From positions 76,202-140,201 of the forward strand of contig DFYO01000019.1 of the NCBI GenBank assembly GCA_002381865.1: a DNA stretch of 64,000 nucleotides. The letters are read 5' to 3'. Source of the stretch: Clostridiales bacterium UBA4080. Its GTDB lineage: Bacteria > Bacillota > Clostridia > Lachnospirales > Vallitaleaceae. The translations under genes were made by a program, and so were the position numbers. The notes beneath the pieces are model-generated. The model saw nothing but the letters and a program-made list of their open reading frames with translations. It was not told the origin of the DNA and searched no databases. Each line of letters starts with the position of its first letter. The first letter of the stretch is position 1. Positions 1 to 64,000 of this stretch are shown piece after piece.

Positions 1-1343
<1,343 letters not shown>

Positions 1344-1468
1344 TTACCCCCATATAATTTTTTTAAATTAGTTGATTGTTTAACTTGTTTTTAACTTAAA
1401 AACTAAACCCCATAACTATCTAACATTTAAAAAACCCAAATATCTAGATGTATTTCTTATAATATTTC

Positions 1469-1810
1469 TTATAAGAAACAAGAAAGAACGAAACCACCAA
1501 AAGTACCACCAAGAATTGCAACGATTAAGTTAACAAATCCTTTTCCGAAATCTGCTTTATCTACTACTACGTTTGCAACGAATAAACCTGAGCCAGCTGC
1601 CCATGCCATATCGATCCAAGCTGAATCTGGCATTTGATAAATCATACCAACACCATGATTAAGTGACCAAGTAGTACCAACGATAAATCCTGCTGCTAAC
1701 CATCCGCCGATAGGTCCAAAAGTATCACAAAGTTTCCCCCAGCCTAGTCGAATGAAAAATGGAAATATAAATCCCCCAAAAAATGTAGCTAATGCTAATT
1801 GTGCAGTCAT
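1469..1810 (-). CDS. small polytopic membrane protein, paralog of 1831..2181; putative glycerol-uptake subunit
   Basis: 113 aa, Gly/aromatic-rich TM segments. The core GGWLAAGFIVGTTWSLNH...IDMAWAAGSG aligns with GGWFAGFAIISGMWFLNH...VDMACGIAVAG of the neighbour. Sits between glpP and glpK. Confidence 0.6.
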   Translation of the reverse strand: MTAQLALATFFGGFIFPFFIRLGWGKLCDTFGPIGGWLAAGFIVGTTWSLNHGVGMIYQMPDSAWIDMAWAAGSGLFVANVVVDKADFGKGFVNLIVAILGGTFGGFVLSCFL

Positions 1811-1830
1811 TTAAGTTTTCCTCCTTTTAA

Positions 1831-2181
1831 TTAGTTTGATTTTGCTAAATGATTTTGAATTAAACCTGCAGTAATACCACCACAGATACCACCAAGAACA
1901 ACTAAGCCTAAAGTTGGAGCTGCGTTTCCTACTTTATCCCATCCGTTCATAAATCCATCACGAGTTGTTCCAGCCACAGCGATACCACAAGCCATGTCTA
2001 CAAATGCTCCATCATTGTTGATAATGCCAATAAAGTGATTTAAGAACCACATACCACTAATAATAGCAAAACCTGCAAACCAACCTCCAGCGATACCATA
2101 CGCGCCAGCAAAAGCTCCCCAAACGCTCATAACAAAAATACCTGCTATTGCTGTTCCTAAAAATGTACCTACATGTTTCAT
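1831..2181 (-). CDS. small polytopic membrane protein, paralog of 1469..1810; putative glycerol-uptake subunit
   Basis: 116 aa, same W-x-LNH / DMA motifs as the neighbour. SD GGGAGG upstream of the ATG. Confidence 0.6.
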   Translation of the reverse strand: MKHVGTFLGTAIAGIFVMSVWGAFAGAYGIAGGWFAGFAIISGMWFLNHFIGIINNDGAFVDMACGIAVAGTTRDGFMNGWDKVGNAAPTLGLVVLGGICGGITAGLIQNHLAKSN

Positions 2182-2747
2182 GAATTTGCCTCCCTTAAAT
2201 TTAATTAATTGTTTTAACGCTTAGTGTTAACGATGACCTTTTTCTTGCGATAGCCAAAAAAAATAAGCTGTATCCATCTTATGGCTAATATTAACTTCTT
2301 GAAAATCTCTATTGCATCTAACTAAGATATCTTCAAGATGTACAATATAGATATATTACAAACACGGCTCTCATCGTCTCTGCCTTACGTTATTTAATTA
2401 TGAACCTATTATACAAAACAAACAACTATTTTGTCAATATGTTTTTTTTTTTAATTCATTTTGCATACCTAATTTTACATTTTCATAGTTTGTTAACATT
2501 TTAACCCTTTATTTTCAATATATTTACTAGGTTTTTTTGTTGCTTTTAACTATATTGTCTAATTCTAATTTATTAATATTTTTTAATAATAATAGTCAAG
2601 TTTACCCCGTATACAATGCCAGTAGCGCAAAAGCCTATGCGAAGCCGGCATTATATACTCATATCGCTTATAAAGCTCTTTATGTAAACACTCTAACCTA
2701 TTAAACGTTTTTTTATCTGTTCTGCCTTGGGCTAAAAGATAATAATG

Positions 2748-3317
2748 CTAGCTGTACCATATTTTTTCGCAGCTGGTAGAAATACAGGTAGCCCCTGCAT
2801 CAAGACTTTCTATTATTTCATTTTTGCTTTCAATTAATCCGCCTGTAATTATTGGCACTTTTACAGTTTTGCTTATTTCTCTAGTAATTTTAGGCACTAC
2901 ACCTGGCATTATCTCAACTGCATCAGGTGTAACCTGATTGATTGAAATAATTCCTGCCTGAATAGATTTTGAGTCCAAAATAAAGAGCCTTTGTACCACA
3001 AAGCAATTAAGCTCTTTTGCTTTCTTAACCAAGCTTGTTTTAGTTGTAACCACTCCGCTGGGTTTAATTTCTTCTTGAATATACTTGAGAGAATATGCAT
3101 CATTTGCAAATCCTTTGATTAGATCAAGGTGCACAAAGACATATTTGTTTTTATCAATAACATCCTGTACGTCCTTTTTAAGATTAAATATATCACCATA
3201 AAGCATAAAAATAACCTCACATGGTGATGCAAGTGCATGGTCCAGCTTTTCTCTATCGCTAACCGCAGCTATGATAGGATTATCTGCAAGAATCTCATAG
3301 ATATCTTTTTTTCTCAT
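2748..3317 (-). CDS. glpP: glycerol-3-phosphate responsive antiterminator GlpP
   Basis: MRKKDIYEILADNPIIAAV...VHLDLIKG...IMPGV.PKI...PIITGGLI matches the G3P_antiterm family. Start moved to the ATG at 3317, preceded by GGAGGCG. Confidence 0.85.
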   Translation of the reverse strand: MRKKDIYEILADNPIIAAVSDREKLDHALASPCEVIFMLYGDIFNLKKDVQDVIDKNKYVFVHLDLIKGFANDAYSLKYIQEEIKPSGVVTTKTSLVKKAKELNCFVVQRLFILDSKSIQAGIISINQVTPDAVEIMPGVVPKITREISKTVKVPIITGGLIESKNEIIESLDAGATCISTSCEKIWYS

Positions 3318-3593
3318 TTTCGCCTCCGAATATCTTGATTCAATAATAATCAAATATGTTTTGCGTCCCCGCATTTTTTAATTGCATTTCAAAATCACCT
3401 TAGCCCAAAAACAAAAAACCGCAAAACCTACTTTATTGTTTATACTAACTTTATGATTATAACATAAATTTTACTAATAATTCGTAGTAATTTTACTATA
3501 TCAACATAACAATGTCAAGGTAAACAATATTATTTTGCACCTAGTATATACCCCAAAATTACTACATCATTCTCAAATATTTCTCAATAATAA

Positions 3594-3621
3594 TGGGCAG
3601 AATTCATAAGAAGTCTGCCCA
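3594..3621 (-). terminator. rho-independent terminator after the MCP gene
   Basis: TGGGCAGA...TCTGCCCA 8-bp stem followed by a T-rich run on the minus strand. Confidence 0.6.
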
Positions 3622-3681
3622 AATAATCCAATAATCTATAAATCTTTAGCATTAATATAAGTGTATATCATAATCCTACTC

Positions 3682-5604
3682 TTACTTATTCAGGTTTCTG
3701 ATAATATCATATTGCTGGTCAGTACTTTCAATAAAGCCCTGTACCTTGGTTTCGATTCCAGCATAATCATTAAACTCTACAAATGCTTTTCTTAATTTTT
3801 CAATAATATCATCAGGAATATCCTTTCTTGCAGCTAGTGCATCCTTAGGAATATCATCTGTCTTTGATATAATGTTTAGTTCATGAACAGGTATTCCATT
3901 CGCTTCGGCCTTTTCAAACGCTTCATTATAGGTAGCTCCAGCGTCTATTTCCCTAGACATAACTGAGTTGATTACATTATCATGGTTTCCTAAGAAGGTA
4001 ACCTTATTAAAGATTGTGTCAGGATTTAAGCCGCTCTTTTTAATGCTGTCTTTTGCATATAGATATCCTGAAGCACTGTTTTCGTCAACATAACCAAAGG
4101 ATTTACCCTTTAGGTCATTCATATTCTTAACTTCACCGTCTTTTCTAGCTATTATATAGCCATTGTAATAGCTCTTTCCACCAACCTTAGGAGTTACTAT
4201 AGGTTTAACACCACACTTTTCATGAGCATTAACATAGGCAAATGGTGAGAACCATCCAATATCAATAATACCCTTTTCAATACCTTCACTTAATGCATCA
4301 TAATTACGAACAATAATTGTTCTTGCCTTGAAGCCTATGCTTGCACATACTCTTTCTAAGATAGGCACATACATCTTCTTAATACTCTGTGGTTCAGCAA
4401 ATGGGTTAACCCCAAATATAATCTCATTGTCTTTTTTGAAATTAACTGCTTCTTTTTGAAGTACCTCAGCCATTTCACTAATCTTATTACAGAAAACAAG
4501 AATTTCTTTGTTTTTCTTGTTTTGCAAATCTACCATTTGAATAGACTTATAGGTTACGTTGTGTGTTTCTTCTACCGCAATAGCTACATCCTCAATTGCT
4601 TTTTCAATTTCCATTGCACTATTTTTTTGAATTGTCGAAAGTCCGCTAAGTGCCGACAAATCAGTCTTAACATCCTTAAGAATTGTGCTGATTTCTCCAA
4701 TAACTGTTGCTGATTCAGTTACAACCACATCAACATCATTCATCTTATCGCCAATTTCGCTCATTGCAATATTAGTTGCATCTATTTTTTCAAGAATGTT
4801 TTTAACTACGCCTTCAATTACAGAAATCGCATCATCGGTCTGTTCAGCAAGCTTTCTAATTTCACTTGCAACTACCGAAAAGCCTCTTCCTGCCTCGCCA
4901 GCTCTTGCCGCTTCAATTGCAGCATTAAGTGCCAGAAGATTTGTCTGACTGGAAATCTTTCTAATATAATCAACAATTTCATTGATTTTCTTAGAGGCGC
5001 TTAAAAGCTGTTCATTATTGTCAGTAGCTGTCAAAATAATATCAGCAAAGCTCTTCATTACTTCACCAATGCTACTGATAGTTGTTTTGTTTTTATCCAG
5101 CATTTGAATGGATGTTTCAGAATGTTGTTCTATTTCCAATACACTTGAATTCAAATTAGTAGATGTATCCACCAGCTCATTGATGCTGGCATTGATTTCC
5201 TGAGAGCTTGCCGCATTCTGTTCACTGAATTTTTCAATCTCATAGGAGATTTTAGCAAGCTTTTCAAAGGTATTTATATTATCTTGTGAGAGCCATAATA
5301 GCTGCTGTGCATCAAATCCCATGTTCTCTGCTATATTAAATAACTGCTCATCCAATCCCGAACCTACAATATTAATTGCTTTAGTCTTTGGAGCGCTTTC
5401 AGGCGCTTTATATTGCTGCGTCTGCTCCTGTGGTCTTGCAGTATCCTGATTTAATGTGTAATCAGTTAATACTACTGCAATAACTCCTCCAATAACCGCC
5501 AGCAACAAATTGGTAATTCCTTGGGTTCCCATAAAATAAAGGACACCCTGTACTACTGTAATTCCAATTCCCGCTGCCAGATAAAACTTAACTTTAGTAT
5601 TCAT
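3682..5604 (-). CDS. methyl-accepting chemotaxis protein with C-terminal PhnD-like substrate-binding domain
   Basis: Two N-terminal TM helices with no periplasmic domain. MCP signalling core [37 protein letters not shown]. The C-terminal 246 aa carry [20 protein letters not shown], a phosphonate-binding-protein-like motif. Start set at MNTKV (5604), which has a GGGTGG SD. Confidence 0.85.
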
Positions 5605-6034
5605 AGTCAAACCACCCCGCAAAATTTTTTAGTATTTCACCACATAGCCTTTAAGTTTTAAAGCTAAACGCATATCGAACTCTCATTTTTAGAATATTAA
5701 TATTCTATGGAATGCCTTTCTTGTATGTCAGGTAAGTTTTGACTTTCTAAATTAAGTCTAGCTTTCCTATTATAGAATCAAAAGCACTTCTCACACTCTT
5801 ATGTATCACATAAATCAATTATATTCTATGCCTAATTCCTTGTCAAGAGCTCTGGGCTTTATTAACTTTGTATATTTAAAGTTTTTTTAAAAGTATTTTT
5901 TTGTATAAATATTACCGAATATACAGTTTTCTATTGTTTGTACCCTCTATTACTATAGCAATTACTTTAATATTTAAAGAGTTTTATTCGTGACAGAATT
6001 AGTCCACACTTTGTTATTGCTGACAATTATTGTT

Positions 6035-6790
6035 TTAGAATCTGTTCAAAAACAATTTTGTTCTCTCGTTTTTTGGATTATTTATAATTTCTTCCGGGCT
6101 TCCTTGTTCAACAATAACTCCCCCATCCATAAATATAATATGGTTTGCAACATCCCTGGCAAAGCTCATTTCATGGGTTACAATAACCATAGTCATATGT
6201 TCTGCCGCCAGGTCTTTTATTACCTTGAGTATTTCTCCTGTAAGCTCTGGATCAAGTGCCGAAGTAGGCTCATCAAAAAACAATACCTTTGGATTAAGCG
6301 CAAGTGCTCTTGCAATAGATACACGCTGCTGCTGTCCTCCCGAAAGATGGCATGGATAAGAATCCTCTTTTTCGGCAAGACCCATTTTAGCCAGCAATTC
6401 TCTTCCTATTTTCATTGCCTCCTCTTTACTTTTACCCTGAACATGCATTGGCGCATCAATTACATTTTTTATTACTGAATAATGCGGAAAAAGATTGAAA
6501 TTTTGAAATACAAGCCCAAAATGATTGTGCATTCTCTTTAGATCTTTATTGCTCACATAAACAGCATTTCCATTTTCATCATTTTTTACCGCATGCTCTC
6601 CAACATAAATAAGTTCTCCTGAATCTATTTTTTCAAGAAAGGTTGCACACCTTAATAGTGTTGACTTACCCGAGCCCGATGGTCCTATTATTGCAAGCAC
6701 CTCTCCTTGCTTTACCTCTAAGGATATATCTTTTATTACCTCAAGGTCACCGAAGCTTTTTTTTAAATTTTTTATTTCCAATAATTTCAT
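6035..6790 (-). CDS. amino-acid ABC transporter ATP-binding protein
   Basis: Walker [10 protein letters not shown], signature [15 protein letters not shown], Walker [12 protein letters not shown]. Confidence 0.9.
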
Positions 6791-6801
6791 AAGATTCGCT
6801 C

Positions 6802-7452
6802 CTATTTATAATAACTCAGTTTTTTCTCAGTTCTTTCCATACCCATTGCAACAACAAAATTAAATATGTAATAAAATACTCCTGCCGCAATATACGGAAT
6901 CATATTTGACAATCTGGATGCATGCGCTCTTGCAATTGTAAACATCTCAGTTTGTCCGATTACGTAAGCCAATGAAGTATCTTTAACTAAGGTAATAACC
7001 TCGTTTGTAACTGAAGGTAAAATTCGCTTAATCACCTGAGGAAATATAATTTTAAAAAAGGTCTGTATTTTACTATAACCTAGTACTTTTGCCGCTTCAT
7101 ATTGTCCAACCGGTATGGACTCAATGCCCCCGCGATAGATTTCCGCGAAATAAGCCGCATAGTTTAATACAAATCCTATAATTACTGCAATGAATCTATA
7201 TTCATTTGTGATTTTGACATCAAAAATAAAATATGGACCATAAAAAACAACCATCAGCTGAAGCATTAATGGCGTTCCTCTCATTATAGAAATATATATT
7301 CTGACTATATTTTTGAGTATTATATTTTTTGACATTCTTCCAAATGCAACAATAAGTCCAAGCGGCAAAGAAAATAGCAGCGTCAGACAAAATATCTTAA
7401 TTGTATCTCCAAACCCTGCCATAAGCTGTAAAATCAAAGCAGATAGTTCCAA
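6802..7452 (-). CDS. amino-acid ABC transporter permease
   Basis: 216 aa, polar amino-acid permease (HisMQ-type) motifs. TTG start with a GGAGG SD 8 nt upstream. Confidence 0.85.
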
Positions 7453-7537
7453 AGCTTTTACCTCCTATAATTATTAATGTGAGTGATTACACAATATATT
7501 TTTATTTAATTCAAACTCAGAATTTTATTTTTGACGG

Positions 7538-7565
7538 TTAAAAGGGCTGTCATCCGACAGCCCTT
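7538..7565 (-). terminator. intra-operon hairpin between binding-protein and permease genes
   Basis: AAGGGCTGTC-ATCC-GACAGCCCTT perfect 10-bp stem followed by TTTTAA on the minus strand. Confidence 0.6.
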
Positions 7566-7585
7566 AACAGAAAAATTCATGCCCT

Positions 7586-8398
7586 TTATTTTCCGATTGT
7601 AGTTACGTCTTTACCAAACCAAGTATTAGAGATTTCAGCAAGCTTTCCATCTTTCGCCATTTCCTCGAGCGTTGCCTGCACCTTATCTCTTAATTCTTCA
7701 TTTCCAAGCAAAAAGCCAACGCCGTATTGCTCTGAAGCAATTGATTCTTCAAGAGCTATAAGGGTATCCCCGCGTTGTTCAATTTGATAATCCGCCACAA
7801 TACTGTCCATTGCAACTGCATCTACTGCTCCAGATTCTAAATCCATTAATGCTGCATTGTAGTCAGCTGAGGTTAGATAATTGCCAAAGGTTGCAACAAG
7901 ATCCGCTTTATCCTTTAGTGCTGATTCTGCACTTGAATCTGCCTGAACAGTTACAGTCTTGCCTTTTAAATCTGCTAATGTTTTAATGTTTGCATCTGCC
8001 TTCACAACAAATACCTGCTCATTTTCCATATATGCAGTTGTCCATGTATATTTGTCTTCACGTCCATTTATTGTAAATCCGTTCCATATACAATCAATAT
8101 TTCCTGCTTTAAGCTCCATGTCCTTAGAATCCCAAGCTATTGGCTGAAGTACTAATTCCATATTCATTCTTTTTGCTGCTTCTTTTGCAAGGTCAAGATC
8201 AAAGCCTGTAAACTCCCCATCTTTTCCTACAAATCCCATTGGCGGGAAATTCTGATCAAAACCTACTATTAGCTTTCCTTCTGTTGTAGGAACATCTTTA
8301 GCTCCCTCATTCTCTTTGTTTTCTTTTGGCGCACATGCCGTCATGCTTATAGCAATTACAAGCATCATTATTATTGCTGCTATTTTTTTCAAAACCAA
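7586..8398 (-). CDS. amino-acid ABC transporter substrate-binding lipoprotein
   Basis: Lipobox ISMTAC, family-3 SBP motifs (GFDLDLAKE, IDCIWNGFTI). The TTG at 8398 has only 2 nt of SD spacing, so the TTG at 8392 may be the true start. Confidence 0.85.
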   Translation of the reverse strand: MVLKKIAAIIMMLVIAISMTACAPKENKENEGAKDVPTTEGKLIVGFDQNFPPMGFVGKDGEFTGFDLDLAKEAAKRMNMELVLQPIAWDSKDMELKAGNIDCIWNGFTINGREDKYTWTTAYMENEQVFVVKADANIKTLADLKGKTVTVQADSSAESALKDKADLVATFGNYLTSADYNAALMDLESGAVDAVAMDSIVADYQIEQRGDTLIALEESIASEQYGVGFLLGNEELRDKVQATLEEMAKDGKLAEISNTWFGKDVTTIGK

Positions 8399-8500
8399 AT
8401 CCTCCTGTGAAATATATTATTTATCGTTTTCCTTGATGCTATATTATCATATTAGCAAAACAGAGTAAATAGGAAAGCAACACTTTCCTTTTTGGCTTTT

Positions 8501-8542
8501 AAAAAAACAGAGCCTATTTTTTTCAAAATCTGCTCTGTTTTT
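8501..8542. terminator. bidirectional-looking terminator
   Basis: ACAGAGC...GCTCTGT stem flanked by an A-run and a T-run. Confidence 0.55.
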
Positions 8543-8583
8543 CACTACTTCTTATGATTCTTTTATACTTTAACTTAATCCTC

Positions 8584-9078
8584 TTATTCCTGTGGTTCTT
8601 CTTTATTATAAGTTATTGAAACATACTCATCTGCTACTGTATAGCTTACCGATACAGTTTCTTTTGTCTCTTCTTTGCTTCCCATAAATGATAATGTGTT
8701 TTCATCCTGCATTGCAAAGGTCTGTTCATATCCCATTCCTTTAAGCTTTTCTACATATTCTGAATAATCATCCCTGTCTACTTCTTTTAGTCCAATTAGT
8801 TGTCCTGTTCCGATATTCATTACTGTTTCTACCCTGCCTTTAAGCTTCGGAAGATCCCCCAAGCCATCTTTTGGCCATTCCAAATCACTTCCAGTTTTTA
8901 AGCTGCTTCCATCATCACCCTTAATCTCTACTTCGCCGTCCTTAACGTCTACATTTGGTCCTAAAATTGTGTCTGCTGCTTTTTCAGCCATCTTATCTTT
9001 GATTTTAGAACATCCGCTAACTGAAAAAACCAAAGCAAGTACTACCACTAAGCTTAAAATCCTTTTCATAACCTTCAC
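8584..9078 (-). CDS. hypothetical lipoprotein
   Basis: Signal peptide plus lipobox VSGCS. No recognisable domain. Confidence 0.6.
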   Translation of the reverse strand: MKVMKRILSLVVVLALVFSVSGCSKIKDKMAEKAADTILGPNVDVKDGEVEIKGDDGSSLKTGSDLEWPKDGLGDLPKLKGRVETVMNIGTGQLIGLKEVDRDDYSEYVEKLKGMGYEQTFAMQDENTLSFMGSKEETKETVSVSYTVADEYVSITYNKEEPQE

Positions 9079-9164
9079 AATTTAAACCTCCATCATTCTT
9101 TTATTTCAATGGCTCGTGCCAATGAATTCACAATATCTGCTTGCAAAATACACTCTAATTAATT

Positions 9165-10532
9165 TTACACGTTTTCTATAATTCTTGCAACATGAATTCC
9201 ACTCGCGGCTGCTTGAGATAATGAATGCGTAACTCCCGAGCAGTCTCCCAAAACGTAGAGTCCTTTCACATTGGTTTCAAGGTTTTCATCTACTTCAATA
9301 TTTGAATTGTAAAATTTAACCTCAACACCATATAATAGTGTATCTTCATTTGCAGTCCCTGGTGCAATTTTATCCAATGCATAAATCATCTCAACAATAT
9401 CATCTAACTGTCTTTTTGGTAAAACCAAGCTCAAATCCCCAGGAGTTGCATTTAACGTTGGATTTAAAAACGACTTTAGCATCCTTCTTTCACTACTTCT
9501 TCTTCCTTTTACAAGATCTCCAAAGCGTTGCATCAAAACTCCGCCTCCTAGCATATTACTTAATCTTGCAATTGATTCGCCATATTCATTGCTGTTTTTA
9601 AAGGGTTCTGTAAATTTACTGGAAACTAGCAAAGCAAAATTTGTATTTTCTGTATGAAGTGCCTCTTCTGAATAGCTATGCCCATTTACCGTTACAATAT
9701 CACCGTAATTCTCAGTTACCACTTCTCCGTAAGGATTCATACAGAAGGTTCTTACTACATCATTATATTTTTTTGTCTTGTAGACAATTTTACTTTCATA
9801 CACATCATCTGTAATGTGTTTGAAAACCAAAGCCGGTAATTCAACTCTTACACCTATGTCTACTCGGTTATTAGTTGTTTTAATATCAAATTTTTCGCAT
9901 ACCTTTCCAATCCATTTTGAACCAGTTCTTCCTGTTGCAACAATTAGCTTTTTTGTTTCAAAGGTTTCTTCCTTTGTAGCTACATAGAAAGTATCCTTTT
10001 GTTTTTCTACATTTGTAACCTCAGTTTCAAATCTTATATCAATTTTATCTTTTATATATTGAAACATATTTTCTGCAATAACAAGATTTCTATCTGTACC
10101 TAGATGTCTTACTTTTGCATCCAACAAATGAAGGTCATGCCTTAATGCTTCTGTTTTCAGCTTACTGTTTTCTGTAGAATAAAGCTTTGCCTCTCTTCCT
10201 CCCATTGCAAGATTAATATCATCAACCTCCCACATCAAGCTAATAGCCTTATCTCTTCCAACAAATTTATACAGTTCTCCTCCAAAATTGTTTGTAATAT
10301 TAAATTTACCATCCGAAAAACCTCCCGCCCCATAGAAGCCTTCCATAATGCTGCAGCTTTTGCATTTACATTCAGTTATTCTTGGATTAATAGTTTTTGG
10401 ACATTTTCTTCTATCTAAAGGATAGCCCTTTTCTAGCATAAGGATTTTTTTATTGGTCCCGCTTTTTACTAACTCATAAGCACAAAATACACCTGCCGCA
10501 CCTGCACCCACTATAATCAAATCATACATCAT
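9165..10532 (-). CDS. FAD-dependent oxidoreductase (COG2509-like)
   Basis: N-terminal dinucleotide fold DLIIVGAGAAGVFCA, C-terminal GLYVLGDCSG. Start placed at the ATG at 10532, 5 nt after GAGG. Confidence 0.7.
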   Translation of the reverse strand: MMYDLIIVGAGAAGVFCAYELVKSGTNKKILMLEKGYPLDRRKCPKTINPRITECKCKSCSIMEGFYGAGGFSDGKFNITNNFGGELYKFVGRDKAISLMWEVDDINLAMGGREAKLYSTENSKLKTEALRHDLHLLDAKVRHLGTDRNLVIAENMFQYIKDKIDIRFETEVTNVEKQKDTFYVATKEETFETKKLIVATGRTGSKWIGKVCEKFDIKTTNNRVDIGVRVELPALVFKHITDDVYESKIVYKTKKYNDVVRTFCMNPYGEVVTENYGDIVTVNGHSYSEEALHTENTNFALLVSSKFTEPFKNSNEYGESIARLSNMLGGGVLMQRFGDLVKGRRSSERRMLKSFLNPTLNATPGDLSLVLPKRQLDDIVEMIYALDKIAPGTANEDTLLYGVEVKFYNSNIEVDENLETNVKGLYVLGDCSGVTHSLSQAAASGIHVARIIENV

Positions 10533-10769
10533 ATACACCTCGATTTCTTGTATTCTTTTATCTATTTGTTTTAATTTTTATTAAAAGCTCCACTGAAAAT
10601 TATATCAAATTATATTAAAATTGTATATCAAAAATAACTGTTTTCTATTTTGTTTGTCAATAATTACATAGTAACAATTTGTATTTTTCTATGACCCTTA
10701 GGGTTTCATTCGCCTTCCCATGCACATCGTGTGCATAAGGGAAGGCGTTATTTGTGACCACAAAGAACC

Positions 10770-10820
10770 AAAAAAGAAAAGAGCCTGCGATAGCTTTGTC
10801 AGCAATATTCGCAAGCTCTT
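10770..10820 (-). terminator. rho-independent terminator of dhaK
   Basis: AAGAGC-TGCGA...TCGCA-GCTCTT two-tier stem followed by TTTTCTTTTTT on the minus strand. Confidence 0.7.
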
Positions 10821-10882
10821 GAATTACCCTGTAAAATATTATAGCCTTATTTTTCTAATAGATATTTTTTATATTCCTTGTA

Positions 10883-11878
10883 TTAGTTTTGTACAAATGC
10901 AGGTGTATCTGCTGGTGCAAATAACAATTCTTTTAATTCTGCATCTAATTTCAATATTGAAATTGAAAATCCTGCCATATCCAATGATGTCATATAGTTT
11001 CCAACAATTGTTTTTGCAACTTTAATTCCTTTTTCAGCTAAAACTTCAGCAACTCTTAGGTTTGCAACGTATAGCTCCATTACAGGAGTTCCGCCTAATC
11101 CATTTACTAATACTGCAACCTCGTCACCGCTTGCAGGTTTTAAATCTTCAAGAATTTTTTCTAACAAATGATCAACTGTTTCATTTGCTGAACGCAATGT
11201 TTCTCTATGTGTTCCTGGCTCACCATGAATTCCCATTCCGATTTCAACTTCATCTTCACCAAGAACGAAGCTTGGTTTTCCAGCTGCTGGAACAGTACAG
11301 GTGGTTAATGCCATACCCATTGATTTAACATTTGTAATAACTTTTTCTGCAACTCTTTTCACTTCATCTAAGTCTGCTCCAGCTTCTGCCTTAGCTCCAG
11401 CAATCTTATGCACTAAAACAGTTCCTGCAATACCTCTTCTGCCTGTAGTCCATGTACTGTCTTCAACTGCAACGTCATCATTTACAACTACGTATTTAAC
11501 ATCAATTCCTTCTTCTGCTGCCATTTCTGCTGCCATTTCAAAGTTCATAATGTCCCCTGTGTAATTCTTAACTACCAATAAAACCCCTTTGCCGCCATCA
11601 ACTGCTTTTACTGCTTCAAATACCTGGTCAGGAGTAGGTGATGTAAATACAGCTCCTGCAACAGCTCCATCGAGCATTCCTTTTCCAACAAAACCTCCAT
11701 GTGAAGGCTCATGTCCACTTCCACCACCACTAACCAATGCAACTTTTGCTTGTGGCGCATTCGCTCTTACAAGCACTTCAAATCCTTCAACTCTCTTTAC
11801 ATAGCTCGGATGTGCTGCCACAATACCTTTAAGCATTTCATCAACTACATTGTCTGGATTGTTAATAATTTTTTTCAT
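10883..11878 (-). CDS. dhaK: dihydroxyacetone kinase subunit DhaK
   Basis: VALVSGGGSGHEPSHGGFVGKGMLDGAVAG is the Dak1 signature. Start at MKKIINN (11878) with an AGGAGG SD. Confidence 0.95.
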   Translation of the reverse strand: MKKIINNPDNVVDEMLKGIVAAHPSYVKRVEGFEVLVRANAPQAKVALVSGGGSGHEPSHGGFVGKGMLDGAVAGAVFTSPTPDQVFEAVKAVDGGKGVLLVVKNYTGDIMNFEMAAEMAAEEGIDVKYVVVNDDVAVEDSTWTTGRRGIAGTVLVHKIAGAKAEAGADLDEVKRVAEKVITNVKSMGMALTTCTVPAAGKPSFVLGEDEVEIGMGIHGEPGTHRETLRSANETVDHLLEKILEDLKPASGDEVAVLVNGLGGTPVMELYVANLRVAEVLAEKGIKVAKTIVGNYMTSLDMAGFSISILKLDAELKELLFAPADTPAFVQN

Positions 11879-11894
11879 TTTGCATCCTCCTGGT

Positions 11895-13616
11895 TTAATT
11901 AATATCATTTATATTACTAGCAACAATCGTGCCAGTTAATAGTTCCTTAATCTTAGAAGCTTGATTATATGACATAATACTTTCTACAAATTGCTTTTCT
12001 GCCTTAGATTCTATTATTTGCTCTTTGATTTTCGGTATTGATGGGGCGCTCATACTTAGCTCATCTATGCCCATTCCAACAAGTAACCTTGTCATAATAG
12101 GGTCTCCAGCCATTTCACCACATATTCCTACCCATTTTCCGTTTTCATGTGCTGCCTCTGAAACCTTTTTAACAAGCCTCAAGATTGCAATATCAAAATG
12201 CGAATATAGCTTGCTGATTTTTTGATTTCCTCTGTCTACAGCTAATGTATATTGAACTAAGTCGTTTGTTCCAATACTGAAAAAGTCAACCTCCTTAGCA
12301 AATACATCCGCCATAATTGCCGCTGCCGGTGTTTCAACCATAATGCCAAGTTGTATATTTTCACCATACTTTACGCCTTCATTATCAAGTTGCTTTTTAG
12401 CTTCTTCAATTATTTCTTTTGCTTTATTTATTTCTTCAAGGCTGATTATCATAGGCAGCATTATAGCTACCCTTCCATAGGCAGAAGCTCTTAATATAGC
12501 TCTTATCTGAGTAATAAAAATATCTGTTCTTTCCAAACTTATTCTAATAGCACGAAATCCTAGAAACGGGTTTTCCTCTTTGCCTATTTCCAAATAAGAT
12601 AGAGGCTTGTCTCCTCCAATATCAAGCGTCCTTATAACGCATAATTCGTCTTTTAGCTTTTGCACTACATATTTATATGCTTCAAACTGTTCTTCCTCTG
12701 TAGGAAGTCTTTTTTTACCCATAAATATAAATTCTGTCCTAAAAAGCCCGACACCCTTACAGCCGTATTTCAAAGCCTCATCAATATCCTCCGGATTACC
12801 TATATTAGCAGCCAGAATTATTTCTCTGTTATCCTTGGTAATTGCCGGTATTTCATTTAAGCTCATATAATATGCCTTCTTCTTTTCCTCTTCCTTAAGC
12901 TGCTTATTATATTTGTCAATGCTATCTTTGTCTGGCTTCAATATAAGACTTCCATTATAACCGTCAATAATTGCAACATCTTCCTTACTATAGTCGCCTA
13001 TTTCTTCTCCAACGCCAACAACTGTTACAATGTTTTTAGATTTGGCAATAATTACCGCATGAGATGTAGTGCTTCCATTCCCCATAACAATTCCTGCAAT
13101 TTTTTCTTGTGGAAGATTTGCTACAACCGAGGGTTCAATTTCTTTGCCGTATAAAATAATATTATCCTGCTCAAAAACATTTTCCTCTATTCCCAAAATA
13201 ATTTTTAATACTCTTTTTGAAATATCCTTAACATCAACAGCTCTTTCTCTTAAATAAGGATCATCAAGGGCTCCCAGCATATCCGATAATTCTTTTGCTA
13301 CATTTATTATAGCTGTCGGAGCGCAGATATCAGCTTCAATTTGCTGTAAAGTCCCATCATAAAACATTGGATCCTTAAGCATAAGCATGTGTGCTTCCAT
13401 AATATCAGCCTGCTCTCTTTCATCCTCTTTTTTAGCTTTAATCAATATCTCGCTGAGTTGTTTTTCAGCTATAGCGATAGCTTGGTTTAATTTTTGTTTC
13501 TCCTGTTCAGAATCACCCTTTTGATAGGTTTTTAGCTCTTCTTCAAAGCTATCCCTTAATATCATAATTCTGCCAATACCAATACCTTCAACCACGCCCT
13601 TGCCTTTGAACTCCAT
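11895..13616 (-). CDS. ptsI: phosphoenolpyruvate-protein phosphotransferase (PTS enzyme I), full length
   Basis: Active-site region GSTTSHAVIIAKS, FFSIGTNDLVQYTLAVDR, GICGEMAGDP. Start at MEFKGKG (13616) after a GAGGTGG SD. Confidence 0.93.
   Translation of the reverse strand: MEFKGKGVVEGIGIGRIMILRDSFEEELKTYQKGDSEQEKQKLNQAIAIAEKQLSEILIKAKKEDEREQADIMEAHMLMLKDPMFYDGTLQQIEADICAPTAIINVAKELSDMLGALDDPYLRERAVDVKDISKRVLKIILGIEENVFEQDNIILYGKEIEPSVVANLPQEKIAGIVMGNGSTTSHAVIIAKSKNIVTVVGVGEEIGDYSKEDVAIIDGYNGSLILKPDKDSIDKYNKQLKEEEKKKAYYMSLNEIPAITKDNREIILAANIGNPEDIDEALKYGCKGVGLFRTEFIFMGKKRLPTEEEQFEAYKYVVQKLKDELCVIRTLDIGGDKPLSYLEIGKEENPFLGFRAIRISLERTDIFITQIRAILRASAYGRVAIMLPMIISLEEINKAKEIIEEAKKQLDNEGVKYGENIQLGIMVETPAAAIMADVFAKEVDFFSIGTNDLVQYTLAVDRGNQKISKLYSHFDIAILRLVKKVSEAAHENGKWVGICGEMAGDPIMTRLLVGMGIDELSMSAPSIPKIKEQIIESKAEKQFVESIMSYNQASKIKELLTGTIVASNINDIN
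11919..11934 (-). promoter_or_regulatory. sigma-54 (-24/-12) promoter in front of dhaK, inside the 3' end of ptsI
   Basis: Minus strand reads TGGCACGATTGTTGCT (TGGCAC-N5-TTGCT). It ends ~40 nt upstream of the dhaK ATG. Confidence 0.7.
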
Positions 13617-13626
13617 AAATCCACCT

Positions 13627-13893
13627 CTAGTCTTCATAAAAATTATTTGTAATCAAGGTATCCAAGGCTTCTATTGCTTTATCTTCATCTGCTCCTTCTA
13701 CTGCTACTGTCAGCTCCTGGCCTGTTTTAATACCCAAAGACATAATCATCAATAAGCTTTTGGCATTTGCTTTTTTATTATTCCCAAGCAAGGTAATATT
13801 GCTTATATATTGAGAAGAAATTTTTGCAATTTCAGCTGCTGGACGAGCATGTATCCCCAGCGAATTAATTATTGTATATTTATTCTGTTTCAT
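13627..13893 (-). CDS. ptsH: HPr phosphocarrier protein
   Basis: GIHARPAAEI (His15 motif) and AKSLLMIMSLG (Ser46-like). Start at MKQNKY (13893) with a GGAGG SD. Confidence 0.9.
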   Translation of the reverse strand: MKQNKYTIINSLGIHARPAAEIAKISSQYISNITLLGNNKKANAKSLLMIMSLGIKTGQELTVAVEGADEDKAIEALDTLITNNFYED

Positions 13894-13935
13894 TATATAG
13901 TCCTCCATAATTCTTTGAGCAAAAACCTCAGAGCG

Positions 13936-14334
13936 TTATTGAAGCTTTAGTACCTCTCTTGCTAGCTCTGCTGCTTCAATTACTTCATCAATATTTCCTC
14001 CGATAAATGCTTGTACAGCTGCACTTATAGAGCCTTCCATAACTGGAGCGTCTGCAATTTTTGCGTCAATTTTTACTCCCGCTTCTTCTAAAAGTTCAAT
14101 AGCCAGATTAGCACTTAATACCGCACTTCCTAAATCTACAAGAATTACAACGCCTTCTCCGGTATCCGCCATTCTTATAGCCTCGCTGATTCTAACAGCA
14201 TCAGTTCCAATTCCTCCATCCTCCATTCCTCCTGCAGAAACTATTTTCTGATTCGGACCTGCCATTTGCATAGAAAGCTCTGCAATTCCTTCTGCAACCT
14301 TTTTACTATGAGACACTATTACGATTCCAACCAC
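13936..14334 (-). CDS. dhaM: dihydroxyacetone kinase phosphotransfer subunit DhaM (EIIA-Man-like domain only)
   Basis: MVGIVIVSHSKKVAEGI, an EIIA-mannose-type His motif. 132 aa, sits between dhaL and ptsH. Confidence 0.85.
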   Translation of the reverse strand: MVGIVIVSHSKKVAEGIAELSMQMAGPNQKIVSAGGMEDGGIGTDAVRISEAIRMADTGEGVVILVDLGSAVLSANLAIELLEEAGVKIDAKIADAPVMEGSISAAVQAFIGGNIDEVIEAAELAREVLKLQ

Positions 14335-14336
14335 AA

Positions 14337-14972
14337 TTAGCCCTCCATTCCATTTGCTTTATAGTAATCCGTTGCAGCCTTGAGCATAATGTAAAAAGAC
14401 GTTGCACCCGGATCCTGATGTCCAATGCTTCTATCTCCCAAATAGCTTGCTCTTCCCTTTGTAGCTCTGATTGTTTTAGTAAATTCAATTCCTTCCTCGG
14501 CAGCCTTTAAAGCTAAGTCCAGACAATCAGCAATACTTTTACCTTGCTCATGAGCACTTTTTAATGCTTCAATTGCTGGTTCAATTGCATCTATCATAGT
14601 CTTCTCACCCTTAACTGCTTTACCTCTGTCTTTTATTCCAGTTAGTGCAGCTGTCAGCATTTTTTCCATAGCTGTCAAGTCAATTGTTTCTTGCCCCACA
14701 GCTTCTGCTCCCGCTTTCATAAATGCAGTTCCGTATAAAGGACCCGAAGCACCTCCAACTGTAGAAATTAAAGTCATACCCACTTTTTTTAATGTAGCGC
14801 CAACATCCTTATCTTCATCAGTAATCTTAGGAACAACCGCATTGAAGCCTCTAGCCATATTAATACCATGGTCAGCATCTCCTATTGCTCCATCAAGCTC
14901 AGTAAGATATTCTTTGTTTTTAGTAATCTCTTCATTCACAGCCTTTAAGTAGCCATTAATATTTGTTGCCAT
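14337..14972 (-). CDS. dhaL: dihydroxyacetone kinase ADP-binding subunit DhaL
   Basis: LDGAIGDADHGINMARGF, GGASGPLYG (Dak2). Start moved to MATNING (14972), preceded by GGAGG. Confidence 0.9.
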   Translation of the reverse strand: MATNINGYLKAVNEEITKNKEYLTELDGAIGDADHGINMARGFNAVVPKITDEDKDVGATLKKVGMTLISTVGGASGPLYGTAFMKAGAEAVGQETIDLTAMEKMLTAALTGIKDRGKAVKGEKTMIDAIEPAIEALKSAHEQGKSIADCLDLALKAAEEGIEFTKTIRATKGRASYLGDRSIGHQDPGATSFYIMLKAATDYYKANGMEG

Positions 14973-15041
14973 CTTTTTTTCCTCCATTTGATCTTGATAA
15001 TAGATTTGGTATATGGCCCCTATTATCTTGCTAATATAATA

Positions 15042-15057
15042 AGCAAGAAGTGTGCCA
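15042..15057 (-). promoter_or_regulatory. sigma-54 (-24/-12) promoter in front of dhaL-dhaM-ptsH-ptsI
   Basis: Minus strand reads TGGCACACTTCTTGCT, starting 1 nt after the stop codon of the EBP gene. Confidence 0.75.
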
Positions 15058-15058
15058 G

Positions 15059-17101
15059 CTATTTGCATAAATTAAATTTCCTAGCCTTTGCTGCAACCGT
15101 ATTATGTGTAAGTCCTAATACCTTTCCCGCAGCATTAAAGCTTTTATATTTTTCAAGAGCCTTTTCAATAACAATTTTTTCATATTCTTCCCAGGAAAGC
15201 ATATCCACCTCTTTTTCCACAATGCACTCAAAATCATCTGTTTCTATTTGCCTTTGGTTGTCTAAAATATACATTGGAATATTTTCTGCCCTTACAACAT
15301 TTCCTTCCATTAAAATCATAGTTCTTTCCATTACATTTTCCAGTTCCCTGATATTGCCTGGCCAAGTATAATTCTTTAGAGCCCTAAGCGCCTCTTTCTC
15401 GAACATAATTTTATCTTTTCCCAAATCTTCAGATATTCTTTCACAAAAATGTTCCGCGAGAATCGGAATATCCTCTCTTCGATCTCTTAAAGGCGGCAGC
15501 CAAATAGGAATAACATTAAGACGATAGTATAAATCTTCTCTAAACTCTCCATTTTTTACCATTTGCTCTAAATCTTGGTTTGTAGCCGCTACAATCCTTA
15601 CATCTACCTTAATATTCTTTTCTCCACCTACCCTTTGAAATTCCTTGCTCTGAACTACACGAAGTAGCTTAACCTGCATACTTTTATCAAGCTCTCCGAT
15701 TTCATCTAAAAATATAGTTCCTTTATCTGCTAGTTCAAATCTTCCCAGCTTTGTTTTATATGCTCCTGTAAATGAGCCTTTTTCATGTCCAAATAATTCA
15801 CTCTCAATCAGTGTAGGAGGGATGGCTCCGCAATTTACTCTAACAAATGGTTCTGAAGCCCTAGAGCTAGAATAGTGAATTGCTTCAGCTATAAGCTCCT
15901 TGCCTGTTCCGCTCTCTCCTCTAATTAAAACAGTATATTTGCTTGTAGCAGCTTTTGCTGCTGTTGTCATGCAATCATAAAGCTTTCCGCTTACTCCCTT
16001 AATATTCTCAAATGCGGGGCCTAGCTTTTTAACTCTGATTAATTCCTCCTGCAAATAGTCAGCCTTCGCTGATGCCTTGCTCAGCTTTTCCATTAATGTC
16101 TGAACCTCAGTAATATCCTTAATTATGGATATTCCTCCCATTATCTGTTCATCTACTATTAACGGATTAACATTGCTTACAACTGTTACTCCATTCTCTT
16201 TTTTGCTGATTCCACCCCTTACCGCTTTGCCATGTTCAAGAACCTTAACCCTGTCTCCTTCTGGTGACAATTCCCTGACATTAACTCCTATCAATTCCTT
16301 GGCTTTTTTGTCAATTATTTTGCAATATGCTGCATTTACATAAGTAATTTCACCATTATTATCAAAAAAACAAATTCCATCTTGCACAGATTCCAATATC
16401 AATTGATATTTTTCCTTAAGCTCTTTTATTTCTTTTAATTGCCAAGAAACATTTGTAAGCATTGAAACATCTTCAAATATACTGACTGCGCCTCTTATCT
16501 GGTTTTCAACCAAAAGCGGTGAGCTATTAGTTACAACTGTATAATCACCAATGTTTTGAGTATAGCCAATCTCAGTTTTTTTAGTTTGAACGATTTCTGG
16601 CAAAATAGAGTCTGGGAATACATCTCTTATATCCCTTCCAGCAATTCTATCTGCCGGTACATCAAATATTCTTTCAGCCTCCTTATTAAAAAAGGTTACA
16701 ATATTATTTTCATTTATTACAATCAATCCATTTGCAATGCTGTCGAAAATATTTTCTGCTGTCAAAATATTATCCTGTAAGATACTATCAATATCTCCTA
16801 CCGCATTTTGGTCCAATTCGAAATCACCACCAAGATATTCCGCCATTAATATTGATGCTTCTTCAGCACCCTCACCTTCTGTAAGCATTTCAAACTCTTC
16901 TTTAGCTTTAATCTTCATTGAAATCAATAGCAGAATGCTATTTAGCGGCACCTCTTTATATGCCCCCTTTTTCACCTTAAATTCTACATTGTATTTTTTT
17001 TGGAGTTCCTCTGCTTTCTGAACTATCATTGCCGCAACTCTTGCGTGCAAGCCCTTAGCATGTTGCATAACAATTTTTTTACTTATACTCTTTTTAGCCA
17101 T
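15059..17101 (-). CDS. sigma-54-dependent transcriptional activator with N-terminal HPr-like domain, two PAS-like regions, AAA+ domain and HTH
   Basis: N-terminus [12 protein letters not shown] (HPr His motif). AAA+ domain: [21 protein letters not shown] (GAFTGA variant), VRIVAATN. C-terminal HTH: [21 protein letters not shown]. Confidence 0.88.
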
Positions 17102-17143
17102 AATATTACCCCTGTTATCAATTAATAGTCACATTATTATAAT

Positions 17144-17159
17144 AGCAAGAATCGTGCCA
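17144..17159 (-). promoter_or_regulatory. sigma-54 (-24/-12) promoter in front of the EBP gene
   Basis: Minus strand reads TGGCACGATTCTTGCT. It ends ~43 nt upstream of the EBP ATG at 17101. Confidence 0.75.
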
Positions 17160-17203
17160 AGTATTATTTGACTTTTTTTCTTGCTATCTGTTAATTATCT
17201 TCT

Positions 17204-17237
17204 TATTTAGATAAAGTTGTCAATAATTATCTAAATA
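17204..17237. promoter_or_regulatory. perfect 11-bp inverted repeat, candidate enhancer (UAS) site
   Basis: TATTTAGATAA-N12-TTATCTAAATA. The centre lies roughly 60 nt upstream of the -24 element at 17154..17159. Overlaps the rpoN stop codon. Confidence 0.4.
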
Positions 17238-18580
17238 TATTCCCTTCTTTTATCTGCTGCCATTATTCCAAGCTGACTTCTGTATTTTGCTACTGTTCTT
17301 CTGGAAATCTTCATGCCTTCTTGCTGAAGCTTCTCAACTATCATCATGTCGCTCAGTGGCTCTCTCTTATTTTCAGCTTTAACAATACTTAATATTGCTT
17401 GCTTTATGCTATCAGAGGAATTATCCTGTTGAATATTTTTCCCAACGTTTTTGCATGAAAAAAAATATTTCAGAGGGTACAATCCCCATTTACACAGGAG
17501 ATATTTATCATTTATTGCTCTGCTAACAGTGGATTCATGCATTTGTGTAATATCTGCAACGTCTTTCAAGTTTAGAGGTCTTAAAAAGCCTTTTCCTTTT
17601 TCAAAAAAATCCTTTTGCTGTTTAGCCAATACCTCTGCAATTTTTTCTAAGGTGTCGTTTCTCTGATTAATGCATTTTAATAGCCAACTTGCATTACTGT
17701 AATTATCACCCAAATACTTTACCAGCTCTTTATCTTGAGTTAATTTCAAATATTTACAGTATTCTGTGTTTATCTTTATATTTGGAATATTTGCTTCATT
17801 TATAGAAATAACCAACCCCATTTCACCTTGTTCAATCACAATATCAGGCTTGATATATTGAGTAATTCCAGAGTAAAATGAAGCTCCTGGCTTAGGATTA
17901 AGCATTTTTATTTCTCGAATAAGCTCCTGTGTCTCAGCTATTTCAATTCCCAGTTCTTCTGCTATATGCTTGATTTTATTATCAGCAATCTTTTCCAAAT
18001 ACTTATCAGCAAGCAGATATGTCAATGTATTCTTTTTCCCCTGATTTTCAAGCTGTATCAGCAAACACTCTCTTAAGCTCCTAGCCCCAACTCCTGAAGG
18101 CTCCATCTTTTGTATTATTACCACAGCCTTCTCTGCTGATTTTTTATCACATCTGAGTTTTTTTGTAATTTCCTCAAGCTCAAAGCTTAAATATCCTTTT
18201 TCATCTAAGCTTTCAACAAGAAATTCTACTATCAATTTAGTTTTTTTATCTAGTTTAAGAAATATTAATTGTTCTTTGAGGAACTCTGATAATGTTTGTT
18301 TAATAAACGATTCATCCTTTATTTCATTTGAAAAATCCTGGTCGTCTTGTCCCTTTTTGTTTTTATGCTTGTAATAATCCGCATCCTCCTGATTCCTTTG
18401 TATTAAAACAGAGCTTTTATCTGATTGTTCGTCATATTCAAGTGCAGGATTACTTAATATTTCTTCATGAATCATTTCTGACAATTCTTCGTTGCCTAGC
18501 TTTAAAATTTTTAATGAATATTCCATTTTTGGCGTCAGTATTAAGTTTTGGGAGTAAATCATATCCATATCAAAATTCAT
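17231..18580 (-). CDS. rpoN: RNA polymerase sigma-54 factor
   Basis: Region I LILTPKMEYSLKILKLGNEELSEMIHEEILSNPALE. C-terminal RpoN box HESTVSRAINDKYL. Confidence 0.93.
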   Translation of the reverse strand: MNFDMDMIYSQNLILTPKMEYSLKILKLGNEELSEMIHEEILSNPALEYDEQSDKSSVLIQRNQEDADYYKHKNKKGQDDQDFSNEIKDESFIKQTLSEFLKEQLIFLKLDKKTKLIVEFLVESLDEKGYLSFELEEITKKLRCDKKSAEKAVVIIQKMEPSGVGARSLRECLLIQLENQGKKNTLTYLLADKYLEKIADNKIKHIAEELGIEIAETQELIREIKMLNPKPGASFYSGITQYIKPDIVIEQGEMGLVISINEANIPNIKINTEYCKYLKLTQDKELVKYLGDNYSNASWLLKCINQRNDTLEKIAEVLAKQQKDFFEKGKGFLRPLNLKDVADITQMHESTVSRAINDKYLLCKWGLYPLKYFFSCKNVGKNIQQDNSSDSIKQAILSIVKAENKREPLSDMMIVEKLQQEGMKISRRTVAKYRSQLGIMAADKRREYI

Positions 18581-18596
18581 TAGCTGTATTCCTTCT

Positions 18597-19790
18597 TTAT
18601 CCCTTTTTAATAGGAAGCCTTATCAAAAAGCTGCTCCCTTGATTTTCTTCACTTTGAGCTTCAATTTCTCCCCCATGCTTATTAACAATAATGTCATAAG
18701 AAATACTTAATCCAAGCCCCGTTCCTCTTTGAGAGGCTTTAGTTGTGTATAGCGGATTGAATATCTTTTCTAGATTTTCGTTATTTATTCCCGGTCCGTT
18801 ATCAGATATTCTAATGCAAACATATTCACTTTCTTTATAGGCATTTATATGTATATGCCCTCGGTCTTCACGATACTGTTTTCTTATTGCTTCAATTCCA
18901 TTAAGCATAACATTCAAGAAAACCTGTCCTAGCTGACTTGAATTTGCCCATATCTCCGGGAGCTTATCTATTTCTTTTGTAATATCAACCGAATCCTTAG
19001 CCTCATTTGCAATAACTATAATTATTTGATTAATAAGACTTTCAATATCGCATATATCATATTCATTTTTAGCCTTTGCCCAAGACAGGTTCAAAAGCGA
19101 TTGAATTATCTGTGAAACCTTTTCTAAAGAGTCCTTTGAGGAATCTATGATCAAACGTACTTCTTCAAAATTCCCCTCTTCAAATTCTCCTTTTTTAACC
19201 TTCTCACAGTAATTTGCCAGCTGTTGAAGATTAAGATACGCTTTTTCAATAGGTTGGTTTATTTCATATCCTATCCCCGCTGCAATCTCTCCAATATTAG
19301 ACATTTTTCTTGATTGCACCAAATGAAACTGTGCATCCTCTAAGAGCTTGTTGGCAATTTTCAGTTCTTCATTTTGACCCTTTACAACCTCCAGCATTTC
19401 TCTAAGCATTCTTGTATTGGCCCTTGTTCTTGCTGCTGCACTAACTCTGGCTTTAAATTCAATTATTTCTATAGGCTTTTGAATATAATCATTTGCTCCG
19501 TATTCAAAGCATGATTTTAAGCTCTCCTTATCATCAAGGGATGTTAACATAATAATCTGAATATCGTTAAATGCATCAATATCACGTACATTTCTAAGAA
19601 CTTCAATTCCGCTCATTTCTGGCATAATAATATCAAGCAAAAGAATATCTATTGCTTCTGTTTCTAATATTCCGATAACATCTTGCGGCCTTTGGCACAA
19701 GATTCCCGTATAATCATTAAAATAGGTTTTCAGATAACCGTCAGCAAACTTTAAATTTAGTTTGTCATCATCTACTACCAGCACTCTCAT
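18597..19790 (-). CDS. REC domain fused to a histidine-kinase-like core whose H-box His is replaced by Tyr
   Basis: REC: VVDDD, LLLDIIMPEMSG, MLTS, IQKPI. H-box position reads AAGIGYEINQPI. The N, G1 and G2 boxes are intact (NVMLNGIEA, DNGPGI, GTGLGLSIS). Confidence 0.8.
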   Translation of the reverse strand: MRVLVVDDDKLNLKFADGYLKTYFNDYTGILCQRPQDVIGILETEAIDILLLDIIMPEMSGIEVLRNVRDIDAFNDIQIIMLTSLDDKESLKSCFEYGANDYIQKPIEIIEFKARVSAAARTRANTRMLREMLEVVKGQNEELKIANKLLEDAQFHLVQSRKMSNIGEIAAGIGYEINQPIEKAYLNLQQLANYCEKVKKGEFEEGNFEEVRLIIDSSKDSLEKVSQIIQSLLNLSWAKAKNEYDICDIESLINQIIIVIANEAKDSVDITKEIDKLPEIWANSSQLGQVFLNVMLNGIEAIRKQYREDRGHIHINAYKESEYVCIRISDNGPGINNENLEKIFNPLYTTKASQRGTGLGLSISYDIIVNKHGGEIEAQSEENQGSSFLIRLPIKKG

Positions 19791-19982
19791 ATTAACACCT
19801 CATTTTAAGCTTAAATTATTATATAAATCTTTGTTATTAGATTATATCCTATATGTTAAATTTTTTCTATTCTTTTTCTAAAAAAGCCTATTTTTTTGTT
19901 AATATGATTATTCTTGCCAAATTGTCAGTATTTAACATGCTATTAATTTTACTTATACTCATTCTCTTATTATTGTCTTTCT

Positions 19983-20065
19983 CAAGAATAGCTTTCGGTG
20001 AACGCGTTTCTTGTATAATAGAAAAGTTTGGTCTCTTGCAAGCAAGACGAACTTTCCTATTATAC
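19983..20065. repeat. structured intergenic repeat, copy 1 (conserved 30-nt head plus long bulged hairpin)
   Basis: Positions 19983..20061 match 55853..55931 at 74 of 79 positions by my alignment. The hairpin spans 20013..20065. Confidence 0.8.
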
Positions 20066-20095
20066 AAAAAAATGACTGGACATAATGTCCAATCA
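20066..20095 (-). terminator. rho-independent terminator of glmS
   Basis: TGATTGGACA-TTA-TGTCCAGTCA followed by T7 on the minus strand. Confidence 0.75.
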
Positions 20096-20125
20096 TTTAT
20101 ATGCTGTAATATTTATTATTTATTT

Positions 20126-21958
20126 TTATTCAACTGTTACACTTTTTGCCAGATTTCTTGGCTTGTCAACATCATGGCCAAGACCGCACGCAATATAATA
20201 CGCAAATAACTGTTGCGGTATGTTTACAAGAATAGATGTAAACATCCAGTGGGTTTTAGGAACATATATTACCTCATCTGCAACCTTTTTGATTTCTTCA
20301 TTTCCTTCAAGTGCAATTGCCAAGACCTTAGCTCCTCTAGCTTTAACTTCTTTGATATTGCTTACAGTTTTTTCATACAATTCCTCTTGTCCAACTAATC
20401 CTATGAGTAATGAACCCTTTTCAATCAATGCTATAGGCCCATGCTTTAGCTCTCCTGCTGCGTAAGGTTCAGCATGAAGATAAGCGATTTCTTTTATTTT
20501 AAGCGCACCTTCCATAGAAACAGCATAATCAAGTCCTCTTCCAATATAGAAAACATTTTTCATGCTAATAAATCTATCGGCAAGCGTTTTAATGTAATCT
20601 GCCTGCTCTAATATAGTCTCAACCTTTCCCGGCAAGCTATAAAGCTCTTCTTTGATTTCAACAAATTCTTCATCTGTAATCTCACCAAGCTCCATTGCAA
20701 TTTTTGTTGATATCAAATACATTGCACATAGCTGTGCAGAATATGCTTTTGTGGAGGCTACCGCTATCTCTGGTCCTGCCCAAGTATATAACACATCAGA
20801 TGCTTCTCTTGCAATTGTTGAACCCACAACATTGACTACGCCTATCACATGTGCTCCAGCTTTTTTGGCCATTCTAAGTGCTGCAACAGTATCAGCAGTC
20901 TCTCCTGACTGAGATACAACAATCATCAATGTGTTTTTATCAATAATAGGTTCTCTATATCTAAACTCAGATGCTGTTTCAGCAACTACGGGTATTCTAG
21001 ATACTCTCTCTATTAAATACTTGCCTACAAATCCGCTATAAAAAGCTGTCCCACAGCCGATAATATATATTTTGTTGATTTTTGAGAGTTCTTTTTTAGT
21101 AAGCTTTATATCGTCTAAAATAATTTCATCCTGATCCAAAGGTATTCTTGGCATCAAGGTATCTCTAATTACCTTTGGCTGTTCAAAAATCTCCTTTGCC
21201 ATAAAATGTTCATATCCACCTTTTTCTGCAGCAGCAATGTCCCAAGTTACCTTAAAAATCTTTTTCTTGATTTCCTGTTTTTTGCTGTCAAAAAGTGTCA
21301 CCCCTTCCTTTTCAACAATTGCAATTTCGCTATCCTCAAGCAAATAAATATCTCTGGTATATTTCAAAATTGCCGGAATATCTGATGCTATAAAGTTTTC
21401 ACCTTTTCCCAAGCCAATAATTAAAGGGCTGTCTTTTCTAGTTGCAATAATCTTGTTTGGATTGTCCTTGTGCATTACCGCAAAAGCATACGAGCCTTCA
21501 ATTCTTTCCGTAGCCATAATTACAGCATCAAAAAGATTCTTAGTAATACTATAGCAATAATCTATAAGCATAACAGCTACTTCTGTATCTGTTTCAGATA
21601 CAAATACATAGCCTTTAGACTCTAGCTCCTCTTTTAAGGTTAAATAGTTTTCAATAATACCATTATGTACTAAGGCGATTGTTTGTTCAGTATTCATGTG
21701 AGGGTGAGAATTAACATCAGAAGGTTCTCCATGTGTAGCCCATCTAGTATGAGCAATTCCCATATTCCCCTTCGCAGTATCCTTTTCTAGCTTTTCCTCC
21801 AAATTAACAAGTCTGCCTTTTGTTTTTACCAGCTTAATATTGCTATTATAAACAGCAACACCAGCTGAATCATAGCCTCTGTATTCTAACGCCTTTAGCC
21901 CGTCTAGCAATATAGGCGTTGCTTGCTGTTCTCCAATATATCCAACAATTCCACACAT
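20126..21958 (-). CDS. glmS: glutamine--fructose-6-phosphate aminotransferase
   Basis: MCGIVGYIG N-terminal nucleophile, tandem SIS domains, C-terminal AKSVTVE. Confidence 0.97.
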   Translation of the reverse strand: MCGIVGYIGEQQATPILLDGLKALEYRGYDSAGVAVYNSNIKLVKTKGRLVNLEEKLEKDTAKGNMGIAHTRWATHGEPSDVNSHPHMNTEQTIALVHNGIIENYLTLKEELESKGYVFVSETDTEVAVMLIDYCYSITKNLFDAVIMATERIEGSYAFAVMHKDNPNKIIATRKDSPLIIGLGKGENFIASDIPAILKYTRDIYLLEDSEIAIVEKEGVTLFDSKKQEIKKKIFKVTWDIAAAEKGGYEHFMAKEIFEQPKVIRDTLMPRIPLDQDEIILDDIKLTKKELSKINKIYIIGCGTAFYSGFVGKYLIERVSRIPVVAETASEFRYREPIIDKNTLMIVVSQSGETADTVAALRMAKKAGAHVIGVVNVVGSTIAREASDVLYTWAGPEIAVASTKAYSAQLCAMYLISTKIAMELGEITDEEFVEIKEELYSLPGKVETILEQADYIKTLADRFISMKNVFYIGRGLDYAVSMEGALKIKEIAYLHAEPYAAGELKHGPIALIEKGSLLIGLVGQEELYEKTVSNIKEVKARGAKVLAIALEGNEEIKKVADEVIYVPKTHWMFTSILVNIPQQLFAYYIACGLGHDVDKPRNLAKSVTVE

Positions 21959-21970
21959 TCTGTTATCCTC

Positions 21971-23320
21971 CTAATTCAGTCTTTCCTCTAATAGTTTTGC
22001 CAGCTTAGTTGCTTCAGTTAATAGCTCTTCTTGATTTTTCCCTTCAATCATAACTCTGACTAAGGGCTCAGTTCCTGAAGGGCGAATCAAAACCCTTCCG
22101 CTTCCAGCAAACTTTTCTTCAAGTACCTTAATTGCTTCTTGAATAATTTTATCATTCATATAGCTTTCTTTATTTTCATTTTTTATCTTTGCATTCACTA
22201 GCACTTGAGGAAGTACCTCCATAACTGATGCTAGCTCTGAAAGCTTTTTACCCGATGCTTTTATTACTTCTAATAAATGAAGTGCTGTAAGTAGTCCGTC
22301 GCCAGTAGTATTCTCATCTAAGAATATAATATGTCCTGACTGTTCTCCACCTAGATTATTACCATCCTCTAACATCTTTTCAAGAACATACCTATCTCCA
22401 ACCTTTGTTTGCTCTATATTAATCTGCTGCTTTGAGCCCATAATAAAAAACCCTAAATTACTCATAATAGTTGCTACAATTGTATTATTCTTAAGTGTCC
22501 CCTGTTGCTTCATATAAAGACCAATTACAGCCATAATCTGATCTCCGTCAACTAGGTTTCCTTTTTCATCAACTGCAAGGCACCTGTCAGCGTCTCCGTC
22601 AAAAGCAAGTCCAAGATCAGCTTCTACCTGCACTACATATTGCTGAAGATCCTTCATGTGAGTGGACCCGCATTTTTTGTTGATATTTGTTCCATCAGGT
22701 TCATTATGTATAATAATTACCTCTGCTCCAAGCTGTCTTAATGCCTCTGGCGCTGAAACATAGGATGCTCCATTTGCACAGTCAATTACAATTTTTATAC
22801 CTTCAAGAGAAGTGTTTATTTGTCTTTTTGCATATCTTATATAATCATAAACACATTCTGTCCTTTCAATGACCCTCCCAATTGCAGTTCCAACCGGAAG
22901 TTCAATATCTTTATTATCATTAGCTAATAATTCTTCGATTTCTTCTTCAATTTTATCAGATAATTTGTAGCCATCCTTATTAAAAAACTTGATTCCATTA
23001 TATTCTACCGGATTGTGTGACGCTGAAATTACTACTCCCGCATCTGCTTCGTACTCTCTTGTTAAATATGATACCGCCGGTGTAGGTAAAATTCCAACCG
23101 ACAACGCATCTGCTCCCACAGAGCATATTCCTGCAATCATTGCAGCAGTAAGCATTTCTCCTGATAATCTTGTATCTCGGCCAATTAAAATAGTTGGCTT
23201 ATGATGATTTTCCTTTGTAAGAACATAAGCTCCTGCTTGTCCAAGTTTATATGCTAAATCAATTGTCAATTCTTTATTTGCTATTCCCCTTACTCCATCA
23301 GTACCAAATAAGTTTCCCAT
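21971..23320 (-). CDS. glmM: phosphoglucosamine mutase
   Basis: [10 protein letters not shown] active-site serine loop, FDGDADR metal loop. Confidence 0.95.
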
Positions 23321-23388
23321 CGTTTTCTCCTTGTTATCATCGTTCTGTTTGCGGATACATTATAACACTTTAAAAAGCTTAGCTTCAA

Positions 23389-23424
23389 TAAAAAAGAAGC
23401 AAAAATATTGCTATTTTTGCTTCT
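23389..23424 (-). terminator. rho-independent terminator of pyrE / the pyr operon
   Basis: AGAAGCAAAAAT...ATTTTTGCTTCT 12-bp stem followed by a T-run on the minus strand. Confidence 0.75.
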
Positions 23425-23452
23425 GGTATATACCAATTATATATTTGGTCTA

Positions 23453-24127
23453 TTATTGTGCTCCGTACTGCTTGTAGTACTCATTTATTCTGCCTTTGAT
23501 TTCATCATTAATATACACAACTCCATCAATCTGACGTCCATACAAATAGCCAATAACCTCTTCCATCGTAACAATGGCGCAGGTTTCAAACCCAAAGGCC
23601 TCCTTAAGCTCTGTAAGTGCGCTTTTCTCGGATTTGCCTTTTTCCATTCTGTCTACTGAAATAATCAAGCCTAAAACATCTACATCTGCATTCGCTTTTA
23701 GTAATGGCATAGTCTCATATATTGAAGTTCCAGCCGTAGTAACATCTTCAATAATAATAACCTTATCCTTATCCTTTAGCTTACTTCCTAAAAGCACTCC
23801 TGTTTCGCCATGATCTTTAGCTTCTTTTCTATTAGAGCAATAAGAAACATCTGCTCCATAGGAATTAGCAAGTGCAATTGTAGTAGCTACGCTTAGAGGT
23901 ATACCTTTATATGCAGGACCATATAATACATTAAAATCAGTCCCAAAGTTCTCTTTGATTGCTTTTGCATAAAAATCACCCAGCTGACTTAACTGTCTTC
24001 CTGTTTTGTAATTGCCCGTATTGATAAAAAATGGTGTCTTTCTTCCGCTCTTTGTTGTAAAATCGCCGAAAGTAAGTACTCCGCATGAAACCATAAACTC
24101 AATGAAATCTTTTTTGTATTGCTCCAT
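23453..24127 (-). CDS. pyrE: orotate phosphoribosyltransferase
   Basis: PRPP-binding loop VIIIEDVTTAGTS. Last gene of the pyr operon. Confidence 0.9.
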   Translation of the reverse strand: MEQYKKDFIEFMVSCGVLTFGDFTTKSGRKTPFFINTGNYKTGRQLSQLGDFYAKAIKENFGTDFNVLYGPAYKGIPLSVATTIALANSYGADVSYCSNRKEAKDHGETGVLLGSKLKDKDKVIIIEDVTTAGTSIYETMPLLKANADVDVLGLIISVDRMEKGKSEKSALTELKEAFGFETCAIVTMEEVIGYLYGRQIDGVVYINDEIKGRINEYYKQYGAQ

Positions 24128-24183
24128 TTATAAAATCCTTTCAAAAATATTTTGCAAACCATTCCCCCGTAAAGCCAAGTTTA

Positions 24184-25086
24184 CTATTCTATTATACCAA
24201 TAATTTCTTTAATGTCACTAATTTTTTTCTCTTTCATAAACATTTCTATTCCTTCAAGAATATCAATAGTTGCTTTCGGATTAAGTAAATTTGCAGTTCC
24301 TACTGAAATACCTGTTGCTCCAGCCATAATAAATTCTATAGCATCTTCGCCTGTCATTATGCCTCCAAGCCCAATTAAAGGAAGCTTCACTGCCTTTGAA
24401 ACCTGGTGAACCATTCTAAGTGCCACTGGTTTTATTGCCGGTCCTGAAAGACCTGCATATTTATTTGCAATAATCGGTTTTCTCTTATTAATATCTATTC
24501 TCATACCAATTAGCGTATTTATAAGTGAAATAGCATCTGCTCCTCCAGCTTCAACAGCCCTTGCAATCTCAGTGATATCAGTTACATTCGGACTTAGCTT
24601 TACAATCAACGGCTGCTTTGCAACTTTTTTAACTTGCCTTGTAATCTCTTCAGCCATTTGCGGATTAATTCCAAACGCAACTCCTCCCTCCTTAACATTT
24701 GGACAAGATATATTTAATTCAAGCATATCAACATCCTCTGTTTGAAGTCTCTCTGCCACCTCGCAATAGTCAGAAATTGTTCTACCTACCACATTTACAA
24801 TAATATTTGTATTGTATTTTCTTAAAAATGGTATATCTTCACGAATAAAAGTCTCAACGCCAGGATTTTGAAGACCTACAGCATTAAGCATTCCTCCATA
24901 GGTTTCTGCAATTCTCGGAGCTGGGTTACCTAGCCATTCCTTGTTGGCAACTCCTTTTACAATAACTCCGCCAAGCCTGCTTAAATCAATATAATCTTCA
25001 AACTCTTTTCCTGAACCAAAGGTTCCAGATGCAGTTGTAACAGGATTTTTGAATTCTACTCCTGCAATATTAACTGATAAATTCAT
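24184..25086 (-). CDS. pyrD: dihydroorotate dehydrogenase B, catalytic subunit
   Basis: MNLSVNIAGVEFKNPV...LNISCPNVK...GGI. The ATG overlaps the pyrK stop (TAATG). Confidence 0.92.
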   Translation of the reverse strand: MNLSVNIAGVEFKNPVTTASGTFGSGKEFEDYIDLSRLGGVIVKGVANKEWLGNPAPRIAETYGGMLNAVGLQNPGVETFIREDIPFLRKYNTNIIVNVVGRTISDYCEVAERLQTEDVDMLELNISCPNVKEGGVAFGINPQMAEEITRQVKKVAKQPLIVKLSPNVTDITEIARAVEAGGADAISLINTLIGMRIDINKRKPIIANKYAGLSGPAIKPVALRMVHQVSKAVKLPLIGLGGIMTGEDAIEFIMAGATGISVGTANLLNPKATIDILEGIEMFMKEKKISDIKEIIGIIE

Positions 25087-25859
25087 TATAATAACACCTC
25101 CGAACCTGGAAATACAGGGCCATCCTTGCATACCTTTTTATAAGTATAGCCTGCTTCATTATCTGCTTTTATCTTGCACACACACCCAACACAGGCTCCG
25201 AAACCACAACCCATTCTCTCTTCTAAGGATATTTGCAGTTCAATATCGTTGTCTGATGCAAATTTTTGAACAGCCTTAAGCATCGGATTAGGTCCACAAG
25301 AATAAATCTGTTCTGCTTTAGCTATATTTTTTTCCATAAGCTCCACTACATTTCCATGGTGCCCATAGCTTCCATCATCTGTAGCTACATAAACCTCACC
25401 ATAAGCTTTAAACTCTTCAACAAGATATGCTTCACTTCTAAAGCCAAGATAAATAGTTTTTTTTCCTTTAATTCTTTTTGCAAGTTCTAATAACGGAGGT
25501 GTTCCAACTCCCCCACCTACCAAAATGCTACTGTCTGCGTCAGCCAAGGTATAGCCATTTCCAAGTGGACCTAGAACCTCTACAAAATCTCCATCTTGAA
25601 TCTTTGAAAAGAGTTTTGTTCCAGCACCGGCAATTGCATATACAAGCTTAATTGTTCCTTTATCCTCATCAGCCTCACAAATACTAATAGGTCTTGGCAA
25701 TAGCATTTCACCGTTACAATATACATTTACGAACTGTCCCGGCTTTGCCTCTGTTGCCATTTTATTATTAGAAAACACAAGCTCATATATATCTTCAGCT
25801 ATTTTTTTATTATATATAACCTGACATTTAACTCTTCCTTGCTTTTTTTCTTCACACAT
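25086..25859 (-). CDS. pyrK: dihydroorotate dehydrogenase B, electron-transfer subunit
   Basis: FAD/NAD-binding fold and a C-terminal 2Fe-2S Cys cluster (CGFGACVGCVC). Start at MCEEKK (25859) after AAGGAG. Confidence 0.88.
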   Translation of the reverse strand: MCEEKKQGRVKCQVIYNKKIAEDIYELVFSNNKMATEAKPGQFVNVYCNGEMLLPRPISICEADEDKGTIKLVYAIAGAGTKLFSKIQDGDFVEVLGPLGNGYTLADADSSILVGGGVGTPPLLELAKRIKGKKTIYLGFRSEAYLVEEFKAYGEVYVATDDGSYGHHGNVVELMEKNIAKAEQIYSCGPNPMLKAVQKFASDNDIELQISLEERMGCGFGACVGCVCKIKADNEAGYTYKKVCKDGPVFPGSEVLL

Positions 25860-25918
25860 AATAGCTCCTTCTGAAGTCACTCTTAAATATTCTTCTAACA
25901 AAACTTTATTATCAGATA

Positions 25919-28900
25919 CTATTCTCCAAGATTATATATATCTGCATCCTCAATTGACATATTTGCAGAAATAATACTAAGCATTCCTTTAGCAGTATCA
26001 AGTGATGTAAGTACTGGAACTGCTGCTTCAATAGCTGCTCTTCTAATCATAAAGCCATCTCTTTTTACATCATTTACCTTTGTTGGCGTATTTATTACCA
26101 TATCAATTAGTCCGCTTCTTATCATATCAATAATATTAGGGACTCCTTCACTTATTTTCTTAACCTGAGTAACCTCTACTCCGTTTTCTCTTAAAACCCT
26201 AGCTGTTCCCTCTGTAGCAACAAATCTAAATCCTAGCTTAGAGAATTCCTTCGCAATCGGAATAAATTCCTGCTGGTCATAGGTCTTAACTGTTGCAAGT
26301 ATAGTTCCACCACCTTTGATAATACCCATCCCTGAGCCAATAAAGCCTTTATATAGAGCTTCCTCAAAGGTTCTTCCTACTCCTAGCACTTCTCCTGTTG
26401 AACGCATTTCAGGTCCAAGGCTTACCTCGACATCCGGAAGCTTTTGTGTTGAAAAAACAGGTACTTTAATTGCAACTAGCTCTGCTTCCTTGTATATTCC
26501 GGTTCCATAAGGCATATCCTTAAGCTTTTCTCCAAGCATTACTCTTGTTGCAAGCTCTATCATCGGAACTCCTGTTACCTTGCTTATATAAGGCACTGTT
26601 CTAGATGAACGAGGATTAACCTCAATTATATAAACATCCCCTTCAAATTCAATATACTGAATGTTTATCATTCCTATTACCTTTAATGCTACTGCTATTT
26701 TTTCAGTTTGAACTAATATCTTATCCTTTATGCTTTGAGAAATATTCTGTGATGGATATATTGATATGCTATCACCTGAGTGAATTCCAGCTCTCTCTAA
26801 ATGCTCCATAATACCCGGTATTAAAATGCTTTCACCATCACAAATTGCATCTACCTCTATTTCTCTTCCCGTAAGGTATCTATCAATTAAAACTGGATTT
26901 TTATGATCACGTTCAAATGCCTGAACCAAGTATCGATTTAACTCAGCTTCATTGTGTGTGATTTCCATGCCTTGTCCACCTAATACATAGGACGGTCTAA
27001 CAAGTACAGGATACCCCAGCTGTTCAGCTTCAACTAAGCCTTCCTCAAGATTCCAGACCGCTTTACCCTTTGGTCTTTTGATATCCAGCTTTTCCATAAG
27101 GTCATCAAACTTTTCTCTGTCCTCCGCCTCATCAATTTGTTCTGGCTTAGTACCTAGAATCGGAACCTTCATTTCACTCAAAAAGCTTGCCAGCTTAATT
27201 GCCGTCTGGCCTCCAAATTGAAGGATTACTCCTGCTGGCTTTTCTTTTTCTATTATATTAAGTACATCCTCTTCGGTAAGAGGCTCAAAATATAGCTTGT
27301 CTGCAATATCAAAATCTGTACTTACCGTTTCAGGATTGTTATTAACAATAATCGTTTCAAGCCCCGCTTTTTTGAGTGCCATTATTCCATGAACAGAGCA
27401 ATAATCAAATTCAATTCCCTGTCCTATTCTGATAGGCCCTGAGCCTAAAACCATAACCTTTTTATTGTTAGTTACCTCAACCTCATCATACTCATCATAG
27501 GTTGAATAATAGTAAGGTGATATAGCCTCAAATTCTCCACCGCAGGTATCTACCATTTTAAATACTGCATTAATCTTATAGGCATGTCTAAGTTCATAAA
27601 CCTCTGTAGGAGGGCATTTTAGAAAATCAGCAATTGCTTTATCAGAAAAGCCTTTTTTCTTCAAGGAATACATCCACTCTCTATCTAAATCCTCAAGATG
27701 TGAGCTTCTAAGCTTTTCCTCTTCATCGACAATTCCTTTTATTTTATTGATAAAAAACGGGTCCATTCCAGTAATCCTGCAAATCTTATCAATTCTGTAG
27801 CCTCTTCTGATAAGCTCTGCAAGGTCAAATAATCTTTCATCATCCGGTACCTGTACTCTTCTTTTCAGCTCATCCATAGTTCTTTGTGCTGCTTTATTGT
27901 GATATAAAGAATACTGTCCTATTTCAAGAGACCTTACCGCCTTTAGTAAGGCTGCTTCAAAGGTGTTGCCGATAGCCATAACCTCACCAGTTGCCATCAT
28001 CTTTGTTCCAAGTGTCTTTTTTGCTCTTCTAAACTTATCAAATGGCCATTTTGGTATTTTTATTACACAATAATCTAGTGTCGGTTCAAAACAAGCCGTT
28101 GTTTTTTTAGTAACTGCATTTTGTATTTCATCTAGTCCATAGCCTAATGCAATTTTTGCTGCAACCTTTGCAATAGGATACCCAGTTGCCTTTGAAGCTA
28201 ATGCTGAGGAACGGCTAACCCTTGGGTTAATTTCGATTACAGCATATTCAAAGGATTGTGGATGAAGTGCAAGCTGCACATTACAGCCGCCTTCTATTTT
28301 AATAGCATTAATTATATCAATGGATGCCTTTCTAAGCATTTGATATTCAACATCTGACAGGGTTTGTGATGGAGTAACAACAATACTGTCTCCTGTATGC
28401 ACACCTACTGGGTCAATGTTTTCCATATTACATACAGTAATACAGTTTCCAAACCCATCCCTCATTACTTCATATTCTATTTCCTTCCAGCCCTTGATGG
28501 ATTTTTCCAATAATACCTGTCCAACACGGCTTAATTGCAGACCTTGAGCTAAAATTTGCTTAAGCTCTTCCTTATCCTCTGCTATTCCTCCGCCTGAGCC
28601 ACCAAGTGTATATGCAGGTCTTACAACAACCGGATATCCAATTTGTGCTGCAAAATCTACTCCGTCCTCCATTGTTGTTACAATCTTACTTTCAATAACC
28701 GGCTGCCCGATTCTTTCCATAAGATTTTTAAAGCCTTCTCTATCTTCGCCTTCTTTTATTGCTTCTATCTGAGTACCAATTACTCTAACTCCGTATTTTT
28801 CTAATATTCCAGCATCATATAGCTCTACTGCCAGATTTAAGCCCGTCTGCCCGCCCATTCCAGCTATCAGACTATCCGGTCTTTCCTTTGCAATTACCTT

Positions 28901-29125
28901 TTCTAAAAATTCTATAGTTAATGGCTCTATATAAATTTTATCAGCAATCTCTTTATCTGTCATAATTGTTGCAGGATTACTGTTTACAAGTACTGTTTCG
29001 ATTCCTTCTTCCTTTAAAGCTTGACAAGCCTGTGTTCCAGAATAGTCAAATTCTGCTGCTTGACCGATTACAATTGGTCCTGAGCCTATAACCATTACCT
29101 TCTTTATCGTTAAATCTTTTGGCAT
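25919..29125 (-). CDS. carB: carbamoyl-phosphate synthase large subunit
   Basis: Duplicated ATP-grasp halves ([18 protein letters not shown] and [16 protein letters not shown]) plus an MGS-like C-terminus. Confidence 0.97.
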
Positions 29126-29156
29126 ACCATTCACCTTTCCTTTCAAAGCATTTTAT

Positions 29157-30212
29157 CTATTTCATTGCCGCTACAAATTCATCAAAAATACCATCAGTAT
29201 CATGGGGTCCCGGACAAGCCTCTGGATGAAATTGAATACTGTATATTTTTTTGTCTTTGTTCCTCATACCTTCTACTGTATTATCATTAAGATTAATATG
29301 TGTAATTTCAACATCCTGTGGCAGCCCCTCTTGCTTAACAACATATCCGTGGTTTTGAGAGGTAATCATAACATGGTTAGCCTGAATATCCTTTACCGGA
29401 TGGTTGGCTCCTCTATGCCCAAATTTAAGCTTTTCTGTATCTCCTCCAAGAGCAAGAGCTAATAGCTGATGCCCAAGACATATTCCAGTAATTGGCTTTT
29501 TACCGATTATTTTTTTAATTTCTTCAACCTCAGGCATCAAATCCTTAGGGTCTCCAGGGCCATTAGAAAGGAATACTCCATCCGGATTAATTTTCAAAAT
29601 TTCTTCTGCCTTTGTATTTGATGGAAAAATAGTCATCTTACATCCTCTTTTTTTGAAGGACCTGATAATATTATTTTTAATTCCATAATCTATTATTGCA
29701 ATATGCTGGCCTTCTCCTTCAATTACTTTAACCTGCGAAGTCGAAACCTCTTTTACCGCATTAGAATTATCAAAGCTGTCCAGCTTGGTTTTTATCTGCT
29801 CTGGGCTCAACTCTGTTGTAGTAATAATACCTCTCATTGTACCGTAATTTCTAATTATTTTAGTAAGCGCTCTTGTATCAATTCCCTCTAAGCCCATAAT
29901 ATTATTTCTGTTAAGATATTCTTCAAGCTCAAATTCACATCTCCAGTTATTTGGAGAATCACATTTTTCTCTTACTATAAATCCTCTTACCTTTGCATTT
30001 ACTGACTCGATATCATCTAAATTTATTCCATAATTTCCGATAAGCGGATAAGTCATTGTTACTATTTGTCCATAATAGGATGGGTCTGTTAAAACCTCTT
30101 GGTAGCCTGTCATTCCCGTATTAAAAACAACCTCTCCTACGGTTTCCTTAAGGCTTCCAAAGGCTTTGCCTTCAAATATTGTTCCATTTTCTAAAATAAG
30201 CTTTGCCTTCAT
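29157..30212 (-). CDS. carA: carbamoyl-phosphate synthase small subunit
   Basis: Glutamine amidotransferase triad context GICLGHQLL and QFHPEA. Confidence 0.95.
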   Translation of the reverse strand: MKAKLILENGTIFEGKAFGSLKETVGEVVFNTGMTGYQEVLTDPSYYGQIVTMTYPLIGNYGINLDDIESVNAKVRGFIVREKCDSPNNWRCEFELEEYLNRNNIMGLEGIDTRALTKIIRNYGTMRGIITTTELSPEQIKTKLDSFDNSNAVKEVSTSQVKVIEGEGQHIAIIDYGIKNNIIRSFKKRGCKMTIFPSNTKAEEILKINPDGVFLSNGPGDPKDLMPEVEEIKKIIGKKPITGICLGHQLLALALGGDTEKLKFGHRGANHPVKDIQANHVMITSQNHGYVVKQEGLPQDVEITHINLNDNTVEGMRNKDKKIYSIQFHPEACPGPHDTDGIFDEFVAAMK

Positions 30213-30226
30213 TTTTCTTCCTCCTT

Positions 30227-31156
30227 CTATAAGCAACTGTTCAAATCTTCTCTCATATCAATTACTGCCTGTCTTGATGCCTGAGCAAATTCCTTTTCTG
30301 TATAATTATCTTTGTACTTATTTAATTTATATGCAGCAATTATTCCTCTGGATGAATTTACAATTGCTCCTAAACCATCTTTATTAAAGCATCCCGCAAG
30401 ATCACTTGCAGTTGCTCCTTGTGCCCCATAGCCCGGAACCAGGAAGTATGTGTTAGGCATTAATGCTCTTAGTCTAATTCCCTGCTCCTTATGAGTTGCT
30501 CCAACTACAGCTCCTATTTTGCTATAGCCTTCTACTCCTATTAATTCTTCTCCCCATTTTGAAACAAGCTTACCCATATATTCATAAAGCTTTTCATCTG
30601 TTCCATTGACTTTGATATCTTGTATTTCTCCACTATTTGGGTTAGAGGTTTTTACAAGTACAAACATTCCCTTATCATAGCTTTTACAATTGCCAACATA
30701 AGGCTCTATAGAATCATATCCCAAATAAGGATTAAGTGTTATAAAATCCTCTTTATATACTTCAAAGCTGTTGCTTTCAACCTTAACTCTTCCAATATGT
30801 CCATCTGAATAAGCTTCTGCTGTAGAGGCAATATCACTTCTTTTTATATCTCCTATAATAACTAGGTCCTTGCTTTTTGCATACGCTATTGTATCAATAT
30901 ATGCCTGCATACCCGCTGAACCATATTGCTCATACATTGCTACCTGAGGCTTAACTGCAGGAATCAAATCATAGGTTGCATCTATTATTTCCTTATTAAA
31001 GGCTAAAAATGCTTTTGCCGCTCCTTCTAAGCCTGCACCATATTTATCAAAGGCTTCTTCTTTAATATGCTTTGGTATATAGTCAAGTCTTGGATCAAGT
31101 CCTACTACTGTCGGATTCTTTGTTACTTTAATTTTTTTTACTAGTATATCAATCAT
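30227..31156 (-). CDS. pyrF: orotidine-5'-phosphate decarboxylase (long, type 2)
   Basis: VVGLDP...IGDIKRSDIASTA... and its operon position. Confidence 0.85.
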   Translation of the reverse strand: MIDILVKKIKVTKNPTVVGLDPRLDYIPKHIKEEAFDKYGAGLEGAAKAFLAFNKEIIDATYDLIPAVKPQVAMYEQYGSAGMQAYIDTIAYAKSKDLVIIGDIKRSDIASTAEAYSDGHIGRVKVESNSFEVYKEDFITLNPYLGYDSIEPYVGNCKSYDKGMFVLVKTSNPNSGEIQDIKVNGTDEKLYEYMGKLVSKWGEELIGVEGYSKIGAVVGATHKEQGIRLRALMPNTYFLVPGYGAQGATASDLAGCFNKDGLGAIVNSSRGIIAAYKLNKYKDNYTEKEFAQASRQAVIDMREDLNSCL

Positions 31157-31173
31157 TGTATTCCTCCTAAGCT

Positions 31174-32445
31174 TTATGCTTTATATTTTATTTCTCCATT
31201 GACAATTGTATATTTAACAAGTCCTTTTACTTTTCTGCCTTGAAAAGGACTGTTTTTGCGTTTTGATACAAAGCTATTTACATCAACGCTATATTCCTTA
31301 TTGGGGTCAATTATTGTAATATCTGCCATCTTTCCTTCTTCAATACTACCTTTATCAATTCCCATTAGCTTTGCTGGATTATAGCTCATTTTTTCAATTA
31401 GCTGCATCGGTGATAAAACACCTGTTTCTACAAGCTCGGTTATTGATAAGCAAAGTGCTGTCTCAAAACCAACAATCCCATTTGCAGCCTTGTCATATTC
31501 ACAATTTTTTTCATCTAAATGGTGTGGCGCATGGTCTGTAGCAATTATATCAATTGTTCCATCCTTTAAAGCCTGCTTCATAGCTTCAACGTCTTTTTGT
31601 GTTCTAAGAGGAGGATTCATTTTTGTATTTGCATCGTGAATCTGAACCGCTTGCTCAGTTAATGCAAAGTGGTGAGGTGTAACCTCCGCCGTTAAACCCA
31701 TTCCTGTTTTCTTTGCCTGTCTGATTATTTCCGCCGAGCCAACAGTACTTACATGGCAAATATGTAGCTTTACTCCTGTTTTTTGTGCAAGTATTATATC
31801 TCTTGCAACAATAAGCTCCTCTGCCTCATCAGGAATTCCCTTCATTCCCAATATTGTAGCCGCATCACCTGCATTCATGCTCCCTCCTGCCAGGCTGTCA
31901 TCCTCACAATGAGATAAAACCGGCAAGTCAAACATTTTCGCATAGGTCATTGCTTTTTTTAATAGGCCGGCATTTAGAACTGAACGTCCGTCCTCACTTA
32001 TAGCACAAATTCCAGCATCTTTCATTTTACCAATATTGGCAAGCTCCTCGCCCTTTTGTCCTTTTGTTATAGCTCCTATCGGAAGCACATGTACTGAGCC
32101 TTCTCTGGATGCTTTTAGCTTAATGTATTCAACTACAATTTCATTATCTGTCACAGGGTTTGTATTTGGCATAGGGCATACAGTTGTAAAGCCTCCCTTT
32201 GCTGCGCTTTTTGTTCCTGTTTCTATTGTTTCCTTATATTCGTATCCCGGTTCTCTAAGATGCACATGTATATCTATTAATCCCGGTACTACCCAACAAT
32301 CCTTTGCATCTATAATTTCATCTGCAGTATCGTTTATTAGACTGTCAATTTTTGTAACTACTCCATCCTCTATTAATATTTCAGCAGCTTGATCCATATT
32401 TGTTGCAGGATTTATTAATCTGCCATTTTTAATTATCGTTTTCAT
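31174..32445 (-). CDS. pyrC: dihydroorotase
   Basis: DIHVHLREPG metal-binding motif and ATDHAPH. Confidence 0.93.
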   Translation of the reverse strand: MKTIIKNGRLINPATNMDQAAEILIEDGVVTKIDSLINDTADEIIDAKDCWVVPGLIDIHVHLREPGYEYKETIETGTKSAAKGGFTTVCPMPNTNPVTDNEIVVEYIKLKASREGSVHVLPIGAITKGQKGEELANIGKMKDAGICAISEDGRSVLNAGLLKKAMTYAKMFDLPVLSHCEDDSLAGGSMNAGDAATILGMKGIPDEAEELIVARDIILAQKTGVKLHICHVSTVGSAEIIRQAKKTGMGLTAEVTPHHFALTEQAVQIHDANTKMNPPLRTQKDVEAMKQALKDGTIDIIATDHAPHHLDEKNCEYDKAANGIVGFETALCLSITELVETGVLSPMQLIEKMSYNPAKLMGIDKGSIEEGKMADITIIDPNKEYSVDVNSFVSKRKNSPFQGRKVKGLVKYTIVNGEIKYKA

Positions 32446-32605
32446 ATTATCTCCTTTACAAATCATCAAAATCTTTTGATTAAATGTTACTCTTGGTTTT
32501 ATATATAGTCAGCAGCCTCTAAAGTGCTGCAAATTTCTAATTTATATGCTCTAATTTTAACTTTATCAATAAAAAGCTTTTTCTGCCATGTCTTTACGGT
32601 GTTCT

Positions 32606-33532
32606 TTAGTTGTTTTTTCTTACCTCATCTAATAGCTTTAACACCGCCATTCTGACTGCAAGACCATTTTTAACCTGTATATTTATTACTGATTGTCTTC
32701 CGTCAATTACCTCTGAAGTTAGCTCAACACCTCTGTTTACAGGGCCTGGATGCATTAATAATGCATCTGGCTTTGCAAGTGCCAGAATTTCCTCGTCCAC
32801 TCCAAAAAGCTGTGAATATTCTCTCAAATCAGGAAACAATCCGCCTTTTTGTCTTTCCAGCTGTACCCTAAGGCCCATAACAACATCTGCATCCTTTACT
32901 GCTTCTCGAACATTATTGGTTACTTCTGCTCCAATAATCTTCATTCCAGAAGATACTAAGGTTGATGGTCCTGAAAGCACAACCTTTGCTCCAAGCTTGG
33001 TAAGCCCGAAAACATTACTTCTGGCTACACGGCTATGCGTTATATCTCCAATAATTGCAACCTTTAAGCCTTCGAAGCTTTTTTTGCTTTCCATAATCGT
33101 AAAAAGATCTAATAAGGCTTGAGTAGGATGCTCATTTACTCCATCACCTCCACTTATTACAGAGGCATTAACATTTTTTGCCAATACATGAGGTGCTCCT
33201 GTCATAGAGTGTCTCATAATAATTACATCTGTTCCAAGCTGATCAAGAGTTACTCCCGTATCAATTAAGCTTTCTCCCTTTGAAACACTGCTAGTGCTTA
33301 CACCAAGATCTGTTACAGTTGCTCCAAGATATTTTCCTGCCAGTGCAAAAGACATTTTTGTTCTTGTAGAATTTTCGTAAAACAAGGTTACTATACTATT
33401 ATCTGCAAGTTCTTTTTTGCTCAAGCTCTTACAATCAATTATAGGCTTCATATCTTTAGCTAATTCCAGTATTTCGATGATTTCTTCCTTTGACAAATCC
33501 TTAAGTCCTAATAAATCCTTACTTTTTAGCAT
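32606..33532 (-). CDS. pyrB: aspartate carbamoyltransferase catalytic subunit
   Basis: FYENSTRTKMSF, HPTQALLD, HPGPVNRG. Confidence 0.95.
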   Translation of the reverse strand: MLKSKDLLGLKDLSKEEIIEILELAKDMKPIIDCKSLSKKELADNSIVTLFYENSTRTKMSFALAGKYLGATVTDLGVSTSSVSKGESLIDTGVTLDQLGTDVIIMRHSMTGAPHVLAKNVNASVISGGDGVNEHPTQALLDLFTIMESKKSFEGLKVAIIGDITHSRVARSNVFGLTKLGAKVVLSGPSTLVSSGMKIIGAEVTNNVREAVKDADVVMGLRVQLERQKGGLFPDLREYSQLFGVDEEILALAKPDALLMHPGPVNRGVELTSEVIDGRQSVINIQVKNGLAVRMAVLKLLDEVRKNN

Positions 33533-33550
33533 CTCTTAGCCTCCTGTTCT

Positions 33551-33710
33551 AAAAAAAAAGCAACAAATACATTAACTAAAAATAATAGTTAAAGTATTTA
33601 TTGCCTTTTTGTCTTTACTGTTTATAGAAATTTTTTTATGATGATATATCGTATCCTTGCTTATCATTTTTCATATCCTCCCTTGCTGGTATCTCTGTAC
33701 CAAATTAAAG
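33551..33710 (-). promoter_or_regulatory. PyrR-type transcription attenuator in the pyrB leader
   Basis: The minus-strand RNA contains CUUUAAUUUGGUACAGAGAUACCAGCAAGGGAGG, which resembles the PyrR binding loop. Downstream is a GCAAUAAAUAC...GUAUUUGUUGC stem followed by U9. Confidence 0.6.
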
Positions 33711-33858
33711 GTAGTTCTGATTTATGGTATCTATTATCTGCTTAAAAACCCCAGATATTCTTGTGCTCAAATTGTAATGATTTTAACATATAAACACCTT
33801 TAGTGTCAAACAAAATACCATCTAAAATTAATCTAAATATTTGATGTTTATTTATGAA

Positions 33859-34287
33859 CTATGCCAATTGTTTTTTTTGAAGTAAATTATTAAAGGTTGC
33901 TACCAATACAATTGCAGCTGCTATGCCACCTGCAATTTGAAGCGTTTCAAAAAGATATTTCATTGAAAGTGAATAATCCTCATTTACAATATAATATAAT
34001 GTTTTATACATTCCAGCTCCAGGCACAATAGGAAACATTCCTGCAATCTGATATATTGTCACTGGGTTTTTTCTTATTTTTGCAAGTATATGAGCTGTTG
34101 TGCTAATTGCAATAGCTGCAAAAAAATTCGAATAAATTATCTCATCCAAATATGTGCTAGAAATAATATAGACCAGCCATCCAATGCATCCCGTCAAGCC
34201 CGAAAAAACAATCTCTTTTTTTGACACGTTTATATAAATGGCAAAGCACATAGTAGTAACATAGGCAGCAAGAATTTTAATTATCAT
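33859..34287 (-). CDS. threonine/serine exporter family protein (small subunit, DUF3815-like)
   Basis: 142 aa, 4-5 TM helices. Overlaps the upstream partner by 4 nt. Confidence 0.75.
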   Translation of the reverse strand: MIIKILAAYVTTMCFAIYINVSKKEIVFSGLTGCIGWLVYIISSTYLDEIIYSNFFAAIAISTTAHILAKIRKNPVTIYQIAGMFPIVPGAGMYKTLYYIVNEDYSLSMKYLFETLQIAGGIAAAIVLVATFNNLLQKKQLA

Positions 34288-35060
34288 ATTTGAATTCCTC
34301 CTATGAAGTAATAAAATATTTTCAAAATACTGCCGACCCCTATCGCCACTGATGCTGCTACTATAAAAGCATCCGCTCCTCTGGATATTCCAGAAACGAA
34401 GTCTCCCTCAATAATATCTCTGATTGCATTTGTTATGGCAACCCCGGGAACCAAAGGCATTATGCTTCCAATCACGATATAGTCAAAATTTGTCCCTATC
34501 TTTAAGAAATGATAAAAAAACAGAGCTAGCGATCCAATAATAGCTCCACACAATATATCCTCAAAAAACTTTGAGGTTTCAAATCTGTCAAAAAACACCT
34601 GTACTAATGCAAAAGCTAAGCCAATTAGCAATGTAACTGTTGAATCTGTAAGACTTCCTCCTAGAAGCATCGTAAATGCTCCTCCTCCTATTCCTTTCGC
34701 AAATACCATAACGGTATTTGAATAGGGTTTTTGCTCTTTAATCCTTTCCAACTCTTCCAAAGCATTCTCAAGCTTAATTCGCCCTTCACAAAATCTTCTA
34801 GATAAATCATTTGCTTGTGCAATTTTATGAAGATGAGCTTCTCTTTTATGAACTCTTTTAATTATACTTATTATTTCAATGGATGGGTCATCTAAGGTAG
34901 CAAAGATACCCGTTGGAGTTACAAAGGATTCTACCGTTTCAAATTCAGAGGTTGCTAGAATTCTGTTAATTGTATCTTCAACTCTAGAGGTTTCTGCTCC
35001 ACTCTTAAGCATTATTTCACCTGTTTGTATTGCATATTTCAATAAATTCTTGTAATCCAT
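34284..35060 (-). CDS. threonine/serine exporter family protein (ThrE/DUF1212-like)
   Basis: GAETSRVEDTINRI motif and a C-terminal TM bundle. Confidence 0.75.
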   Translation of the reverse strand: MDYKNLLKYAIQTGEIMLKSGAETSRVEDTINRILATSEFETVESFVTPTGIFATLDDPSIEIISIIKRVHKREAHLHKIAQANDLSRRFCEGRIKLENALEELERIKEQKPYSNTVMVFAKGIGGGAFTMLLGGSLTDSTVTLLIGLAFALVQVFFDRFETSKFFEDILCGAIIGSLALFFYHFLKIGTNFDYIVIGSIMPLVPGVAITNAIRDIIEGDFVSGISRGADAFIVAASVAIGVGSILKIFYYFIGGIQI

Positions 35061-36244
35061 TATAATATAATTTCCTCCGCTACACTCGGTGTATCACTTG
35101 ATAACTGAAATTTTTTATTTATTAAAGCAAAAATACTCATTATTGCTAGTGAAGCAAAGACTGTTACCATTATTCCTTTTACTCCCGTTTTTTCAGCTGC
35201 TATTCCGCTTACATAAGGAATAAAAACAGAACCAAGTGAACCAGCTGAACCCAGTAACGCTCCTGATAAAGCTGAGCCCCTTATGATTGGATTCGCATTT
35301 GCAACAGTTATCGGATATACTCCCGAAAACATAAGTCCCATTACAATAATAATTGTAATAATCAATTCCTGATATGAGGCGGTAACAAAAAACAGCATCA
35401 TCACCGCAGCCCCAATGCTAGATACAAGCAAAATTGTCTCTTTTAGAACCTTCCTGCTAATAAGACTGTTCAGATATCTTCCAAACATCATAACAACCCA
35501 AAACAAGGATAACATTTGCTGTGAAAATTCTTCTGATAGCTTTACTCCCTCTGTGAGATATGTAACTACCCATCCATTAAAAGCATTTTCTGCTCCCACA
35601 TAAAAAAACAATATCGCCATAAATATATAGAGCCTAATATTCCCAAACGCTTTTCTAGTAATAATTCTTTGATCATCAGGATGCTTATCGTTTTTGGGTA
35701 TTTCCATTTTAATAGTTATAAAAATTGCAATTATTTCTAAAATTGCCATTATAATTAAAACTGATTTCCACCTAAAGCCCCACATCAGCATTTTACTTGA
35801 AATAGCAGGTATTAATAATGCACCAATTCCAAAACACATATGTAGCAAACTCATTATCTTGCCATCACCATGAACAAAGTCATTTACTACAATATTAACA
35901 CTGGTACTTCCTGCTCCAAGTCCTGCTCCAATTAGAAACGTGCCAAGATATAATAACAGAGAACTAGTACTCAAGTAAATAGTAAAAATTCCCATCAAAA
36001 AACAAATATGTGCAAATATAAGCACTTTTTTCATTCCCAGCAAATCTCCTAAAACACCACATAAAAAGCTGAAGGTCAGGCTGCCCGCTGCAAATGTAGA
36101 AAGAATAAGTCCTCCCTGTTCGAAGCTCAGCCCATAATCAAGTCTTATATTGTTCATACTAGTACCAAAAAACAAAGTGAGCATTCCCATTATAATAAAT
36201 GAGTAAAAATTACCCCACAAAATAACATTGTTATTAATCTTCAA
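35060..36244 (-). CDS. MFS transporter
   Basis: 394 aa, about 12 TM helices. TTG start. Confidence 0.8.
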   Translation of the reverse strand: MKINNNVILWGNFYSFIIMGMLTLFFGTSMNNIRLDYGLSFEQGGLILSTFAAGSLTFSFLCGVLGDLLGMKKVLIFAHICFLMGIFTIYLSTSSLLLYLGTFLIGAGLGAGSTSVNIVVNDFVHGDGKIMSLLHMCFGIGALLIPAISSKMLMWGFRWKSVLIIMAILEIIAIFITIKMEIPKNDKHPDDQRIITRKAFGNIRLYIFMAILFFYVGAENAFNGWVVTYLTEGVKLSEEFSQQMLSLFWVVMMFGRYLNSLISRKVLKETILLVSSIGAAVMMLFFVTASYQELIITIIIVMGLMFSGVYPITVANANPIIRGSALSGALLGSAGSLGSVFIPYVSGIAAEKTGVKGIMVTVFASLAIMSIFALINKKFQLSSDTPSVAEEIIL

Positions 36245-36453
36245 TATAAATTCCTTCCTTCTAATAAATATATATTAAGTTAAACTAATATCTATTTTCC
36301 ATGCCCAATAATTATATCATAATTATTGCTATTCGTCTTAGGCATATTTATTGCAATTAGCTAATTTGTTTTATATAATGTAATAGTTCTTTTATTGCTG
36401 TTTTGAAGATTCTTATTAATGTAACACAATTAAGATTGTATAAGGAGTTTCTT

Positions 36454-36645
36454 ATGAGCGAACAATTACCAAAAGATCCATATATTCTGCTTAGTACTAT
36501 CAATATGAAGCTGCGTAATCATTTTTCTTCTCCGCAAAGGTTATGTGCATATTATCATATTGAATTGAATGATTTAGATATAGCTATGCAACAAATAGGC
36601 TATTTCTATGATAAGGAACAAAACCAATATCGAATACTTGATTAG
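36454..36645 (+). CDS. DUF4250-like small protein
   Basis: MSEQLPKDPYILLSTINMKLRN... Start at the ATG at 36454, after AAGGAG. Confidence 0.55.
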   Translation: MSEQLPKDPYILLSTINMKLRNHFSSPQRLCAYYHIELNDLDIAMQQIGYFYDKEQNQYRILD

Positions 36646-36786
36646 CTTTAAACTTTAAAAAACTTACCCTTGTAAAATTTAGGGTGCTTCATTAATATCT
36701 TTAATTAAAGCAAAACAATAGATGTTTTATTCAAATTATTGACAATATTACTAAAATTTAGTTTAATAACTATGTAGCTAAAATAT

Positions 36787-36859
36787 ACAGGAGTGGCTCA
36801 GTTGGTAGAGTACTAGACTGGGGGTCTAGGGGTCGCGGGTTCGAGTCCCGTCTCTTGTG
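36787..36859 (+). tRNA. tRNA-Pro(GGG)-like gene with atypical acceptor end; no encoded CCA
   Basis: Manual cloverleaf: acceptor ACAGGAG/CTCTTGT, D arm GCTC-AGTTGGTA-GAGT, anticodon arm CTAGA-CTGGGGG-TCTAG, variable loop GGGTC, T arm GCGGG-TTCGAGT-CCCGT, discriminator G. Confidence 0.8.
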
Positions 36860-37016
36860 TCCTTAATTACAAACACTTTAGGTGTTTATAATTATAAAAC
36901 AATTTCACTCAAACAAGAAATTACTTAAAAATTGTCCCCCCAAAACCAATTTATAAAGGCAGCATTAAAAACGTCTGCCTTTAATATTTCATAAAGATAA
37001 CCTTAGGAGAGTAGAT

Positions 37017-38090
37017 ATGTCATCAAATGTTACCCCTGTAAATAACTCTAGAAAAAACAGCCTTTTATCCATTGACTTTATGCGTTCAATTTGTTGTATA
37101 CTTGTTGTAATAATTCATGTTACTGCAGCCTTTTGGTATGTGTTTGAGCAAGGCAGCCTTCAATTCAAGACAATAATTTTTTTAAACACCTTATCCAAAT
37201 TTGCAGTACCTGCCTTTATTTTTATTAGTGGCTTTGTACTTTATTATGTTTATTCTTCAAGGGATTTACATTTAATCGATTTTTATAAAAAAAGAATGTT
37301 CAAGGTTATTATTCCATATATAATCTGGAGCACAATATATATTCTAGTAAATTATGCAGCTGTCGGTCAGCCTATTAATCTTAAAAGTCTTACATATTAT
37401 TTTTTTCTTGGCAAGGCTAACTATCATCTTTATTATATAAGCTTAATTTTACAGTTTTACATACTTTTTCCAATTCTCTTGAAAATATACCAGCGTTTTT
37501 CAAACCCAATTATTCCAGTAGGACTATTTACATTACTTAACTTCACTTTTATAAGTTATGTTAAGATAAATTTCAGTGACCGTATTTTTATTTATTATCT
37601 TATGTTCTTTATTCTAGGCTTCCTGCTAGCCGACTTTAAAAAGAAGGAAATAAAACCATCATTATATTTTTTAACTCTTATTACGCTTATCTACTCAATG
37701 GTTGCCACATACTATTTACTTGATACCTATAAGGTTTTAATTAATGCTGATTTAATCTCCAGATATCTTTACAAGCATAGCTGGTGGTACTTTAGTATTG
37801 TATCTATACTTTTTTTATACAGCATTTCAAGCTTTTCCGAAAAAAAGCTTCCAGCTCTGATTAATAATTCTTTTATTACTTCAATCGGAAAACACTCTTT
37901 TACTATATATCTTTGTCATCCTTTAATTATGAAGATATTGCATTTCCTTACTCCTTATAAAAATTTATTAAAAACAAACCCCAGCATCTTAATCATACTG
38001 GAGTTTATAATTGTATTATTATTCTCTTGGCTTTTAAGCTATTTATTATCAGAGCTTAAAGTTCGTCTTAAAGCTTCAAAAATCAACTAG
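37017..38090 (+). CDS. acyltransferase family 3 membrane protein
   Basis: 357 aa, about 10 TM helices. N-terminal motif LLSIDFMRSICCILVVIIHV. Confidence 0.8.
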   Translation: MSSNVTPVNNSRKNSLLSIDFMRSICCILVVIIHVTAAFWYVFEQGSLQFKTIIFLNTLSKFAVPAFIFISGFVLYYVYSSRDLHLIDFYKKRMFKVIIPYIIWSTIYILVNYAAVGQPINLKSLTYYFFLGKANYHLYYISLILQFYILFPILLKIYQRFSNPIIPVGLFTLLNFTFISYVKINFSDRIFIYYLMFFILGFLLADFKKKEIKPSLYFLTLITLIYSMVATYYLLDTYKVLINADLISRYLYKHSWWYFSIVSILFLYSISSFSEKKLPALINNSFITSIGKHSFTIYLCHPLIMKILHFLTPYKNLLKTNPSILIILEFIIVLLFSWLLSYLLSELKVRLKASKIN

Positions 38091-38098
38091 CGAGCTAA

Positions 38099-38875
38099 TT
38101 ACTGCTCTAGCTTTTCAGCTAGAGTCTCTAACCAATCACCCTTAAACAATTCTATAATACCATTGTCGCATACCTTTGAAAGCCCTTCTGCAATAGGTAT
38201 TCTTGCTAAAACCTCAAGTTCTTGTTCTTTAGCATAGCTTTCAAGCTTTGATTCTCCAAAAACGGGAAACTCTGTTTCACAATTTGAGCATTTATAATAT
38301 GACATATTTTCAACTATTCCAATTATTGGTACATTCATTAGCTTAGCCATTTTAACAGCTTTTGTTACTACACTTGAAACCAATTCCTGCGGTGTTGTTA
38401 CTATTATGATGCCATCTAGCTTGATAGATTGAAATGTTGTCAAGGCTACATCTCCAGTCCCTGGCGGCATATCAATAAACATATAATCAATATTGCCCCA
38501 GATAACCTCCTGCCAGTATTTTTTCACCATATCTCCTAAAAGAGGCCCTCTCCAAATTACAGGATCTGTTTCATCCTCCAGCATTAAGTTTACCGACATT
38601 ATAGAAATACCGGATTTGCTTTTTACTGGATATATACCAAATTCGCTTTGATGAGCTTTTTCAGTTAATCCAAAGCTTTTTGGGATTGATGGTCCTGTAA
38701 TATCTGCATCAATAATTCCCACCTTATGATTTCTTCTTTCCATCGACACGGCAAGCATTGAGGTTACAATTGACTTTCCAACCCCACCCTTTCCGCTAAC
38801 AATTCCTATAGTTTTTTTAATATTGCTTAGCTCGTGAGGTTCAACAATTAAGCTTTGTTTTTCTTGTGTACTCAT
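38099..38875 (-). CDS. Mrp/NBP35 family ATP-binding protein
   Basis: Deviant Walker A SGKGGVGKS. CxxC motif (KCSNCE). Confidence 0.88.
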   Translation of the reverse strand: MSTQEKQSLIVEPHELSNIKKTIGIVSGKGGVGKSIVTSMLAVSMERRNHKVGIIDADITGPSIPKSFGLTEKAHQSEFGIYPVKSKSGISIMSVNLMLEDETDPVIWRGPLLGDMVKKYWQEVIWGNIDYMFIDMPPGTGDVALTTFQSIKLDGIIIVTTPQELVSSVVTKAVKMAKLMNVPIIGIVENMSYYKCSNCETEFPVFGESKLESYAKEQELEVLARIPIAEGLSKVCDNGIIELFKGDWLETLAEKLEQ

Positions 38876-38993
38876 TTTGTATTTCTCCTTATAATTATAT
38901 ACATCTTTCCTACAATATAGACTTGGAAAGATTATTTAGCCTTCCTTTTTAAAAATCCAAACTTGTCCATACTAATACAATAAAGGATTACGA

Positions 38994-39842
38994 TTATAGC
39001 ATAGCCTTAGTATTAGTACTAGTATCCAACATCTCACCGGTTCTAATATAAGCTATTTTATTGCCCATACTATTTTTTAGCTCTTCATAAGCTTCTTCTC
39101 CGGTACAATGACAAGTATAATACATTGTATTGTTTTTGGAAAGTGCCTCACTCAATAATTTTAAATGCTCTTTTGATTCAGACTTGTTATTAGCTCTGCT
39201 ATGAAGATGAAAGCCGCCAATCACTAAATCTAATTCTCTTCCTATAATTGATTTTGCTTTATTAATAATATTCACAATGCCATTATGTGCACATCCCGCT
39301 ATTAATATAGCCTTTTCCTTTTCAAGAATTATAAGACTAATTTCATGTGAAAAAGCATCATTTTCAAATTCATTATCCTTCATAGTATATAAATCATCAT
39401 TGCCTCTTGGAAATAAGTATTTTTCATCTGCTCCCACAAAAATTATTAGACCTTCCTTTATATGGGAAGTATCTTCTATAAATACAAATTGCGGATTATT
39501 TTCCATATTTTTATCTAAACCAATATAGGCCTTTTCATCGTCTTCTCTGTTTGAATAATAATCTCCAAAGGCATTTTTGTGTATATAAACGCTAGCCTTT
39601 GAATTAATGCTGAAAAAGGTTTTCAATCCTCCTCCATGATCATAATGTCCGTGAGAAATAATAGCCCTATCTGCTTTTTCAATGCTAACATCCATTTTTT
39701 TTGCATTTTCTGCAAATAAACCGCTTTGTCCTGTATCAAATAATATATTACCACTTTCGCTTTCTATATATAAGCTTAACCCATGCTCTGTTTTATAATT
39801 TTCTTTACACGCTGTATTTTCTACTAGACATTTTATTATCAT
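38994..39842 (-). CDS. MBL-fold metallo-hydrolase
   Basis: ISHGHYDHGGG metal motif. Start at MIIKCLV (39842) after AGGAGGGA. Confidence 0.8.
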   Translation of the reverse strand: MIIKCLVENTACKENYKTEHGLSLYIESESGNILFDTGQSGLFAENAKKMDVSIEKADRAIISHGHYDHGGGLKTFFSINSKASVYIHKNAFGDYYSNREDDEKAYIGLDKNMENNPQFVFIEDTSHIKEGLIIFVGADEKYLFPRGNDDLYTMKDNEFENDAFSHEISLIILEKEKAILIAGCAHNGIVNIINKAKSIIGRELDLVIGGFHLHSRANNKSESKEHLKLLSEALSKNNTMYYTCHCTGEEAYEELKNSMGNKIAYIRTGEMLDTSTNTKAML

Positions 39843-39859
39843 TATGTCCCTCCTAATAA

Positions 39860-40744
39860 TTATCTCAAAGGCTTTTTCCCTTCCATACATACACTATGAA
39901 AAATCGTTCCCTTTGTTATATCAGCAATTACTGAACATTTTATTAAAAACAGAAAAAATAATCCATTCTTCTCTTGATTACGCAAACCTTCAAAATTCCC
40001 TTGTCCTTTTGCAATTACTGTATCTGCTTCATCAAAGCATTTCTGAAATTCTTCAGAGGTTCTTTCCAATATTGTTCCTGGAATACCACTTCCCGAGCTT
40101 ATAATTTCTGATATTTCTTCTAGCTTAATCTGAAAAGCATCTTCTTCAGTGATATCATTCACTATATGCTTACCCCTTACGCCAAAGGTAATTTCAATGT
40201 CAGGAAAATCTTTTTTTATTTGTTCAATAAAAAGTCTATCTAGTACAATTTCGCCACAATTATCCCCTATATACAGAAGCTTTTTTGACCTTTTCAAGCT
40301 TGCATACAATTTTTCAGAATGATCAATGCAAAACTCTCCTTTATTTTCAAAATCTTCAATATCAGATAGCACTTCTGCTCTATTAAAGGAATGGCTTGCT
40401 GCAAAATCAATCTTATTTCCAGCTGCTGCAAGCTTAAGCGCCAAATAAAAGGCGTCTTTTCGTTTATCCAGCTTTTCCTTTAAAACAGGATATAAGCTCA
40501 TTAATTCGCTATTGTAAAACTCTTTGATTTTTTTATAGGGATTGCTTTCATTATAAGCCTCTGTAATTATTTTATAGGTTGTCTGCATTAATTCAGGCTC
40601 TGATTGAGAATAGCTTTCCTTTGACAAGGCTGACAAAACCTCTCTTAATGCTTTTTCCTGTCTTTCCTCTGAAGCTCCAATTAATTCTCCTATTTTTTCA
40701 ACCTGAGCAATATTGCATCCCAAGCATTTAATATTTATTATCAT
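39860..40744 (-). CDS. DUF89 / ARMT1-like damage-control phosphatase family protein
   Basis: LLYIGDNCGEIVLD and KGQGNFEGL motifs, as I recall for DUF89. Confidence 0.7.
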   Translation of the reverse strand: MIINIKCLGCNIAQVEKIGELIGASEERQEKALREVLSALSKESYSQSEPELMQTTYKIITEAYNESNPYKKIKEFYNSELMSLYPVLKEKLDKRKDAFYLALKLAAAGNKIDFAASHSFNRAEVLSDIEDFENKGEFCIDHSEKLYASLKRSKKLLYIGDNCGEIVLDRLFIEQIKKDFPDIEITFGVRGKHIVNDITEEDAFQIKLEEISEIISSGSGIPGTILERTSEEFQKCFDEADTVIAKGQGNFEGLRNQEKNGLFFLFLIKCSVIADITKGTIFHSVCMEGKKPLR

Positions 40745-40881
40745 ATTGTCCTCTCTTAAAAATTCTTTTATTTTAGGTTGCTATTCTATATGTAATATAC
40801 CCTTTATAAAAAATTTTTTCAACGGCTTTTTTCATGTCTAGTTTTTTAATACTCTCATCTACATAATTTTTTGGCCACTAT

Positions 40882-41376
40882 TTACAAAAATGATATCTTT
40901 GAAAAATCGATTGTATTATCCTCGTTCATAATGTTCTCTTTTGCATGAACATATTCAATTTTACCAATAAACATTTCATGCGAACCTGTCTTTATTGAAT
41001 TTACAACCTTACATTCAATATTAACCGGACAATCTGACAGAATCGGAGCATTAACAGTTTTTCCCTCTTCTAATTTGACATTCATTTTCTCAAGCTTATT
41101 TCCATCTCGCTTACTATTACTGCCTAAATAATCAAAAACCTCTTTATAGTCCTTATCAACAAGATTTACAACAAATGTACCCGATTCCTTTATCATCTTA
41201 TAGGAATATCTAGACGGTACAATTCCAACCATAACCATAGGAGGATCGTAGCTACAATTCCCACAGTATCCAACCGCTAAAACATTATCCTCCCCCTCTA
41301 GACTTCTACAAGATACCAATACCTTTGCCACTGGCTGCAATGCAGATTTTTTTGCCGCTTCTTTCTTCAAACTCAT
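40882..41376 (-). CDS. flavin reductase family protein
   Basis: 164 aa, flavin-reductase-like beta-barrel motifs (DPPMVMVGI, GTFVVNL). Confidence 0.7.
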   Translation of the reverse strand: MSLKKEAAKKSALQPVAKVLVSCRSLEGEDNVLAVGYCGNCSYDPPMVMVGIVPSRYSYKMIKESGTFVVNLVDKDYKEVFDYLGSNSKRDGNKLEKMNVKLEEGKTVNAPILSDCPVNIECKVVNSIKTGSHEMFIGKIEYVHAKENIMNEDNTIDFSKISFL

Positions 41377-41452
41377 AATAATCCTCCAAGATATTTATAT
41401 TTTCAACAGCAAAAAGACAGGAAGCATCCCTGCCTATTTGCTTGCTATTGAT

Positions 41453-41788
41453 TTAATTATTACTAAGTGATTCAAGCTGTTTTTTAATAAATGAAAGCTG
41501 AGTTTCTAATAGTGCAGCTTGCTTTTCCAAGCCCTCTTTTTCATTCATCCATGGATTTTTTAAAGCATCGCCACTATAGCTATACTTGAAAAATCTGCCA
41601 AGGCCATTAAAGCAATTAAACCCTCTATTGCCTCGACCTCCAGCTAGTCTTCTTCCAGCTCCAAATCCGAGTCCTCTTCCGAAACCCAAGTTATTAGCTG
41701 TGCTTTCATTGCAAAAGCCTGCACCTCTTCCAGTCATAGCTCCCATTCCAAAAGGTCCTGTTTTATCTCCTCTAGGCACAAATATCAT
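41453..41788 (-). CDS. DUF5320-like protein
   Basis: PRGDKTGPFGMGAMTGRGAGFC N-terminus, Gly/Arg-rich middle, C-terminal coiled coil. Confidence 0.6.
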   Translation of the reverse strand: MIFVPRGDKTGPFGMGAMTGRGAGFCNESTANNLGFGRGLGFGAGRRLAGGRGNRGFNCFNGLGRFFKYSYSGDALKNPWMNEKEGLEKQAALLETQLSFIKKQLESLSNN

Positions 41789-41809
41789 CTCCTTTCATTC
41801 AAGAAATAA

Positions 41810-41863
41810 TTATTGACATATGTCTAATATAATACTACATCCATTTAGAACATATGTCAATAA
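41810..41863. promoter_or_regulatory. paired 14-bp operators flanking the promoter of the DUF5320 operon
   Basis: TTATTGACATATGT (41810..41823) and its exact reverse complement (41850..41863). On the minus strand, TTGACA-17 nt-TAGTAT sits between and over the arms. Confidence 0.55.
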
Positions 41864-41912
41864 TATTTTTTATTTTTTTATTTATCCTCCGAATAATATT
41901 GTAAAATACGTA

Positions 41913-41948
41913 AAAGAAGGAGCTATGCTTCTCGCTTAGCTCCTTCTT
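41913..41948 (-). terminator. hairpin terminator, exact copy of 44243..44278
   Basis: AAGAAGGAGCTA-loop-TAGCTCCTTCTT 12-bp stem followed by TTTTA on the minus strand. Confidence 0.7.
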
Positions 41949-42186
41949 AAAACAGCTTTAACTATCCCCATTCTTTTTTGCCTTGCACAAATATCTTATT
42001 CCTATTTCCGAAAGTAAAATCACGCAATGTTACTATGACAACTATCCTGCCCCCAGAGTTATTGATAGTCTATTAATGTTTTTTATCTTATACCTCAATA
42101 TATCACATTTAATCTTAAATATCTAAGTTCTTATTTCCCGTAAATCATAACACTATTTTACAAGGATTATTCCACACTGTCACAAA

Positions 42187-42549
42187 TTACTTTCTTCTCC
42201 AATCATAAACTCCATTAGGTAAATCTATTGAATTTCCATTGATTATTACTGTGTCATCATCAGCCCATTCGACAATTGCCTCCTCTTCCCTATATCCCCA
42301 ATAGATATTTTTTTTATTTCCATTAACTATTAATTCACCACGAATAGCATTTGCTACTGTAGCGCTTCCTCTACACAAATAAGTTTTTACTGTATATTCA
42401 TTAGAAGGGGATATTGATTCCCCAATCAATTCTCCTTCTGGCAAGCGCTCCATATTATTAAAGAAATACAAAATTAAATATAACATTATACACACTATAA
42501 TAATAAAACTTATTGTTATGCCGAAAAACCATTCCTTTTTATTATTCAT
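42187..42549 (-). CDS. DUF5412-like membrane-anchored protein
   Basis: N-terminal TM helix, then RLPEGELI...SP..EYTVKTY...ATVANAIRGEL...KNIYWGYREEEA.VEW.DDDTVIING. This matches my recollection of DUF5412. Start at MNNKK (42549) after GGGGGAGG. Confidence 0.65.
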   Translation of the reverse strand: MNNKKEWFFGITISFIIIVCIMLYLILYFFNNMERLPEGELIGESISPSNEYTVKTYLCRGSATVANAIRGELIVNGNKKNIYWGYREEEAIVEWADDDTVIINGNSIDLPNGVYDWRRK

Positions 42550-42589
42550 TTTCCTCCCCCTTCTTCTTAAATAAATCAAATATTGCTAA

Positions 42590-43528
42590 TCAAAACCTTG
42601 GGTATACTTTACTAAATCTCCACGCCGTATGGCGCCCTATCCCTTCAATAATGGCATCCTGATCTCTTGGATCATCAAAATATGTACTAAACCAACTAGC
42701 TTGATAAGTTCCTGATACTATTTGATATACACCAGCCGCTGCACATAAAGTTGTTTTAACAAACAATACACTTCCCACAGTACCATAATGCATATTCCCA
42801 ATATCCTCACCCGTTTTAATCGCTTTATATGATTTAAAATCACAATAATACTTGTTTGTCTTGCCTAAAGTTTTCTTGTAATCCCATGCTCCTCCAGTTT
42901 TAACCTTTGATACAAAATATAATGCTGCGTACGTAATGGAATTATTGTGATTATGTCCTGCATTATAGTATGATGTATACACTCCATAAAGTATTGTTGC
43001 ATTTCTTTTTGCTATATCATAGTAAGGATAGTCAAGCATTTTGATTGTTACTGCATCATTATTATTCGACTCTTTTATTTCATTATTTCCAGTAAAGTTT
43101 CTTTCTATTTTATTATTTATTTCATAGAGTTCTTTATCATCTATCAACCCATAATACTTTCCGCCTTTTGTTGTCAATTCATGATAAATTGCATCATAGT
43201 TTTCACACAAAAACTCTACTCCTTCTCTGTCCTCCTTAATCTCCTGATCTAGATAGTTTATTACTGAATAGTCACTGTTAACCTTAATTAAACCTAAGTC
43301 TACCAGAAAATTAATTGATTTAAGAAATTTTTCTTCACCGACTTCTGCTCTTCCTTTTAACCTAATATTACCAACGCAATCAACATCATACTTCCCCTTA
43401 TCTATTATTATTTCTTTCTTGTCTTCAGCCACCGTATCTTTTTCTTTTGCCAAAACCGAAACGTTAATACTACCTACCATCGCTAATACTAAAATCATTG
43501 TAATACATCTTCTAATTAATTTCATCAT
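42590..43528 (-). CDS. secreted protein with C-terminal polymorphic-toxin-like (Ntox44-like) domain
   Basis: Sec signal peptide (MILVLAMVGSINVSVLA). The C-terminus has GGAWDYKK, IGNMHYGTVG and YFDDPRDQDAI, motifs I associate with polymorphic toxin type 44. Confidence 0.5.
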   Translation of the reverse strand: MMKLIRRCITMILVLAMVGSINVSVLAKEKDTVAEDKKEIIIDKGKYDVDCVGNIRLKGRAEVGEEKFLKSINFLVDLGLIKVNSDYSVINYLDQEIKEDREGVEFLCENYDAIYHELTTKGGKYYGLIDDKELYEINNKIERNFTGNNEIKESNNNDAVTIKMLDYPYYDIAKRNATILYGVYTSYYNAGHNHNNSITYAALYFVSKVKTGGAWDYKKTLGKTNKYYCDFKSYKAIKTGEDIGNMHYGTVGSVLFVKTTLCAAAGVYQIVSGTYQASWFSTYFDDPRDQDAIIEGIGRHTAWRFSKVYPRF

Positions 43529-43541
43529 TTTTTCCCCTTTT

Positions 43542-43685
43542 TTAATAGATTTCTTTTCCTACTTCATGTGGCGTCGTTATCGACGTTCCGTCCATCTCTA
43601 CATATCTTCCATCAATCCCTGTAGAGTAAATGTTTACTCCCGGTGCTCCTTTATCAGCTCCCGTGATTGCTAAAAAGTCTGCGAT
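43542..43685 (-). pseudogene. remnant of a subtilisin-like (S8) serine protease
   Basis: The only S8-like part is ...GAPGVNIYSTGIDGRYVEMDGTSITTPH..., the catalytic-Ser box GTS..(A/T)PH. There is no Asp or His box, and the reading frame stops 7 codons later. Confidence 0.6.
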
Positions 43686-44242
43686 TTTCCGTTTTTGTCG
43701 ATTGCTCCCACACTTATTAACTCTAGATAAAAAGTATAGCATACATTTAATGCCTATATTTCTCCCTCTTGCATAACAACACAAATGATTGCTACTTTAG
43801 TATATTAAGTAACCGATTATTATTTTCGCGCGCAAATAATAAATCAATTATTAATACCAGATTAAACTGTTTATAGCTTATTCAATTTTTTCAATAGGGA
43901 AAATTTTAGATATTCCCCGCCTCAGATTTCTTTTTAGATTGGGTTGGTTAATTTTTTCACCAACATGGTATATTATACCCCCCCCCGAAATGTCAAGCAC
44001 TTTTTTTGCCGTAAACTTTTATTGCGTAAACTTTTATTGAAACTTCCCGTTTTTCGGCATTCGGGAAGTTAGTTTGACAATAACTACGAGGGTTTTTCTT
44101 ATATTTTCAATAAATTATACAGCTATTGTAAAAATCAGAAATGACTTCTATATTATAAGACTGCATAAAAGACATCAATAACCTAAAATATAAAAGACGA
44201 GATTTCTCACTTTATAAGCATTAAGATAACTTTTAATATTTT

Positions 44243-44278
44243 AAAGAAGGAGCTATGCTTCTCGCTTAGCTCCTTCTT
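44243..44278 (-). terminator. hsp20 terminator, exact copy of 41913..41948
   Basis: Same 36 nt. Starts 9 nt after the hsp20 stop codon. Confidence 0.75.
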
Positions 44279-44287
44279 TAAGCAACC

Positions 44288-44734
44288 CTATTCAATTTCT
44301 ATTTCTTTAGCTTTAGGCTTTACAGGCTCTTGCTTTGGAAGTGTAAGAGTTAATATTCCATCCTCAAGCTTTGCTGCTATTTCTTCTGATATTACATTTT
44401 CAAGTCTAAAAGACCTTTTCATATTTATTGCCTTACGTTCCTTTCTAATGTAATTATCCTTTTCGTGATTACTTTCTTCTCTTTTCTCGATAGCTATAGT
44501 AAGCAAATCATTTTCAATATTAACCTTAATTTCTTCTTTTTTCAATCCTGGAACCTCAGCAATTATTTGAAATTCATTTTCTTCTTCCTTAATATCAACA
44601 TTCAAACCAGTATAAGCTGTTCCAAATGAAGGAAAAAAGCTATCTTCAAAAAAACTGTCAAACATACTGTCAAAATTCCATAAGCTATTATTTCTTTGTA
44701 CCTCATTTTTTCTGATTGGTGATAATCCAAACAT
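44288..44734 (-). CDS. Hsp20/alpha-crystallin family small heat-shock protein
   Basis: Alpha-crystallin domain (FQIIAEVPGLKKEEIKV...GILTLTLPK). Confidence 0.9.
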   Translation of the reverse strand: MFGLSPIRKNEVQRNNSLWNFDSMFDSFFEDSFFPSFGTAYTGLNVDIKEEENEFQIIAEVPGLKKEEIKVNIENDLLTIAIEKREESNHEKDNYIRKERKAINMKRSFRLENVISEEIAAKLEDGILTLTLPKQEPVKPKAKEIEIE

Positions 44735-44815
44735 AATAACACCTCCAAATAGTAAAATAATTATTGTTTTCTTTATATTATTTTTACCATATTAGAAATA
44801 TTATCTCAAGTTTTA

Positions 44816-44842
44816 TTAGCACTCACTTGGCTCGAGTGCTAA
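44816..44842. promoter_or_regulatory. CIRCE operator (HrcA binding site)
   Basis: TTAGCACTC-N9-GAGTGCTAA, a perfect match to the consensus, 82 nt upstream of the hsp20 ATG. Confidence 0.85.
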
Positions 44843-44941
44843 TAATTATTCTTTTTCAACACTTGTTTATATTTGATTTTCTTAATTTTTCTCGCTTTTT
44901 CTTTGATTTACTATCTTTTTCATATAAACCTTAGCTTTCTT

Positions 44942-45931
44942 TTATCTTTCTTCTCTAAAATAAGGAACACTTAGCCCTTTTGGCGGTGCATTTTCCTTGC
45001 TTTTTTTAACCGAGCCAATAACGAGAATAATTATAGTTACCAGATAAGGCAGCATATCCAAAAGATTTTGTGAAATACTTAAATGCTGAAGCCTGAAGCC
45101 TATAATACTAAGCCCACCGAAAAGATATGCTCCAATTGCTGCTTTATATGGGTTCCATTTGCAGAAAATTACTAATGCAATAGCAATCCATCCTCTTCCT
45201 GCCGTAATATTTTCCTGCCACTGCGGAACCTCAACTACTGAAAGATAAGCTCCTCCAAGTCCACAAAGGGCTCCGCCAATCAAAATATGTGCATACTTAT
45301 ATACGGTTATATTAACCCCCGAAGTATCAGCAGCACCAGGATTTTCTCCAACTGCCCTCAAATTAAGTCCCATTCTTGTATGGTAAAGATATATTCCCAT
45401 AATTATTGCCAATATGTAACCAAGATAAACAAAAATATCTTGAACAAAAAATATTTTCCCTAGTAACGGAATCTTGTCTAATACGGGAATTGCAATTGGC
45501 TCAAAGTAAGAAATAACCTTTTCTGGCATTTTATTCCCAATAAAATTTGTTCCAAGATAGCTTGACATGCCTGTTCCAAAAATAGTAAGCGCAAGTCCTG
45601 ATACTACCTGGTTTGCTCTTAGGGATATAGTCAGAAACCCATATATCATAGCAGCTAAAGCACCTGCAAGTAATGCGCCTAACATAGCCATATAAGGATT
45701 GGCTGTGTAATAACCCGCTCCAAAGCCAGCAACCGCTCCACAAAGCATCATTCCTTCAACACCAAGATTTAAGTTGCCCGCCTTTTCAGTAATCAGCTCT
45801 CCTAAAGTTGCAAACAGCAATGGTGTTCCCGCTATTACAACTGCCACCATAAATGAATTACCCATAAAATATTTTCCGCTAACAATCAATCCTATAACAA
45901 CAATTATAAGTAATATATTATTTTTTTTCAT
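44942..45931 (-). CDS. ABC transporter permease (BMP/nucleoside-type system)
   Basis: 329 aa polytopic protein. Overlaps the upstream permease gene. Confidence 0.8.
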   Translation of the reverse strand: MKKNNILLIIVVIGLIVSGKYFMGNSFMVAVVIAGTPLLFATLGELITEKAGNLNLGVEGMMLCGAVAGFGAGYYTANPYMAMLGALLAGALAAMIYGFLTISLRANQVVSGLALTIFGTGMSSYLGTNFIGNKMPEKVISYFEPIAIPVLDKIPLLGKIFFVQDIFVYLGYILAIIMGIYLYHTRMGLNLRAVGENPGAADTSGVNITVYKYAHILIGGALCGLGGAYLSVVEVPQWQENITAGRGWIAIALVIFCKWNPYKAAIGAYLFGGLSIIGFRLQHLSISQNLLDMLPYLVTIIILVIGSVKKSKENAPPKGLSVPYFREER

Positions 45932-47000
45932 CTATGGCACCTCCTTGCATTTTAGCCTTGTTAAAAACAAGCTTATACTGAACAAAAAACTCACTGCCAA
46001 TTACAAAAAACAGAATAATACTTTGAATTAAGGTTGCTGCCGACTGTGGAATCTGATATGCAGTTTGAATAAATCCTCCACCCTTGATAAGACCAGCAAA
46101 CAAAATTGATACCGGCACAATTATTGCAGCATTTAAACCAGAAAGCCAGGTTGTAATAATAGCCGTATATCCATAGCCCGCTGAGAGCTGTGAGGTAAGC
46201 GTCTGATTTACAGCCGAGGCTTGCATCATTCCAACAATACCACAAATCCCGCCACTAATAATAACCGAGGTAAGAATGATTCTTTTTACATCCATTCCCG
46301 CATATCTAGCTGTATCTATACTTTCTCCAACTACAGAAATCTCATAGCCTCTCTTAGAATTATTCATCAAATATGCTACTGCTACAACAAAAATTAATGC
46401 AATAATCCATCCAATATGAATTCCAAAAAGCTTTGGTAATATAGCACTATCGGTAAAGTTTTTGATTTTTGGAAATCCCATTGAATTTGGATCTCTCCAC
46501 GGCCCATATTGTAAAAATGTAATCCATTTTATAGCAATATAATTCATCATCAGGGTAATAATTGTTTCATTAGCATCAAACTTAACCTTTAATAAAGCAG
46601 GAATACTAGCCCATAAGCCTCCGCCAACAAAGCCTCCTATTAACATTAATAAAAGCAATATGGGTTTAGGCAGTCCGTCAAAATAAAGAGCAAAATAGGT
46701 TGCTGCAAAGGCTCCCATTAATATCTGACCTTCTGCACCAATATTCCAAAATTTCATTTTAAAGGCTATCATTATTCCGATCGACGTTATTACAAGAGGT
46801 ATCGCAATTGTTAGTGTATCCTTTAATCTAAAGCTCGAGCCAAAGGCACCCTTTATCATAGAAACATAAACCTCAACAGGATTATGCTTTAATATCAAAA
46901 TGAATATTCCCGACACGACTAATGCTAATAAAATAGCATAAATTCTAATTAAAGCTGATTGCTTTTGTGTAATATCAGCTCTTTTTATCATTCTTATCAC
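45918..47000 (-). CDS. ABC transporter permease (BMP/nucleoside-type system)
   Basis: 360 aa polytopic protein. 4-nt overlap with the ATPase gene. Confidence 0.8.
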   Translation of the reverse strand: MIRMIKRADITQKQSALIRIYAILLALVVSGIFILILKHNPVEVYVSMIKGAFGSSFRLKDTLTIAIPLVITSIGIMIAFKMKFWNIGAEGQILMGAFAATYFALYFDGLPKPILLLLMLIGGFVGGGLWASIPALLKVKFDANETIITLMMNYIAIKWITFLQYGPWRDPNSMGFPKIKNFTDSAILPKLFGIHIGWIIALIFVVAVAYLMNNSKRGYEISVVGESIDTARYAGMDVKRIILTSVIISGGICGIVGMMQASAVNQTLTSQLSAGYGYTAIITTWLSGLNAAIIVPVSILFAGLIKGGGFIQTAYQIPQSAATLIQSIILFFVIGSEFFVQYKLVFNKAKMQGGAIDEKK

Positions 47001-48520
47001 AGGCTCACCTCCATAGGTCCTTTTTCACCAGCCATCATAAGACCCAGCTGTTCCTTATTGACCTCTTTAGCTGAGACAATTCCTGTTATTTCACCATCGC
47101 AAAGAACCATAATTCTATCGCATAGCTCTAAGAGAACATCTAAATCCTCTCCAATAAACAAGATTGCAACTCCCTTTTTCTTTTGCTCATTTATCAAATC
47201 ATATATCTTATGTGATACTCCAATATCCAGCCCTCTTACAGCATAGGCAGTTATCAAAACATGAGGGTTCATTTCTATTTCTCTTCCGATTAGAACCTTT
47301 TGTATATTCCCTCCTGAAAGCTGTCTTACAGGATGATGAATACCCGGTGTTCTAATATCAAGCTTTTCAATCATTTCCTTGCATTTTTTTGAAACTGGTT
47401 TTCTTTTTAATATTAACCCTTTTTGATTATGATGTTCCTTTAGCAGAAAATTATCTACCATATCCATTGATGCAACAAGACCCATTCCTAATCTGTCTTC
47501 CGGAATAAAGCTCATGCTTATTCCTTTTTTTATAATATCTCTAGGCGTCTTGCCAACAATGTTTTCTCCATCGTATATTATTTCGCCACTATCAACACTA
47601 TATAAGCCCGCAATGCTTTCACACAATTCTTTTTGACCACTGCCAGCAACTCCTGCAACTCCCAGTATTTCTCCTGCATGCAAATCAAAGGTGATATTTT
47701 TCAGCACCTCAACCTTCTCGACATCTGTTGCCTTAAGCGCATTTATTTTTAATATAGCTTCGCCTTTTTCTGTTTCAGGTCTTTCAATTGATAAATTCAC
47801 AGACATACCTACCATCAAATCCGTAAGCGCCTTTGGATTTGTATCTGCTGTGTATAATGTCCCAACTGTTGTACCCTTTCTTAAAACCGTAACTCTGTCC
47901 GATACCTCCATAACCTCATGGAGCTTATGCGTAATAATTATAATTGCACAGCCCTCTTTTGCCATATTTTTCATTATTTTAAATAGCTTTTTAGTTTCTT
48001 GAGGTGTAAGTACTGCTGTCGGCTCATCCATAATCAGGATATCTGCTCCCTGATATAATACCTTTAATATTTCTACTGCTTGTTTTTCTCCAATTGACAT
48101 ATCATAAATCTTTTTATCCGGATCAATTGCAAGCCCAAACTGATTTGAAATTTTATTAATCTGTTCTGTCAGCTTTTTATTGTTCATAAAAAGCTTTCCA
48201 CTTTGACCGATAATAATATTTTCTTTTGCAGTCTGTACCTCCACTAATTTATAGTGCTGATGAATCATACCAATTCCCTTTTGAATGGAATCCTTTGGTG
48301 AATTAATTTTCACTTCATTTCCATGGATATAAATAGAACCGCTGTCAGGTCTGTATATACCTGACAGCATGTTCATAAGTGTGCTTTTACCTGCACCGTT
48401 TTCTCCAAGCAGTGCATGAATTTCACCTTTATTCACTTCAAAATTAATATGATCATTTGCCTTAACCGTTCCAAAGGTTTTTGATATGTTTTTCATCTTA
48501 ACAAAAACATTCTGATTCAT
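46997..48520 (-). CDS. ABC transporter ATP-binding protein, duplicated cassette
   Basis: GENGAGKST Walker A, a second cassette with GVAGSGQKE, and LSGGNIQKV. Confidence 0.9.
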   Translation of the reverse strand: MNQNVFVKMKNISKTFGTVKANDHINFEVNKGEIHALLGENGAGKSTLMNMLSGIYRPDSGSIYIHGNEVKINSPKDSIQKGIGMIHQHYKLVEVQTAKENIIIGQSGKLFMNNKKLTEQINKISNQFGLAIDPDKKIYDMSIGEKQAVEILKVLYQGADILIMDEPTAVLTPQETKKLFKIMKNMAKEGCAIIIITHKLHEVMEVSDRVTVLRKGTTVGTLYTADTNPKALTDLMVGMSVNLSIERPETEKGEAILKINALKATDVEKVEVLKNITFDLHAGEILGVAGVAGSGQKELCESIAGLYSVDSGEIIYDGENIVGKTPRDIIKKGISMSFIPEDRLGMGLVASMDMVDNFLLKEHHNQKGLILKRKPVSKKCKEMIEKLDIRTPGIHHPVRQLSGGNIQKVLIGREIEMNPHVLITAYAVRGLDIGVSHKIYDLINEQKKKGVAILFIGEDLDVLLELCDRIMVLCDGEITGIVSAKEVNKEQLGLMMAGEKGPMEVSL

Positions 48521-48536
48521 GGCAAACTCCTATAAA

Positions 48537-49643
48537 CTATTTTATTGTTCCTTCAACGCCTTTAACGAACCAGTCAAAGCTTAACATTTCCTGGTCAGTC
48601 ATTTTAACGCCTTCAGCTACCTTAACTTCTCCACTTTGATCATAAAGAGGTCCTTCAAAGATATACTCTGAACCGTCTAATATTGTCGCCTTAGCTGCAT
48701 CCACTGCCTCTTGTGCGCCTTCTGGAGCATTTGCTGTAAGTGGTGCAAGTCTAACTACATCTTCCGCCATTCCTTCCCATGAAGAATGTGACTTGAAAGT
48801 TCCATCCATTACCGCTTGTGTTTGCTCAACATAATATGGTCCCCAGTTCCAGATTGGTGCTGTCATATATGCTTTTGGAGCCATCTTACTCATATCAGTA
48901 TTATATCCTATTGAAAAAGCACCTCTTTCTTCAGCTGCCTGCTGTGGTCCTGCTGTATCCTGATGTTGTGCAATAATATCTGCTCCGCCATCTAATAATG
49001 CAATTGCTGCTGATTTTTCTTTTTCTGGGTCATACCAGGTAGATGTCCATGTTACTTTTACCTTTACATCAGGATTAACTGATTGCGCCCCTAATGTAAA
49101 TGCATTGATACCACGTACTACTTCAGGAATAGGAAATGCCGCAACATAACCGATTTGGTTGGATTCAGTTTTTAAGCCTGCTACAATTCCTGATAGGTAT
49201 CTTGCTTGGTATATTCTTCCGAAATAATTAGCCATATTGTCTGTGCTCATATAACCTGAGCAATGGAAAAACTTTACGTCTGGGAATTCCTTGGAAATTT
49301 TTTCTACATATTCCATATATCCAAAGCTTGTTGCAAAAATTGCTTTTGCTCCCTGGTCAATCATATTACGAATTTCCTGCTCTACATCCTGTGTTTCAGG
49401 AACTGATTCTTTATATATAGTTTTTACTCCAAGCTCTTGCTCAAGAAATAATCTTCCTTGATCATGTGCATAAGTATAACCGCCATCTCCGATTGGTCCT
49501 ACATAAATAAATCCAACAATCATGTCTTTTGCGTCAATTTTAGCTGCTTCTTGTTTTTTTGTACCGTCATCAGTTTTTGCTCCACATCCTGCCATTGCAA
49601 AAACGAGGGACAAAACCAATAATAGTGATACGAGTTTTTTCAT
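48537..49643 (-). CDS. BMP-family ABC transporter substrate-binding lipoprotein
   Basis: Lipobox AMAGCG. Med/BMP (PnrA-like) architecture. Confidence 0.8.
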   Translation of the reverse strand: MKKLVSLLLVLSLVFAMAGCGAKTDDGTKKQEAAKIDAKDMIVGFIYVGPIGDGGYTYAHDQGRLFLEQELGVKTIYKESVPETQDVEQEIRNMIDQGAKAIFATSFGYMEYVEKISKEFPDVKFFHCSGYMSTDNMANYFGRIYQARYLSGIVAGLKTESNQIGYVAAFPIPEVVRGINAFTLGAQSVNPDVKVKVTWTSTWYDPEKEKSAAIALLDGGADIIAQHQDTAGPQQAAEERGAFSIGYNTDMSKMAPKAYMTAPIWNWGPYYVEQTQAVMDGTFKSHSSWEGMAEDVVRLAPLTANAPEGAQEAVDAAKATILDGSEYIFEGPLYDQSGEVKVAEGVKMTDQEMLSFDWFVKGVEGTIK

Positions 49644-49704
49644 CTTTTTACCTCCTGAAATTTAATTAATGTGTTTTTTCACTTAATCTGTTGATAGGTT
49701 TTGA

Positions 49705-50277
49705 TTAGTTGATAAAGGTGATTTTGCCGTGTTTAAAACGATCTACAATAACTAAGGATTCCAGGTTAACTCCTGCTTCCCTAAGCTTATTGCCTCCATT
49801 TTGAAAGCCTTTTTCAATGACTATTCCAACACCGCTTACATTAGCTTGTGCCTGCTCTACCAAGTCAATGAGTGCTAAGGCTGCTTTTCCATTTGCTAAA
49901 AAGTCATCTAGTATTAGTACGTTATCTCCCTTATGAATGTATCTTTTAGAGACTTGAATGTCGTAATATTTTTCCTTTGTAAAAGAATACACAACACTTT
50001 TGTACGTTTCTTTGTCAAGATTTCTTGACTCTGTCTTTTTTGCAAATACTACCGGAACCTTGAAATACATTGCAGCAATTGATGCTATAGCAATTCCTGA
50101 AGCTTCTATTGTAAGTATTCTTGTGATATTTTTGTCTTTAAATCTATCATAAAATTCCTTGCCGATATCTTGAAATAATTCTATATCCAGCTGATGATTT
50201 AAAAACGAATCTACCTTTAATACTTCCTCAGAAACAACCCTGCCTTCATCCAATATTCTTTTTTTCAAAGATTCCAT
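49705..50277 (-). CDS. xpt: xanthine phosphoribosyltransferase
   Basis: 190 aa. MESLKKRILDEGRV...LKVDSFLNHQ...VLILDDFLANG PRPP loop. Confidence 0.9.
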   Translation of the reverse strand: MESLKKRILDEGRVVSEEVLKVDSFLNHQLDIELFQDIGKEFYDRFKDKNITRILTIEASGIAIASIAAMYFKVPVVFAKKTESRNLDKETYKSVVYSFTKEKYYDIQVSKRYIHKGDNVLILDDFLANGKAALALIDLVEQAQANVSGVGIVIEKGFQNGGNKLREAGVNLESLVIVDRFKHGKITFIN

Positions 50278-50332
50278 TAGATTTCTCCTGTCTTAATCAT
50301 TTGTCTTCCTATCTAAAAATGAGAATAAAAAT

Positions 50333-50355
50333 AAAAAAACCCTGCTTGCGCAGAG
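50333..50355 (-). terminator. riboswitch expression-platform terminator
   Basis: CUCUGC-GCAA-GCAGGG followed by U7 on the minus strand. Confidence 0.65.
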
Positions 50356-50402
50356 TTCCTACAACCTCAACAGCTTGAAAAGCTTAATTGACATTGTGTG
50401 AA

Positions 50403-50470
50403 CTCGTAGCCTGTAACTATTTACGGTAGTTTGTAGAAACATTTGACCCATATTGTCAAATTTATACGAG
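50403..50470 (-). ncRNA. purine (guanine-class) riboswitch aptamer
   Basis: Minus-strand RNA: CUCGUAUAAAUUUGACAAUAUGGGUCAAAUGUUUCUACAAACUACCGUAAAUAGUUACAGGCUACGAG. P1 is CUCGUA/UACGAG. The UAUAA, AUAUGG, GUUUCUAC and CCGUAAAU cores are conserved, and a C precedes the P1 3' strand. Confidence 0.8.
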
Positions 50471-50752
50471 CTGTAGCATTTAACTGCTACCTTTGAATTT
50501 TAATATAAATTATAAGTAAAATCAAGTTTATTTTTAGAAAATCCTCAACTTATTTTATTACAATAAAGATTAATTATCTTTAAAATCAAATATTTTTTTG
50601 TAAATGCTTTGCTAATTATTAATCAAGTTTTTTGTTAAACTATTATGTAGTTTTTAAAACTATATTTAATAATATGCTTGTTTATTTTTTTAAATTATGA
50701 TATTCTATTAATGTATTACTTTGATTATCAAACTATTGTAAGGAGTATGTAA

Positions 50753-51814
50753 ATGAAAATACCAGAACTTAAAATCGGAGACATCATTCTTAAGGCACCA
50801 ATCATCCAAGGCGGAATGGGCGTAGGCGTTTCCCGTTCTTCACTTGCTGCAGCCGTTGCAGCAGAAGGCGGTCTAGGTGTAATATCCGGAGCGCAAATTG
50901 GCTTTGATGAGCCTGATTTTGAAACAAACACACTAGAAGCTAATATCAGGAGTCTTAAAGCACATATAAAATCTGCCAAGGAAAAAAGCAATAATGGTTT
51001 CATTGGTGTTAACCTAATGGTTGCAATGAAAAACTACGCTGAGCTTGTTAAGGCTTCAGTAGAAGCAAAGGCTGATGTAATAATATCAGGTGCAGGATTG
51101 CCACTTGACCTTCCTAAGTTTGTTGAGAATACTAAGGTTAAAATAATACCAATTGTATCTTCATTAAAAGCTGCACGAATTATCACTACTTCTTGGAAAA
51201 AAACCTATAATCGAGAAGCCGATGCAATTATAATAGAAGGTCCTGAGGCAGGCGGTCATCTTGGTTTTAAATTCAATGACCTTACCGAGCACACTGCTCA
51301 AGATTTAGAAACAATAACTGCCGAAATAATTGAATACTTCAAATCAATAAACTTAAATATACCAATAATAGTTGCAGGCGGAATTTATAACGGTTATGAT
51401 ATTGCAAAATTTTTAAAACTGGGAGCACAAGGAGTACAGATGGCTACACGCTTTGTACCAACCTTTGAGTGCGATGCTAGCGAAGAATACAAATCAACTT
51501 ATATAAAGGCACAAAAAGAGGATATAATCATTACTAAAAGTCCGGTAGGCCTTCCAGGAAGAGCAATTAGAAATGATTTTCTAAAAAATCTTGAGGAAAA
51601 CGGCAAGGAAAATATCACAAAATGCTATCGCTGTTTAAACCATTGTGATCCTGCTGATACTCCCTATTGTATAACAATGGCTTTGATTAATGCAGTTAAG
51701 GGCAATGTTAATGAGGGACTGCTTTTCGTAGGAAGCAATGCGTATCGCTGTGATAAAATTGAATCAGTTAAGGATGTCATGAAATCTTTATTAAAAGAAC
51801 TTCAAGAAGCATAA
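50753..51814 (+). CDS. nitronate monooxygenase / NAD(P)H-dependent flavin oxidoreductase family protein
   Basis: PIIQGGMGVGVS..LAAAVAAEGGLGVI and EGPEAGGHLG motifs. Confidence 0.8.
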   Translation: MKIPELKIGDIILKAPIIQGGMGVGVSRSSLAAAVAAEGGLGVISGAQIGFDEPDFETNTLEANIRSLKAHIKSAKEKSNNGFIGVNLMVAMKNYAELVKASVEAKADVIISGAGLPLDLPKFVENTKVKIIPIVSSLKAARIITTSWKKTYNREADAIIIEGPEAGGHLGFKFNDLTEHTAQDLETITAEIIEYFKSINLNIPIIVAGGIYNGYDIAKFLKLGAQGVQMATRFVPTFECDASEEYKSTYIKAQKEDIIITKSPVGLPGRAIRNDFLKNLEENGKENITKCYRCLNHCDPADTPYCITMALINAVKGNVNEGLLFVGSNAYRCDKIESVKDVMKSLLKELQEA

Positions 51815-51830
51815 ATGCATAAATAAATAG

Positions 51831-51866
51831 AAATGGGGCTGAATCCAAATAGATTCAGCCCCATTT
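51831..51866. terminator. bidirectional terminator between convergent genes
   Basis: AAATGGGGCTGAATC...GATTCAGCCCCATTT. Confidence 0.8.
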
Positions 51867-51903
51867 ATTTCAAAAATTCTGTTTTTAAGAGTAACTCTTC
51901 CTT

Positions 51904-53610
51904 TTATATATTAAATCTCTTAACCTGCTTTTCTAGATTGTTTGCTATTGCTACAAGCTCTCTCATTGAGTTTAAGACCTCTTGAATATTATTTTTCTGG
52001 CTTGCCACACTTTTTTCTATTGAATCTGAGCTTTCATAGGTTGTCATAGCAATGCCATGTATACTATCCATACTTTTTTCAATCTCATTCTTTTTAGTTG
52101 AAAGATCCATTATTTTCTTTTGGCTATCGTCAATCAAGCCATTAATAGCTCCTATAATATTAAATATTTCATCCATTTCTTTGGTGTTTTCTTCAAACAG
52201 ACTAACTGTTGTTCTGTATTCAGAATCCATACTATCCTTTTCATTAATAATATTGTTAATCTCTATTTGTATTTCCGACATTAAATTGCCAATTTTGCCC
52301 GTTGATTGAGCAGATTGTTCTGCCAGCTTTCTTATTTCATCTGCAACAACTGAAAAGCCTTTTCCTGACTCTCCTGCTCTTGCGGCTTCTATTGCTGCAT
52401 TTAATGCCAAAAGATTAGTTTGTTCGGATATCTGCATAACGATTTTTAAAATATCTCCAACATTCCCTGATACATCCATAAGCTTATTAACTGCCAACGA
52501 TGTTTTATCGCTTGCATTGCTAAGTCGGTCAATGCTTTCTCTCTCTGTGTTAAGAATTTTTTTATTATCCTCAATTGTTTCATTAACGGTTGTAAGCTTA
52601 TTTTTAAAATCATCCATCGTTTCAAGAATACTTTTTATAGCCTCGAAAACATATTTGAAGCTTTCAGAGCTGCTATCTATATTTCTTATTGTATTTTCTG
52701 CATCTCTGTCTAAGATATGTGCTTTTTCTAAAAGAACTCTGATATCATCATCAACATTATCAACTTTGTTTTGTATTTTCTCTGTATTCTTTTCAAGAAC
52801 CTTTGTCTGCTCAGCAATGCTTTTAATGACTTTTCTCAAAAATTCCAGCAATGCATTTGTGTTTTGTGCTAACTCTCCTATTTCATCATTTGTTTGAACC
52901 TCAAGCCTCTGGGTTAAGTCTCCATTACTTGTGGATAATTCATATACCTTTCTGTTAATCTGCAAAATAGGTCTTGTTAGCTTATCAAAAACAAATGATA
53001 TAACAAAAAATACTAAAATCAATGTTGCAATTACAAAGATAACAATATTTCTTACTATTGCCTGTAAAGCCGTTTTAATGTATCCAGCCTCAATATCTGC
53101 ACCTAAGGCTCCAACTACTTCACCATTTTTATCAAAAATCGGCGAATAAGCGGATAAAAATACCCCGTATTCATCCTGATAAAGCTCATCTTCCACTCCT
53201 GCCTTGCCTTCCTTAAGTGCTGAAGCTATAGTAGCCGGCAGATTGTCAAAGCTGTCATACTCATCCCCAATTGCAGTATCACTCTCTGCATCTGAATCAA
53301 TTACAAAAAGAACCTTATCTCCCTCTGCTTTTAGGGTATAAATGTATTCAAGCTCATTTTCATTAACTATTTTTGTAAAATAATCAAATAGCTTCTTATA
53401 GCTTGCTCCCTTTTCCTTTTTGTTGTAAATATCTTCGTGAATCTCTCCGTCAACATAATTAGAACCAGCCGATACAACCACCTTCAGTTTTTCCTGCAAC
53501 GAACTCATATATTGTTTTTCTATCAGATTATACACAAAAATTGAGCTCAAAACCATAATAACCAATACAAGAGCTTCTACAACAATAATATTTTTTAATT
53601 TAATACTCAT
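51904..53610 (-). CDS. methyl-accepting chemotaxis protein with extracellular Cache-like sensor and HAMP domain
   Basis: TM helix, ~170-aa sensor, second TM helix, HAMP. Signalling core [37 protein letters not shown]. Confidence 0.9.
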
Positions 53611-53633
53611 TGTCTACCTCCATGAATTTATTT

Positions 53634-54386
53634 TTAGTTTAGGATAAGTCCTACAGGGCAATGATCTGAACCTTCAATCTCGGTATAAATAAGAGCATCT
53701 TTCATTTTATCCTTTAAAGCTTGTGAAACACAAAAATAATCAATACGCCAACCGACATTGTTTTCTCTGGCTTTAAACATATATGACCACCAGGTATAAG
53801 CATCTTCTTTCTCCGGATAAAAATACCTAAAGCTATCAACAAAACCATTATCTAGCAAATAACTCATCTTTTCTCTTTCTTGATCTGAAAATCCTGCATT
53901 TTTTCTATTAGACTCGGGATTTTTTAGATCTATTTCATTATGAGCTACATTTAGATCCCCACAAAAAATTACGGGCTTTTCTTTTTCAATTTCTTTTAGA
54001 TAAGAAAAAAAAGCATCCTCCCAAAGCATCCTATAATCAATTCTTGCCAATCCCCTTTGAGAATTAGGTGTGTACACAGTAATTACGTAATACTCCTCAA
54101 ATTCCAAGGTTATGACCCTTCCTTCATTATCATGCTCCTCTTGTCCAATTCCATACTGAACCTTTAAGGGCTCTTTTTTTGTAAATATTGCCGTTCCAGA
54201 ATACCCCTTCTTTTCTGCATAATTCCAGTACTGATGATAATTCTTTAAGTCAAGCTCAATCTGACCTGCCTGCAGCTTAGTCTCTTGCAGACACATTATA
54301 TCCGGATTTTCTTTTTCAAAAAAATCCATAAAGCCTTTTTTTACACACGCTCTTATCCCATTAACATTCCAAGAAATCAGCTTCAT
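53634..54386 (-). CDS. xth: exodeoxyribonuclease III
   Basis: MKLISWNVNGIRA...CLQETK...GDLNVAH...SDHCP. Confidence 0.93.
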   Translation of the reverse strand: MKLISWNVNGIRACVKKGFMDFFEKENPDIMCLQETKLQAGQIELDLKNYHQYWNYAEKKGYSGTAIFTKKEPLKVQYGIGQEEHDNEGRVITLEFEEYYVITVYTPNSQRGLARIDYRMLWEDAFFSYLKEIEKEKPVIFCGDLNVAHNEIDLKNPESNRKNAGFSDQEREKMSYLLDNGFVDSFRYFYPEKEDAYTWWSYMFKARENNVGWRIDYFCVSQALKDKMKDALIYTEIEGSDHCPVGLILN

Positions 54387-54612
54387 AGTGTCTCCTTTAA
54401 CGTCTTAATTCTAGTTACATTTTTACAAATCATTAAGTTCATGCTTACTAAATATTATAAGGGTTTTTATATATTTCTGCAAATGCTATTCTCAAAATAT
54501 GTTATAATAATTTATATAACAGCATAACTTATACAAGCGGCTTACGACTATCTTCATTTGTTAAATAACTACAAAGGAGGTGCAGCCTTATTGAGAATGA
54601 GGCTAAAAAATT

Positions 54613-55767
54613 ATGGACTTTGAATTTTCTACTTCAAACAGAATTATTTTTAAAACTAAAGGCATTCTAGAACTTGGCAACCATGCTCTTAAATTAGGAA
54701 CTTACCCCTTTATCGTAACTGGAAAAAACAAAAACAGACTTAAACCTTTGCTTGCTGCATTAAAACATGTATCTATGGATTACGTTCTTTTCTCTGTTGA
54801 GGATGAACCTGATATTAATCAAATTCGTGAAGCTGTAAAACTAGCTCTAGACTCCTCATGTAATATGGTTATTGGTTTTGGAGGTGGTAGTGCCTTAGAC
54901 AGTGCAAAAGCAATCGCTATACTAATGAATAATCCTGGTGATATTTTAGACTATCTTGAAATCATTGGCAAAAATCAAGAAATAAAAAGCCCGCATTTAC
55001 CTTTGATTTTAATTCCAACAACCTCTGGAACAGGTTCTGAGGTCACCAAAAACTCAGTACTAACTGACACGAATACTAAAATCAAGGTAAGCCTGAGAAG
55101 TCCAATGATGCTTGCAGATTTAGTTTTTATAGACCCTGCCTTAACCGTATCAATGCCCCCTCAAATAACCTCCAGTACAGGTTTAGATGCTCTTACTCAG
55201 GTTATTGAGCCATTTGTATCTTCTTATGCAAATCCTATCACCGATACATTTTGTCGCGAGGGTATTAAGCGCATATCTAGCTCGCTGAAAAAAGCATATC
55301 AAAACGGTAATGATATTACAGCACGTGAAGATATGGCTTTGGGTAGCTTGTTTGGTGGGCTTGCTCTTGCTAATTCTAAGCTTGGTGCAGTTCATGGCTT
55401 TGCTGGTGTAATTGGCGGTAAATTTGGTGCACCTCACGGATTTATCTGTGCTGCTCTATTGCCTAATGTAATAAAAGTCAATATTAACGCTCTTAAATCA
55501 AGAAACCTTGAAAGCCAAGCTTTATCCCGTTATACAGAATTATCTCAAATCCTTTTAGGTAAAGAAAATGCTTTACCTGAGGATTGTCTTATTTGGCTTG
55601 AAGAATTGTATTCTGCCCTAAAAGTAGAAGGTCTCTCCAAATATGGCATAACTCAAGACTTATTAGATGAAATAATAGAAAAATCAGCTTCCTCAAGTAG
55701 CATGAAGGGAAATCCAATAACACTTACCTATGAAGAAATGAAAGAAATATTAGTTAGCTCTTTATAG
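54613..55767 (+). CDS. iron-containing alcohol dehydrogenase
   Basis: GFGGGSALDSAKA and TTSGTGSE motifs. Confidence 0.85.
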   Translation: MDFEFSTSNRIIFKTKGILELGNHALKLGTYPFIVTGKNKNRLKPLLAALKHVSMDYVLFSVEDEPDINQIREAVKLALDSSCNMVIGFGGGSALDSAKAIAILMNNPGDILDYLEIIGKNQEIKSPHLPLILIPTTSGTGSEVTKNSVLTDTNTKIKVSLRSPMMLADLVFIDPALTVSMPPQITSSTGLDALTQVIEPFVSSYANPITDTFCREGIKRISSSLKKAYQNGNDITAREDMALGSLFGGLALANSKLGAVHGFAGVIGGKFGAPHGFICAALLPNVIKVNINALKSRNLESQALSRYTELSQILLGKENALPEDCLIWLEELYSALKVEGLSKYGITQDLLDEIIEKSASSSSMKGNPITLTYEEMKEILVSSL

Positions 55768-55852
55768 CAATTTTGGAAATACTTAGCATATTATTTTCCA
55801 CTTAATTCTTACTTGGTTATGAACCAAAATCAAATATTTCCATAGATTTCTA

Positions 55853-55934
55853 CAAGAATAGCGTTCGGTGAACGCGTTTCTCTTAGAATAGGAAAGTTTG
55901 GTCTCTTGCAAGCAAGACGAACTTTCCTATTCTA
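55853..55934. repeat. structured intergenic repeat, copy 2
   Basis: See copy 1. The hairpin at 55884..55934 has a perfect 15-bp outer stem. Confidence 0.8.
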
Positions 55935-55936
55935 TT

Positions 55937-55973
55937 AAAAAAGCTCTTAACCAATTTGGCTAAGAGCTTTTAA
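55937..55973. terminator. bidirectional terminator (gap and Fe-ADH)
   Basis: AAGCTCTTAACCA-ATT-TGGCTAAGAGCTT flanked by an A-run and a T-run. Confidence 0.8.
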
Positions 55974-55987
55974 TAATTAACTATTAA

Positions 55988-57025
<1,038 letters not shown>

Positions 57026-57155
57026 TTACTAATTGTGTATTTATTTCAATAAGAAGGCTATGCCCTCTTAAAGCTAAGCTTTCTTTTCTGAACGCCGCTA
57101 CAGTGTTAATTTTATCACAAGAATCTTGTACAGTAAATAGTTTTTCGTTAATTTA

Positions 57156-57902
57156 TTATTGTTTTTTTACTATCCAAAATCTGCATTCATCTGCAAATTC
57201 TTTTACTATATCGTTTTCCTGAACAATTTCATCTCTGAATATATCCTCCAGCAATAAAAGGTTATTTGCAGCTAAGCATTTTAATACTTCTTCTCTATCT
57301 GGAACATGTATAAACATTTCTCTATCGTGAAAGCTATATATTAAATCTCCGAATTCAACAAGTCTTCTATCCTGTCTGTTTTTATTCCAAAGATATTTTT
57401 CCTGTTTCCAATACGATTCATTATCTTTTTCCTTGTCTCTGTCGTGAGTTGTAAAAATAAAAACACCGTCTTTTTTCAAAATTCTAGCTATCTCAGCCAT
57501 AGACTTGAGTCTGTTAGTCTCTCCCGGAATCTGCATAATCCCGTTAAAAGCAAAAATAACAGCGTCAAAAGATTCCTCTTCAAACGCAAGGTCAGTTGCA
57601 TCTCCAGTATAAAACGGTATGTCTATTTGCTTTTGCCTGCAAATTTTTTTTGCTTCAGCAATCATATCTTCACTTAAATCAACACCGGATATATTATTAT
57701 AGCCTTTCTCAACAAGTCCAAAGGCTACTCTTCCTGTTCCACAACCTAAATCCAAAATTTTGTCTGTTGCCTTTAAATATCTTTCAAATACTATTTCCTC
57801 AGATTTCCAGAGGCTTACTGCTCTGGTCGCATCCGAATACTCCTTAACAGAGTCTTCACCTGCATAAGAATGCTTAATAAAAGCTTTGTCCACTATATCC
57901 AT
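57156..57902 (-). CDS. class I SAM-dependent methyltransferase
   Basis: ILDLGCGTGR motif I. Confidence 0.8.
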   Translation of the reverse strand: MDIVDKAFIKHSYAGEDSVKEYSDATRAVSLWKSEEIVFERYLKATDKILDLGCGTGRVAFGLVEKGYNNISGVDLSEDMIAEAKKICRQKQIDIPFYTGDATDLAFEEESFDAVIFAFNGIMQIPGETNRLKSMAEIARILKKDGVFIFTTHDRDKEKDNESYWKQEKYLWNKNRQDRRLVEFGDLIYSFHDREMFIHVPDREEVLKCLAANNLLLLEDIFRDEIVQENDIVKEFADECRFWIVKKQ

Positions 57903-58381
57903 TATTTCTTTTTGTCAGGCTCCTTTATAGCTATATGCAATTCAATTAGATTATCACCCTCATAGGTAATAGGCATACAAATCATCTTGGCATTGCCTAC
58001 ATTCATTGATAATGTGTTACTCACAAATAATGTCGGCGGAGTTATGTCTAGCTTAATCCCCATATTAAAAAAAGCTGTTACAGCATTTCCCATTGTCATG
58101 TTCATAAGCTCTGCAATTGCGCTTCGTGCCATATCGTTAAGCTCTGGCACTGGCATTCCCATCATCATTCTTGACGCAACATCACATGCAACTGATTCTT
58201 TCATGCTTAAGATTACCTGACCATGCAGTTCTCCAGTTATACCAATCATTACTATAAACACTGTTTCCTCATAAGCCATCTGTGTAAGATATGGGCTATC
58301 AGTCTGTATCTCCATTCCACATACTTCTCTTAAAACATAGGTTGCGGCTCCAATTACCGGATTCAAGTACGTTACATTCAT
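57902..58381 (-). CDS. cheX: CheX-like chemotaxis phosphatase
   Basis: CheC/CheX-type fold motifs (AIAELMNMTMGNA). Start at MNVTYLNP (58381). Confidence 0.65.
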   Translation of the reverse strand: MNVTYLNPVIGAATYVLREVCGMEIQTDSPYLTQMAYEETVFIVMIGITGELHGQVILSMKESVACDVASRMMMGMPVPELNDMARSAIAELMNMTMGNAVTAFFNMGIKLDITPPTLFVSNTLSMNVGNAKMICMPITYEGDNLIELHIAIKEPDKKK

Positions 58382-58593
58382 ATTTTCACCCCTGCTTTGT
58401 AAAATTTGTTCTAGCAATTTCTATATTTGCTTGAAATTATATTTCTAATTCATCCTAATAATTATTTTTTATAAAATAGATGTATATTTATAATAACACA
58501 TATATAGAATGGTAGGCAAGATTTTATATTTTCAAACTTTATATCCAGCTTAGTAGTATAAATATATCCAAAAAATTCTTTTATTTATAAATG

Positions 58594-60303
58594 TTATCTC
58601 AAAATTTTCCTTACAAAGGCTACTGTAAAATATGACATCAAGAAAACTCCTGCAAAGCCTTGTACCCCTGATATAATCATCGCCTGGATATTTCCCGGAT
58701 TAATATCGCCATAGCCAATTGTAAACATTGTTGCAAGGCTGTGATATAGTGCATTGATTAGCTTTGAAGCATAAGGAAAAAGCTCTTTATCTATATATTT
58801 TTTATCACCATTTAAAATAACAAAGGGTAATGTATAAAAAAACGCAAAGCCTCCAATTGTCATAATCATAGTTCCTAAAATTCTAAAGGGATTTGTCGCG
58901 TAATGTCCAATAAAATCAAGAAAAAACCACTTAATTAAAAATTCTATTTTTCTCCTTAATAATTTAATATTATTTTTCTTGTGATATGTAATATCTTCAC
59001 CATAATATTCCGAAAGACTCAGGCATCTTCTAAATTCCAGATATGCATAATCTTCGTCATTATATTGTCCTATTTCATGAAAGTTTTCCTTAAGCATACG
59101 AAACTGATTTGCTTTATCTATATAGCTTGTATCATCGCCTTGTGCATATATCATTGTCTTAACATCATTCATTATCCAATCTAAATATATATGCCCAAGG
59201 TTTTTTGTATTTATAAAATTAATACATCCTACATTCTTCTCTTTTTTGTTTGTAGGAATCATATCAAAGGTTTTCTCTACTATACAATTTTCCACCGTTA
59301 GTTTATCACACTTTTCTAATCCCATAACAACATGCTCAACAAACAGGCAATTCAAAAAATTCAAGTTTGAAATCACGCTATCTAAAAAATAAATGCTTCT
59401 ATTTCTAAATCTGACTGACTTAAATAGAATATATCCCTCTTCCATTTTAATATTATTCATATTAAATTTTCCGAGTCCTGTTTTTGCATACTTAAAATGC
59501 ATAGTACAGTTTTTCAGCTGGCAGAAGCTAAAATCTATGTTTCCATTCCCAAAGCTTGTATCGCTAAAGCTAATTTTCCCATCACTGAAGCTAGAGCCAA
59601 AAAATATTACCTCTCCATTGTGAAAATTTGTGTTTCTAAAGGATACTCCTCCTTTCCCAAAATCTGATCCCGAAAAATCAACTCCGCCCACACCAAAAAC
59701 CGTAAAGTCAAACTCAACTATTCCTTCTCCAAAAATTGCTCCGCTAAAATTCAAGTGTGCATTTTCAAAATTGCTGCATTTGAAATTTACATCACCATTG
59801 CCAAAATCAGTGCTAAAAAAATGTACAATCTTACCATGGAACTTTGTAGATGAAAATATTTTTTCTCCTGTACCCATTTTTATTCCGCTAAAATTAACAG
59901 TTTCTGACAAAAAAACTGTTTTGTGAAAGTCTATCTTTCCATTTCCAAAGCTGCAATGTGCAAGACTGAATCCGCCCTCTCCAAACACCATATTATCAAG
60001 GATCAAATCTCCTTGAAAAAAACATTTCTCAATATGAAAGGAACTAATTGTTCTGTAATCCTCCCATTCAAATAAGCTACGATATTCATGAATATTAAAA
60101 TCCTCTAAAAAAAGCTCTTGAAGTATAAATGATGAATCTGTGTTCTTGATATTTATAATATCTTGCTTTTCAAGATATCCATATCTTTTCTCGTCAATTA
60201 TTTTAGAATCCTCATCTAAGTATTTAACAATAACTGTTTTATCAGTATGAACTCCACATTTCAAAGGAAAAGGCTCATCCTCGTAAACAATACGATATCT
60301 CAT
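58594..60303 (-). CDS. two-TM potassium channel with a large N-terminal tandem-repeat (solenoid-like) domain
   Basis: C-terminal pore ATMFTIGYGDINPG flanked by two TM helices. About 20 consecutive ~12-residue repeats of the form (V/I)xFxxxxFxxGx, for example VDFSGSDFGKGG VSFRNTNFHNGE VIFFGSSFSDGK ISFSDTSFGNGN. Confidence 0.8.
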   Translation of the reverse strand: MRYRIVYEDEPFPLKCGVHTDKTVIVKYLDEDSKIIDEKRYGYLEKQDIINIKNTDSSFILQELFLEDFNIHEYRSLFEWEDYRTISSFHIEKCFFQGDLILDNMVFGEGGFSLAHCSFGNGKIDFHKTVFLSETVNFSGIKMGTGEKIFSSTKFHGKIVHFFSTDFGNGDVNFKCSNFENAHLNFSGAIFGEGIVEFDFTVFGVGGVDFSGSDFGKGGVSFRNTNFHNGEVIFFGSSFSDGKISFSDTSFGNGNIDFSFCQLKNCTMHFKYAKTGLGKFNMNNIKMEEGYILFKSVRFRNRSIYFLDSVISNLNFLNCLFVEHVVMGLEKCDKLTVENCIVEKTFDMIPTNKKEKNVGCINFINTKNLGHIYLDWIMNDVKTMIYAQGDDTSYIDKANQFRMLKENFHEIGQYNDEDYAYLEFRRCLSLSEYYGEDITYHKKNNIKLLRRKIEFLIKWFFLDFIGHYATNPFRILGTMIMTIGGFAFFYTLPFVILNGDKKYIDKELFPYASKLINALYHSLATMFTIGYGDINPGNIQAMIISGVQGFAGVFLMSYFTVAFVRKILR

Positions 60304-60319
60304 TTATCCACGCACCTTT

Positions 60320-61525
60320 CTATGCTTTTAACTGCTTAAAATCAAAATATCTGCCGTGTACTTTTCCTTGTCCCGCAACTATAGTTGATTTTCTCGACCA
60401 AACATCCTTTACATACTTATCATTTGAAGAAATTGCAACTGCTGCAGCTGTATAATATAGCTTTTTAGTGTTTATATCCTCTACATTTTTAAGTCTGTTG
60501 TTCAAATCTGTAACTACAGCTCTTTGATTTGCTGTCAGTTCTTTACTTAAAGGATTAGTAAGCTTATTGCTCTCGCCCTTTAAAGCACCCTCAATCAATG
60601 CTTTTGCAGAAGGCTTTACTGAACCATTTTGTACCGCAATATCAAAGGCAAGAGCGTAGCCTTTGTCAGAGTTAACTCCAAAAACACTGTTTTTTGTTAT
60701 TTTTTCAGCTTGATCCATATATGGCTTTGCATATCTGTCTTCAATCTGAATAAAGCTCTTATTTTGAGTTAGCTTAAGAAAAGCAGACTTCCATGGCTCA
60801 GCTATTTGGTTATTTTTATTGTTAATCGATTTTGCAAAGGCCAGCTGCTCTTGTCTACTTCTCGCTAAGACATCCTTAAGTGCTGCTGCCATAGTAGTTT
60901 CTGTTTTTTTACCCTGACTATTTTCATATACAATTGTTCCAGAAAATATTTTTTGAAAATCTGCTGTTGTATTTGAGCCTTGAGCCATTTCCTTTAATAG
61001 TGGCTGCAAGGTTCCCTGTCCAATATTCCATTGCAAATATCCTAAAGATATTCCCTGACCGTCAAAATCCCCCGCAAGCTGACCACCTTCAAATTGGCTG
61101 GTAATTTCTCTGGCAAGAGCTTTTATATCACTTAGTACAGGTACCTTAGAATCTTCAGTATTGTTTTGCGGATATAGCTTAGGTTTAATCGTATTCTCAA
61201 CCTTAATATCTTCAGAAATATTATTCTCTTGATTGTTTAAGGTGCTTTTCAACAGGCTATTATAGGCTGCTGTATTTAATGAATTAATGCTTGAAAAGAG
61301 GATATCCCATTCACTTAAATTATCTGAATCTATCTGCTCATTGTTAGCGTCTTTGCTAATAATTCTATTTGTTTGAAGCTCAATTGCATCCATATACCTC
61401 TTAAATTCAACAGCCTTTTCATTTTGGCCTGCATTAATATTCTTTTGATTTGACGAGGTTCTTCCGTTGCTTTCATTTATATAATTTGCAAATAATTTTT
61501 CATAATCCTTATTAGAAAGCTTCAT
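60320..61525 (-). CDS. GH46 (chitosanase)-like / lysozyme-superfamily domain protein with no signal peptide
   Basis: QFEGGQLAGDFDGQGISLGYLQWNIGQGTLQPLL and ...EDRYAKPYMDQAEK...GYALAFDIAVQNGS resemble the GH46 catalytic core, from memory of Streptomyces CsnA. Confidence 0.45.
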   Translation of the reverse strand: MKLSNKDYEKLFANYINESNGRTSSNQKNINAGQNEKAVEFKRYMDAIELQTNRIISKDANNEQIDSDNLSEWDILFSSINSLNTAAYNSLLKSTLNNQENNISEDIKVENTIKPKLYPQNNTEDSKVPVLSDIKALAREITSQFEGGQLAGDFDGQGISLGYLQWNIGQGTLQPLLKEMAQGSNTTADFQKIFSGTIVYENSQGKKTETTMAAALKDVLARSRQEQLAFAKSINNKNNQIAEPWKSAFLKLTQNKSFIQIEDRYAKPYMDQAEKITKNSVFGVNSDKGYALAFDIAVQNGSVKPSAKALIEGALKGESNKLTNPLSKELTANQRAVVTDLNNRLKNVEDINTKKLYYTAAAVAISSNDKYVKDVWSRKSTIVAGQGKVHGRYFDFKQLKA

Positions 61526-61565
61526 AGTTTACCTCCTTTTTTGTCTTAATAGTACTATGCAATCT

Positions 61566-62288
61566 CTATATTTCTATCCACAAAGCTTCAAAGCTTCTTC
61601 TAACATTTTCAACAATATCGTTCCTGCCTTCAGGAATCTTTATATCTACAGTATAGCTTCCATATCCATAGGGTCTCAAATATAAATAAGTAAAATATAG
61701 CTTTTTATCCTCTCTGCTATATTCAACCTTTTTAATATACGATCCCCAGCCCTTCCAATAATGCAAAAGACCATGAGCAAACACGCCGTTTTTTGCTATA
61801 TATACATAGCTCTTTTTTTCATCCTCTTGCTTAAGCACAACCTCTTTTTCTTTAAAATCATGCTTCAGCAGGACATTAAAAAAGATAATATTAATTACTA
61901 TAAGTACAAGGGTTATAATAATTCCTGCAATTGCATTTTCTGAAGCAAATCCGACTGTCAACGCTACCACCGCAATAACAAAGGAAAAAAAAGGAAAAAT
62001 CAAAACAATCATACCCTTATTTTCTTCCTTTTTTTCAATTATATTACTAAGCGTCTCGTTTTGAGTATATTGCCAAAATACAACCAAATCACTGCCATCT
62101 ATCATTTTTGCCAGGCAACTTGCTCTATTAAAGAACAAGGTCCCTATAACTAACCCTGATATACCAAAGAAACCACTTAATAATACTAAGGGATATACTT
62201 CATTATTCCATGCTACAATTAATGTAAGCCCTGAGGCTATTATTATAGTCATACAGATTGCAGCATATTTGTTCTCGTAATTTTTCAT
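61566..62288 (-). CDS. hypothetical membrane protein (4 TM helices plus C-terminal soluble domain)
   Basis: ORF with good operon packing. No recognisable motif. Confidence 0.55.
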   Translation of the reverse strand: MKNYENKYAAICMTIIIASGLTLIVAWNNEVYPLVLLSGFFGISGLVIGTLFFNRASCLAKMIDGSDLVVFWQYTQNETLSNIIEKKEENKGMIVLIFPFFSFVIAVVALTVGFASENAIAGIIITLVLIVINIIFFNVLLKHDFKEKEVVLKQEDEKKSYVYIAKNGVFAHGLLHYWKGWGSYIKKVEYSREDKKLYFTYLYLRPYGYGSYTVDIKIPEGRNDIVENVRRSFEALWIEI

Positions 62289-62345
62289 ACTATAATTTCC
62301 TCTCTAATGCTTTACTATTTTTCAAATAATAGTGCAGGAGCATTA

Positions 62346-62906
62346 CTATCTTTTAAAGGATACTGTTGGAGCACTTCTTTCACTACTATCAATTTGGAAA
62401 AATGGTAATTCTCTGGAGCCAAGTATTCCTGCAAAAATATTATTTGGGAAGGTAATCACAAATTGATTGTATTTTAATACAGTATCATTGTAAAACTGTC
62501 TATACATTGCAATTTTTTGTTCTAGCTCTCCAAGCTGTGCTTGAAGGTTAACAAAACCTTGATTTGCCTTCAAATCTGGATACTGCTCTGAAACAGCTAA
62601 CAGTCTTCCAAGAACTCCAGTCATTGCATCAGCAGATTTCATTACCTCTTCTTGTGTCTGAGCATTCATATACATATTTCTTGCTTGTGTCACTCTTGCA
62701 AGTGTTTCCTGCTCATGCGCAGCATAAGCCCCTACAGTTTCAACCAGATTAGGAACAAGGTCTGCTCTCATTTTTAGCTGCACATTAATTTGTCCCCAGC
62801 TATTATCCACCTTTGCTTTGTTTTTAATCATTTTATTATAAAACATAATCATGGTAATACCAAAAAACACTAATACCGCTACAATTCCAATCATAAAATA
62901 TTGCAT
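62346..62906 (-). CDS. lemA: LemA family protein
   Basis: N-terminal TM helix, then NSWGQINVQLKMRADLVPNLVETV...YPDLKAN..F..LQ..L...E..I...R..YN. Confidence 0.88.
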   Translation of the reverse strand: MQYFMIGIVAVLVFFGITMIMFYNKMIKNKAKVDNSWGQINVQLKMRADLVPNLVETVGAYAAHEQETLARVTQARNMYMNAQTQEEVMKSADAMTGVLGRLLAVSEQYPDLKANQGFVNLQAQLGELEQKIAMYRQFYNDTVLKYNQFVITFPNNIFAGILGSRELPFFQIDSSERSAPTVSFKR

Positions 62907-62945
62907 ATAATACCTCCATTTTGTTTAATTAATGTCAATTATAAA

Positions 62946-64000
62946 TTAATTCCCAGATCTTCTGAAAACAAAACCATCAATATTAATAGAGTCTCCCGAA
63001 TCTGAAGGAATACCTTTAATCCTAGCGCCCAAGAAATCATATCCATCCTCTTCAAGTCTGTCCTGTGGATATAGCTCTAATGTCTGGGTGCTTTGTGAAA
63101 AGCTATATTCCGTTCTGGTATTAAGTCCGTTCATTGCAAGAGTTGCATAGCTTCCATCTGCAATCTTGATTGTACAGGTAACAGCCTCCTTATCTATTTC
63201 TCCCTTCCATACTCCATTGAAAAAGCTTACATCTATCTGGCTTGTTGCTACTATTTGTTTTTCTATTTCTTCTAAGCCTTCTTCTATATCCTTATTAATC
63301 TTATCCATTTCTTCTCCTAGCTTAGCTTCCTTTTCTTCGTCGCTCATTTTAGGATCCCATAGCCATGGACTTGATGCAAGCTCTGTAACTTTATTATCAA
63401 TATACCCATTTAAAAATTCGTCTATCAGCTTAACTGCTGCATCATCTGAATTATTAACCAATTCTCCTGCATAGGTTTTTATTCCTAACAAGTTTTCCTT
63501 CCAGGTTTTAGTCAAAAATCCTCCTATGTCTTTGGTAAAGGTTTCTGTCAGCTTATTAGCCATATTACCTGCAACATCCTTGGTTTTTTTCAAGATTGCC
63601 ATAGCACCCTTAAGAGTTGTTTCTTTGTATGCTAAAGAGCCAAGCTTAGGTAATCCTGTTTCTTTTAAGGCTTTAATTACTTCTAATACTGCTTTTGTAT
63701 TAACTCTTGGGCTTGCAAGAACCGAGCCCACCTTTTTAATTACCGCTCCTCCTGCCTTTGTTGCAGAAAACACATTGTTAGAGCCTCCTGCCATTGAAAA
63801 ACCAATTTCCAGACATCCTTTTACAATATCTGAATCCTTTGCATTTGGATCAAGAACTCTAGAAATACCTAATCCAAACTGCGTAAAGCTTTCTGCTGCA
63901 AGATTTCCCATTGTACTTGCTACTTGACTTACAGTGTCCTCTGGTATTCCAAGCTCATCCTCAATCATAGCACCTATATTATACCATCCGTCAGCTGCAA
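62946..64000 (-). CDS. C-terminal part of a larger uncharacterised protein (5' end beyond the window)
   Basis: The frame stays open upstream of the listed Met (…AADGWYNIGAMIEDE) up to the window edge. No recognisable domain. Confidence 0.6.
   Translation of the reverse strand, partial: AADGWYNIGAMIEDELGIPEDTVSQVASTMGNLAAESFTQFGLGISRVLDPNAKDSDIVKGCLEIGFSMAGGSNNVFSATKAGGAVIKKVGSVLASPRVNTKAVLEVIKALKETGLPKLGSLAYKETTLKGAMAILKKTKDVAGNMANKLTETFTKDIGGFLTKTWKENLLGIKTYAGELVNNSDDAAVKLIDEFLNGYIDNKVTELASSPWLWDPKMSDEEKEAKLGEEMDKINKDIEEGLEEIEKQIVATSQIDVSFFNGVWKGEIDKEAVTCTIKIADGSYATLAMNGLNTRTEYSFSQSTQTLELYPQDRLEEDGYDFLGARIKGIPSDSGDSINIDGFVFRRSGN

Follow-up and report, generated by a model that had tools for sequence, protein, structure and literature searches.

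A probable self-contained sigma-54-dependent dihydroxyacetone kinase cassette with its own predicted PEP phosphorelay in a clostridial genome

The dihydroxyacetone (DHA) kinase of E. coli, DhaK-DhaL-DhaM, is PEP-dependent; its DhaM joins EIIA and HPr to a shortened N-domain of EI in one chain, and the general EI and HPr are still needed. Control of the E. coli regulator DhaR works through its binding to DhaK and DhaL. The DhaKLM system of Lactococcus lactis, which comes with DhaQ/DhaS, has a DhaM of the Firmicute type, which consists of a single EIIA-Man domain and is supplied by a separate HPr; the system relies on the housekeeping EI and HPr, whose genes lie elsewhere, and its TetR-type activator is assisted by a paralogue of DhaK that serves as co-activator. 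In Clostridiales, Nie et al. 2019 (BMC Genomics 20:565, PMC6615313) predicted the regulon "dhaKLM, ptsI" for PTS_HPr-PAS-PAS activators (DhaQ-group), with predicted sigma-54 promoters before ptsI in C. acetobutylicum, C. botulinum, C. perfringens and C. kluyveri and before dhaKLM in C. beijerinckii, and with enhancer sites of the form TTGATA-N4/5-TATCAA 200–400 nt upstream of the target. Unfused ptsH and ptsI genes, paralogues that add to other EI copies, were described in the dha operons of Mesorhizobium loti and Bradyrhizobium japonicum (Comas et al. 2008, PMC2405797), and cytosolic DHA-type PTSs are found in the haloarchaea Haloquadratum walsbyi, where the system occurs without membrane EII systems, and Haloferax volcanii (HVO_1543-1546) (PMC2841640).

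The window analysed here, i.e. the whole stretch of 64,000 nt, carries on its minus strand a cassette of seven genes (9.7 kb) in the order rpoN, EBP, dhaL, dhaM, ptsH, ptsI, dhaK (Table 1), which we consider likely to be a self-contained sigma-54-dependent DHA kinase unit with its own PEP phosphorelay. The genes were identified by Pfam and NCBIfam profile scans, which bear out the order dhaL-dhaM-ptsH-ptsI-dhaK claimed in the original prediction for positions 10883–14972, an interval that runs exactly from the dhaK stop to the dhaL start. The genes are closely spaced, with gaps of 2 nt (dhaL-dhaM), 42 nt (dhaM-ptsH), 10 nt (ptsH-ptsI) and 16 nt (ptsI-dhaK), and no terminator was found between ptsI and dhaK or at the other gene junctions. 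The hairpin that closes the dhaK unit was missed by the pattern scan because its loop exceeds the limit of the scan. The length of EI was reproduced by independent metagenome gene calls.

Table 1. Features of the dha cassette and its predicted control elements (positions in the window).
Feature	Positions	Strand	Evidence and remarks
rpoN (sigma-54), head of cassette	17231..18580	-	TIGR02395, 408 bits
Candidate control region before EBP gene	17194..17231	-	Inverted repeat GATAATTATTGACAACTTTATC overlapping sigma-70-like TTGACA-18-GATAAT; putative function
P_ebp, predicted sigma-54 promoter	17144..17159	-	TGGCACGATTCTTGCT; zero-mismatch; 43 nt before EBP start
EBP, HPr-PAS-PAS-AAA+-HTH	15059..17101	-	PF00381 (aa 6-89), two PAS, PF00158 (244 bits), HTH_50
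P_dhaL, predicted sigma-54 promoter	15042..15057	-	TGGCACACTTCTTGCT; zero-mismatch; right after EBP stop, 70 nt before dhaL ATG
dhaL (ADP-binding subunit)	14337..14972	-	TIGR02365, 248 bits; Dak2 domain; true start ATG 14972 with GGAGGA in front
dhaM, 132 aa, EIIA-Man alone	13936..14334	-	TIGR02364, 129 bits (cut-off 98)
ptsH (HPr), 88 aa	13627..13893	-	PF00381, 95 bits
ptsI (EI), 573 aa, all three domains	11895..13616	-	TIGR01417, 610 bits
P_dhaK, predicted sigma-54 promoter	11919..11934	-	TGGCACGATTGTTGCT; zero-mismatch; within last ptsI codons (...GTIVA...), 41 nt before dhaK ATG
dhaK (substrate-binding subunit), 331 aa	10883..11878	-	TIGR02363, 510 bits (cut-off 406); Dak1 domain; PF02733, 462 bits; true start ATG 11878 with AGGAGG in front
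Intrinsic-terminator-like hairpin closing dhaK unit	10770..10819	-	AGAGCTTGCGA...TCGCAGGCTCT plus T-run; read directly from sequence

As had been claimed, DhaM consists of the EIIA-Man-like domain alone: it aligns only to positions 1–129 of the E. coli DhaM model, which has 473 positions. The separate DhaM, HPr and EI match positions 1–129, 156–241 and 275–471 of this model, in the same order as their genes, but they are three ORFs, each with its own start and stop, rather than an EIIA-HPr-EI fusion. In contrast to E. coli, the relay is unfused and complete. According to alignments with the E. coli proteins, EI retains H189, R296, R332, R358, E431, N454, D455 and C502, and HPr retains H15, R17 and S46, which together with the domain composition agrees with the claim that a separate HPr and a complete, catalytically intact EI are encoded in the operon. 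DhaM retains the N-terminal phosphorylatable H9, DhaL retains D30, D35, D37 and H38 (including the Mg-ADP-binding Asp triad), and DhaK retains H56, D109 and the DHA-binding H218; the K and L subunits and their catalytic residues are the same as in the E. coli enzyme. Judged by sequence, DhaK, DhaL and DhaM qualify as a predicted PTS-dependent dihydroxyacetone kinase. The activator possesses an HPr-like domain, unlike DhaR of E. coli; this domain retains the equivalent of His15, and the sigma-54 contact loop reads GSFTGA. The single EIIA-Man domain and the separate HPr are common to the L. lactis system and the present one, which differ in the source of EI and HPr and in the type of activator. 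The rhizobial operons share the unfused EI and HPr, but differ in phylum, gene order and regulation, with no sigma-54 or HPr-domain activator reported for them (PMC2405797), and the haloarchaeal systems likewise have a relay serving a DHA kinase, but in an archaeal host and with other regulation and gene order.

A search with TGGCAC-N5-TTGCT returned three zero-mismatch matches in the window, each of them on the minus strand and within the dha locus, against approximately 0.03 perfect -24/-12 matches per window expected by chance (estimated from base composition). Of the 35 genomes of the family, 10, belonging to 4 genera, carry this set of seven genes together with the dhaK promoter, and DhaK is 89–91% identical in genera g7 and g11. 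All ten cassettes have rpoN at the head, in seven genomes as the sole rpoN, and all ten keep a -24/-12 element before dhaL and another before dhaK. The latter is coding in some cassettes and lies in an intergenic spacer of 150–450 nt in others; synonymous sites of the same genes are near-saturated (30–54% identical). The proposal that dhaK is placed behind its own sigma-54 promoter stands as a prediction, with a perfect element and the Shine-Dalgarno sequence between it and the dhaK ATG. Equivalents of P_ebp precede the EBP gene in g7 and g11 and rpoN-EBP in g3. A conserved FAD-dependent oxidoreductase gene lies directly downstream of the cassette here and in genome G013; the flanks of the g11 and g3 cassettes lack it.

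Among the closest described systems is the predicted DhaQ-group regulon (PMC6615313). It has the same PTS_HPr-PAS-PAS-AAA+-HTH build of the activator and a -24/-12 promoter before the dha/ptsI genes adjoining the activator, both of which are found here too, and a palindromic enhancer core of the GATA/TATC type, to which a candidate palindrome before the EBP gene is related here. In the present locus, however, both target sets are merged (dhaL-dhaM-ptsH-ptsI / dhaK), ptsH is included, rpoN stands at the head, there are three predicted promoters, and in place of the housekeeping EI there is a paralogue specific to the cassette. This last point follows from the EI tree, in which the cassette EIs form a clade of their own (SH-aLRT 100), as a comparison with the housekeeping copies had been expected to decide; the housekeeping EI clade is separate and contains second EI copies from the same relatives. 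Because the cassette EI lineage coexists with a housekeeping EI/HPr pair in these relatives, the pair is by phylogeny a dedicated paralogous relay. The non-cassette EI paralogues of the relatives have their own adjacent HPr genes and sit in substrate-specific PTS operons. In the host's family, EI/HPr pairs are often operon-specific and not "general", and genome annotation and metabolic models should allow for that.

The search for further ptsH and ptsI copies, which had been suggested together with the original prediction, revealed no second EI and no second stand-alone HPr with His15 in the genome (2.24 Mb in 76 contigs, with completeness scored 100%, where an EII could still lie in an assembly gap); other HPr-like genes lack His15. 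The single rpoN found by tblastn is the cassette copy, and the EBP is likewise the only one in the genome, its AAA+ part matching only itself. The profile search of the genome (PF02378, PF03609, PF00359, PF00358) detected neither EIIC nor EII-Sor, EIIA-Glc or EIIA-Fru/Ntr domains; the sole match to PF03610 (EIIA-Man) is DhaM. In tblastn searches of the genome, neither glucitol or ascorbate EII parts nor counterparts of the relatives' own EIIs were detected. The genome also has no PRD regulator and no GldA-type glycerol dehydrogenase, and its GlpK lacks the HPr-target His. The pair thus appears to be the only PTS relay of this reduced genome, and, apart from the HPr-like domain of the activator, DhaM is the one phosphoryl acceptor that could be recognised for it. 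HPr retains Ser46 and the genome encodes HprK, so that a regulatory role beyond DHA may exist. The original prediction had offered a choice between the general PTS proteins of the cell and a dedicated paralogous relay, and both descriptions apply: the pair is dedicated by phylogeny, yet the genome has no EI and no His15 HPr besides these two. EI and HPr have the domains and residues of general PTS proteins (three-domain EI, His189, Cys502, HPr His15), but not their role of serving several sugar-specific EII permeases, as no such EIIs were found and EI falls outside the housekeeping clade.

Might the two nevertheless be ordinary general PTS proteins with other acceptors too (EIIs that escaped recognition or regulatory targets), whose linkage to dha is incidental? 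Their uniqueness in the genome, Ser46 of HPr together with HprK, and the prediction that a homologous activator controls a general ptsI in several Clostridium species would all be in line with this explanation. We regard it as quite unlikely, given a genome in which no EII permease, no EIIA but DhaM, no PRD and no target His in GlpK were found, and an EI that clusters with the cassette EIs, apart from the housekeeping EIs of relatives having both; moreover, the HprK substrate could be a Crh-like protein also encoded in the genome, in which His15 is replaced by Glu and Ser46 is kept.

The substrate of DhaKLM could also be something other than free DHA, e.g. a different ketose or aldose of small size, or else DHA supplied by an enzyme that escaped recognition, for which the neighboring FAD protein is an example. 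The missing GldA homolog, the position of the FAD gene here and in G013, and the presence in relatives of other DhaK/DhaL-like pairs beside non-DHA PTS operons are compatible with such a scenario, which seems unlikely to us in view of the DhaK score well above the cut-off of the DhaK equivalog model, the retention of His218, His56 and Asp109, and the lack of the FAD gene near the g11 and g3 cassettes. For the element at the 3' end of ptsI, it is very unlikely that it is no working promoter, with its motif kept for another reason and dhaK being the last gene of a single dhaL-to-dhaK operon. Read-through across the short ptsI-dhaK gap could indeed suffice for dhaK, and the search for TTGATA-N4/5-TATCAA enhancers in the window yielded one related palindrome, before the EBP gene, and none assigned to P_dhaL or P_dhaK; but the perfect consensus, its placement ahead of the Shine-Dalgarno sequence, and its persistence in every cassette, be it in ptsI codons or in a spacer, amid diverged synonymous sites, argue for a promoter.

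If the locus is indeed a self-contained DHA kinase cassette, the phosphoryl group would, by analogy with the respective families, pass from PEP to His189 of EI, His15 of HPr and His9 of DhaM, then to ADP on DhaL and finally to DHA on His218 of DhaK, yielding DHAP. The motifs suggest that sigma-54 and the single HPr-PAS-PAS activator would fire all three promoters: P_ebp for autoregulation of the activator, P_dhaL for dhaL-dhaM-ptsH-ptsI, and P_dhaK for dhaK. With no terminator between ptsI and dhaK, transcripts starting at P_dhaL as well as those from P_dhaK would cover dhaK, which would raise DhaK above the relay proteins. Most likely, undrained phosphoryl groups would lead to phosphorylation of the HPr domain of the activator by EI, while DHA would drain the relay and change the activity of the activator (the direction of the phospho-control is a guess), so that the cassette would sense its own substrate via flux. 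More tentatively, and with somewhat less than even confidence, we propose that the concentration of the genome's only sigma-54, EBP, EI and His-HPr in one cassette may reflect a sigma-54 private to a minimal PTS with DHA as the sole substrate, in which EI and the HPr-like domain of the activator would form a PEP-driven, flux-reading sensor pair, akin to a two-component system built from PTS parts. If true, this would provide a natural minimal model for the path from PTS phosphorylation state to transcription, as well as for the notion of DHA phosphorylation as an early PTS function.

The assertion that either arrangement would be unusual was overstated. The synteny comparison found the same cassette in more than a quarter of the family genomes examined (10/35, 4 genera), HPr-domain activators over dhaKLM and ptsI have been catalogued (PMC6615313), and unfused rhizobial ptsH/ptsI are known (PMC2405797). 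Of the scenario named as contrary to the original prediction, i.e. a layout common and already characterized in the clade, with ptsHI transcribed constitutively from elsewhere, one part holds, in that this gene order recurs across the clade and has been catalogued; but it is known by prediction, and nothing at the locus points to ptsHI having a constitutive promoter of its own. Giving a DHA kinase a private relay under control of sigma-54 and an HPr-domain EBP is a design principle already in the literature as a prediction, and the gain is a better model case, not a new principle. What the locus offers is a naturally pared-down PTS, composed of PEP, EI, HPr, a single EIIA and a single soluble kinase, with one sigma-54 activator carrying an HPr-like domain; sugar permeases that would compete, PRD regulators and another EI were not found. 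As there are no competing PTS parts, reconstitution in vitro and genetics should be unusually clean, and the cassette is suited to asking how an HPr-domain activator reads the phosphorylation state and why dhaK needs its own promoter.

The candidate control region before the EBP gene includes a sigma-70-like element that matches the sigma-70 consensus at 11 of 12 positions. In genus g11, related GGTAATAATTACC and TGACAAC elements precede the EBP gene, and candidate enhancer sites of the GGTAATAATTACC and GATAATTTACC types occur in relatives.

The gene calls, profile matches and alignments bear out the original prediction of the order dhaL-dhaM-ptsH-ptsI-dhaK, with a DhaM reduced to the EIIA-Man-like domain and with HPr and EI encoded as separate, intact proteins. 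DhaM matches only positions 1–129 of the 473-position model of the E. coli protein, in which the HPr of the window corresponds to positions 156–241 and the EI N-terminus to positions 275–471, hence the gene order dhaM-ptsH-ptsI follows that of the domains in the fusion. Aligned to the E. coli proteins, EI keeps H189, R296, R332, R358, E431, N454, D455 and C502, HPr keeps H15, R17 and S46, DhaM keeps H9, DhaL keeps D30, D35, D37 and H38, and DhaK keeps H56, D109 and H218, which we take to be the catalytic set of these families. The predicted chain from EI to DhaK is complete, with its catalytic residues intact.

Features of the cassette and its surroundings in the window; identities are those of proteins from relatives in two genera, g7 and g11, to the window protein (EBP, enhancer-binding protein)
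Feature	Coordinates	Strand	Remarks	Identity (g7/g11)
Receiver-kinase hybrid	19790..18597	-	first in 5'-to-3' reading, upstream of rpoN	
rpoN	18580..17231	-		39–44%
Palindrome GATAATTATTGACAACTTTATC and sigma-70-type promoter TTGACA-18-GATAAT	17194-17231	-	overlapping; near-consensus	
Sigma-54 promoter before EBP gene	17159..17144	-	zero mismatch; 43 nt 5' of EBP start	
EBP, 680 aa	17101..15059	-	N-terminal HPr-like, two PAS, sigma-54 AAA+, HTH	67–70%
Sigma-54 promoter before dhaL	15057..15042	-	zero mismatch; immediately 3' of EBP stop	
dhaL	14972..14337	-		70–74%
dhaM, 132 aa	14334..13936	-		73–78%
ptsH (HPr)	13893..13627	-		69–76%
ptsI (EI)	13616..11895	-		59–61%
Sigma-54 promoter before dhaK	11934..11919	-	zero mismatch; within last ptsI codons (...G-T-I-V-A...)	
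dhaK	11878..10883	-		89–91%
Terminator-like hairpin with T-run	10819..10770	-	3' of dhaK	
FAD-dependent oxidoreductase	10538..9165	-	separately promoted	
Two membrane paralogues, glp cluster	1469-2181	-	~115 aa each	
GlpK	3-1337	-	extended in contig C53	

A search of the genome (2.24 Mb, 76 contigs, completeness score 100%) for further ptsH and ptsI copies, as proposed with the original prediction, revealed one EI, the sole further match being a PPDK-like protein of 883 aa, and four HPr-domain matches, i.e. the cassette HPr, the N-terminus of the EBP and two proteins that lack His15. One of these two, a Crh-like HPr paralogue of 85 aa (contig C57:3165-3422), carries Glu at the position of His15 (GFESRP) and retains Ser46; its gene follows rapZ/yvcJ-yvcK-whiA, as does crh in B. 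subtilis. An HprK gene is also present (C31:57806-58312), and the Crh-like protein and HprK could carry the Ser46 regulatory role, with the cassette HPr left for His transfer. HMM searches of the genome returned zero matches for PTS_EIIC, EII-Sor, EIIA_1 and EIIA_2 and found EIIA-Man in DhaM only, and no match was obtained in tblastn searches of the genome with the E. coli glucitol and ascorbate PTS components or with the EIIA/B/C proteins and PRD regulator of the relatives; the genome encodes no PRD domain. In enterococcal and bacillary GlpK, HPr phosphorylates a particular His; the corresponding loop of GlpK in this genome lacks it, and HPr therefore probably does not control this glycerol kinase. 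Thus, the relay has no recognisable acceptors other than DhaM and, plausibly, the HPr-like domain of the EBP, the His of which is kept in all cassettes. The genome possesses one rpoN and one sigma-54 AAA+ activator, both within the cassette.

It had been proposed that the HPr and EI are either the general PTS proteins of the cell or a dedicated paralogous pair, both arrangements being regarded as unusual. In a tree of 66 EI sequences (IQ-TREE short search, LG+C20), the cassette EIs (n = 10) form one clade (SH-aLRT 100), separate from the housekeeping-type clade, which includes the EIs of Bacillus and Gemelliphila together with the second EI copies of four cassette genomes (G010, G015, G019 and G031). 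These second copies and other paralogues each have their own adjacent His15 HPr gene, and the paralogous pairs sit in substrate-specific operons, e.g. a fructose-type PTS operon or an ascorbate/galactitol-type one with a DhaK/L-like pair. It is common in this family for EI/HPr pairs to be embedded in operons, and they are not 'general' proteins here; the pair in the window is the dha-specific one, the only pair retained by the small genome. The alternative is thereby resolved, the pair being a dedicated one by phylogeny and at the same time the sole EI and His15 HPr of this genome; the word 'unusual' overstated the case. The family genomes (the same four and others; loci L103-L142) have up to 5–6 EI paralogues, most with an adjacent His15 HPr. 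Faster evolution of the cassette EI is not claimed, as inter-genus path lengths are similar in the cassette and housekeeping clades. Some of the relatives' EI paralogues contain a TAG in frame, considered as possible recoding; it lies just 5' of the likely true start and hence represents an alignment overhang.

Among 61 relatives surveyed, 35 of them from the family of the window genome, 49 have EI (often as 2–6 paralogues), 30 have DhaK and 23 have rpoN. Synteny, another check proposed earlier, revealed the full rpoN-to-dhaK order of seven genes in 10 of the 35 family genomes, from four genera, when EI-DhaK neighborhoods were compared; three of the ten are groundwater MAGs (HGW-Firmicutes-2, -3 and -7), and in seven of the ten the cassette rpoN is the sole rpoN. 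The flanks vary between genera, hence the conserved unit is rpoN through dhaK. Identities to the window proteins are lower in a further genus, g3, than in g7 and g11. The high conservation of DhaK (89–91%) and of the FAD protein (87%) compared with EI (~60%) could suggest that the dhaK segment was transferred recently. This reading was rejected, as every gene is close to saturation at synonymous third positions (30–54% identical), so that the gap reflects purifying selection.

A scan of the 64 kb with the sigma-54 pattern TGGCAC-N5-TTGCW identified three zero-mismatch matches, all on the minus strand, before the EBP gene, dhaL and dhaK. About 0.03 perfect matches per window are expected by chance, as estimated from base composition, and as far as the sequence goes the claim of a separate sigma-54 promoter for dhaK is therefore correct. 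The dhaK element is located 41 nt from the ATG, with AGGAGG in between. The -24/-12 element is found before both dhaL and dhaK in 10 of 10 cassettes; that of dhaK is contained in the 3' codons of ptsI for the window genome, G013 and genus g11, and is intergenic in G006 and in genus g3. Its retention in coding or intergenic DNA, despite synonymous saturation, is good evidence that selection acts on the DNA motif itself. Together with a single activator and a single sigma-54, the three conserved sigma-54 promoters make up the predicted regulatory set. In genus g3 (G011 and G024; loci L090 and L095), a predicted autoregulatory sigma-54 promoter precedes rpoN itself, so that sigma-54 would drive its own gene together with that of the activator.

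The looser pattern TGGCAY-N5-TTGCW has nine matches in the whole 2.24-Mb genome, and outside the cassette only one of them, at position 7595 of contig C76, resembles the cassette promoters. This fourth promoter-like site (GTGGCACGCTTCTTGCTTAT, C76:7595-7612, plus strand) lies immediately 3' of the gene for an HTH protein of 405 aa, the C-terminus of which is GpsA-like, and ~500 nt 5' of the gene for a membrane protein of 247 aa. The sole activator may act at this site as well, or a non-coding RNA may start there. The published enhancer motif TTGATA-N-TATCAA gave many weak matches in this AT-rich DNA, among which the recurring TTGATAGAGGAAATCAA was discounted because it encodes the universal EI motif VDRGNQ. 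The sole match to GRTAA...TTAYC in the window is the palindrome 5' of the EBP gene, which, with the overlapping sigma-70-type promoter, is situated just upstream of the sigma-54 promoter of that gene; a TGACAAC element recurs 5' of the EBP gene in genus g11, adjoining GGTAATAATTACC. Constitutive transcription of ptsH-ptsI from a second, sigma-70 promoter found no support, as sigma-70-like matches in the region are at the shuffle level (28 vs 24.3 +/- 5.1) and none precedes ptsH.

The families of the encoded proteins suggest a phosphoryl route from PEP via EI, HPr, DhaM and DhaL-ADP to dihydroxyacetone (DHA) on DhaK, and a single dhaL-dhaM-ptsH-ptsI transcript. Transcription of dhaK would start at its own promoter in addition to reaching the gene by read-through, which would raise the level of DhaK relative to the relay proteins. 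The HPr-like domain of the activator may be phosphorylated by EI, in which case draining of the relay depending on DHA would set the activity of the activator, and the sigma-70-type promoter over the palindrome could provide the basal activator level required by such a loop.

Activators with the PTS_HPr-PAS-PAS architecture were listed by Nie et al. 2019 (PMC6615313) as the "DhaQ" group, for which "dhaKLM, ptsI" were the predicted targets, with hosts in Acetobacterium, Clostridium and Geosporobacter, and with CA_C3088 (with ptsI) and Cbei_2147 (with dhaKLM) as examples. In M. loti and B. japonicum, ptsH and ptsI are separate genes of the dha clusters (Comas et al. 2008, PMC2405797). A cytosolic operon for a DHA-type PTS is described in the genome paper of Haloferax volcanii (PMC2841640), which cites the same system for Haloquadratum walsbyi. 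The design principle is already predicted in the literature, and the evidence from the window is likewise that of sequence. We found in the literature no description of the exact cassette (rpoN at the head, dhaLM-ptsHI / dhaK, and a third promoter that overlaps the 3' end of ptsI), nor of a genome with its entire PTS and entire sigma-54 apparatus on one cassette. The cassette would lend itself as a clean natural model of signalling from the PTS to sigma-54.

As to the source of DHA, no homologue of a GldA-type glycerol dehydrogenase was found in the genome. The FAD-dependent oxidoreductase, encoded directly 3' of dhaK, belongs to the FAD-depend_C family, to which no function is assigned, and has its own sigma-70-like promoters; its homologue is also directly downstream of dhaK in G013 (87% identical) and 4 kb off in G006. 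Homologues of the two membrane paralogues from the glp cluster are encoded directly 3' of dhaK in G024 (L095:13285-14000, plus strand), with 47% identity (E = 5e-32) in the one pair compared, which fits a possible role of these proteins in glycerol/DHA uptake.

Follow-up and report, generated by a model that had tools for sequence, protein, structure and literature searches.

Genes and promoter sites of the locus

The window, by which we mean the whole 64 kb stretch of DNA that was analysed, comes from a bacterium that has not been cultured and is represented by metagenomes alone. Its minus strand carries the following genes:

17231..18580, minus strand: rpoN (sigma-54), 449 aa; Pfam Sigma54_AID, Sigma54_CBD and Sigma54_DBD; RpoN box RRTVAKYR
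15059..17101, minus strand: EBP, a DhaQ-type enhancer-binding protein, 680 aa; assigned by Pfam and motifs
14337..14972, minus strand: dhaL, ADP-binding subunit, 211 aa; Pfam Dak2
13936..14334, minus strand: dhaM, EIIA-Man-like phosphotransfer subunit, 132 aa; Pfam EIIA-man
13627..13908, minus strand: operon-encoded HPr, 93 aa; Pfam PTS-HPr
11895..13637, minus strand: ptsI (Enzyme I), 580 aa; Pfam PEP-utilisers_N, PEP-utilizers and PEP-utilizers_C
10883..11878, minus strand: dhaK, dihydroxyacetone-binding subunit, 331 aa; Pfam Dak1, E = 9e-139

The start of dhaL at 14972 is backed by a GGAGG ribosome-binding site and by the N-termini of homologues. By its Pfam domains the sigma-54 gene, which the earlier note had placed next to the sites, is a bona fide rpoN, and it lies directly upstream of the EBP gene. 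Synteny and promoters were compared across 18 related loci, plus L022 and L023. Among the 18, rpoN immediately precedes the EBP gene in 14, and the order rpoN-EBP-dhaL-dhaM-hpr-ptsI-dhaK is found in 11 (L001-L005, L008-L011, L014 and L015); Fusibacter L006 and L007 have an identical gene order without the adjacent rpoN. The EBP contains PTS-HPr, two PAS, Sigma54_activat, AAA_lid_14 and HTH_50 domains according to Pfam, along with the Walker A (GESGTGK), GSFTGA and Walker B (DEIG) motifs. His19 and Ser55 of its HPr domain are invariant in the 10 homologues compared, and its architecture matches that of the 'DhaQ' proteins CA_C3088 and Cbei_2147 (PTS_HPr-PAS-PAS).

The window's minus strand contains three exact matches to the pattern TGGCACNNNNNTTGCT (TGGCAC-N5-TTGCT), at 17159..17144, 15057..15042 and 11934..11919 in the direction of reading, and its plus strand none. 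These are the sites quoted previously, with the same sequences and positions, and there is no fourth:

17144..17159, minus strand: P1, TGGCACGATTCTTGCT, before the EBP gene; predicted transcription start near 17133
15042..15057, minus strand: P2, TGGCACACTTCTTGCT, before dhaL; predicted transcription start near 15031
11919..11934, minus strand: P3, TGGCACGATTGTTGCT, before dhaK; predicted transcription start near 11908

That three matches are unlikely to be due to chance had been argued from an expectation of about 0.12. With 100 dinucleotide-preserving shuffles as the null, the mean is 0.03 matches and none of the 100 reached three. A sigma-54 matrix scan, which the earlier note had proposed for the whole genome, was run over the window's 128,000 positions, using a position weight matrix trained on 26 orthologous promoters from other genomes, with the window excluded. 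P2 (35.8 bits), P1 (30.0 bits) and P3 (23.6 bits) come out on top, more than 15 bits clear of the best of all other positions, which reaches 7.7 bits. TTGCT ends 42 nt (P1), 69 nt (P2) and 40 nt (P3) before the ATG, a range of 40-69 nt that bears out the suggested placement, in the right orientation, 30-70 nt before consecutive start codons. Together, the -24 GG/-12 GC geometry, the orientation, the adjacent rpoN and the single sigma-54 activator gene support the prediction that P1, P2 and P3 are sigma-54 promoters of textbook form.

P2 begins 1 nt past the EBP stop codon in the window (1-2 nt across the window's clade), and P3 was said to share its DNA with the end of ptsI. It does lie literally within ptsI codons, among the last 13 before the stop at 11897-11895, where the ptsI frame reads ...L-T-G-T-I-V-A-S-N-I-N-D-I-N*. 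The dual coding is limited to a clade-specific extension of PtsI, a C-terminal tail of 13 residues (TGTIVASNINDIN) encoded through P3. Comparison of C-terminal tails shows the Lachnospiraceae PtsI to end in ...LL* just ahead of a P3 copy; there the P3 orthologues lie between the genes, whereas those of the window's clade fall within the ptsI tail. Since PtsI outside the clade stops short of P3, conservation is on the promoter and not on the peptide, and the tail probably arose as a side effect of compacting the intergenic space.

Conservation of the promoters and their enhancers

Every one of the 15 related loci that keep the dha genes has P2, and so do L022 and L023; with the Clostridium gene order, the P2-type promoter lies upstream of dhaK rather than dhaL. 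P3 orthologues were found in 11 of the 13 loci with the ptsI-dhaK order. Both occur at orthologous positions in Petrocella/HGW-Firmicutes, Lachnospiraceae, Fusibacter and Clostridium loci, and variation among these P2 and P3 orthologues is confined to the N5 spacer. Overall, TGGCA[CT] and TTGCT are preserved at the orthologous sites of about 20 loci, while spacers and flanks vary.

P1 is of narrower distribution, occurring at the same position in seven relatives (L022, L023 and L001-L005), all within the window's clade. L022 and L023 have the exact sequence, and the copies in L001-L005 deviate by one base (GGGCATGAT[AT]ATTGCT or TGGTATGCTTATTGCT). When the window is compared with its sister L022, the P1 core is identical although two spacer bases have changed and the flanks are diverged, which implies selection on the core. 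No P1 is seen in the Lachnospiraceae relatives, where the rpoN-EBP spacer is 23-80 nt, and this restriction suggests self-activation to be a clade-level feature. The proposal that the activator is autoregulated thus gains from the seven relatives with P1, six of which (not L022) have enhancer palindromes upstream, although it is a prediction from sequence.

Two further features lie upstream of P1:

17204..17237, minus strand: candidate weak enhancer region, an inverted repeat TATTTAGATAA-N12-TTATCTAAATA with 11-bp arms, overlapping the rpoN stop
17194..17223, minus strand: sigma-70-like promoter TTGACA-18-GATAAT (11/12), from a consensus scan

Within the first, TAGATAATTATTGACAA (17233..17217) occupies the aligned position of the relatives' DhaQ-type palindrome TGGGTAATAATTACCAA. 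The P1-proximal site in the window is degenerate, with a UAS matrix score of 4.7 bits, and L022 has no better one, its site being degenerate too. The inverted repeat is not conserved in L022, but TAGATAAT-ATTTGACAAC is. Strong enhancer palindromes lie 46-146 nt upstream of the P1 orthologues of L023 and L001-L005, in the form of tandem TTGGTAAAAAATATCAA sites that match the published DhaQ UAS; similar tandem TTGGTAAAAAATATCAA sites precede P3 and P2 in Lachnospiraceae and Clostridium. In the window's clade, recognisable DhaQ enhancer sites are found upstream of P1 only; the 400 nt ahead of P2 and of P3 show none, in the window or in its clade. The exact published DhaQ motif is absent from the locus, a palindrome pattern search gave 37 matches where 30.5 were expected, which is no enrichment, and de novo 8-mers common to the regions upstream of P1-P3 were not above the null. 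The route by which the activator would reach P2 and P3 in the window's clade is one that we infer. As to the sigma-70-like site, its TTGACAAC element is conserved in relatives but its -10 hexamer is not, so that its function is uncertain; it is a possible source of basal EBP expression.

Transcripts and regulation

The locus has one strong terminator:

10770..10820, minus strand: intrinsic terminator past dhaK, with a stem of 12 bp (-21.3 kcal/mol) and then UUUUCUUUUUU

Its fold z-score is -4.1, and none of 200 shuffles was equally stable. Between 18700 and 10500 no other convincing hairpin with a T-run was found on this strand; in particular, terminators were sought after rpoN, the EBP gene and ptsI and none was found. 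With no terminators between the promoters and a strong one past dhaK, the transcripts from P1, P2 and P3 are most likely nested and share one 3' end. P1 would produce an RNA of about 6.4 kb (EBP-dhaL-dhaM-ptsH-ptsI-dhaK), P2 one of about 4.3 kb (dhaL-dhaM-ptsH-ptsI-dhaK) and P3 one of about 1.1 kb (dhaK). Nesting should lead to a staircase of doses, dhaK > dhaLM/ptsHI > activator, with P1 adding positive feedback on the activator. The earlier note described the promoters as partitioning the locus. Those of its claims that can be checked from sequence hold, but this wording goes too far, since the EBP gene and ptsI lack terminators and there is probably no partition.

We consider it probable that the locus is a 'DhaQ'-type sigma-54 dihydroxyacetone (DHA) kinase/PTS operon, in which the adjacent EBP opens P1-P3 to give nested transcripts in response to a signal at its HPr domain. 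Here rpoN would supply sigma-54 and the neighbouring EBP would open the three -24/-12 promoters, whose dependence on it is predicted from the DNA. The activator probably reads the phosphorylation state of its own HPr domain, which would receive phosphoryl groups from the operon's Enzyme I and lose them as DHA is phosphorylated via DhaM-DhaL-DhaK.

An unlikely reading accepts P2 and P3 but denies P1 any meaningful autoregulation, the EBP being expressed from the sigma-70-like promoter (17223..17194) or on transcripts that run on from rpoN. In that case P1 would be weak or silent because a good enhancer no longer lies ahead of it in this genome. The 4.7-bit site, no better in L022, fits this idea, as do the 11/12 match to TTGACA-18-GATAAT 35 nt upstream of P1, the lack of a terminator after rpoN and the Lachnospiraceae relatives that have a 23-80 nt rpoN-EBP spacer without any P1. 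Nevertheless, the consensus is exact in both the window and L022, with the core kept while spacer and flanks changed, the orthologues in L023 and L001-L005 have their strong palindromes 46-146 nt upstream, and it is the -10 hexamer of the sigma-70-like site that relatives fail to conserve. We find it very unlikely, in turn, that closed complexes at P2 and P3 act, without activator, mainly as roadblocks or insulators against read-through from rpoN and the EBP gene into the dha genes, firing being secondary, and so stand in for the terminators found in Lachnospiraceae. Stable closed complexes and intragenic sigma-54 sites that disturb transcription are reported for Salmonella, which counts in favour of this idea. 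The same is true of the clade's P2 1-2 nt past the EBP stop, its P3 inside ptsI, its absent terminators and its lack of a proximal enhancer for P2 and P3, and of the terminator-like hairpin that follows the EBP gene in Lachnospiraceae L010. Yet in other clades P2 and P3 are intergenic and enhancer-flanked, implying an ancestral role as promoters; each site lies 40-69 nt ahead of a start codon whose ribosome-binding site is good, and nothing at the locus directly points to roadblocking.

The notion that the matches arose by chance, or as copies of a duplicated AT-rich segment without promoter function, might draw on the 64-78% identity of the sites over 36 nt (repeat family D3) and on the 35% G+C of the DNA. 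Against it stand the 0.03 matches expected, the matrix gap of over 15 bits and the TGGCA[CT] and TTGCT elements kept amid varying spacers and flanks in about 20 loci; the conservation data effectively refute it.

Comparison with known systems

The 'DhaQ'-type operon that we favour is well supported as a new example of a known regulon type rather than a new kind of system, since such a regulon has already been predicted in clostridia. By comparative genomics, Nie, Dong & Yang (2019, BMC Genomics 20:565; PMC6615313) predicted that the DhaQ regulators CA_C3088 and Cbei_2147 drive ptsI and dhaKLM from sigma-54 promoters in Clostridiales. Shared with the window are the PTS_HPr-PAS-PAS-AAA+-DBD activator, the dhaKLM and ptsI targets and the promoter type TTGGCA[CT]-N5-TTGCT; their enhancer motif, TTGRTA-N4-5-TAYCAA, also turns up in relatives of the window. 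Their cases are given with one promoter per locus (ptsI or dhaKLM), whereas the window has three co-directional ones; the text mentions no promoter before the activator gene and does not contain 'autoregulat' (PMC6615313). The window further differs from those cases in its dhaL-dhaM-ptsH-ptsI-dhaK order, the rpoN linkage, the embedding of P3 in the ptsI tail and the lack of a recognisable proximal enhancer for P2 and P3. For C. beijerinckii dhaKLM, a separate and independent sigma-54 prediction exists.

LevR/levDEFG and other PTS-controlled SigL activators resemble the window in combining a sigma-54 activator that the PTS is expected to set, a carbohydrate-utilisation operon and a -24/-12 promoter. 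Firmicute LevR-type proteins have PRD and EIIA/EIIB domains C-terminal to AAA+ and are phosphorylated by free HPr and EIIB, while the window's EBP has an N-terminal HPr domain plus PAS domains. The DhaQ of Lactococcus lactis is not an EBP but a paralogue of DhaK, and works with the TetR-family regulator DhaS as its co-activator at a sigma-70 promoter; it too regulates a dha operon in a Firmicute, but the names merely clash and the mechanism is unrelated.

The Escherichia coli DhaR-dhaKLM system was reportedly described by Baechler et al. in EMBO J in 2005. DhaR is, like the window's EBP, an EBP-family AAA+ activator linked to a PTS-dependent DHA kinase operon, and it senses the state of the kinase phosphorelay, as the window's EBP probably does. 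The promoter at which it works is of the sigma-70 type. It lacks an HPr domain, its sensory domains being GAF/PAS; its activity is governed through its binding of DhaK and DhaL, and it represses its own gene. In E. coli DhaM, EIIA, HPr and EI-like parts are fused into one protein. The window, in contrast, has sigma-54 promoters, its activator carries the HPr module, and the operon encodes EI and HPr in separate genes. For positive feedback a parallel is NtrC, whose gene lies downstream of glnAp2, a sigma-54 promoter that NtrC itself opens, and whose first molecules come from a basal sigma-70 promoter or read-through. In the window, the predicted feedback promoter stands directly before the activator gene, upstream of the whole regulated operon, and two further internal sigma-54 promoters lie on the same transcript.

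Sigma-54 sites of the dha/PTS locus and their conservation

The pattern TGGCACNNNNNTTGCT matches the 64-kb window exactly three times, on the minus strand only, at the coordinates and with the letters that the earlier note gave. The three sites, here P1, P2 and P3, lie among the following features, with domains assigned from Pfam.

Genes and sigma-54 sites of the dha/PTS locus (window positions)
17231-18580, minus strand: rpoN, with all three sigma-54 domains and the RRTVAKYR box
17159..17144, minus strand: P1, before the EBP gene
15059-17101, minus strand: gene for the sigma-54 enhancer-binding protein (EBP, the activator; 680 aa), with PTS-HPr, two PAS, Sigma54_activat, AAA_lid and HTH_50 domains
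15057..15042, minus strand: P2, before dhaL
14337-14972, minus strand: dhaL, Dak2 domain
13936-14334, minus strand: dhaM, EIIA-Man domain
13627-13908, minus strand: HPr gene, PTS-HPr domain
11895-13637, minus strand: ptsI, PEP-utiliser domains
11934..11919, minus strand: P3, before dhaK
10883-11878, minus strand: dhaK, Dak1 domain

The rarity of the pattern was assessed in two ways. Only 0.03 matches are expected in the window and none of 100 dinucleotide-preserving shuffles reached three, in agreement with the earlier view that the sites are unlikely to be accidental. Position scores were then obtained with a matrix (PWM) built from 26 orthologous promoter sites from foreign genomes: P2 reaches 35.8 bits, P1 30.0 and P3 23.6, against 7.7 for the best of all other 128,000 positions. 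In each exact match GG and GC lie exactly 10 bp apart within TGGCAC-N5-TTGCW. Allowing one mismatch adds only three further sites in the window, all unrelated; those at 46113 (plus strand; 6.5 bits) and at 26295 (minus strand; outside the 15 best-scoring positions and therefore below 0 bits) were taken as chance. The orientation and upstream placement next to rpoN also hold, since rpoN and the EBP gene adjoin and the distances from site end to ATG are 42 nt for the EBP gene, 69 nt for dhaL and 40 nt for dhaK, each start codon having a good ribosome-binding site. P2 begins one base past the EBP stop codon. The window has a single EBP gene, whose product carries GESGTGK, DEIG and GSFTGA (residue 442) motifs, with Walker A and B present.

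The start of dhaL is placed at ATG 14972 (211 aa), favoured by homologue N-termini and a GGAGG ribosome-binding site. The public call for the same organism (243 aa; loci L019 and L020) begins at ATG 15068, and its extension (14972-15068, minus strand) overlaps the EBP 3' end and engulfs P2. At 15027-15047 on the minus strand there is a palindrome, CTTGCT-N9-AGCAAG, whose left arm is the -12 element of P2; it is partial (AGTAAG) in L022, the sister locus of the window, and missing in the related locus L005, and may be chance or a protein-binding site. Rfam and tRNA scans gave no match within the dha locus. Elsewhere in the window they found a purine riboswitch (RF00167, 65.5 bits; 50387-50489, minus strand) and a tRNA-Pro(GGG) gene (36786-36862, plus strand), neither of which has any relation to the sigma-54 sites.

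The activator family is large, with thousands of homologues and one cluster on 191 contigs. The HPr-PAS part of ten homologues was aligned and one genome per species scanned, giving 18 loci from Petrocella and HGW-Firmicutes MAGs, Fusibacter, Lachnospiraceae (for example Maccoyibacter and Eubacterium sp. 14-2) and Clostridium; three are too short for the dha genes to be visible and 15 retain them. The order rpoN-EBP-dhaL-dhaM-hpr-ptsI-dhaK is found in 11 of the 18 (L001-L005, L008-L011, L014 and L015), and the two Fusibacter loci, L006 and L007, share it without an adjacent rpoN. P2, as TGGCA[CT]-N5-TTGCT before dhaL (before dhaK in the Clostridium order), is present in all 15 loci that retain dha genes. 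Of the 13 loci in which dhaK follows ptsI, 11 have P3 as a second site, before dhaK; the exceptions are the two from Fusibacter. Among P2 and P3 orthologues, bases differ only in the N5 spacer and in the flanking DNA.

The distribution of P1 is narrower. The strict pattern finds no P1 in the 18 loci, but L001-L004 carry GGGCATGAT[AT]ATTGCT and L005 TGGTATGCTTATTGCT at its position, 45-60 nt before the EBP start, and in a MAFFT alignment these sites align with the window's P1 while their flanks diverge. Two loci added through their EBP proteins have exact sites: L022, from the sister taxon (at least 90% EBP identity), has TGGCACAGTTCTTGCT, differing from the window in two spacer bases, and L023 (69% EBP identity) has TGGCATGCTTTTTGCT. 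P1 is thus present in all seven relatives of the window's clade (L001-L005, L022 and L023), twice exactly and five times with one mismatch, and in none outside it. In Lachnospiraceae the rpoN-EBP gap, 23-80 nt long, contains no sigma-54 site, which makes P1 a feature of the clade and not of the whole family.

Taken together, the conservation of P2 and P3 and the gap in matrix score exclude both chance and simple duplication as the origin of the three sites. Core geometry and conservation, extending to P1 within the clade, uphold the sigma-54 reading, and on this comparative sequence evidence the three probably function as activator-dependent sigma-54 promoters in a dha/PTS operon of DhaQ type. 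The locus would then be a clean, phylogenetically supported example of sigma-54 regulon wiring in uncultured and gut Clostridia, the source organism itself being uncultured and known from hydrocarbon-associated and other metagenomes. It is also a conserved cassette that keeps rpoN and the HPr-fused activator together with a dedicated EI/HPr pair and the DHA kinase.

Transcript layout and the ptsI tail

The earlier note had the three promoters partition the locus, and here the terminators speak against it. None is predicted after rpoN, the EBP gene or ptsI, and the only strong one follows dhaK (10820..10770; 12-bp stem, -21.3 kcal/mol, z = -4.1, then a U-run). The transcripts are therefore probably nested and co-terminal, of about 6.4, 4.3 and 1.1 kb, rather than separate units. 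Nesting would make gene dosage rise towards dhaK and leave the activator encoded by the longest of the transcripts, the one it activates itself, an arrangement that suggests dose grading combined with positive feedback. At the dhaM/ptsH junction (13918-13975, minus strand) a weak hairpin (-12 kcal/mol) is followed by TTTTTGCT and could attenuate or partly terminate transcription within the operon.

Several neighbouring genes deserve mention, the first four named here being on the minus strand. A response-regulator receiver and HATPase_c fusion gene (397 aa; 18597-19790) stops 16 nt short of the rpoN start and is probably co-transcribed with rpoN, whereas L001-L004 have another gene and a terminator ahead of rpoN. 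Beyond the dhaK terminator lies an FAD-dependent oxidoreductase gene (Pyr_redox_2 and FAD-depend_C domains; 9165-10538) with sigma-70-like promoters of its own at about 10660-10599; since the same neighbour follows dhaK in L023, its tie to the dha operon may be functional. A gene for a GlpP-type glycerol-3-phosphate-responsive antiterminator (2748-3374), 7.5 kb from the dha operon, hints at more glycerol-metabolism genes in the vicinity. There is also a methyl-accepting chemotaxis protein fused to a phosphonate-type periplasmic binding domain (3682-5622), whose gene adjoins an amino-acid-type ABC transporter (6035-8398).

P3 falls within the final 13 codons of ptsI; the sequence there, up to the stop, is ELL-TGTIVASNINDIN. 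Lachnospiraceae PtsI proteins end in YLESLL, with the promoter about 80-350 nt beyond in intergenic DNA, and in the window's clade the ptsI frame continues for 10-15 codons through the promoter. The same DNA is thus both protein and promoter, as had been claimed, but the weight placed on this dual coding was overstated. Comparison of the tails (LL-TGTIVASNINDIN in the window, LL-AGTVLANNIK in L001 and FL-AGTVLANNIIDTIKK in L023) places the residue changes (I/V/L and V/L) at spacer-encoded positions, and the promoter bases are invariant, even at the third positions of GGC and GCT, where a change would be synonymous. The constraint is on the promoter and not on the peptide, and the tail is most simply read as a by-product of intergenic compaction. 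As the dhaL start and the ptsI tail both illustrate, automated gene calls bury such promoters in over-extended ORFs.

Enhancers and control of the activator gene

An upstream activating site (UAS) of DhaQ type was sought as TTGRTA-N4-5-TAYCAA, about 100-300 nt upstream of a promoter, and with a matrix built from Lachnospiraceae sites only. In Lachnospiraceae loci TTGGTAAAAAATATCAA occurs in tandem, in two or three copies, 66-158 nt ahead of P3; in Clostridium loci, where there is one promoter, an inverted pair, TTGGTAAAAAGGAACAA, precedes it. Both match the DhaQ UAS of Nie et al. 2019 (PMC6615313), given there as TTGATAAAAATATCAA and TTGGTAAAAAGTATCAT. Relatives score 14-24 bits at sites that precede P3 and P2 in Lachnospiraceae and Clostridium and P1 in L001-L005 and L023. 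Near P1, L001-L004 have the palindrome TGGGTAATAATTACCAA (14.5-17.4 bits) just past the rpoN stop, 82-93 nt ahead of the promoter, L005 has AGGGTAAAAATTATCAA (17.4 bits) 146 nt upstream, and in L023 the two best matches of the 18-kb locus sit 67 and 96 nt upstream.

Six relatives thus have both a sigma-54 promoter and an own-type UAS before the activator gene, good comparative support for self-activation. The autoregulation that the earlier note read from P1 stands as far as the clade-conserved promoter and these relatives go; it is weakened by the UAS proximal to P1 being degenerate in the window and in L022. The window's equivalent of the clade palindrome, TAGATAATTATTGACAA (17233..17217), scores 4.7 bits, and a stronger match, TTGGGAAAAATATTCAA (10.3 bits), lies within rpoN at 17445..17429. 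To judge from these sites, self-activation in the window itself is likely, though less certain than in its relatives because of this degeneracy.

Other searches for an enhancer were negative. Matrices from Lachnospiraceae sites found no UAS of at least 9 bits near the window's promoters, and the 400 nt preceding P2 and P3 contain nothing recognisable in any of the clade's eight loci, the window included. The published UAS in the exact form TGATA-N3-6-TATCA is absent from the locus, with one match far away in the window; the degenerate palindrome TTGRTAANNNTTAYCAA with up to three mismatches gives 37 window matches against 30.5 expected, which is no enrichment; and de novo counts of 8-mers shared by the regions ahead of the three promoters, taken over four clade genomes, do not exceed those of random triples. 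An inverted repeat with 11-bp arms at 17237..17204 is not conserved in L022. Two further candidates were set aside. At 17223..17194, a possible sigma-70 promoter, the -35-like TTGACAAC is conserved and the -10 is not, so that the element is indistinguishable from an activator half-site. The enhancer-like TTGGTAAATATTGACAA upstream of rpoN in L001-L004 was discounted because it is part of the preceding gene's coding region (...DLVNIDK...).

Enhancers may also act from a distance. In the related loci L008 (7038-7525) and L009 (10102-10970), 0.5-0.9 kb of non-coding-looking DNA separates the EBP stop from P2, whose sole UAS lies 487 and 864 nt upstream, respectively, directly after that stop. The nearest UAS for P2 in L014, a Lachnospiraceae MAG, is 2.3 kb upstream, ahead of the EBP gene; long enhancer-promoter distances may thus be normal in the DhaQ family. 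The rpoN-EBP spacer of L014 (8560-8680) has a strong DhaQ-type site, TTGGTAAAAAAGAACAA (23 bits), with a second, inverted copy, then a terminator-like hairpin, TTCAGGTGT...ACACCTGAA TTTTT, and is without a sigma-54 promoter. Across clades, promoters appear to be kept while enhancers move, being at P2 and P3 in Lachnospiraceae and at P1 only in the window's clade.

P2 and P3 in the clade could be activated by looping from the P1 enhancer, through degenerate sites in coding DNA, or by activator acting from solution after amplification at P1. A joint reading would have the clade's only enhancer at the activator gene, P2 and P3 having lost theirs. By looping, one enhancer would serve three promoters, P2 and P3 lying 2.1 and 5.2 kb downstream; in a cascade, self-amplification at P1 would raise the activator until the enhancer-less P2 and P3 fire from solution. 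We consider this joint reading improbable. Were it true, rpoN, the HPr-fused activator, the dedicated EI and HPr and DhaKLM would make up a self-contained sigma-54 cassette gated by the PTS, and closed complexes at P2 and P3 might insulate the uninduced dha genes from read-through.

As to the signal, H19 (in KGLHARVAA; equivalent to His15) and S55 (equivalent to Ser46) of the EBP's HPr domain are invariant in ten homologues, and the operon has its own EI and HPr genes. PTS-controlled regulators and E. coli DhaR offer analogues, on which the simplest model draws: the activator would sense the phosphorylation state of the dha phosphorelay. Phosphate would pass from PEP through EI and HPr, or the HPr domain, to DhaM, DhaL-ADP and finally DHA on DhaK, and DHA draining it would switch the activator on. 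In the literature searched, no paper turned up on how HPr-domain EBPs work.

Relation to the DhaQ regulon

DhaQ is an EBP group delimited by Nie et al. 2019 (PMC6615313). Its members have PTS_HPr-PAS-PAS architecture (CA_C3088, Cbei_2147) and were predicted there to control 'dhaKLM, ptsI' via TTGGCAT-N5-TTGCT promoters in Clostridium, Acetobacterium and Geosporobacter. For C. beijerinckii, an independent study likewise predicted dhaKLM to be under sigma-54 control. The window resembles that regulon in its activator, which joins PTS_HPr-PAS-PAS to an AAA+ domain with a GAFTGA-type loop and a C-terminal DNA-binding domain, and in having sigma-54 promoters before dhaL-dhaM-ptsH-ptsI and before dhaK with the activator gene adjacent. 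The DhaQ UAS is present in the window's relatives, but the window itself offers at best the 4.7-bit site near P1 and the 10.3-bit one inside rpoN.

The locus opens no new class of mechanism; its puzzle is where the enhancers lie. Unlike the published account (PMC6615313), it has a clade-conserved promoter before the activator gene, tight linkage to rpoN, a nested three-promoter layout with the gene order dhaL...dhaK, a promoter within the PtsI tail and, in its clade, an enhancer at P1 only. The regulon type was already predicted, and the window is a further DhaQ-type example with some variant wiring.

Follow-up and report, generated by a model that had tools for sequence, protein, structure and literature searches.

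A sigma-54 activator with an HPr-like N-terminal domain, linked to phosphotransferase and dihydroxyacetone kinase genes, as a candidate reader of phosphoryl flux

What might a sigma-54 activator sense when the domain that precedes its motor resembles a phosphocarrier protein? This question is raised by a gene in a 64-kb stretch of DNA (hereafter the window) that occupies positions 15059-17101 of the minus strand, a strand that the original prediction had left unstated, and encodes a sigma-54 EBP of 680 residues whose nearest genomic relatives are 67-70% identical and have the same gene order. The protein was said to have a canonical AAA+ core and an HTH, with two PAS-like regions after its N-terminal domain, and Pfam recovers all of these. 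PAS domain 1 matches PAS_10 at residues 116-212 (16466-16756, minus strand; E 1.8e-8), and PAS domain 2 matches PAS and PAS_9 at residues 230-332 (16106-16414, minus strand). The AAA+ sigma-54 interaction domain and its lid span residues 369-618 (15248-15997, minus strand) and consist of Sigma54_activat (PF00158, residues 369-533, 244 bits against a cutoff of 20) and AAA_lid_14 (PF25601, residues 539-618, 95 bits), with the C-terminal DNA-binding domain matching HTH_50 at residues 638-678 (PF18024, 15068-15190, minus strand; 39 bits). Every motif that had been quoted is found in the translation, including GLHARVA at residues 17-23. The translation also contains VRIVAATN, its Walker A motif is GESGTGKE, and the sigma-54 contact loop reads GSFTGA, a GAFTGA-type variant. 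Loop usage across the family is GAFTGA in 49 members, GAYTGA in 9, GAFTSA in 4 and GSFTGA in 3, with the last variant also present in Table S2 of Nie et al. (PMC6615313). The Sigma54_activat domain with its Walker A, Walker B and arginine-finger regions, the GAFTGA-type loop, the HTH, the -24/-12 promoters described below and the adjoining rpoN gene place the protein in the sigma-54 EBP class.

PRD, EIIA and EIIB domains, which would mark a LevR-type activator, were not found in the EBP with Pfam at E <= 1, nor was a GAF domain found with Pfam. The best NCBIfam match is the PrdR equivalog model NF041552, which covers residues 224-675 only and scores 496 bits against a cutoff of 795. The DhaR equivalog model NF008485 aligns only to residues 204-678 at 281.6 bits, far under its cutoff of 551, and the EBP is therefore not a DhaR orthologue. 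A full-length AF2 model has a pTM of 0.31; the model thus supports no intramolecular contact, and the packing of its domains is uninterpretable.

The first ~95 residues, with the motif GLHARVA, had been proposed to be HPr-like, and comparison with an HPr profile, the check suggested for this proposal, is affirmative in both profile and fold. The domain (residues 1-95; 16817-17101, minus strand) matches PF00381 (PTS-HPr) at residues 6-89 with 50.0 bits when the full protein is searched and 54.9 bits when residues 1-100 are taken alone, against a gathering cutoff of 23. It falls just short of the NCBIfam HPr model TIGR01003, with a score of 44.1 against a cutoff of 47.9. An AF2 model of the isolated domain (pLDDT 86.4, pTM 0.78) has the order beta-alpha-beta-beta-alpha-beta-alpha, and the top 39 Foldseek matches of this model in the PDB are all HPr, Crh or NPr, with target-normalised TM values of 0.63-0.88 (0.75-0.88 in the best ten) and an rmsd of 1.5-2 A. 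Alignment to solved HPr and Crh structures equates His19 with His15 and Ser55 with Ser46; the predicted phospho-acceptor His19 is encoded by CAC at 17047-17045, and Arg21 is the Arg17 equivalent. With a profile match, a predicted open-faced beta-sandwich and the active-site His and Arg all in agreement, the HPr assignment is solid at the level of sequence and structural model.

Is the predicted phosphorylation site maintained by selection? Our genome scan used the pattern G[LIV]H[AV]RVAAM, which makes positions 13-21 invariant by construction in the 65 loci that it returned, and our claim of His conservation therefore rests on pattern-free searches. In a phmmer search of 1.84 billion representatives that left the His unconstrained, every EBP-linked match retains it, including members with divergent active sites such as GIHTRIAAM, GMHIRAAAM and GIHLRMAAE, and the Arg17 equivalent is lost once (P0044). 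The expectation that orthologues conserve the His is thus borne out in this search as well as in the genomic relatives, where the equivalents of G13, H15 and R17, all located within the scan pattern, are kept in 66/66. Helix-1 positions outside the pattern are also near-invariant (V23 in 66/66, Q24 in 63/66 and K/R25 in 65/66), and this helix is better conserved in the EBP domains than in free HPrs. Judged by these alignments, the active site of the EBP HPr domain is under selection. This conservation bears on the possibility that the PAS domains are the true sensors, of a small ligand or a redox cofactor, and that the HPr-like domain is a structural relic. PAS domain 2 is indeed present in all members, and Clostridiales EBPs respond mainly via ligand binding (Nie et al. 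2019, PMC6615313), but in a relic G13, H15 and R17 would not persist in both Clostridia and Negativicutes together with a helix 1 that hardly varies, nor would a relic remain linked to PTS genes. We regard this explanation as extremely improbable.

Other positions set the domain apart from a free HPr. The Pro18 equivalent, kept in all 65 co-encoded free HPrs, is never retained in the family, where V, I, T, A or M takes its place. Likewise Lys45 (64/65 free HPrs), Gly54 and Asp69 are near-invariant in the free proteins and lost in the EBP domains, which are therefore no ordinary carriers. The residues at positions 14 (L/I/V), 16 (A/V), 20 (A), 47 (L/I) and 48 (M/L), which we take to be the EI contacts of the EIN-HPr complex, are chemically alike in EBP domains and co-encoded free HPrs. 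The losses would suit a domain without a phosphate role that serves as a docking module for EI, DhaM, DhaL or another partner, with control exerted by contact or sequestration. Such a role would also fit a helix 1 conserved beyond that of free HPrs, which suggests an extra or different interface, as well as the presence of several HPr-regulator complexes (4xwj, 7x7h and 9s8k) among the PDB fold matches and the alignment of the PAS-AAA+-HTH part to E. coli DhaR (281 bits). Analogies exist in E. coli DhaR, which is contacted by DhaK and DhaL, and in HPr bound to Rsd, FruR and glycogen phosphorylase. However, in a family this divergent the His15 equivalent never changes and the Arg17 equivalent hardly ever does, as phosphotransfer demands, while docking alone usually tolerates change at these positions; Crh, for example, has Gln15 in our alignment. 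Docking in place of phosphorylation thus appears decidedly unlikely, and the two are in any case not mutually exclusive.

A second phosphorylation site also has to be weighed. The position of Ser46 is occupied by Ser in the window protein and in 55/66 relatives, which would allow HprK/P to phosphorylate Ser55 and the EBP to sense the state of glycolysis (FBP/ATP), a task that HPr and Crh perform for CcpA. Against this, the residue is N, T or G in 11/66 relatives and A or N in divergent members, the neighbouring Lys45 of free HPrs is lost, and no hprK was seen in the window or the loci in a search that was not systematic. We consider control through Ser55 very unlikely.

The nearest neighbour of each EBP HPr domain is another EBP HPr domain (66/66), and the domains are no closer to their cognate free HPr (25.0% identity) than to non-cognate ones (24.9%), which argues for a single old fusion. 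By this measure the HPr-EBP fusion is one old clade across Clostridia and Negativicutes. Its members differ in the number of PAS domains: in alignments PAS domain 2 is found in both long and short forms, while PAS domain 1 is missing from the short form, which is mostly linked to ptsHI only. Two PAS domains are present in 32 dha-linked members and one in 2, compared with 3 and 25, respectively, among the ptsHI-only members. We considered a strictly Dha-specific PAS domain 1 and softened this idea, as L022, L055, L065 and a C. sporogenes protein have two PAS domains and pts targets only.

The genes around the EBP indicate which pathway the domain might report on. The original prediction placed the gene between rpoN and a dha operon that has its own HPr, enzyme I and DhaM, and Pfam and NCBIfam matches of the neighbours, all on the minus strand, agree with this placement. 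Directly upstream is rpoN (17231-18580; Sigma54_AID, Sigma54_CBD and Sigma54_DBD), encoding sigma-54. On the other side are dhaL (14337-14972), for the ADP-binding subunit of a PTS-dependent DHA kinase (Dak2, 188 bits); dhaM (13936-14334), for a single-domain EIIA-Man-type phosphoryl donor subunit (PF03610; TIGR02364 dha_pts, 129 bits against a cutoff of 98); ptsH (13627-13908), for a free canonical HPr with GIHARPAA and the K-S46 motif (PF00381, 95 bits; TIGR01003, 97.5 bits against 47.9); ptsI (11895-13637), for enzyme I (PEP-utilisers_N, PEP-utilizers and PEP-utilizers_C); and dhaK (10883-11878), for the DHA-binding subunit (Dak1, 462 bits). The starts given by the longest ORFs, 15068 for dhaL and 11908 for dhaK, fall either upstream of the promoters of these genes or on them, and we rejected these starts in favor of RBS-supported ATG codons at 14972 (after GGAGG) and 11878 (after AGGAGG).

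Comparison of about 70 loci shows that ptsH, usually ptsI, and/or dhaKLM are immediately adjacent to the EBP gene at almost every one, and that ptsH/ptsI is the partner that recurs, whether or not dhaKLM is present. The exceptions are L003 and L004, which have neither pts nor dha genes adjacent, and L074 and L024, which have dhaKLM only; because of these four loci we softened the notion that ptsH-ptsI is an invariant partner. Among type A loci, only L019 and L020 lack an rpoN gene immediately before the EBP gene; L003, L004 and L017 have one there as well. Thus, the operon context stands as originally described, but the emphasis on dha does not carry over to the family, since about 30 of the ~70 loci lack dha genes and carry ptsH-ptsI only. 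With ptsH/ptsI recurring and these loci free of dha genes, the state of the general PTS phosphoryl chain is a likelier input to the domain than DHA flux specifically. Gene linkage suggests that at almost every locus the targets of the family are parts of this chain (ptsH/ptsI and/or the HPr-dependent DHA kinase), and not specifically dha.

Promoter analysis points to the same genes. The 64 kb contain exactly three copies of TGGCAC-N5-TTGCT, all on the minus strand (17159-17144, 15057-15042 and 11934-11919), against a chance expectation of 0.03, and three occurrences were reached in 0/100 shuffles; the three promoters that had been proposed are therefore exact -24/-12 matches. The first, P_ebp (TGGCACGATTCTTGCT, 17144-17159), precedes the EBP start codon by 43 nt. 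L007 has a counterpart before its EBP gene, L008-L011 have one in the form GGGCAT-N5-TTGCT, and P_ebp is thus a candidate autoregulatory promoter conserved in the clade. Further upstream, a consensus scan identified a sigma-70-type promoter-like site, TTGACA-18-GATAAT (17194-17223, minus strand; 11/12), whose TTGACAAC box is conserved in L008-L011 and which is a candidate basal promoter of the EBP gene. The second sigma-54 promoter, P_dhaL (TGGCACACTTCTTGCT, 15042-15057), begins 2 nt past the EBP stop codon, sits at an unchanged position in each of the 14 type A loci and is predicted to drive dhaL-dhaM-ptsH-ptsI. The third, P_dhaK (TGGCACGATTGTTGCT, 11919-11934), lies within the last ~13 codons of ptsI and is conserved in 12 type A loci. 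Across the loci, sigma-54 promoters are conserved before exactly the PTS-chain genes. An inverted repeat in the dhaL 5'-UTR, GATAATAG-N16-CTATTATC, was also considered as a regulatory RNA hairpin and rejected, its folding energy of -8.4 kcal/mol (z = -1.0) not being significant.

Most relatives examined have in common an enhancer, TTGRTA-N5-TAYCAA, that is enriched at -60 to -210 and agrees with the sites published for the 'DhaQ' group by Nie et al. 2019 (PMC6615313). Type C loci contain 35 sites in 18 regions and type B loci 19 in 17, over a background of ~0.06-0.09 per region; de novo enrichment of gapped palindromes worked for type C only and, at the chosen thresholds, returned nothing for type A or B. 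Within the window, exact TTGATA-N3-6-TATCAA has 0 matches, no enhancer occurs near any of the three promoters at <=1 or <=2 mismatches, and the TTGRTA-N4/5-TAYCAA enhancer that characterizes the 'DhaQ' group 60-400 nt upstream of its promoters was likewise not found at two mismatches or fewer. A degenerate copy, TAGATAATTATTGACAA (17217-17233, minus strand), located 74 nt upstream of P_ebp, is the best PWM match nearby and a weak candidate, its score of 2.1 lying below the shuffled background. The equivalent intergenic position is occupied by a strong site of 15-19 bits in L007, L008, L010 and L011. Mismatch and PWM scans found no enhancer near P_dhaL or P_dhaK in the window and its closest clade, and the case for direct activation of these two promoters by the window EBP is made by promoter conservation. 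In this clade a single enhancer, remote or degenerate, may serve the two enhancer-less internal promoters, or the auto-amplified activator may fire them from solution.

We give an even chance to the explanation that accounts best for these observations, namely that EI~P reversibly phosphorylates His19 and that the activator thereby reads the drain on PTS phosphoryl groups. The original prediction had likewise proposed that EI phosphorylates the domain and that substrate-driven drain removes the phosphate, an idea consistent with all that was observed. In this scheme dhaL-dhaM-ptsH-ptsI, dhaK and the EBP gene itself would have the EBP as their dedicated sigma-54 activator. His19, the N-cap residue of a highly conserved helix, would be phosphorylated by enzyme I~P and may also exchange phosphate with free HPr~P, and the phosphorylation level of the domain would mirror the charge of the PTS phosphoryl chain. 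A substrate that draws phosphate off would leave the HPr-like domain dephosphorylated; in the window the route would be from HPr via DhaM and DhaL to dihydroxyacetone, while in ptsHI-only relatives any PTS sugar would drain the domain. The signal would then pass through a conserved linker helix (LExDF...VDxLLxEN) and the PAS domain or domains to release AAA+ assembly, and EI, HPr and the DHA kinase would be transcribed more strongly from their sigma-54 promoters, a loop in which supply follows demand and which positive autoregulation at P_ebp would reinforce. We infer both that His19 is phosphorylated and that EI is its donor. That the dephosphorylated form is active is the least certain step, and the sign of regulation is a guess; in favor of this direction, PTS substrates induce ptsHI in E. 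coli (through Mlc with dephospho-EIICB-Glc) and in B. subtilis (through GlcT). The extra PAS domain 1 might conceivably add a Dha-specific input.

The same chemistry with the reverse sign would make phospho-His19 the active form, as in LevR, MtlR and LicT, and preferred PTS sugars would drain the chain and turn the operon off in a catabolite-repression type of control. Conservation data are the same for both signs, and activating phosphorylation that depends on HPr~P is a common catabolite-repression device of PTS-controlled activators in Firmicutes. The reverse sign also suits the dha-linked members, since DHA and glycerol are secondary carbon sources. However, at the ~30 loci with ptsH-ptsI only, the supply of EI and HPr would be increased by a fully charged, idle PTS, just when demand for them is lowest, and phosphorylation of DHA drains the same chain, which would make induction self-defeating unless the EI and HPr of the operon are insulated from the general PTS. 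We therefore think the reverse sign unlikely.

Other regulators coupled to the PTS offer comparisons. LevR and CelR are sigma-54 EBPs, and the activity of LevR, CelR and MtlR is set by His phosphorylation from PTS proteins; the logic proposed here, with sugar transport and regulator vying for the phosphoryl groups of the PTS, is alike. In contrast to these proteins, which have their regulatory domains at the C-terminus, the window EBP has them at the N-terminus and has no detected PRD, EIIA or EIIB. Its receiver is an HPr paralogue that would sit one step higher, as a direct substrate of EI and not of HPr or EIIB. E. coli DhaR (GAF-PAS-AAA+-HTH) controls a PTS-dependent DHA kinase operon and senses how far the Dha system is phosphorylated, and the PAS2-AAA+-HTH part of the window EBP aligns with it. 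The N-terminal domain of DhaR senses DhaL::ADP and DhaK by protein contact, and the promoter on which DhaR acts is of the sigma-70 type, whereas the window EBP has the HPr-like domain and PAS domain 1 in place of GAF, and the window promoters are of the sigma-54 type. For ptsHI-only members a functional analogy exists with Mlc/EIICB-Glc of E. coli and GlcT of B. subtilis, which couple general PTS expression to phosphorylation of a PTS component. Their mechanisms are unrelated, as Mlc is a repressor sequestered at the membrane and GlcT a PRD antiterminator, neither with an HPr domain. Free HPr, Crh and NPr share the fold, the His15/Arg17 active site and, in most members, Ser46, but the EBP domain is fused to a regulator, has Pro18 always replaced and Lys45, Gly54 and Asp69 lost, is ~25% identical to the co-encoded free HPr and scores below the NCBIfam cutoff for the HPr family.

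On a broader reading, to which we assign slightly less than an even chance, HPr-EBPs would constitute a third class of PTS-controlled activators beside the PRD antiterminators and the PRD/EIIA/EIIB activators. An HPr paralogue mounted on a sigma-54 AAA+ motor would directly receive phosphate from EI~P, a one-step phosphorelay that sets the levels of EI, HPr and an HPr-dependent DHA kinase in Clostridia and Negativicutes, including the gut genera Roseburia, Megamonas, Mitsuokella and Selenomonas as well as Clostridium species. If His19 is a genuine EI-dependent switch, the family would bring a new kind of receiver domain to sigma-54 activators, which otherwise have response-regulator, GAF, PAS, V4R or PRD modules. 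On the same condition, it would also explain how general PTS protein expression is set in many anaerobic Firmicutes and Negativicutes, and the regulator is predicted to gate DHA and glycerol use and PTS capacity in solvent-producing clostridia and gut commensals. The review by Mitchell (PMC4706839) observes that clostridial ptsI and ptsH are oddly unlinked, which may reflect uncharacterised regulation.

The architecture itself, whose novelty the original prediction had implied, has been described before. Nie et al. 2019 (BMC Genomics 20:565, PMC6615313) catalogued Clostridiales EBPs with PTS_HPr-PAS-PAS, in a group that they named 'DhaQ' (for example CA_C3088, Cbei_2147, CBO3439 and CPF_2667) and that is known from genome analysis only, and predicted sigma-54 promoters and enhancers before dhaKLM and ptsI; the role of the HPr domain is not discussed. 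The HPr domains of C. perfringens and C. acetobutylicum 'rocr' appear in the HPr tree of Comas et al. 2008 (PMC2405797). A full-text literature search found no experimental study of HPr-domain EBPs. The reviews of Barabote and Saier 2005 and Deutscher 2006/2014 reportedly may mention NtrC-type regulators with HPr domains beside clostridial ptsI. The window EBP thus belongs to a catalogued but experimentally uncharacterised kind. It has the PTS_HPr-PAS-PAS-AAA+-DBD order of the 'DhaQ' group and sigma-54 promoters before dhaLM-ptsHI (P_dhaL) and dhaK (P_dhaK), and the predicted targets (dhaKLM and/or ptsI) are alike; our pattern-free search also recovered the C. botulinum/sporogenes 'DhaQ' cluster. 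The window EBP differs from that group in its lineage, near Petrocella (Vallitaleaceae, Lachnospirales), in an HPr region only ~30-35% identical, in the order rpoN-EBP-dhaLM-ptsHI-dhaK with three promoters including an autoregulatory one, and in an enhancer that is unrecognisable near the internal promoters and degenerate upstream of the EBP gene.

The window gene therefore introduces no principle that the 2019 catalogue does not already imply, and the HPr-EBP fusion is a good but not a new lead on how gene expression is coupled to phosphotransferase flux. What the present survey adds is the single old clade, its PTS-chain targets and the family enhancer TTGRTA-N5-TAYCAA. The window is also a compact test case, with rpoN, the activator, three promoters, EI, HPr and DHA kinase all within 8 kb. 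Finally, the apparently split HPr and EBP genes of L005 and L006, which we considered as a natural unfused variant, can be put down to a +1 frameshift within a run of A8-9; the same protein also exists in fused form (P0027).

The gene for the sigma-54 enhancer-binding protein (EBP) occupies positions 15059-17101 of the minus strand and encodes 680 aa by ORF calling and translation. Pfam resolves the product into a PTS-HPr domain (PF00381; residues 6-89), PAS_10 (116-212), PAS (230-332), Sigma54_activat (369-533; 244 bits), an AAA+ lid and HTH_50 (638-678), and the motifs quoted earlier are all found in the translation, including VRIVAATN. The AAA+ core, HTH and two PAS-like regions of the original prediction are thus all present. 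The same is true of the placement of the gene between rpoN and a dha operon with its own HPr, enzyme I (EI) and DhaM, as the order on the minus strand is rpoN, EBP, dhaL, dhaM, ptsH, ptsI, dhaK.

The first ~95 residues had been described as HPr-like, which is borne out by profile, structure-database alignment and predicted fold. The N-terminal segment passes the profile check against PF00381 (gathering cutoff 23 bits) with 50.0 bits for the whole protein, rising to 54.9 bits when residues 1-100 are scored by themselves. A sequence search of solved structures with this domain returns only HPr, Crh and NPr, in alignments that equate His19 with His15 and Ser55 with Ser46. An AlphaFold model of the domain alone (residues 1-111, alignment A1; pLDDT 86.4, pTM 0.78) has the canonical beta-alpha-beta-beta-alpha-beta-alpha order, and its best 39 Foldseek matches in the PDB are all HPr, Crh or NPr (target-normalised TM no higher than 0.88, rmsd 1.5-2 A). 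The score against the stricter HPr-family model of NCBIfam falls narrowly below its cutoff (44.1 versus 47.9 bits), which fits a diverged paralogue.

A homologue search with the sensory half of EBP recovered 27 proteins, 24 of which carry PF00381; it is absent from P0008-P0010. Scanning one genome per species with a family-specific motif yielded 65 loci. The closest relatives, which come from HGW-Firmicutes MAGs and from Petrocella sp. (Vallitaleaceae, Lachnospirales), are 62-64% identical in the HPr region and 67-70% identical across EBP; the remainder are from Lachnospiraceae (Roseburia), many Negativicutes (Sporomusa, Pelosinus, Propionispora, Selenomonas, Mitsuokella and Megamonas), Desulforadius and Haloimpatiens. 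We compared 66 EBP domains and the 65 free HPrs encoded with them in one alignment, using E. coli HPr numbering. Gly13, His15 and Arg17 are invariant in both sets (66/66 and 65/65). Position 18 is Val in all 66 EBP domains, where the scan pattern fixed RVAAM, and Pro in all 65 free HPrs. Position 54 is Lys/Arg in 62 of 66 EBP domains and Gly in 60 free HPrs, and the EBP domains have lost both Lys45 (present in 64/65 free HPrs) and Asp69 (present in 64). Position 46, at which phosphorylation of EBP Ser55 by HprK/P is a rival explanation of how the domain works, is Ser in 55/66 EBP domains and 64/64 free HPrs.

Because the scan pattern itself required G-x-H-x-RVAAM, invariance at those positions is built in, and we therefore ran phmmer without this constraint, using residues 1-110 against 1.84 billion representatives. 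Every EBP-linked match keeps the His, including very divergent ones (GLHARIVAM, GIHTRIAAM, GMHIRAAAM, GIHARTAAM and GIHLRMAAE); Arg is lost once (P0044) and Pro never occupies position 18. The predicted conservation of the active-site His in orthologues thus holds both in all 66 aligned EBP domains and in the pattern-free search. Outside the scan pattern, helix 1 is near-invariant (V23 66/66, Q24 63/66, K/R25 65/66), and D93, F94, D105, L108 and N111 are conserved in the linker helix. As judged from the alignment, the universal loss of Pro18, Lys45, Gly54 and Asp69 shows that the EBP domain is not an ordinary carrier. This loss also keeps alive a rival explanation in which the domain has a docking role without phosphotransfer.

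The nearest neighbour of each EBP domain is another EBP domain (66/66), so that they form one clade, and they are as similar to their cognate free HPr (25.0% identity) as to non-cognate ones (24.9%). On these comparisons, the HPr-EBP fusion had a single origin, long ago. The sole match without His in the unbiased search is P0065, a free-standing HPr-like protein of 87 aa with Cys in its place (GLCTRLVTY). In the 1880-aa protein P0034, residues 25-75 of the HPr-like domain are matched in 13 separate stretches, probably an artefact of charged or coiled-coil repeats. At loci L005 (8754-9017 and 9001-10830) and L006 (1719-3747) the HPr-like domain appears as a separate ORF, of 87 aa and 71 aa respectively, overlapping a PAS-PAS-EBP ORF. 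Split genes were rejected here, as there is a +1 frameshift at an A8-9 homopolymer within LQIKK/GDTV and this protein also exists in fused form (P0027); the frameshift stems either from misassembly or from slippage. This finding identifies P0009 as an artefactually truncated call. P0027 itself (382 aa) joins the HPr-PAS1 portion of an L005-type EBP directly to the RpoN C-terminal DNA-binding domain (PF04552) and is most likely a chimeric contig; rpoN is in the same operon in that organism.

The sigma-54 pattern TGGCAC-N5-TTGCT has exactly three matches in the 64 kb, each of them on the minus strand (0.03 expected by chance; 0/100 shuffles reach three). They are located 5' of the EBP gene (P_ebp), at the EBP/dhaL junction (P_dhaL) and at the ptsI/dhaK junction (P_dhaK). 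The longest-ORF starts of dhaL and dhaK were rejected, as they would put the promoters of these genes within or past the start codon. Given the RBS-backed starts at 14972 (dhaL) and 11878 (dhaK), P_dhaL (15042-15057, minus strand) begins 2 nt past the EBP stop codon and P_dhaK (11919-11934, minus strand) falls within the final ~13 codons of ptsI. Transcription starts are predicted near 17133, 15031 and 11908 for P_ebp, P_dhaL and P_dhaK respectively. Upstream of P_ebp is a near-consensus sigma-70-type site, as defined by consensus match, and autoregulatory P_ebp is kept across the clade of the window. The relatives L008-L011 have a strong family enhancer ~95 nt upstream of the sigma-54 promoter of the EBP gene; the equivalent place in the window holds only a degenerate copy, TAGATAATTATTGACAA, whose PWM score is below shuffled background. 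No enhancer is recognisable within 450 nt of P_dhaL or P_dhaK in the window or in the related loci L007-L011. More distant relatives have wide intergenic regions with clear enhancers, whereas these two promoters are crammed against or into the upstream coding sequence. Candidate routes for activating P_dhaL and P_dhaK are DNA looping from a single upstream site, cryptic sites within coding sequence, and EBP acting from solution after auto-amplification. Since no terminator-like site interrupts the run from rpoN through the EBP gene to the dha/pts genes of the window, read-through from P_ebp is likely. The dhaL 5' UTR (14996-15027, minus strand) contains the inverted repeat GATAATAG-N16-CTATTATC; in L007 this place is taken by a different one. 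Folded as RNA, the repeat of the window does not give a significant hairpin (-8.4 kcal/mol, z = -1.0).

We surveyed all loci, together with four divergent members, by tblastn with the proteins of the window. Three arrangements predominate: rpoN-EBP-dhaL-dhaM-ptsH-ptsI-dhaK (type A, that of the window; 14 loci), EBP-dhaK-dhaL-dhaM-ptsH-(ptsI) (type B; about 23 loci) and EBP-ptsH-ptsI without dha genes (type C; about 30 loci). Less common orders are EBP-ptsI-ptsH-dhaKLM (L072), an EBP gene with ptsI in divergent orientation to it (L075, C. sporogenes) and an EBP gene with dhaKLM only (L074 and L024); neither pts nor dha genes adjoin the EBP gene in L003/L004. Conserved sigma-54 promoters precede exactly these units: in type A they stand before dhaL and dhaK, in type B before dhaK, and in type C before ptsH. 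An unbiased palindrome search of type C loci returned the enhancer TTGGTA-N5-TACCAA (23 occurrences versus 0.5 expected). Types B and C, like the type A loci of Lachnospiraceae, are enriched for its degenerate form TTGRTA-N5-TAYCAA between -60 and -210. From these arrangements, promoters and enhancers, the common denominator of the regulon is the PTS phosphoryl chain (EI, HPr and the HPr-dependent DHA kinase) and not DHA metabolism as such. The dha-centred framing of the original prediction is consequently too narrow, given the type C loci. Across the loci, which are not phylogenetically independent, two PAS domains occur mostly where dha genes are present (32 loci have two and 2 have one) and a single PAS domain mostly at ptsHI-only loci (25 have one and 3 have two); L022, L055, L065 and C. 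sporogenes are exceptions. Sensing by PAS alone is a further rival explanation.

The most economical reading is a five-step scheme of drain sensing. His19 would accept phosphate from EI~P, possibly equilibrating with HPr~P, and its occupancy would thereby read out the charge of the PTS chain. Substrate drain would empty His19, by DHA via HPr, DhaM and DhaL in the window and by PTS sugars in type C. The signal would then pass via the conserved linker helix and PAS domain(s) to AAA+ assembly, so that transcription of EI, HPr and DHA kinase would track demand. Fold, conservation of the active site, regulon, promoters and family enhancer are shown by the analysis, and from them we infer phosphorylation of His19, EI as its donor and the sign of control; the originally proposed phospho-flux readout survives all sequence-level tests set for it. 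In E. coli and B. subtilis, expression of ptsHI is induced by PTS substrates, through Mlc and GlcT respectively. For this reason, and because about 30 members control ptsHI only, dephospho-His19 is our preferred active form over the rival of opposite sign, a LevR-like activating phosphorylation.

The architecture and the dha/ptsI regulon were already catalogued in 2019. Nie et al. 2019 (PMC6615313) counted PTS-HPr as one of the domains found at the N-terminus of Clostridiales EBPs, listed 'PTS_HPr-PAS-PAS' proteins including CA_C3088 and Cbei_2147, and assigned dhaKLM and ptsI to an orthologous group named 'DhaQ'. Their tabulated promoters and enhancers for this group agree with the consensus derived here; the HPr domain is not discussed, and Clostridiales EBPs are said mainly to sense ligands. 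Comas et al. 2008 (PMC2405797) had 'cperfrocr' and 'cacetrocr' among the HPr domains of a tree and made no comment on them, and sigma-54 control of clostridial dhaKLM is recorded in two further surveys (PMC6510779; PMC12316311). In public annotation the family bears the generic labels 'sigma 54-interacting transcriptional regulator', 'PAS domain S-box protein' and, in some cases, 'HPr family phosphocarrier protein'. HPr-domain EBPs have no dedicated NCBIfam model, the best matches, PrdR and DhaR, being far below their cutoffs, and a full-text literature search, outside of which lie the large PTS reviews, found no experimental work on them. The gene in the window adds a new member from a sparsely studied lineage to a family that is known but untouched by experiment. 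This family is a well-defined and testable lead on a possible EI-to-sigma-54 link that would leave PTS specialists unsurprised.

Several neighbouring genes in the window, all on the minus strand, were also noted. Ending 17 nt before rpoN, with no terminator between, is the gene for a 397-aa hybrid (18597-19790) with an N-terminal response-regulator receiver, a C-terminal HATPase_c and no HisKA match in Pfam; in NCBIfam it most resembles, over its full length, the LvrB type, and L007 has a 53% identical homologue 2.4 kb upstream of rpoN. A gap of 345 nt with sigma-70-like sites separates dhaK from a downstream gene for an FAD-dependent oxidoreductase (Pyr_redox_2 + FAD-depend_C, HI0933-like; 9165-10538), and L007 has an 87% identical protein at the same position. 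The dha genes are followed, about 8 kb downstream, by genes for a GlpP-type glycerol-3-phosphate antiterminator (2748-3374) and for a DUF6905 protein (1469-1810), the latter adjoined by a 116-aa ORF (1831-2181). In Anaerosolibacter (L073 6137-9103) glpP-DUF6905-DUF6905-glpK directly follows the EBP-dhaKLM-ptsH operon, and in L005 glpP follows rpoN; DUF6905 may be part of a glycerol regulon. Finally, positions 3682-5622 encode a 646-aa protein with an MCP signalling domain (residues 202-347) and a C-terminal phosphonate-type periplasmic binding domain (residues 403-638), an unusual domain order for a chemoreceptor.

Follow-up and report, generated by a model that had tools for sequence, protein, structure and literature searches.

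The gene studied here occupies positions 18597..19790 on the minus strand of the window, by which we mean the whole stretch of DNA analysed (64 kb), and its ORF encodes a 397-residue protein with the order receiver (REC), helix, DHp and CA. The ORF, Pfam matches, an AF2 model and dN/dS together mark it as the gene for a Rec-controlled histidine-kinase-like protein in which Tyr occupies the phospho-acceptor site. It is followed, in the same orientation, by rpoN (17231..18580), the gene for sigma-54, which is recognised by the Pfam families Sigma54_AID, CBD and DBD and by TIGR02395 at 408.6 bits. The two genes are separated by a spacer (18581..18596, minus strand) that extends from the stop codon to the rpoN ATG, carries the RBS GAAGGAA and has the 16-nt length given in the initial annotation; the same junction, with a 1-nt indel, is found at L092, the locus of a homologue with 95% identity. 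Upstream, a conserved non-coding block (19831..19940, minus strand) contains an imperfect palindrome and, according to a promoter scan, a sigma-70-like promoter (TAGAAA-17-TATAAT, 19869..19841). This block is ~94% identical to that of L092, while ~60% of synonymous sites differ. Still further upstream, an intrinsic terminator after glmS (20070..20098, minus strand; 13-bp stem and T run) separates the transcription unit of the gene from the glmM-glmS operon, and no terminator-like site was found between the gene and rpoN. With the short spacer, the promoter-like site and the glmS terminator, the proposed co-transcription with rpoN is plausible, and in this lineage rpoN is probably read through from the promoter of the upstream gene. 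When all six-frame ORFs of the 64-kb window were searched with the protein by phmmer, no second REC or HK gene came up, and a literature search for kinases adjoining rpoN in clostridia returned nothing relevant.

The REC, DHp and CA domains account for all 397 residues, with no further domain. The hydropathy maximum over 19 residues (1.84) falls in the beta3 strand of REC and not in a TM helix, and the protein is a soluble REC-DHp-CA hybrid, as expected from the initial annotation, which had noted neither a TM segment nor a sensor domain. In the AF2 model (pLDDT 83.6) REC is followed by a single continuous helix, residues 109-199 (19194..19466, minus strand; DSSP on the model), which comprises REC alpha5, the alphaS signalling helix and DHp alpha1, then by a hairpin, by DHp helix alpha2 at residues 205-235 (19086..19178, minus strand; AF2 secondary structure and alignment) and by CA at residues 245-393. 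The closest fold match in the PDB is LvrB (8vc9), the six chains of which top the Foldseek list at E = 6e-25; the sequence neighbours are NtrB/ZraS/AtoS-like kinases. Sequence and model together identify the protein as a REC-alphaS-DHp-CA protein of the LvrB "Rec-HK" type.

Both flanking domains are intact, as had been proposed. The receiver (residues 1-116; 19443..19790, minus strand) matches Response_reg PF00072 over residues 3-116 with 76.6 bits, and the five residues of its phospho-acceptor pocket (D7, D8, D53, T83 and K105) do not vary among the best 120 homologues. The ATP-binding CA domain of the GHKL type (residues 245-395; 18606..19058, minus strand) matches HATPase_c PF02518 over residues 284-395 with 89.1 bits and retains its N, G1, F and G2 boxes, the residues N293, N297, D330, G332, G334, F344 and G356-L361 being invariant across the clade described below.

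The DHp domain, by contrast with the intact boxes of CA, has a degenerate H-box, AAGIGYEINQPI (residues 170-181; 19248..19283, minus strand), in which Y175 replaces the phospho-accepting His and Q179 the phosphatase T/N, while E176, I177 and P180 are kept. The Tyr175 codon is TAT (19268..19266, minus strand). The match to HisKA PF00512 (residues 167-239, profile positions 3-64 of 66) scores 19.3 bits, whereas the gathering threshold is 26.9. Despite this sub-threshold score, alignments and model make the DHp fold and its register clear: phmmer alignments to solved kinases place Y175 opposite the phospho-His of ZraS (aagvaHEirnPl), LvrB (H161), CckA and FixL, and the acceptor column holds His in 115 of the best 120 homologues. 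The claim that a Tyr stands at the phospho-His position, and the register on which it depends, are therefore upheld. At the +4 position Q179 lies within Y-E-I-N-Q-P, so that the E/D-x-x-T/N phosphatase motif is absent. Relative to the family, the DHp hairpin has also lost roughly 28 residues, a deletion that in the alignment is common only to the Tyr-bearing proteins.

The initial annotation had further considered that another residue might serve as acceptor; no alternative conserved His was found to replace Tyr175. All clade members have H156, which precedes Y175 by 19 residues, yet the His-bearing sister group has this residue too, and in the wider family the position is H, Y, N, S, Q or F. 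H312, H314 and H372 lie within the CA domain, and all four candidates were rejected.

The protein belongs to a clade of six (P0001-P0006) that is monophyletic in 200/200 bootstraps and whose close members bear the public name "hybrid sensor histidine kinase/response regulator". An exhaustive search over 1.8 billion representatives placed the six proteins in one 50%-identity cluster. A clade-specific degenerate DNA pattern (TRMLREM-N6-QNxELK), which matched all 12 known clade loci plus the window, had no match in metagenome contigs, and a protein-based metagenome scan gave no homologue above 35% identity. The clade is therefore genuinely small, and statements on conservation within it rest on few lineages. 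A scan of genome contigs with the clade alignment and generic REC motifs recovered at least one clade locus (L008, from the MAG of P0005) plus His-bearing paralogues. One such relative, the sister-group member P0011, comes from the same MAG assembly as P0005; P0011 and a second His-bearing relative, P0012, are encoded in FIST-HK-RecHK-REC-HDOD-REC operons, which have a short HK and, besides REC-HDOD, a REC-only protein.

The Tyr is a real and maintained feature rather than a strain-specific mutation or an error. The identical protein is present on 5 contigs, for which two source places are known and represent different samples (JGI and Logan), and the JGI copy (L090) matches the window at every nucleotide of the gene. 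Tyr is conserved in homologues at 95% and 59% identity, and the ORF is undamaged in all six proteins, down to 52% identity. Compared with L092, from which the gene differs by 15% of nucleotides with dS > 1, the overall dN/dS is 0.025, with values of 0.019 for REC, 0.043 for alphaS plus DHp and 0.016 for CA. This last value reflects a conservation of the ATP boxes that exceeds the apparent needs of a pure scaffold and is a point against a purely scaffolding role.

Within the clade the H-boxes read YEINQP, YEINQP, YEISVP, NDINRP, HDITRP and NDINAP in P0001 to P0006; the acceptor residue is Tyr in three proteins, Asn in P0004 and P0006 and His in P0005. The corresponding codons are TAT in the window, in L092 and in L001, CAT in L002 and AAT in L005, the first base alone differing. 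The presence of Asn or His at the same codon in sister orthologues weakens the idea that Tyr is specifically required, and because P0005 keeps its His, kinase activity may, to judge from the alignment, persist in part of the clade. The +4 residue is Q, Q, V, R, R and A across the six proteins and T/N in none of them; T/N is present at this position in 253 of 255 His-bearing relatives, and of 6 independent non-His lineages 5 likewise lack it (Fisher p = 1e-8). Divergence is greatest in DHp, with a clade-versus-sister identity of 47% in alpha1 and 39% in alpha2 compared with 84% and 68% within the sister group, and positions that are 96-100% conserved in the family yet variable in the clade include A174, H175, E176, N178, N179, S186 and N187. 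From the acceptor and +4 residues, loss of both autokinase and phosphatase activity is predicted, with the ATP site intact.

The arrangement with rpoN is not a property of the clade. The 15-16 nt gap was found only in the window and in L092. In L001 the gene is separated from rpoN by EcsC, a small ORF and a strong intrinsic terminator; in L005 the order after the gene is EcsC, a CDF transporter, a small ORF and again a strong intrinsic terminator, and only then rpoN. Hence co-transcription with rpoN is not conserved across orthologues, and no homologues of EcsC, the CDF transporter or the small ORF were found within the 64-kb window. Because genes and a terminator intervene in L001 and L005, the comparison of loci identifies the gene-rpoN adjacency as a derived deletion of the window/L092 lineage, in which EcsC, the small ORF and the terminator were lost. 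As this deletion fused both genes into one transcription unit, the gene and rpoN are expected to be co-expressed in the window genome.

Because the acceptor His has been lost and yet the protein is strongly conserved, a pseudokinase signalling through binding and not through catalysis is the likeliest interpretation. In its full form, to which we give about an even chance, our model takes the protein to be a Rec-controlled histidine pseudokinase that functions like DivL, with a non-catalytic output, and the gene of which became fused to rpoN by deletion. Of the three roles put forward in the initial annotation, pseudokinase, phosphatase or connector, the first and the last agree with this best reading, whereas a phosphatase does not, given Q179 at +4 and V, R, R or A elsewhere in the clade.

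We suggest the following scenario for its origin: (i) the ancestor would have been a canonical Rec-HK (REC-alphaS-DHp-CA, LvrB type) encoded inside a FIST-HK-RecHK-REC-HDOD-REC phosphorelay operon, (ii) it would have been duplicated and relocated, after which both catalytic determinants of the DHp H-box were lost in the copy, probably first the +4 phosphatase T/N, which is missing in all six members, and next the phospho-acceptor His, which would have changed to Tyr in the subclade of the window and to Asn in the sister subclade, (iii) the DHp surface would have been remodelled as well, while a phosphorylatable receiver and a complete ATP-binding domain were kept under strong purifying selection, and (iv) the deletion would have placed the gene and rpoN in one transcription unit here, as a derived trait and not a clade feature. 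In the extant protein, D53 would be phosphorylated by an upstream kinase and, as in LvrB, D53~P would reorganise the coiled coil of alphaS and the way in which CA packs against DHp. As output, the nucleotide-bound DHp-CA module would then make an altered protein-protein interaction rather than His~P followed by phosphotransfer, resembling the output of DivL, which binds a phosphorylated response regulator without catalysis. The likeliest candidate partners are components of the parental phosphorelay or the co-operonic EcsC-family protein found in relatives.

Because the ATP boxes are fully conserved, and DivL binds nucleotide poorly, the protein may carry out some ATP-dependent chemistry, for example autophosphorylation on Tyr or phosphorylation of a partner in trans. 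One such scheme, which we consider unlikely, is that the protein acts as an ATP-dependent subunit in trans: its CA domain would phosphorylate the His of a partner, for instance in a heterodimer with a His-bearing paralogue, or dead heterodimers would damp the parental phosphorelay. Histidine kinases dimerise through their DHp domains, the MAG of P0005 also carries a His-bearing paralogue, and invariant ATP-binding boxes under very strong purifying selection are what such a subunit would call for. However, it is precisely DHp that has diverged most, with the hairpin of the Tyr subclade shortened by ~28 residues, which disfavours a matched heterodimer; moreover, autophosphorylation in cis has been proposed for LvrB (PMC13269768).

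Alternatively, Tyr175 may itself be the acceptor, such that REC~P frees CA and CA phosphorylates Tyr175, creating a stable phosphotyrosine mark that acts as a switch rather than as a relay intermediate. This would fit the retention of Tyr, always as TAT, in three lineages down to 59% identity, and the preservation of the general base, Glu176, together with a complete ATP site. Tyr phosphorylation was reportedly part of the first description of DivL, and the DivL entry 4q20 in the PDB is still titled "tyrosine kinase"; in later work, however, autokinase activity of DivL was absent (PMC4211667). The sister subclade with Asn, which is not phosphorylatable, has an equally intact REC and CA, which argues that the function shared by the clade needs no acceptor at all, and the Tyr hydroxyl would lie farther from the helix than the His N-epsilon. 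On balance we regard a Tyr acceptor as improbable. The stronger form of this idea, in which a receiver-gated protein tyrosine autokinase built on a histidine-kinase fold passes the signal from D53~P to pTyr175 and is co-expressed with sigma-54 here, has in our view only a slender chance of being correct; if it were true, a labile two-component signal would be turned into a stable phosphotyrosine mark.

An improbable reading, too, is that of a phosphatase-only enzyme, in which kinase activity has been lost and the protein, using nucleotide as a cofactor, removes the phosphoryl group from a response regulator or from its own REC. The precedent is NtrB (NRII), the H139N variant of which acts as a phosphatase alone (10.1101/122606), and E/D at +1, Pro at +5 and the ATP site are all kept in the clade. 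Against this precedent stands the +4 T/N residue, a determinant of HisKA phosphatase activity (PMC12963549), which is lost across the clade (Q, Q, V, R, R, A) versus its presence in 99% of His-bearing relatives; the positions of alpha1 that dock response regulators have diverged too.

The initial annotation had also proposed that the protein links a two-component signal to sigma-54. As a dedicated regulator it would deliver this signal to one of two targets, sigma-54 or the HPr-PAS enhancer-binding protein encoded nearby, and this would account for the operon with rpoN. Putative sigma-54 promoters lie at 17159..17145 and 15057..15043, and candidates for sigma-54-dependent transcription are the dha operon and the promoter of the enhancer-binding protein. 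Indeed, each of the five clade loci that are sufficiently long has rpoN and the gene for the HPr-PAS protein downstream in the same orientation, the 15-16 nt gap has been kept between the window and L092 over 15% nucleotide divergence, and LvrB signals to an anti-sigma-type protein (PMC13269768). The link is nevertheless weak, as the strong intrinsic terminator and 2-3 unrelated genes precede rpoN in L001 and L005. In addition, the enhancer-binding protein is without a receiver domain, rpoN evolves ~7 times faster than the gene (dN/dS 0.19 versus 0.025), giving no sign of tight co-evolution, and the common gene order in related genomes may be plain inheritance. We therefore hold a role dedicated to sigma-54 to be highly improbable.

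Finally, a decaying gene, a sequencing error or a functionally meaningless strain-specific mutation, for which one might invoke the HisKA match under the Pfam threshold and the variation of the H-box inside the clade, is refuted by the identical copies in independent samples and by the dN/dS of 0.025 at dS > 1, and is at odds with the intact ORFs in six proteins and the invariant catalytic residues of REC and CA, so that its chance is negligible.

To our knowledge, characterised bacterial histidine pseudokinases are few (DivL, PsmA and RocA) and none of them is a Rec-HK. If the pseudokinase model is correct, the clade represents a natural and independently evolved loss of both DHp catalytic residues with the receiver and the ATP site under strong selection, and the protein is a compact, soluble model of 397 residues for the role of a histidine-kinase core that is unable to make His~P. 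The loss of His and the loss of the +4 T/N coincide and recur in the Rec-HK family, which suggests that evolution has repeatedly taken the path from a relay enzyme to a signalling module without catalysis. The clade also calls for caution in annotation: its members are named as hybrid sensor histidine kinases, and the rpoN operon is the deletion artefact of one lineage.

Comparison with known systems places the protein more precisely. With NtrB it shares the H-box subfamily AHEIxNP, and the engineered H139N change corresponds to the natural His-to-Asn change in P0004 and P0006. Engineered NtrB mutants of this type keep the +4 T/N whereas the natural clade is without it, and the phosphatase analogy with NtrB therefore probably does not hold. 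LvrB of Leptospira, an autokinase that uses H161 as its acceptor and passes the phosphoryl group on to LvrC, and whose activation mechanism has been described (PMC13269768), has the same domain order, a similar size (382 versus 397 residues) and the long REC-to-DHp helix that AF2 predicts here. It is the second-best PDB sequence hit, with an identity of only ~22%, and differs in possessing the phospho-His where our protein has Tyr and lacks the +4 T/N. The NCBIfam model hybrid_RR_LvrB aligns to residues 2-394 with a score of 106.9 versus a cut-off of 500, and the protein is thus not an LvrB orthologue.

The hybrid-HK-like protein PsmA of Streptomyces and RocA of group A Streptococcus likewise have an HK fold in which the catalytic His is missing. 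PsmA is without the D/ExxT/N phosphatase motif and has no autokinase activity (PMC12963549), and the joint loss of His and +4 T/N in our clade fits this pattern. PsmA, however, contains PAS domains and interacts with DivIVA at the tips of hyphae, and RocA serves CovRS as an accessory protein in the membrane; an N-terminal receiver that provides the sole input is present in neither of them, and the sequence relationship of both to our protein is limited to the HK fold.

The closest functional parallel is DivL of Caulobacter crescentus, which has Tyr550 instead of His, is neither kinase nor phosphatase and binds DivK~P (PMC4211667). Both proteins have a HisKA-type DHp-CA fold with Tyr followed by Glu at the acceptor site, and both have been conserved although the His was lost, with function demonstrated for DivL and conservation pointing to it here. 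Yet DivL is a membrane-anchored multi-PAS protein of Alphaproteobacteria without a receiver, whereas the present protein is soluble, comes from a Firmicutes lineage and receives its input solely through an N-terminal REC; DivL binds ATP weakly, with a Kd of about 57 uM, whereas the ATP-binding boxes here are all invariant; and, unlike in DivL, Tyr is not fixed, with Asn and His in sister proteins. The DivL structure 4q20 ranks 39 among the fold matches with 18% identity, DivL was not found among PDB sequence hits at E <= 1e-10, and Pfam detected no PAS domain in our protein; judged by sequence, its origin is independent of that of DivL. The protein is thus most likely of a known kind, the histidine pseudokinases, and what would be new is a Rec-controlled type with an intact receiver and ATP site.

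The 397-residue product of the ORF at 18597..19790 (minus strand) combines a receiver (Pfam Response_reg, residues 3-116, 76.6 bits) with an ATP-binding domain (HATPase_c, residues 284-395, 89.1 bits), and the HisKA match between them (residues 167-239), at 19.3 bits, misses the gathering score of 26.9. Tyr175 (TAT, 19268..19266, minus strand) occupies the acceptor position of the H-box, AAGIGYEINQPI. In phmmer alignments to solved structures, Y175 lies opposite the phospho-His of ZraS, LvrB, CckA and FixL, and the same column holds His in 115 of the 120 best database homologues. Thus, despite the sub-threshold profile match, the structure alignments fix Y175 as the acceptor position, the H-box register is secure at the level of sequence, and the replacement of His by Tyr proposed in the initial annotation stands, as does the lack of a TM segment: we found no space for a TM helix or a further domain. 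From 120 homologues AlphaFold2 gives a model (mean pLDDT 83.6) that starts with a receiver (1-108) and continues as a single unbroken helix (109-199) through REC alpha5, the signalling helix and DHp alpha1; a hairpin, alpha2 (205-235) and a CA domain (245-393) follow. Its top PDB fold matches are the six chains of LvrB (8vc9, E = 6e-25), with DivL (4q20) lower in the list.

The window protein (P0001) and the other five of the six best matches (P0002-P0006) group as a clade in all of 200 bootstraps. This clade is narrow, since an exhaustive search of 1.8 billion representatives reduces it to one 50%-identity cluster. From the acceptor to position +5, the H-box is YEINQP in P0001 and P0002 (95% identical to the window protein), YEISVP in P0003 (59%) and, in the sister subclade, NDINRP (P0004), HDITRP (P0005) and NDINAP (P0006). 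The acceptor codons read, TAT in P0001-P0003, CAT in P0005 and AAT in P0006, vary at the first base only. Conservation of Tyr in orthologues thus holds for P0002 and P0003 but not for the sister subclade with its Asn or His; a strain-specific mutation is rejected because the 95%- and 59%-identity homologues keep the Tyr. The receiver pocket (D7, D8, D53, T83, K105) and the ATP-binding boxes (N293, N297, D330, G332, G334, F344, G356-L361) are invariant, in agreement with the initial annotation. Between the window gene and its 95%-identity homologue (locus L092), 184 of 1194 nucleotides differ at a dN/dS of 0.025 (REC 0.019, alphaS+DHp 0.043, CA 0.016), and the gene has therefore been functional and tightly constrained while lacking the His. 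The DHp is the region of greatest divergence: identity between the clade and its His-bearing sister group is 47% in alpha1 and 39% in alpha2, against 84% and 68% within the sister group, and the three Tyr-bearing proteins have in common a deletion of ~28 residues at the DHp hairpin.

The T/N of the D/ExxT/N motif, four residues after the acceptor, defines HisKA phosphatase activity (cited in PMC12963549). Of 255 His-bearing relatives, 253 have T or N here; P0001-P0006 carry Q, Q, V, R, R and A. Given that all six clade members lack T/N and that P0005 still has its His, loss of the +4 residue most likely preceded loss of the His. Outside the clade, and unrelated to it, five further Rec-HK representatives (P0124, P0134, P0137, P0150, P0265) have Q or N at the acceptor position; T/N at +4 is missing as well in four, so that the two losses are coupled (Fisher p = 1e-8, with lineages taken as independent). 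This recurrent joint loss is a useful pattern in the Rec-HK family. In several of the five the N or G2 box is degraded too, which sets them apart from the window clade.

The sister group has the H-box HEIN[NT]P. One of its members, P0011, and an additional His-bearing relative outside it, P0012, are both encoded in an operon of FIST sensor, short HK, Rec-HK, REC-HDOD and REC genes, and P0011 occurs in the same MAG assembly (GCA_002841375.1) as the clade member P0005; neither rpoN nor EcsC lies within 10 kb of His-bearing relatives. The clade is thus a paralogue, moved to a new site, of a relay kinase that belongs to a multi-step phosphorelay. The five-gene operon is conserved (L088 3782..9586; L089 3781..9524), its short kinase being of the HisKA/HATPase type and its last gene joining REC to a 340-residue domain of unknown function; we found no characterisation of such a clostridial phosphorelay in the literature.

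The receiver and the ATP site are intact, purifying selection is strong and the ancestor of the protein was a relay kinase. Having neither acceptor His nor +4 T/N, the DHp is, judged by its residues, catalytically disabled. Among the proposals of the initial annotation, a pseudokinase or connector is hence favoured. We suggest, with about even confidence, that the window protein is a receiver-controlled pseudokinase in which an upstream kinase would phosphorylate D53, an LvrB-type alphaS/CA rearrangement would follow, and the nucleotide-loaded DHp-CA module would signal through a change in its binding, in the manner of DivL, and not through phosphotransfer. Full conservation of the ATP site stands out as the chief unexplained feature and may reflect some ATP-dependent chemistry; that the protein serves the His-bearing paralogue as a trans-acting, ATP-dependent subunit, or as a poison subunit, is an outside possibility. 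Autophosphorylation of Tyr175 itself is slightly less probable, since the Asn-bearing sisters keep REC and CA equally intact. A phosphatase-only enzyme like NRII H139N, a form of the phosphatase option raised earlier, is equally improbable because the +4 residue is lost.

That the protein regulates sigma-54 is less probable still. Its stop lies 16 nt from the start of rpoN (17231..18580, minus strand; TIGR02395, 408.6 bits), as first annotated, with no terminator between them. Clade loci that are long enough read RecHK* (the clade gene) - EcsC - [CDF transporter] - small conserved ORF - rpoN - HPr-PAS-PAS-AAA+ enhancer-binding protein (EBP) - DhaL - DhaM, with EcsC (PF12787) 3-24 nt downstream of RecHK*. 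A strong intrinsic terminator separates the small ORF from rpoN in L001 (8510..8539, 11-bp stem) and L005 (9580..9607, 10-bp stem), and makes rpoN a transcription unit of its own in these loci. In the window and L092, everything from EcsC through to the terminator is gone, leaving the common junction GGGATAAAGAAGGAATACAG(C)TAATG. Upstream, the window unit is bounded by the glmS terminator (20098..20070, minus strand) and preceded by a 110-nt non-coding block (19831..19940, minus strand; ~94% identical to L092) with a promoter-like TAGAAA-17-TATAAT (19869..19841). Co-transcription with rpoN is thus likely in this lineage but derived. Moreover, rpoN (dN/dS 0.19 against L092) evolves ~7 times faster than the kinase-like gene. 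The data do not support a dedicated role in sigma-54 function, to which the initial annotation suggested a link. We found no literature description of a kinase-like gene of this kind adjoining rpoN. Decay is refuted by the low dN/dS. An assembly or sequencing error is refuted too: 5 contigs carry the identical protein, with two of its occurrences in different samples, and across the gene the JGI copy (L090) shows 0 nucleotide differences.

Several further observations concern this region. About 60% of synonymous sites differ from L092 although the upstream block is so similar, and this block contains an imperfect palindrome, GTTAAATA...TATTAAC, that could be an operator. RpoN is far quicker to diverge than the proteins encoded beside it. 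Its N-terminal 193 residues are 65% identical to L092 (1434..2012; dN/dS 0.19), against 95% for the adjacent Rec-HK-like protein (dN/dS 0.025); relative to L001 (8661..10028), identities are 41% for RpoN, 69% for the EBP and 59% for the Rec-HK-like protein. The small ORF directly upstream of rpoN in relatives (L001 8015..8482, L005 9055..9567, L002 9188..9547) matches no Pfam family and does not occur in the window; its C-terminal ~80 residues are 81-97% conserved, other proteins in these genomes being 55-80% identical. The EBP (15059..17101, minus strand) carries an N-terminal PTS HPr, two PAS domains, an AAA+ sigma-54 interaction domain and an HTH, and no receiver. This architecture is conserved in all related loci (67-69% identity) and the gene adjoins DhaL and DhaM, which suggests direct control of a sigma-54 activator by PTS phosphorylation. 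Of three perfect sigma-54 -24/-12 elements (TGGCAC-N5-TTGC, minus strand), one precedes the EBP gene by 44 nt (17145..17159) and the others precede DhaL (15043..15057) and DhaK (11920..11934). The dha locus thus has the look of a dihydroxyacetone kinase regulon that depends on the PTS and is controlled by sigma-54, with an activator that regulates its own gene and an EI-like gene (11895..13637) of its own. On the other side, glmM (21971..23320, minus strand) ends 12 nt from glmS (20126..21958, minus strand; then the strong 13-bp-stem terminator at 20070..20098), a gap with no room for a glmS ribozyme, which, if any, would be upstream of glmM.

In its build the window protein resembles LvrB: it has the Rec-HK architecture, in which the alphaS coiled coil zips up once REC is phosphorylated and the CA domain is released to phosphorylate the His (PMC13269768), but carries Tyr where LvrB has its phospho-His, and so lacks the residue that defines functional Rec-HKs and HisKA kinases. 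We found no description of a Rec-HK pseudokinase in the literature. In how it would work it resembles the histidine pseudokinases DivL, PsmA and RocA. DivL carries Tyr550, shows neither kinase nor phosphatase activity and senses DivK~P (PMC4211667); it would be the functional analogue of the window protein, although the homology is limited to the fold. Histidine pseudokinases are already established, one with a His-to-Tyr change among them, and the protein described here provides a clean and testable case.
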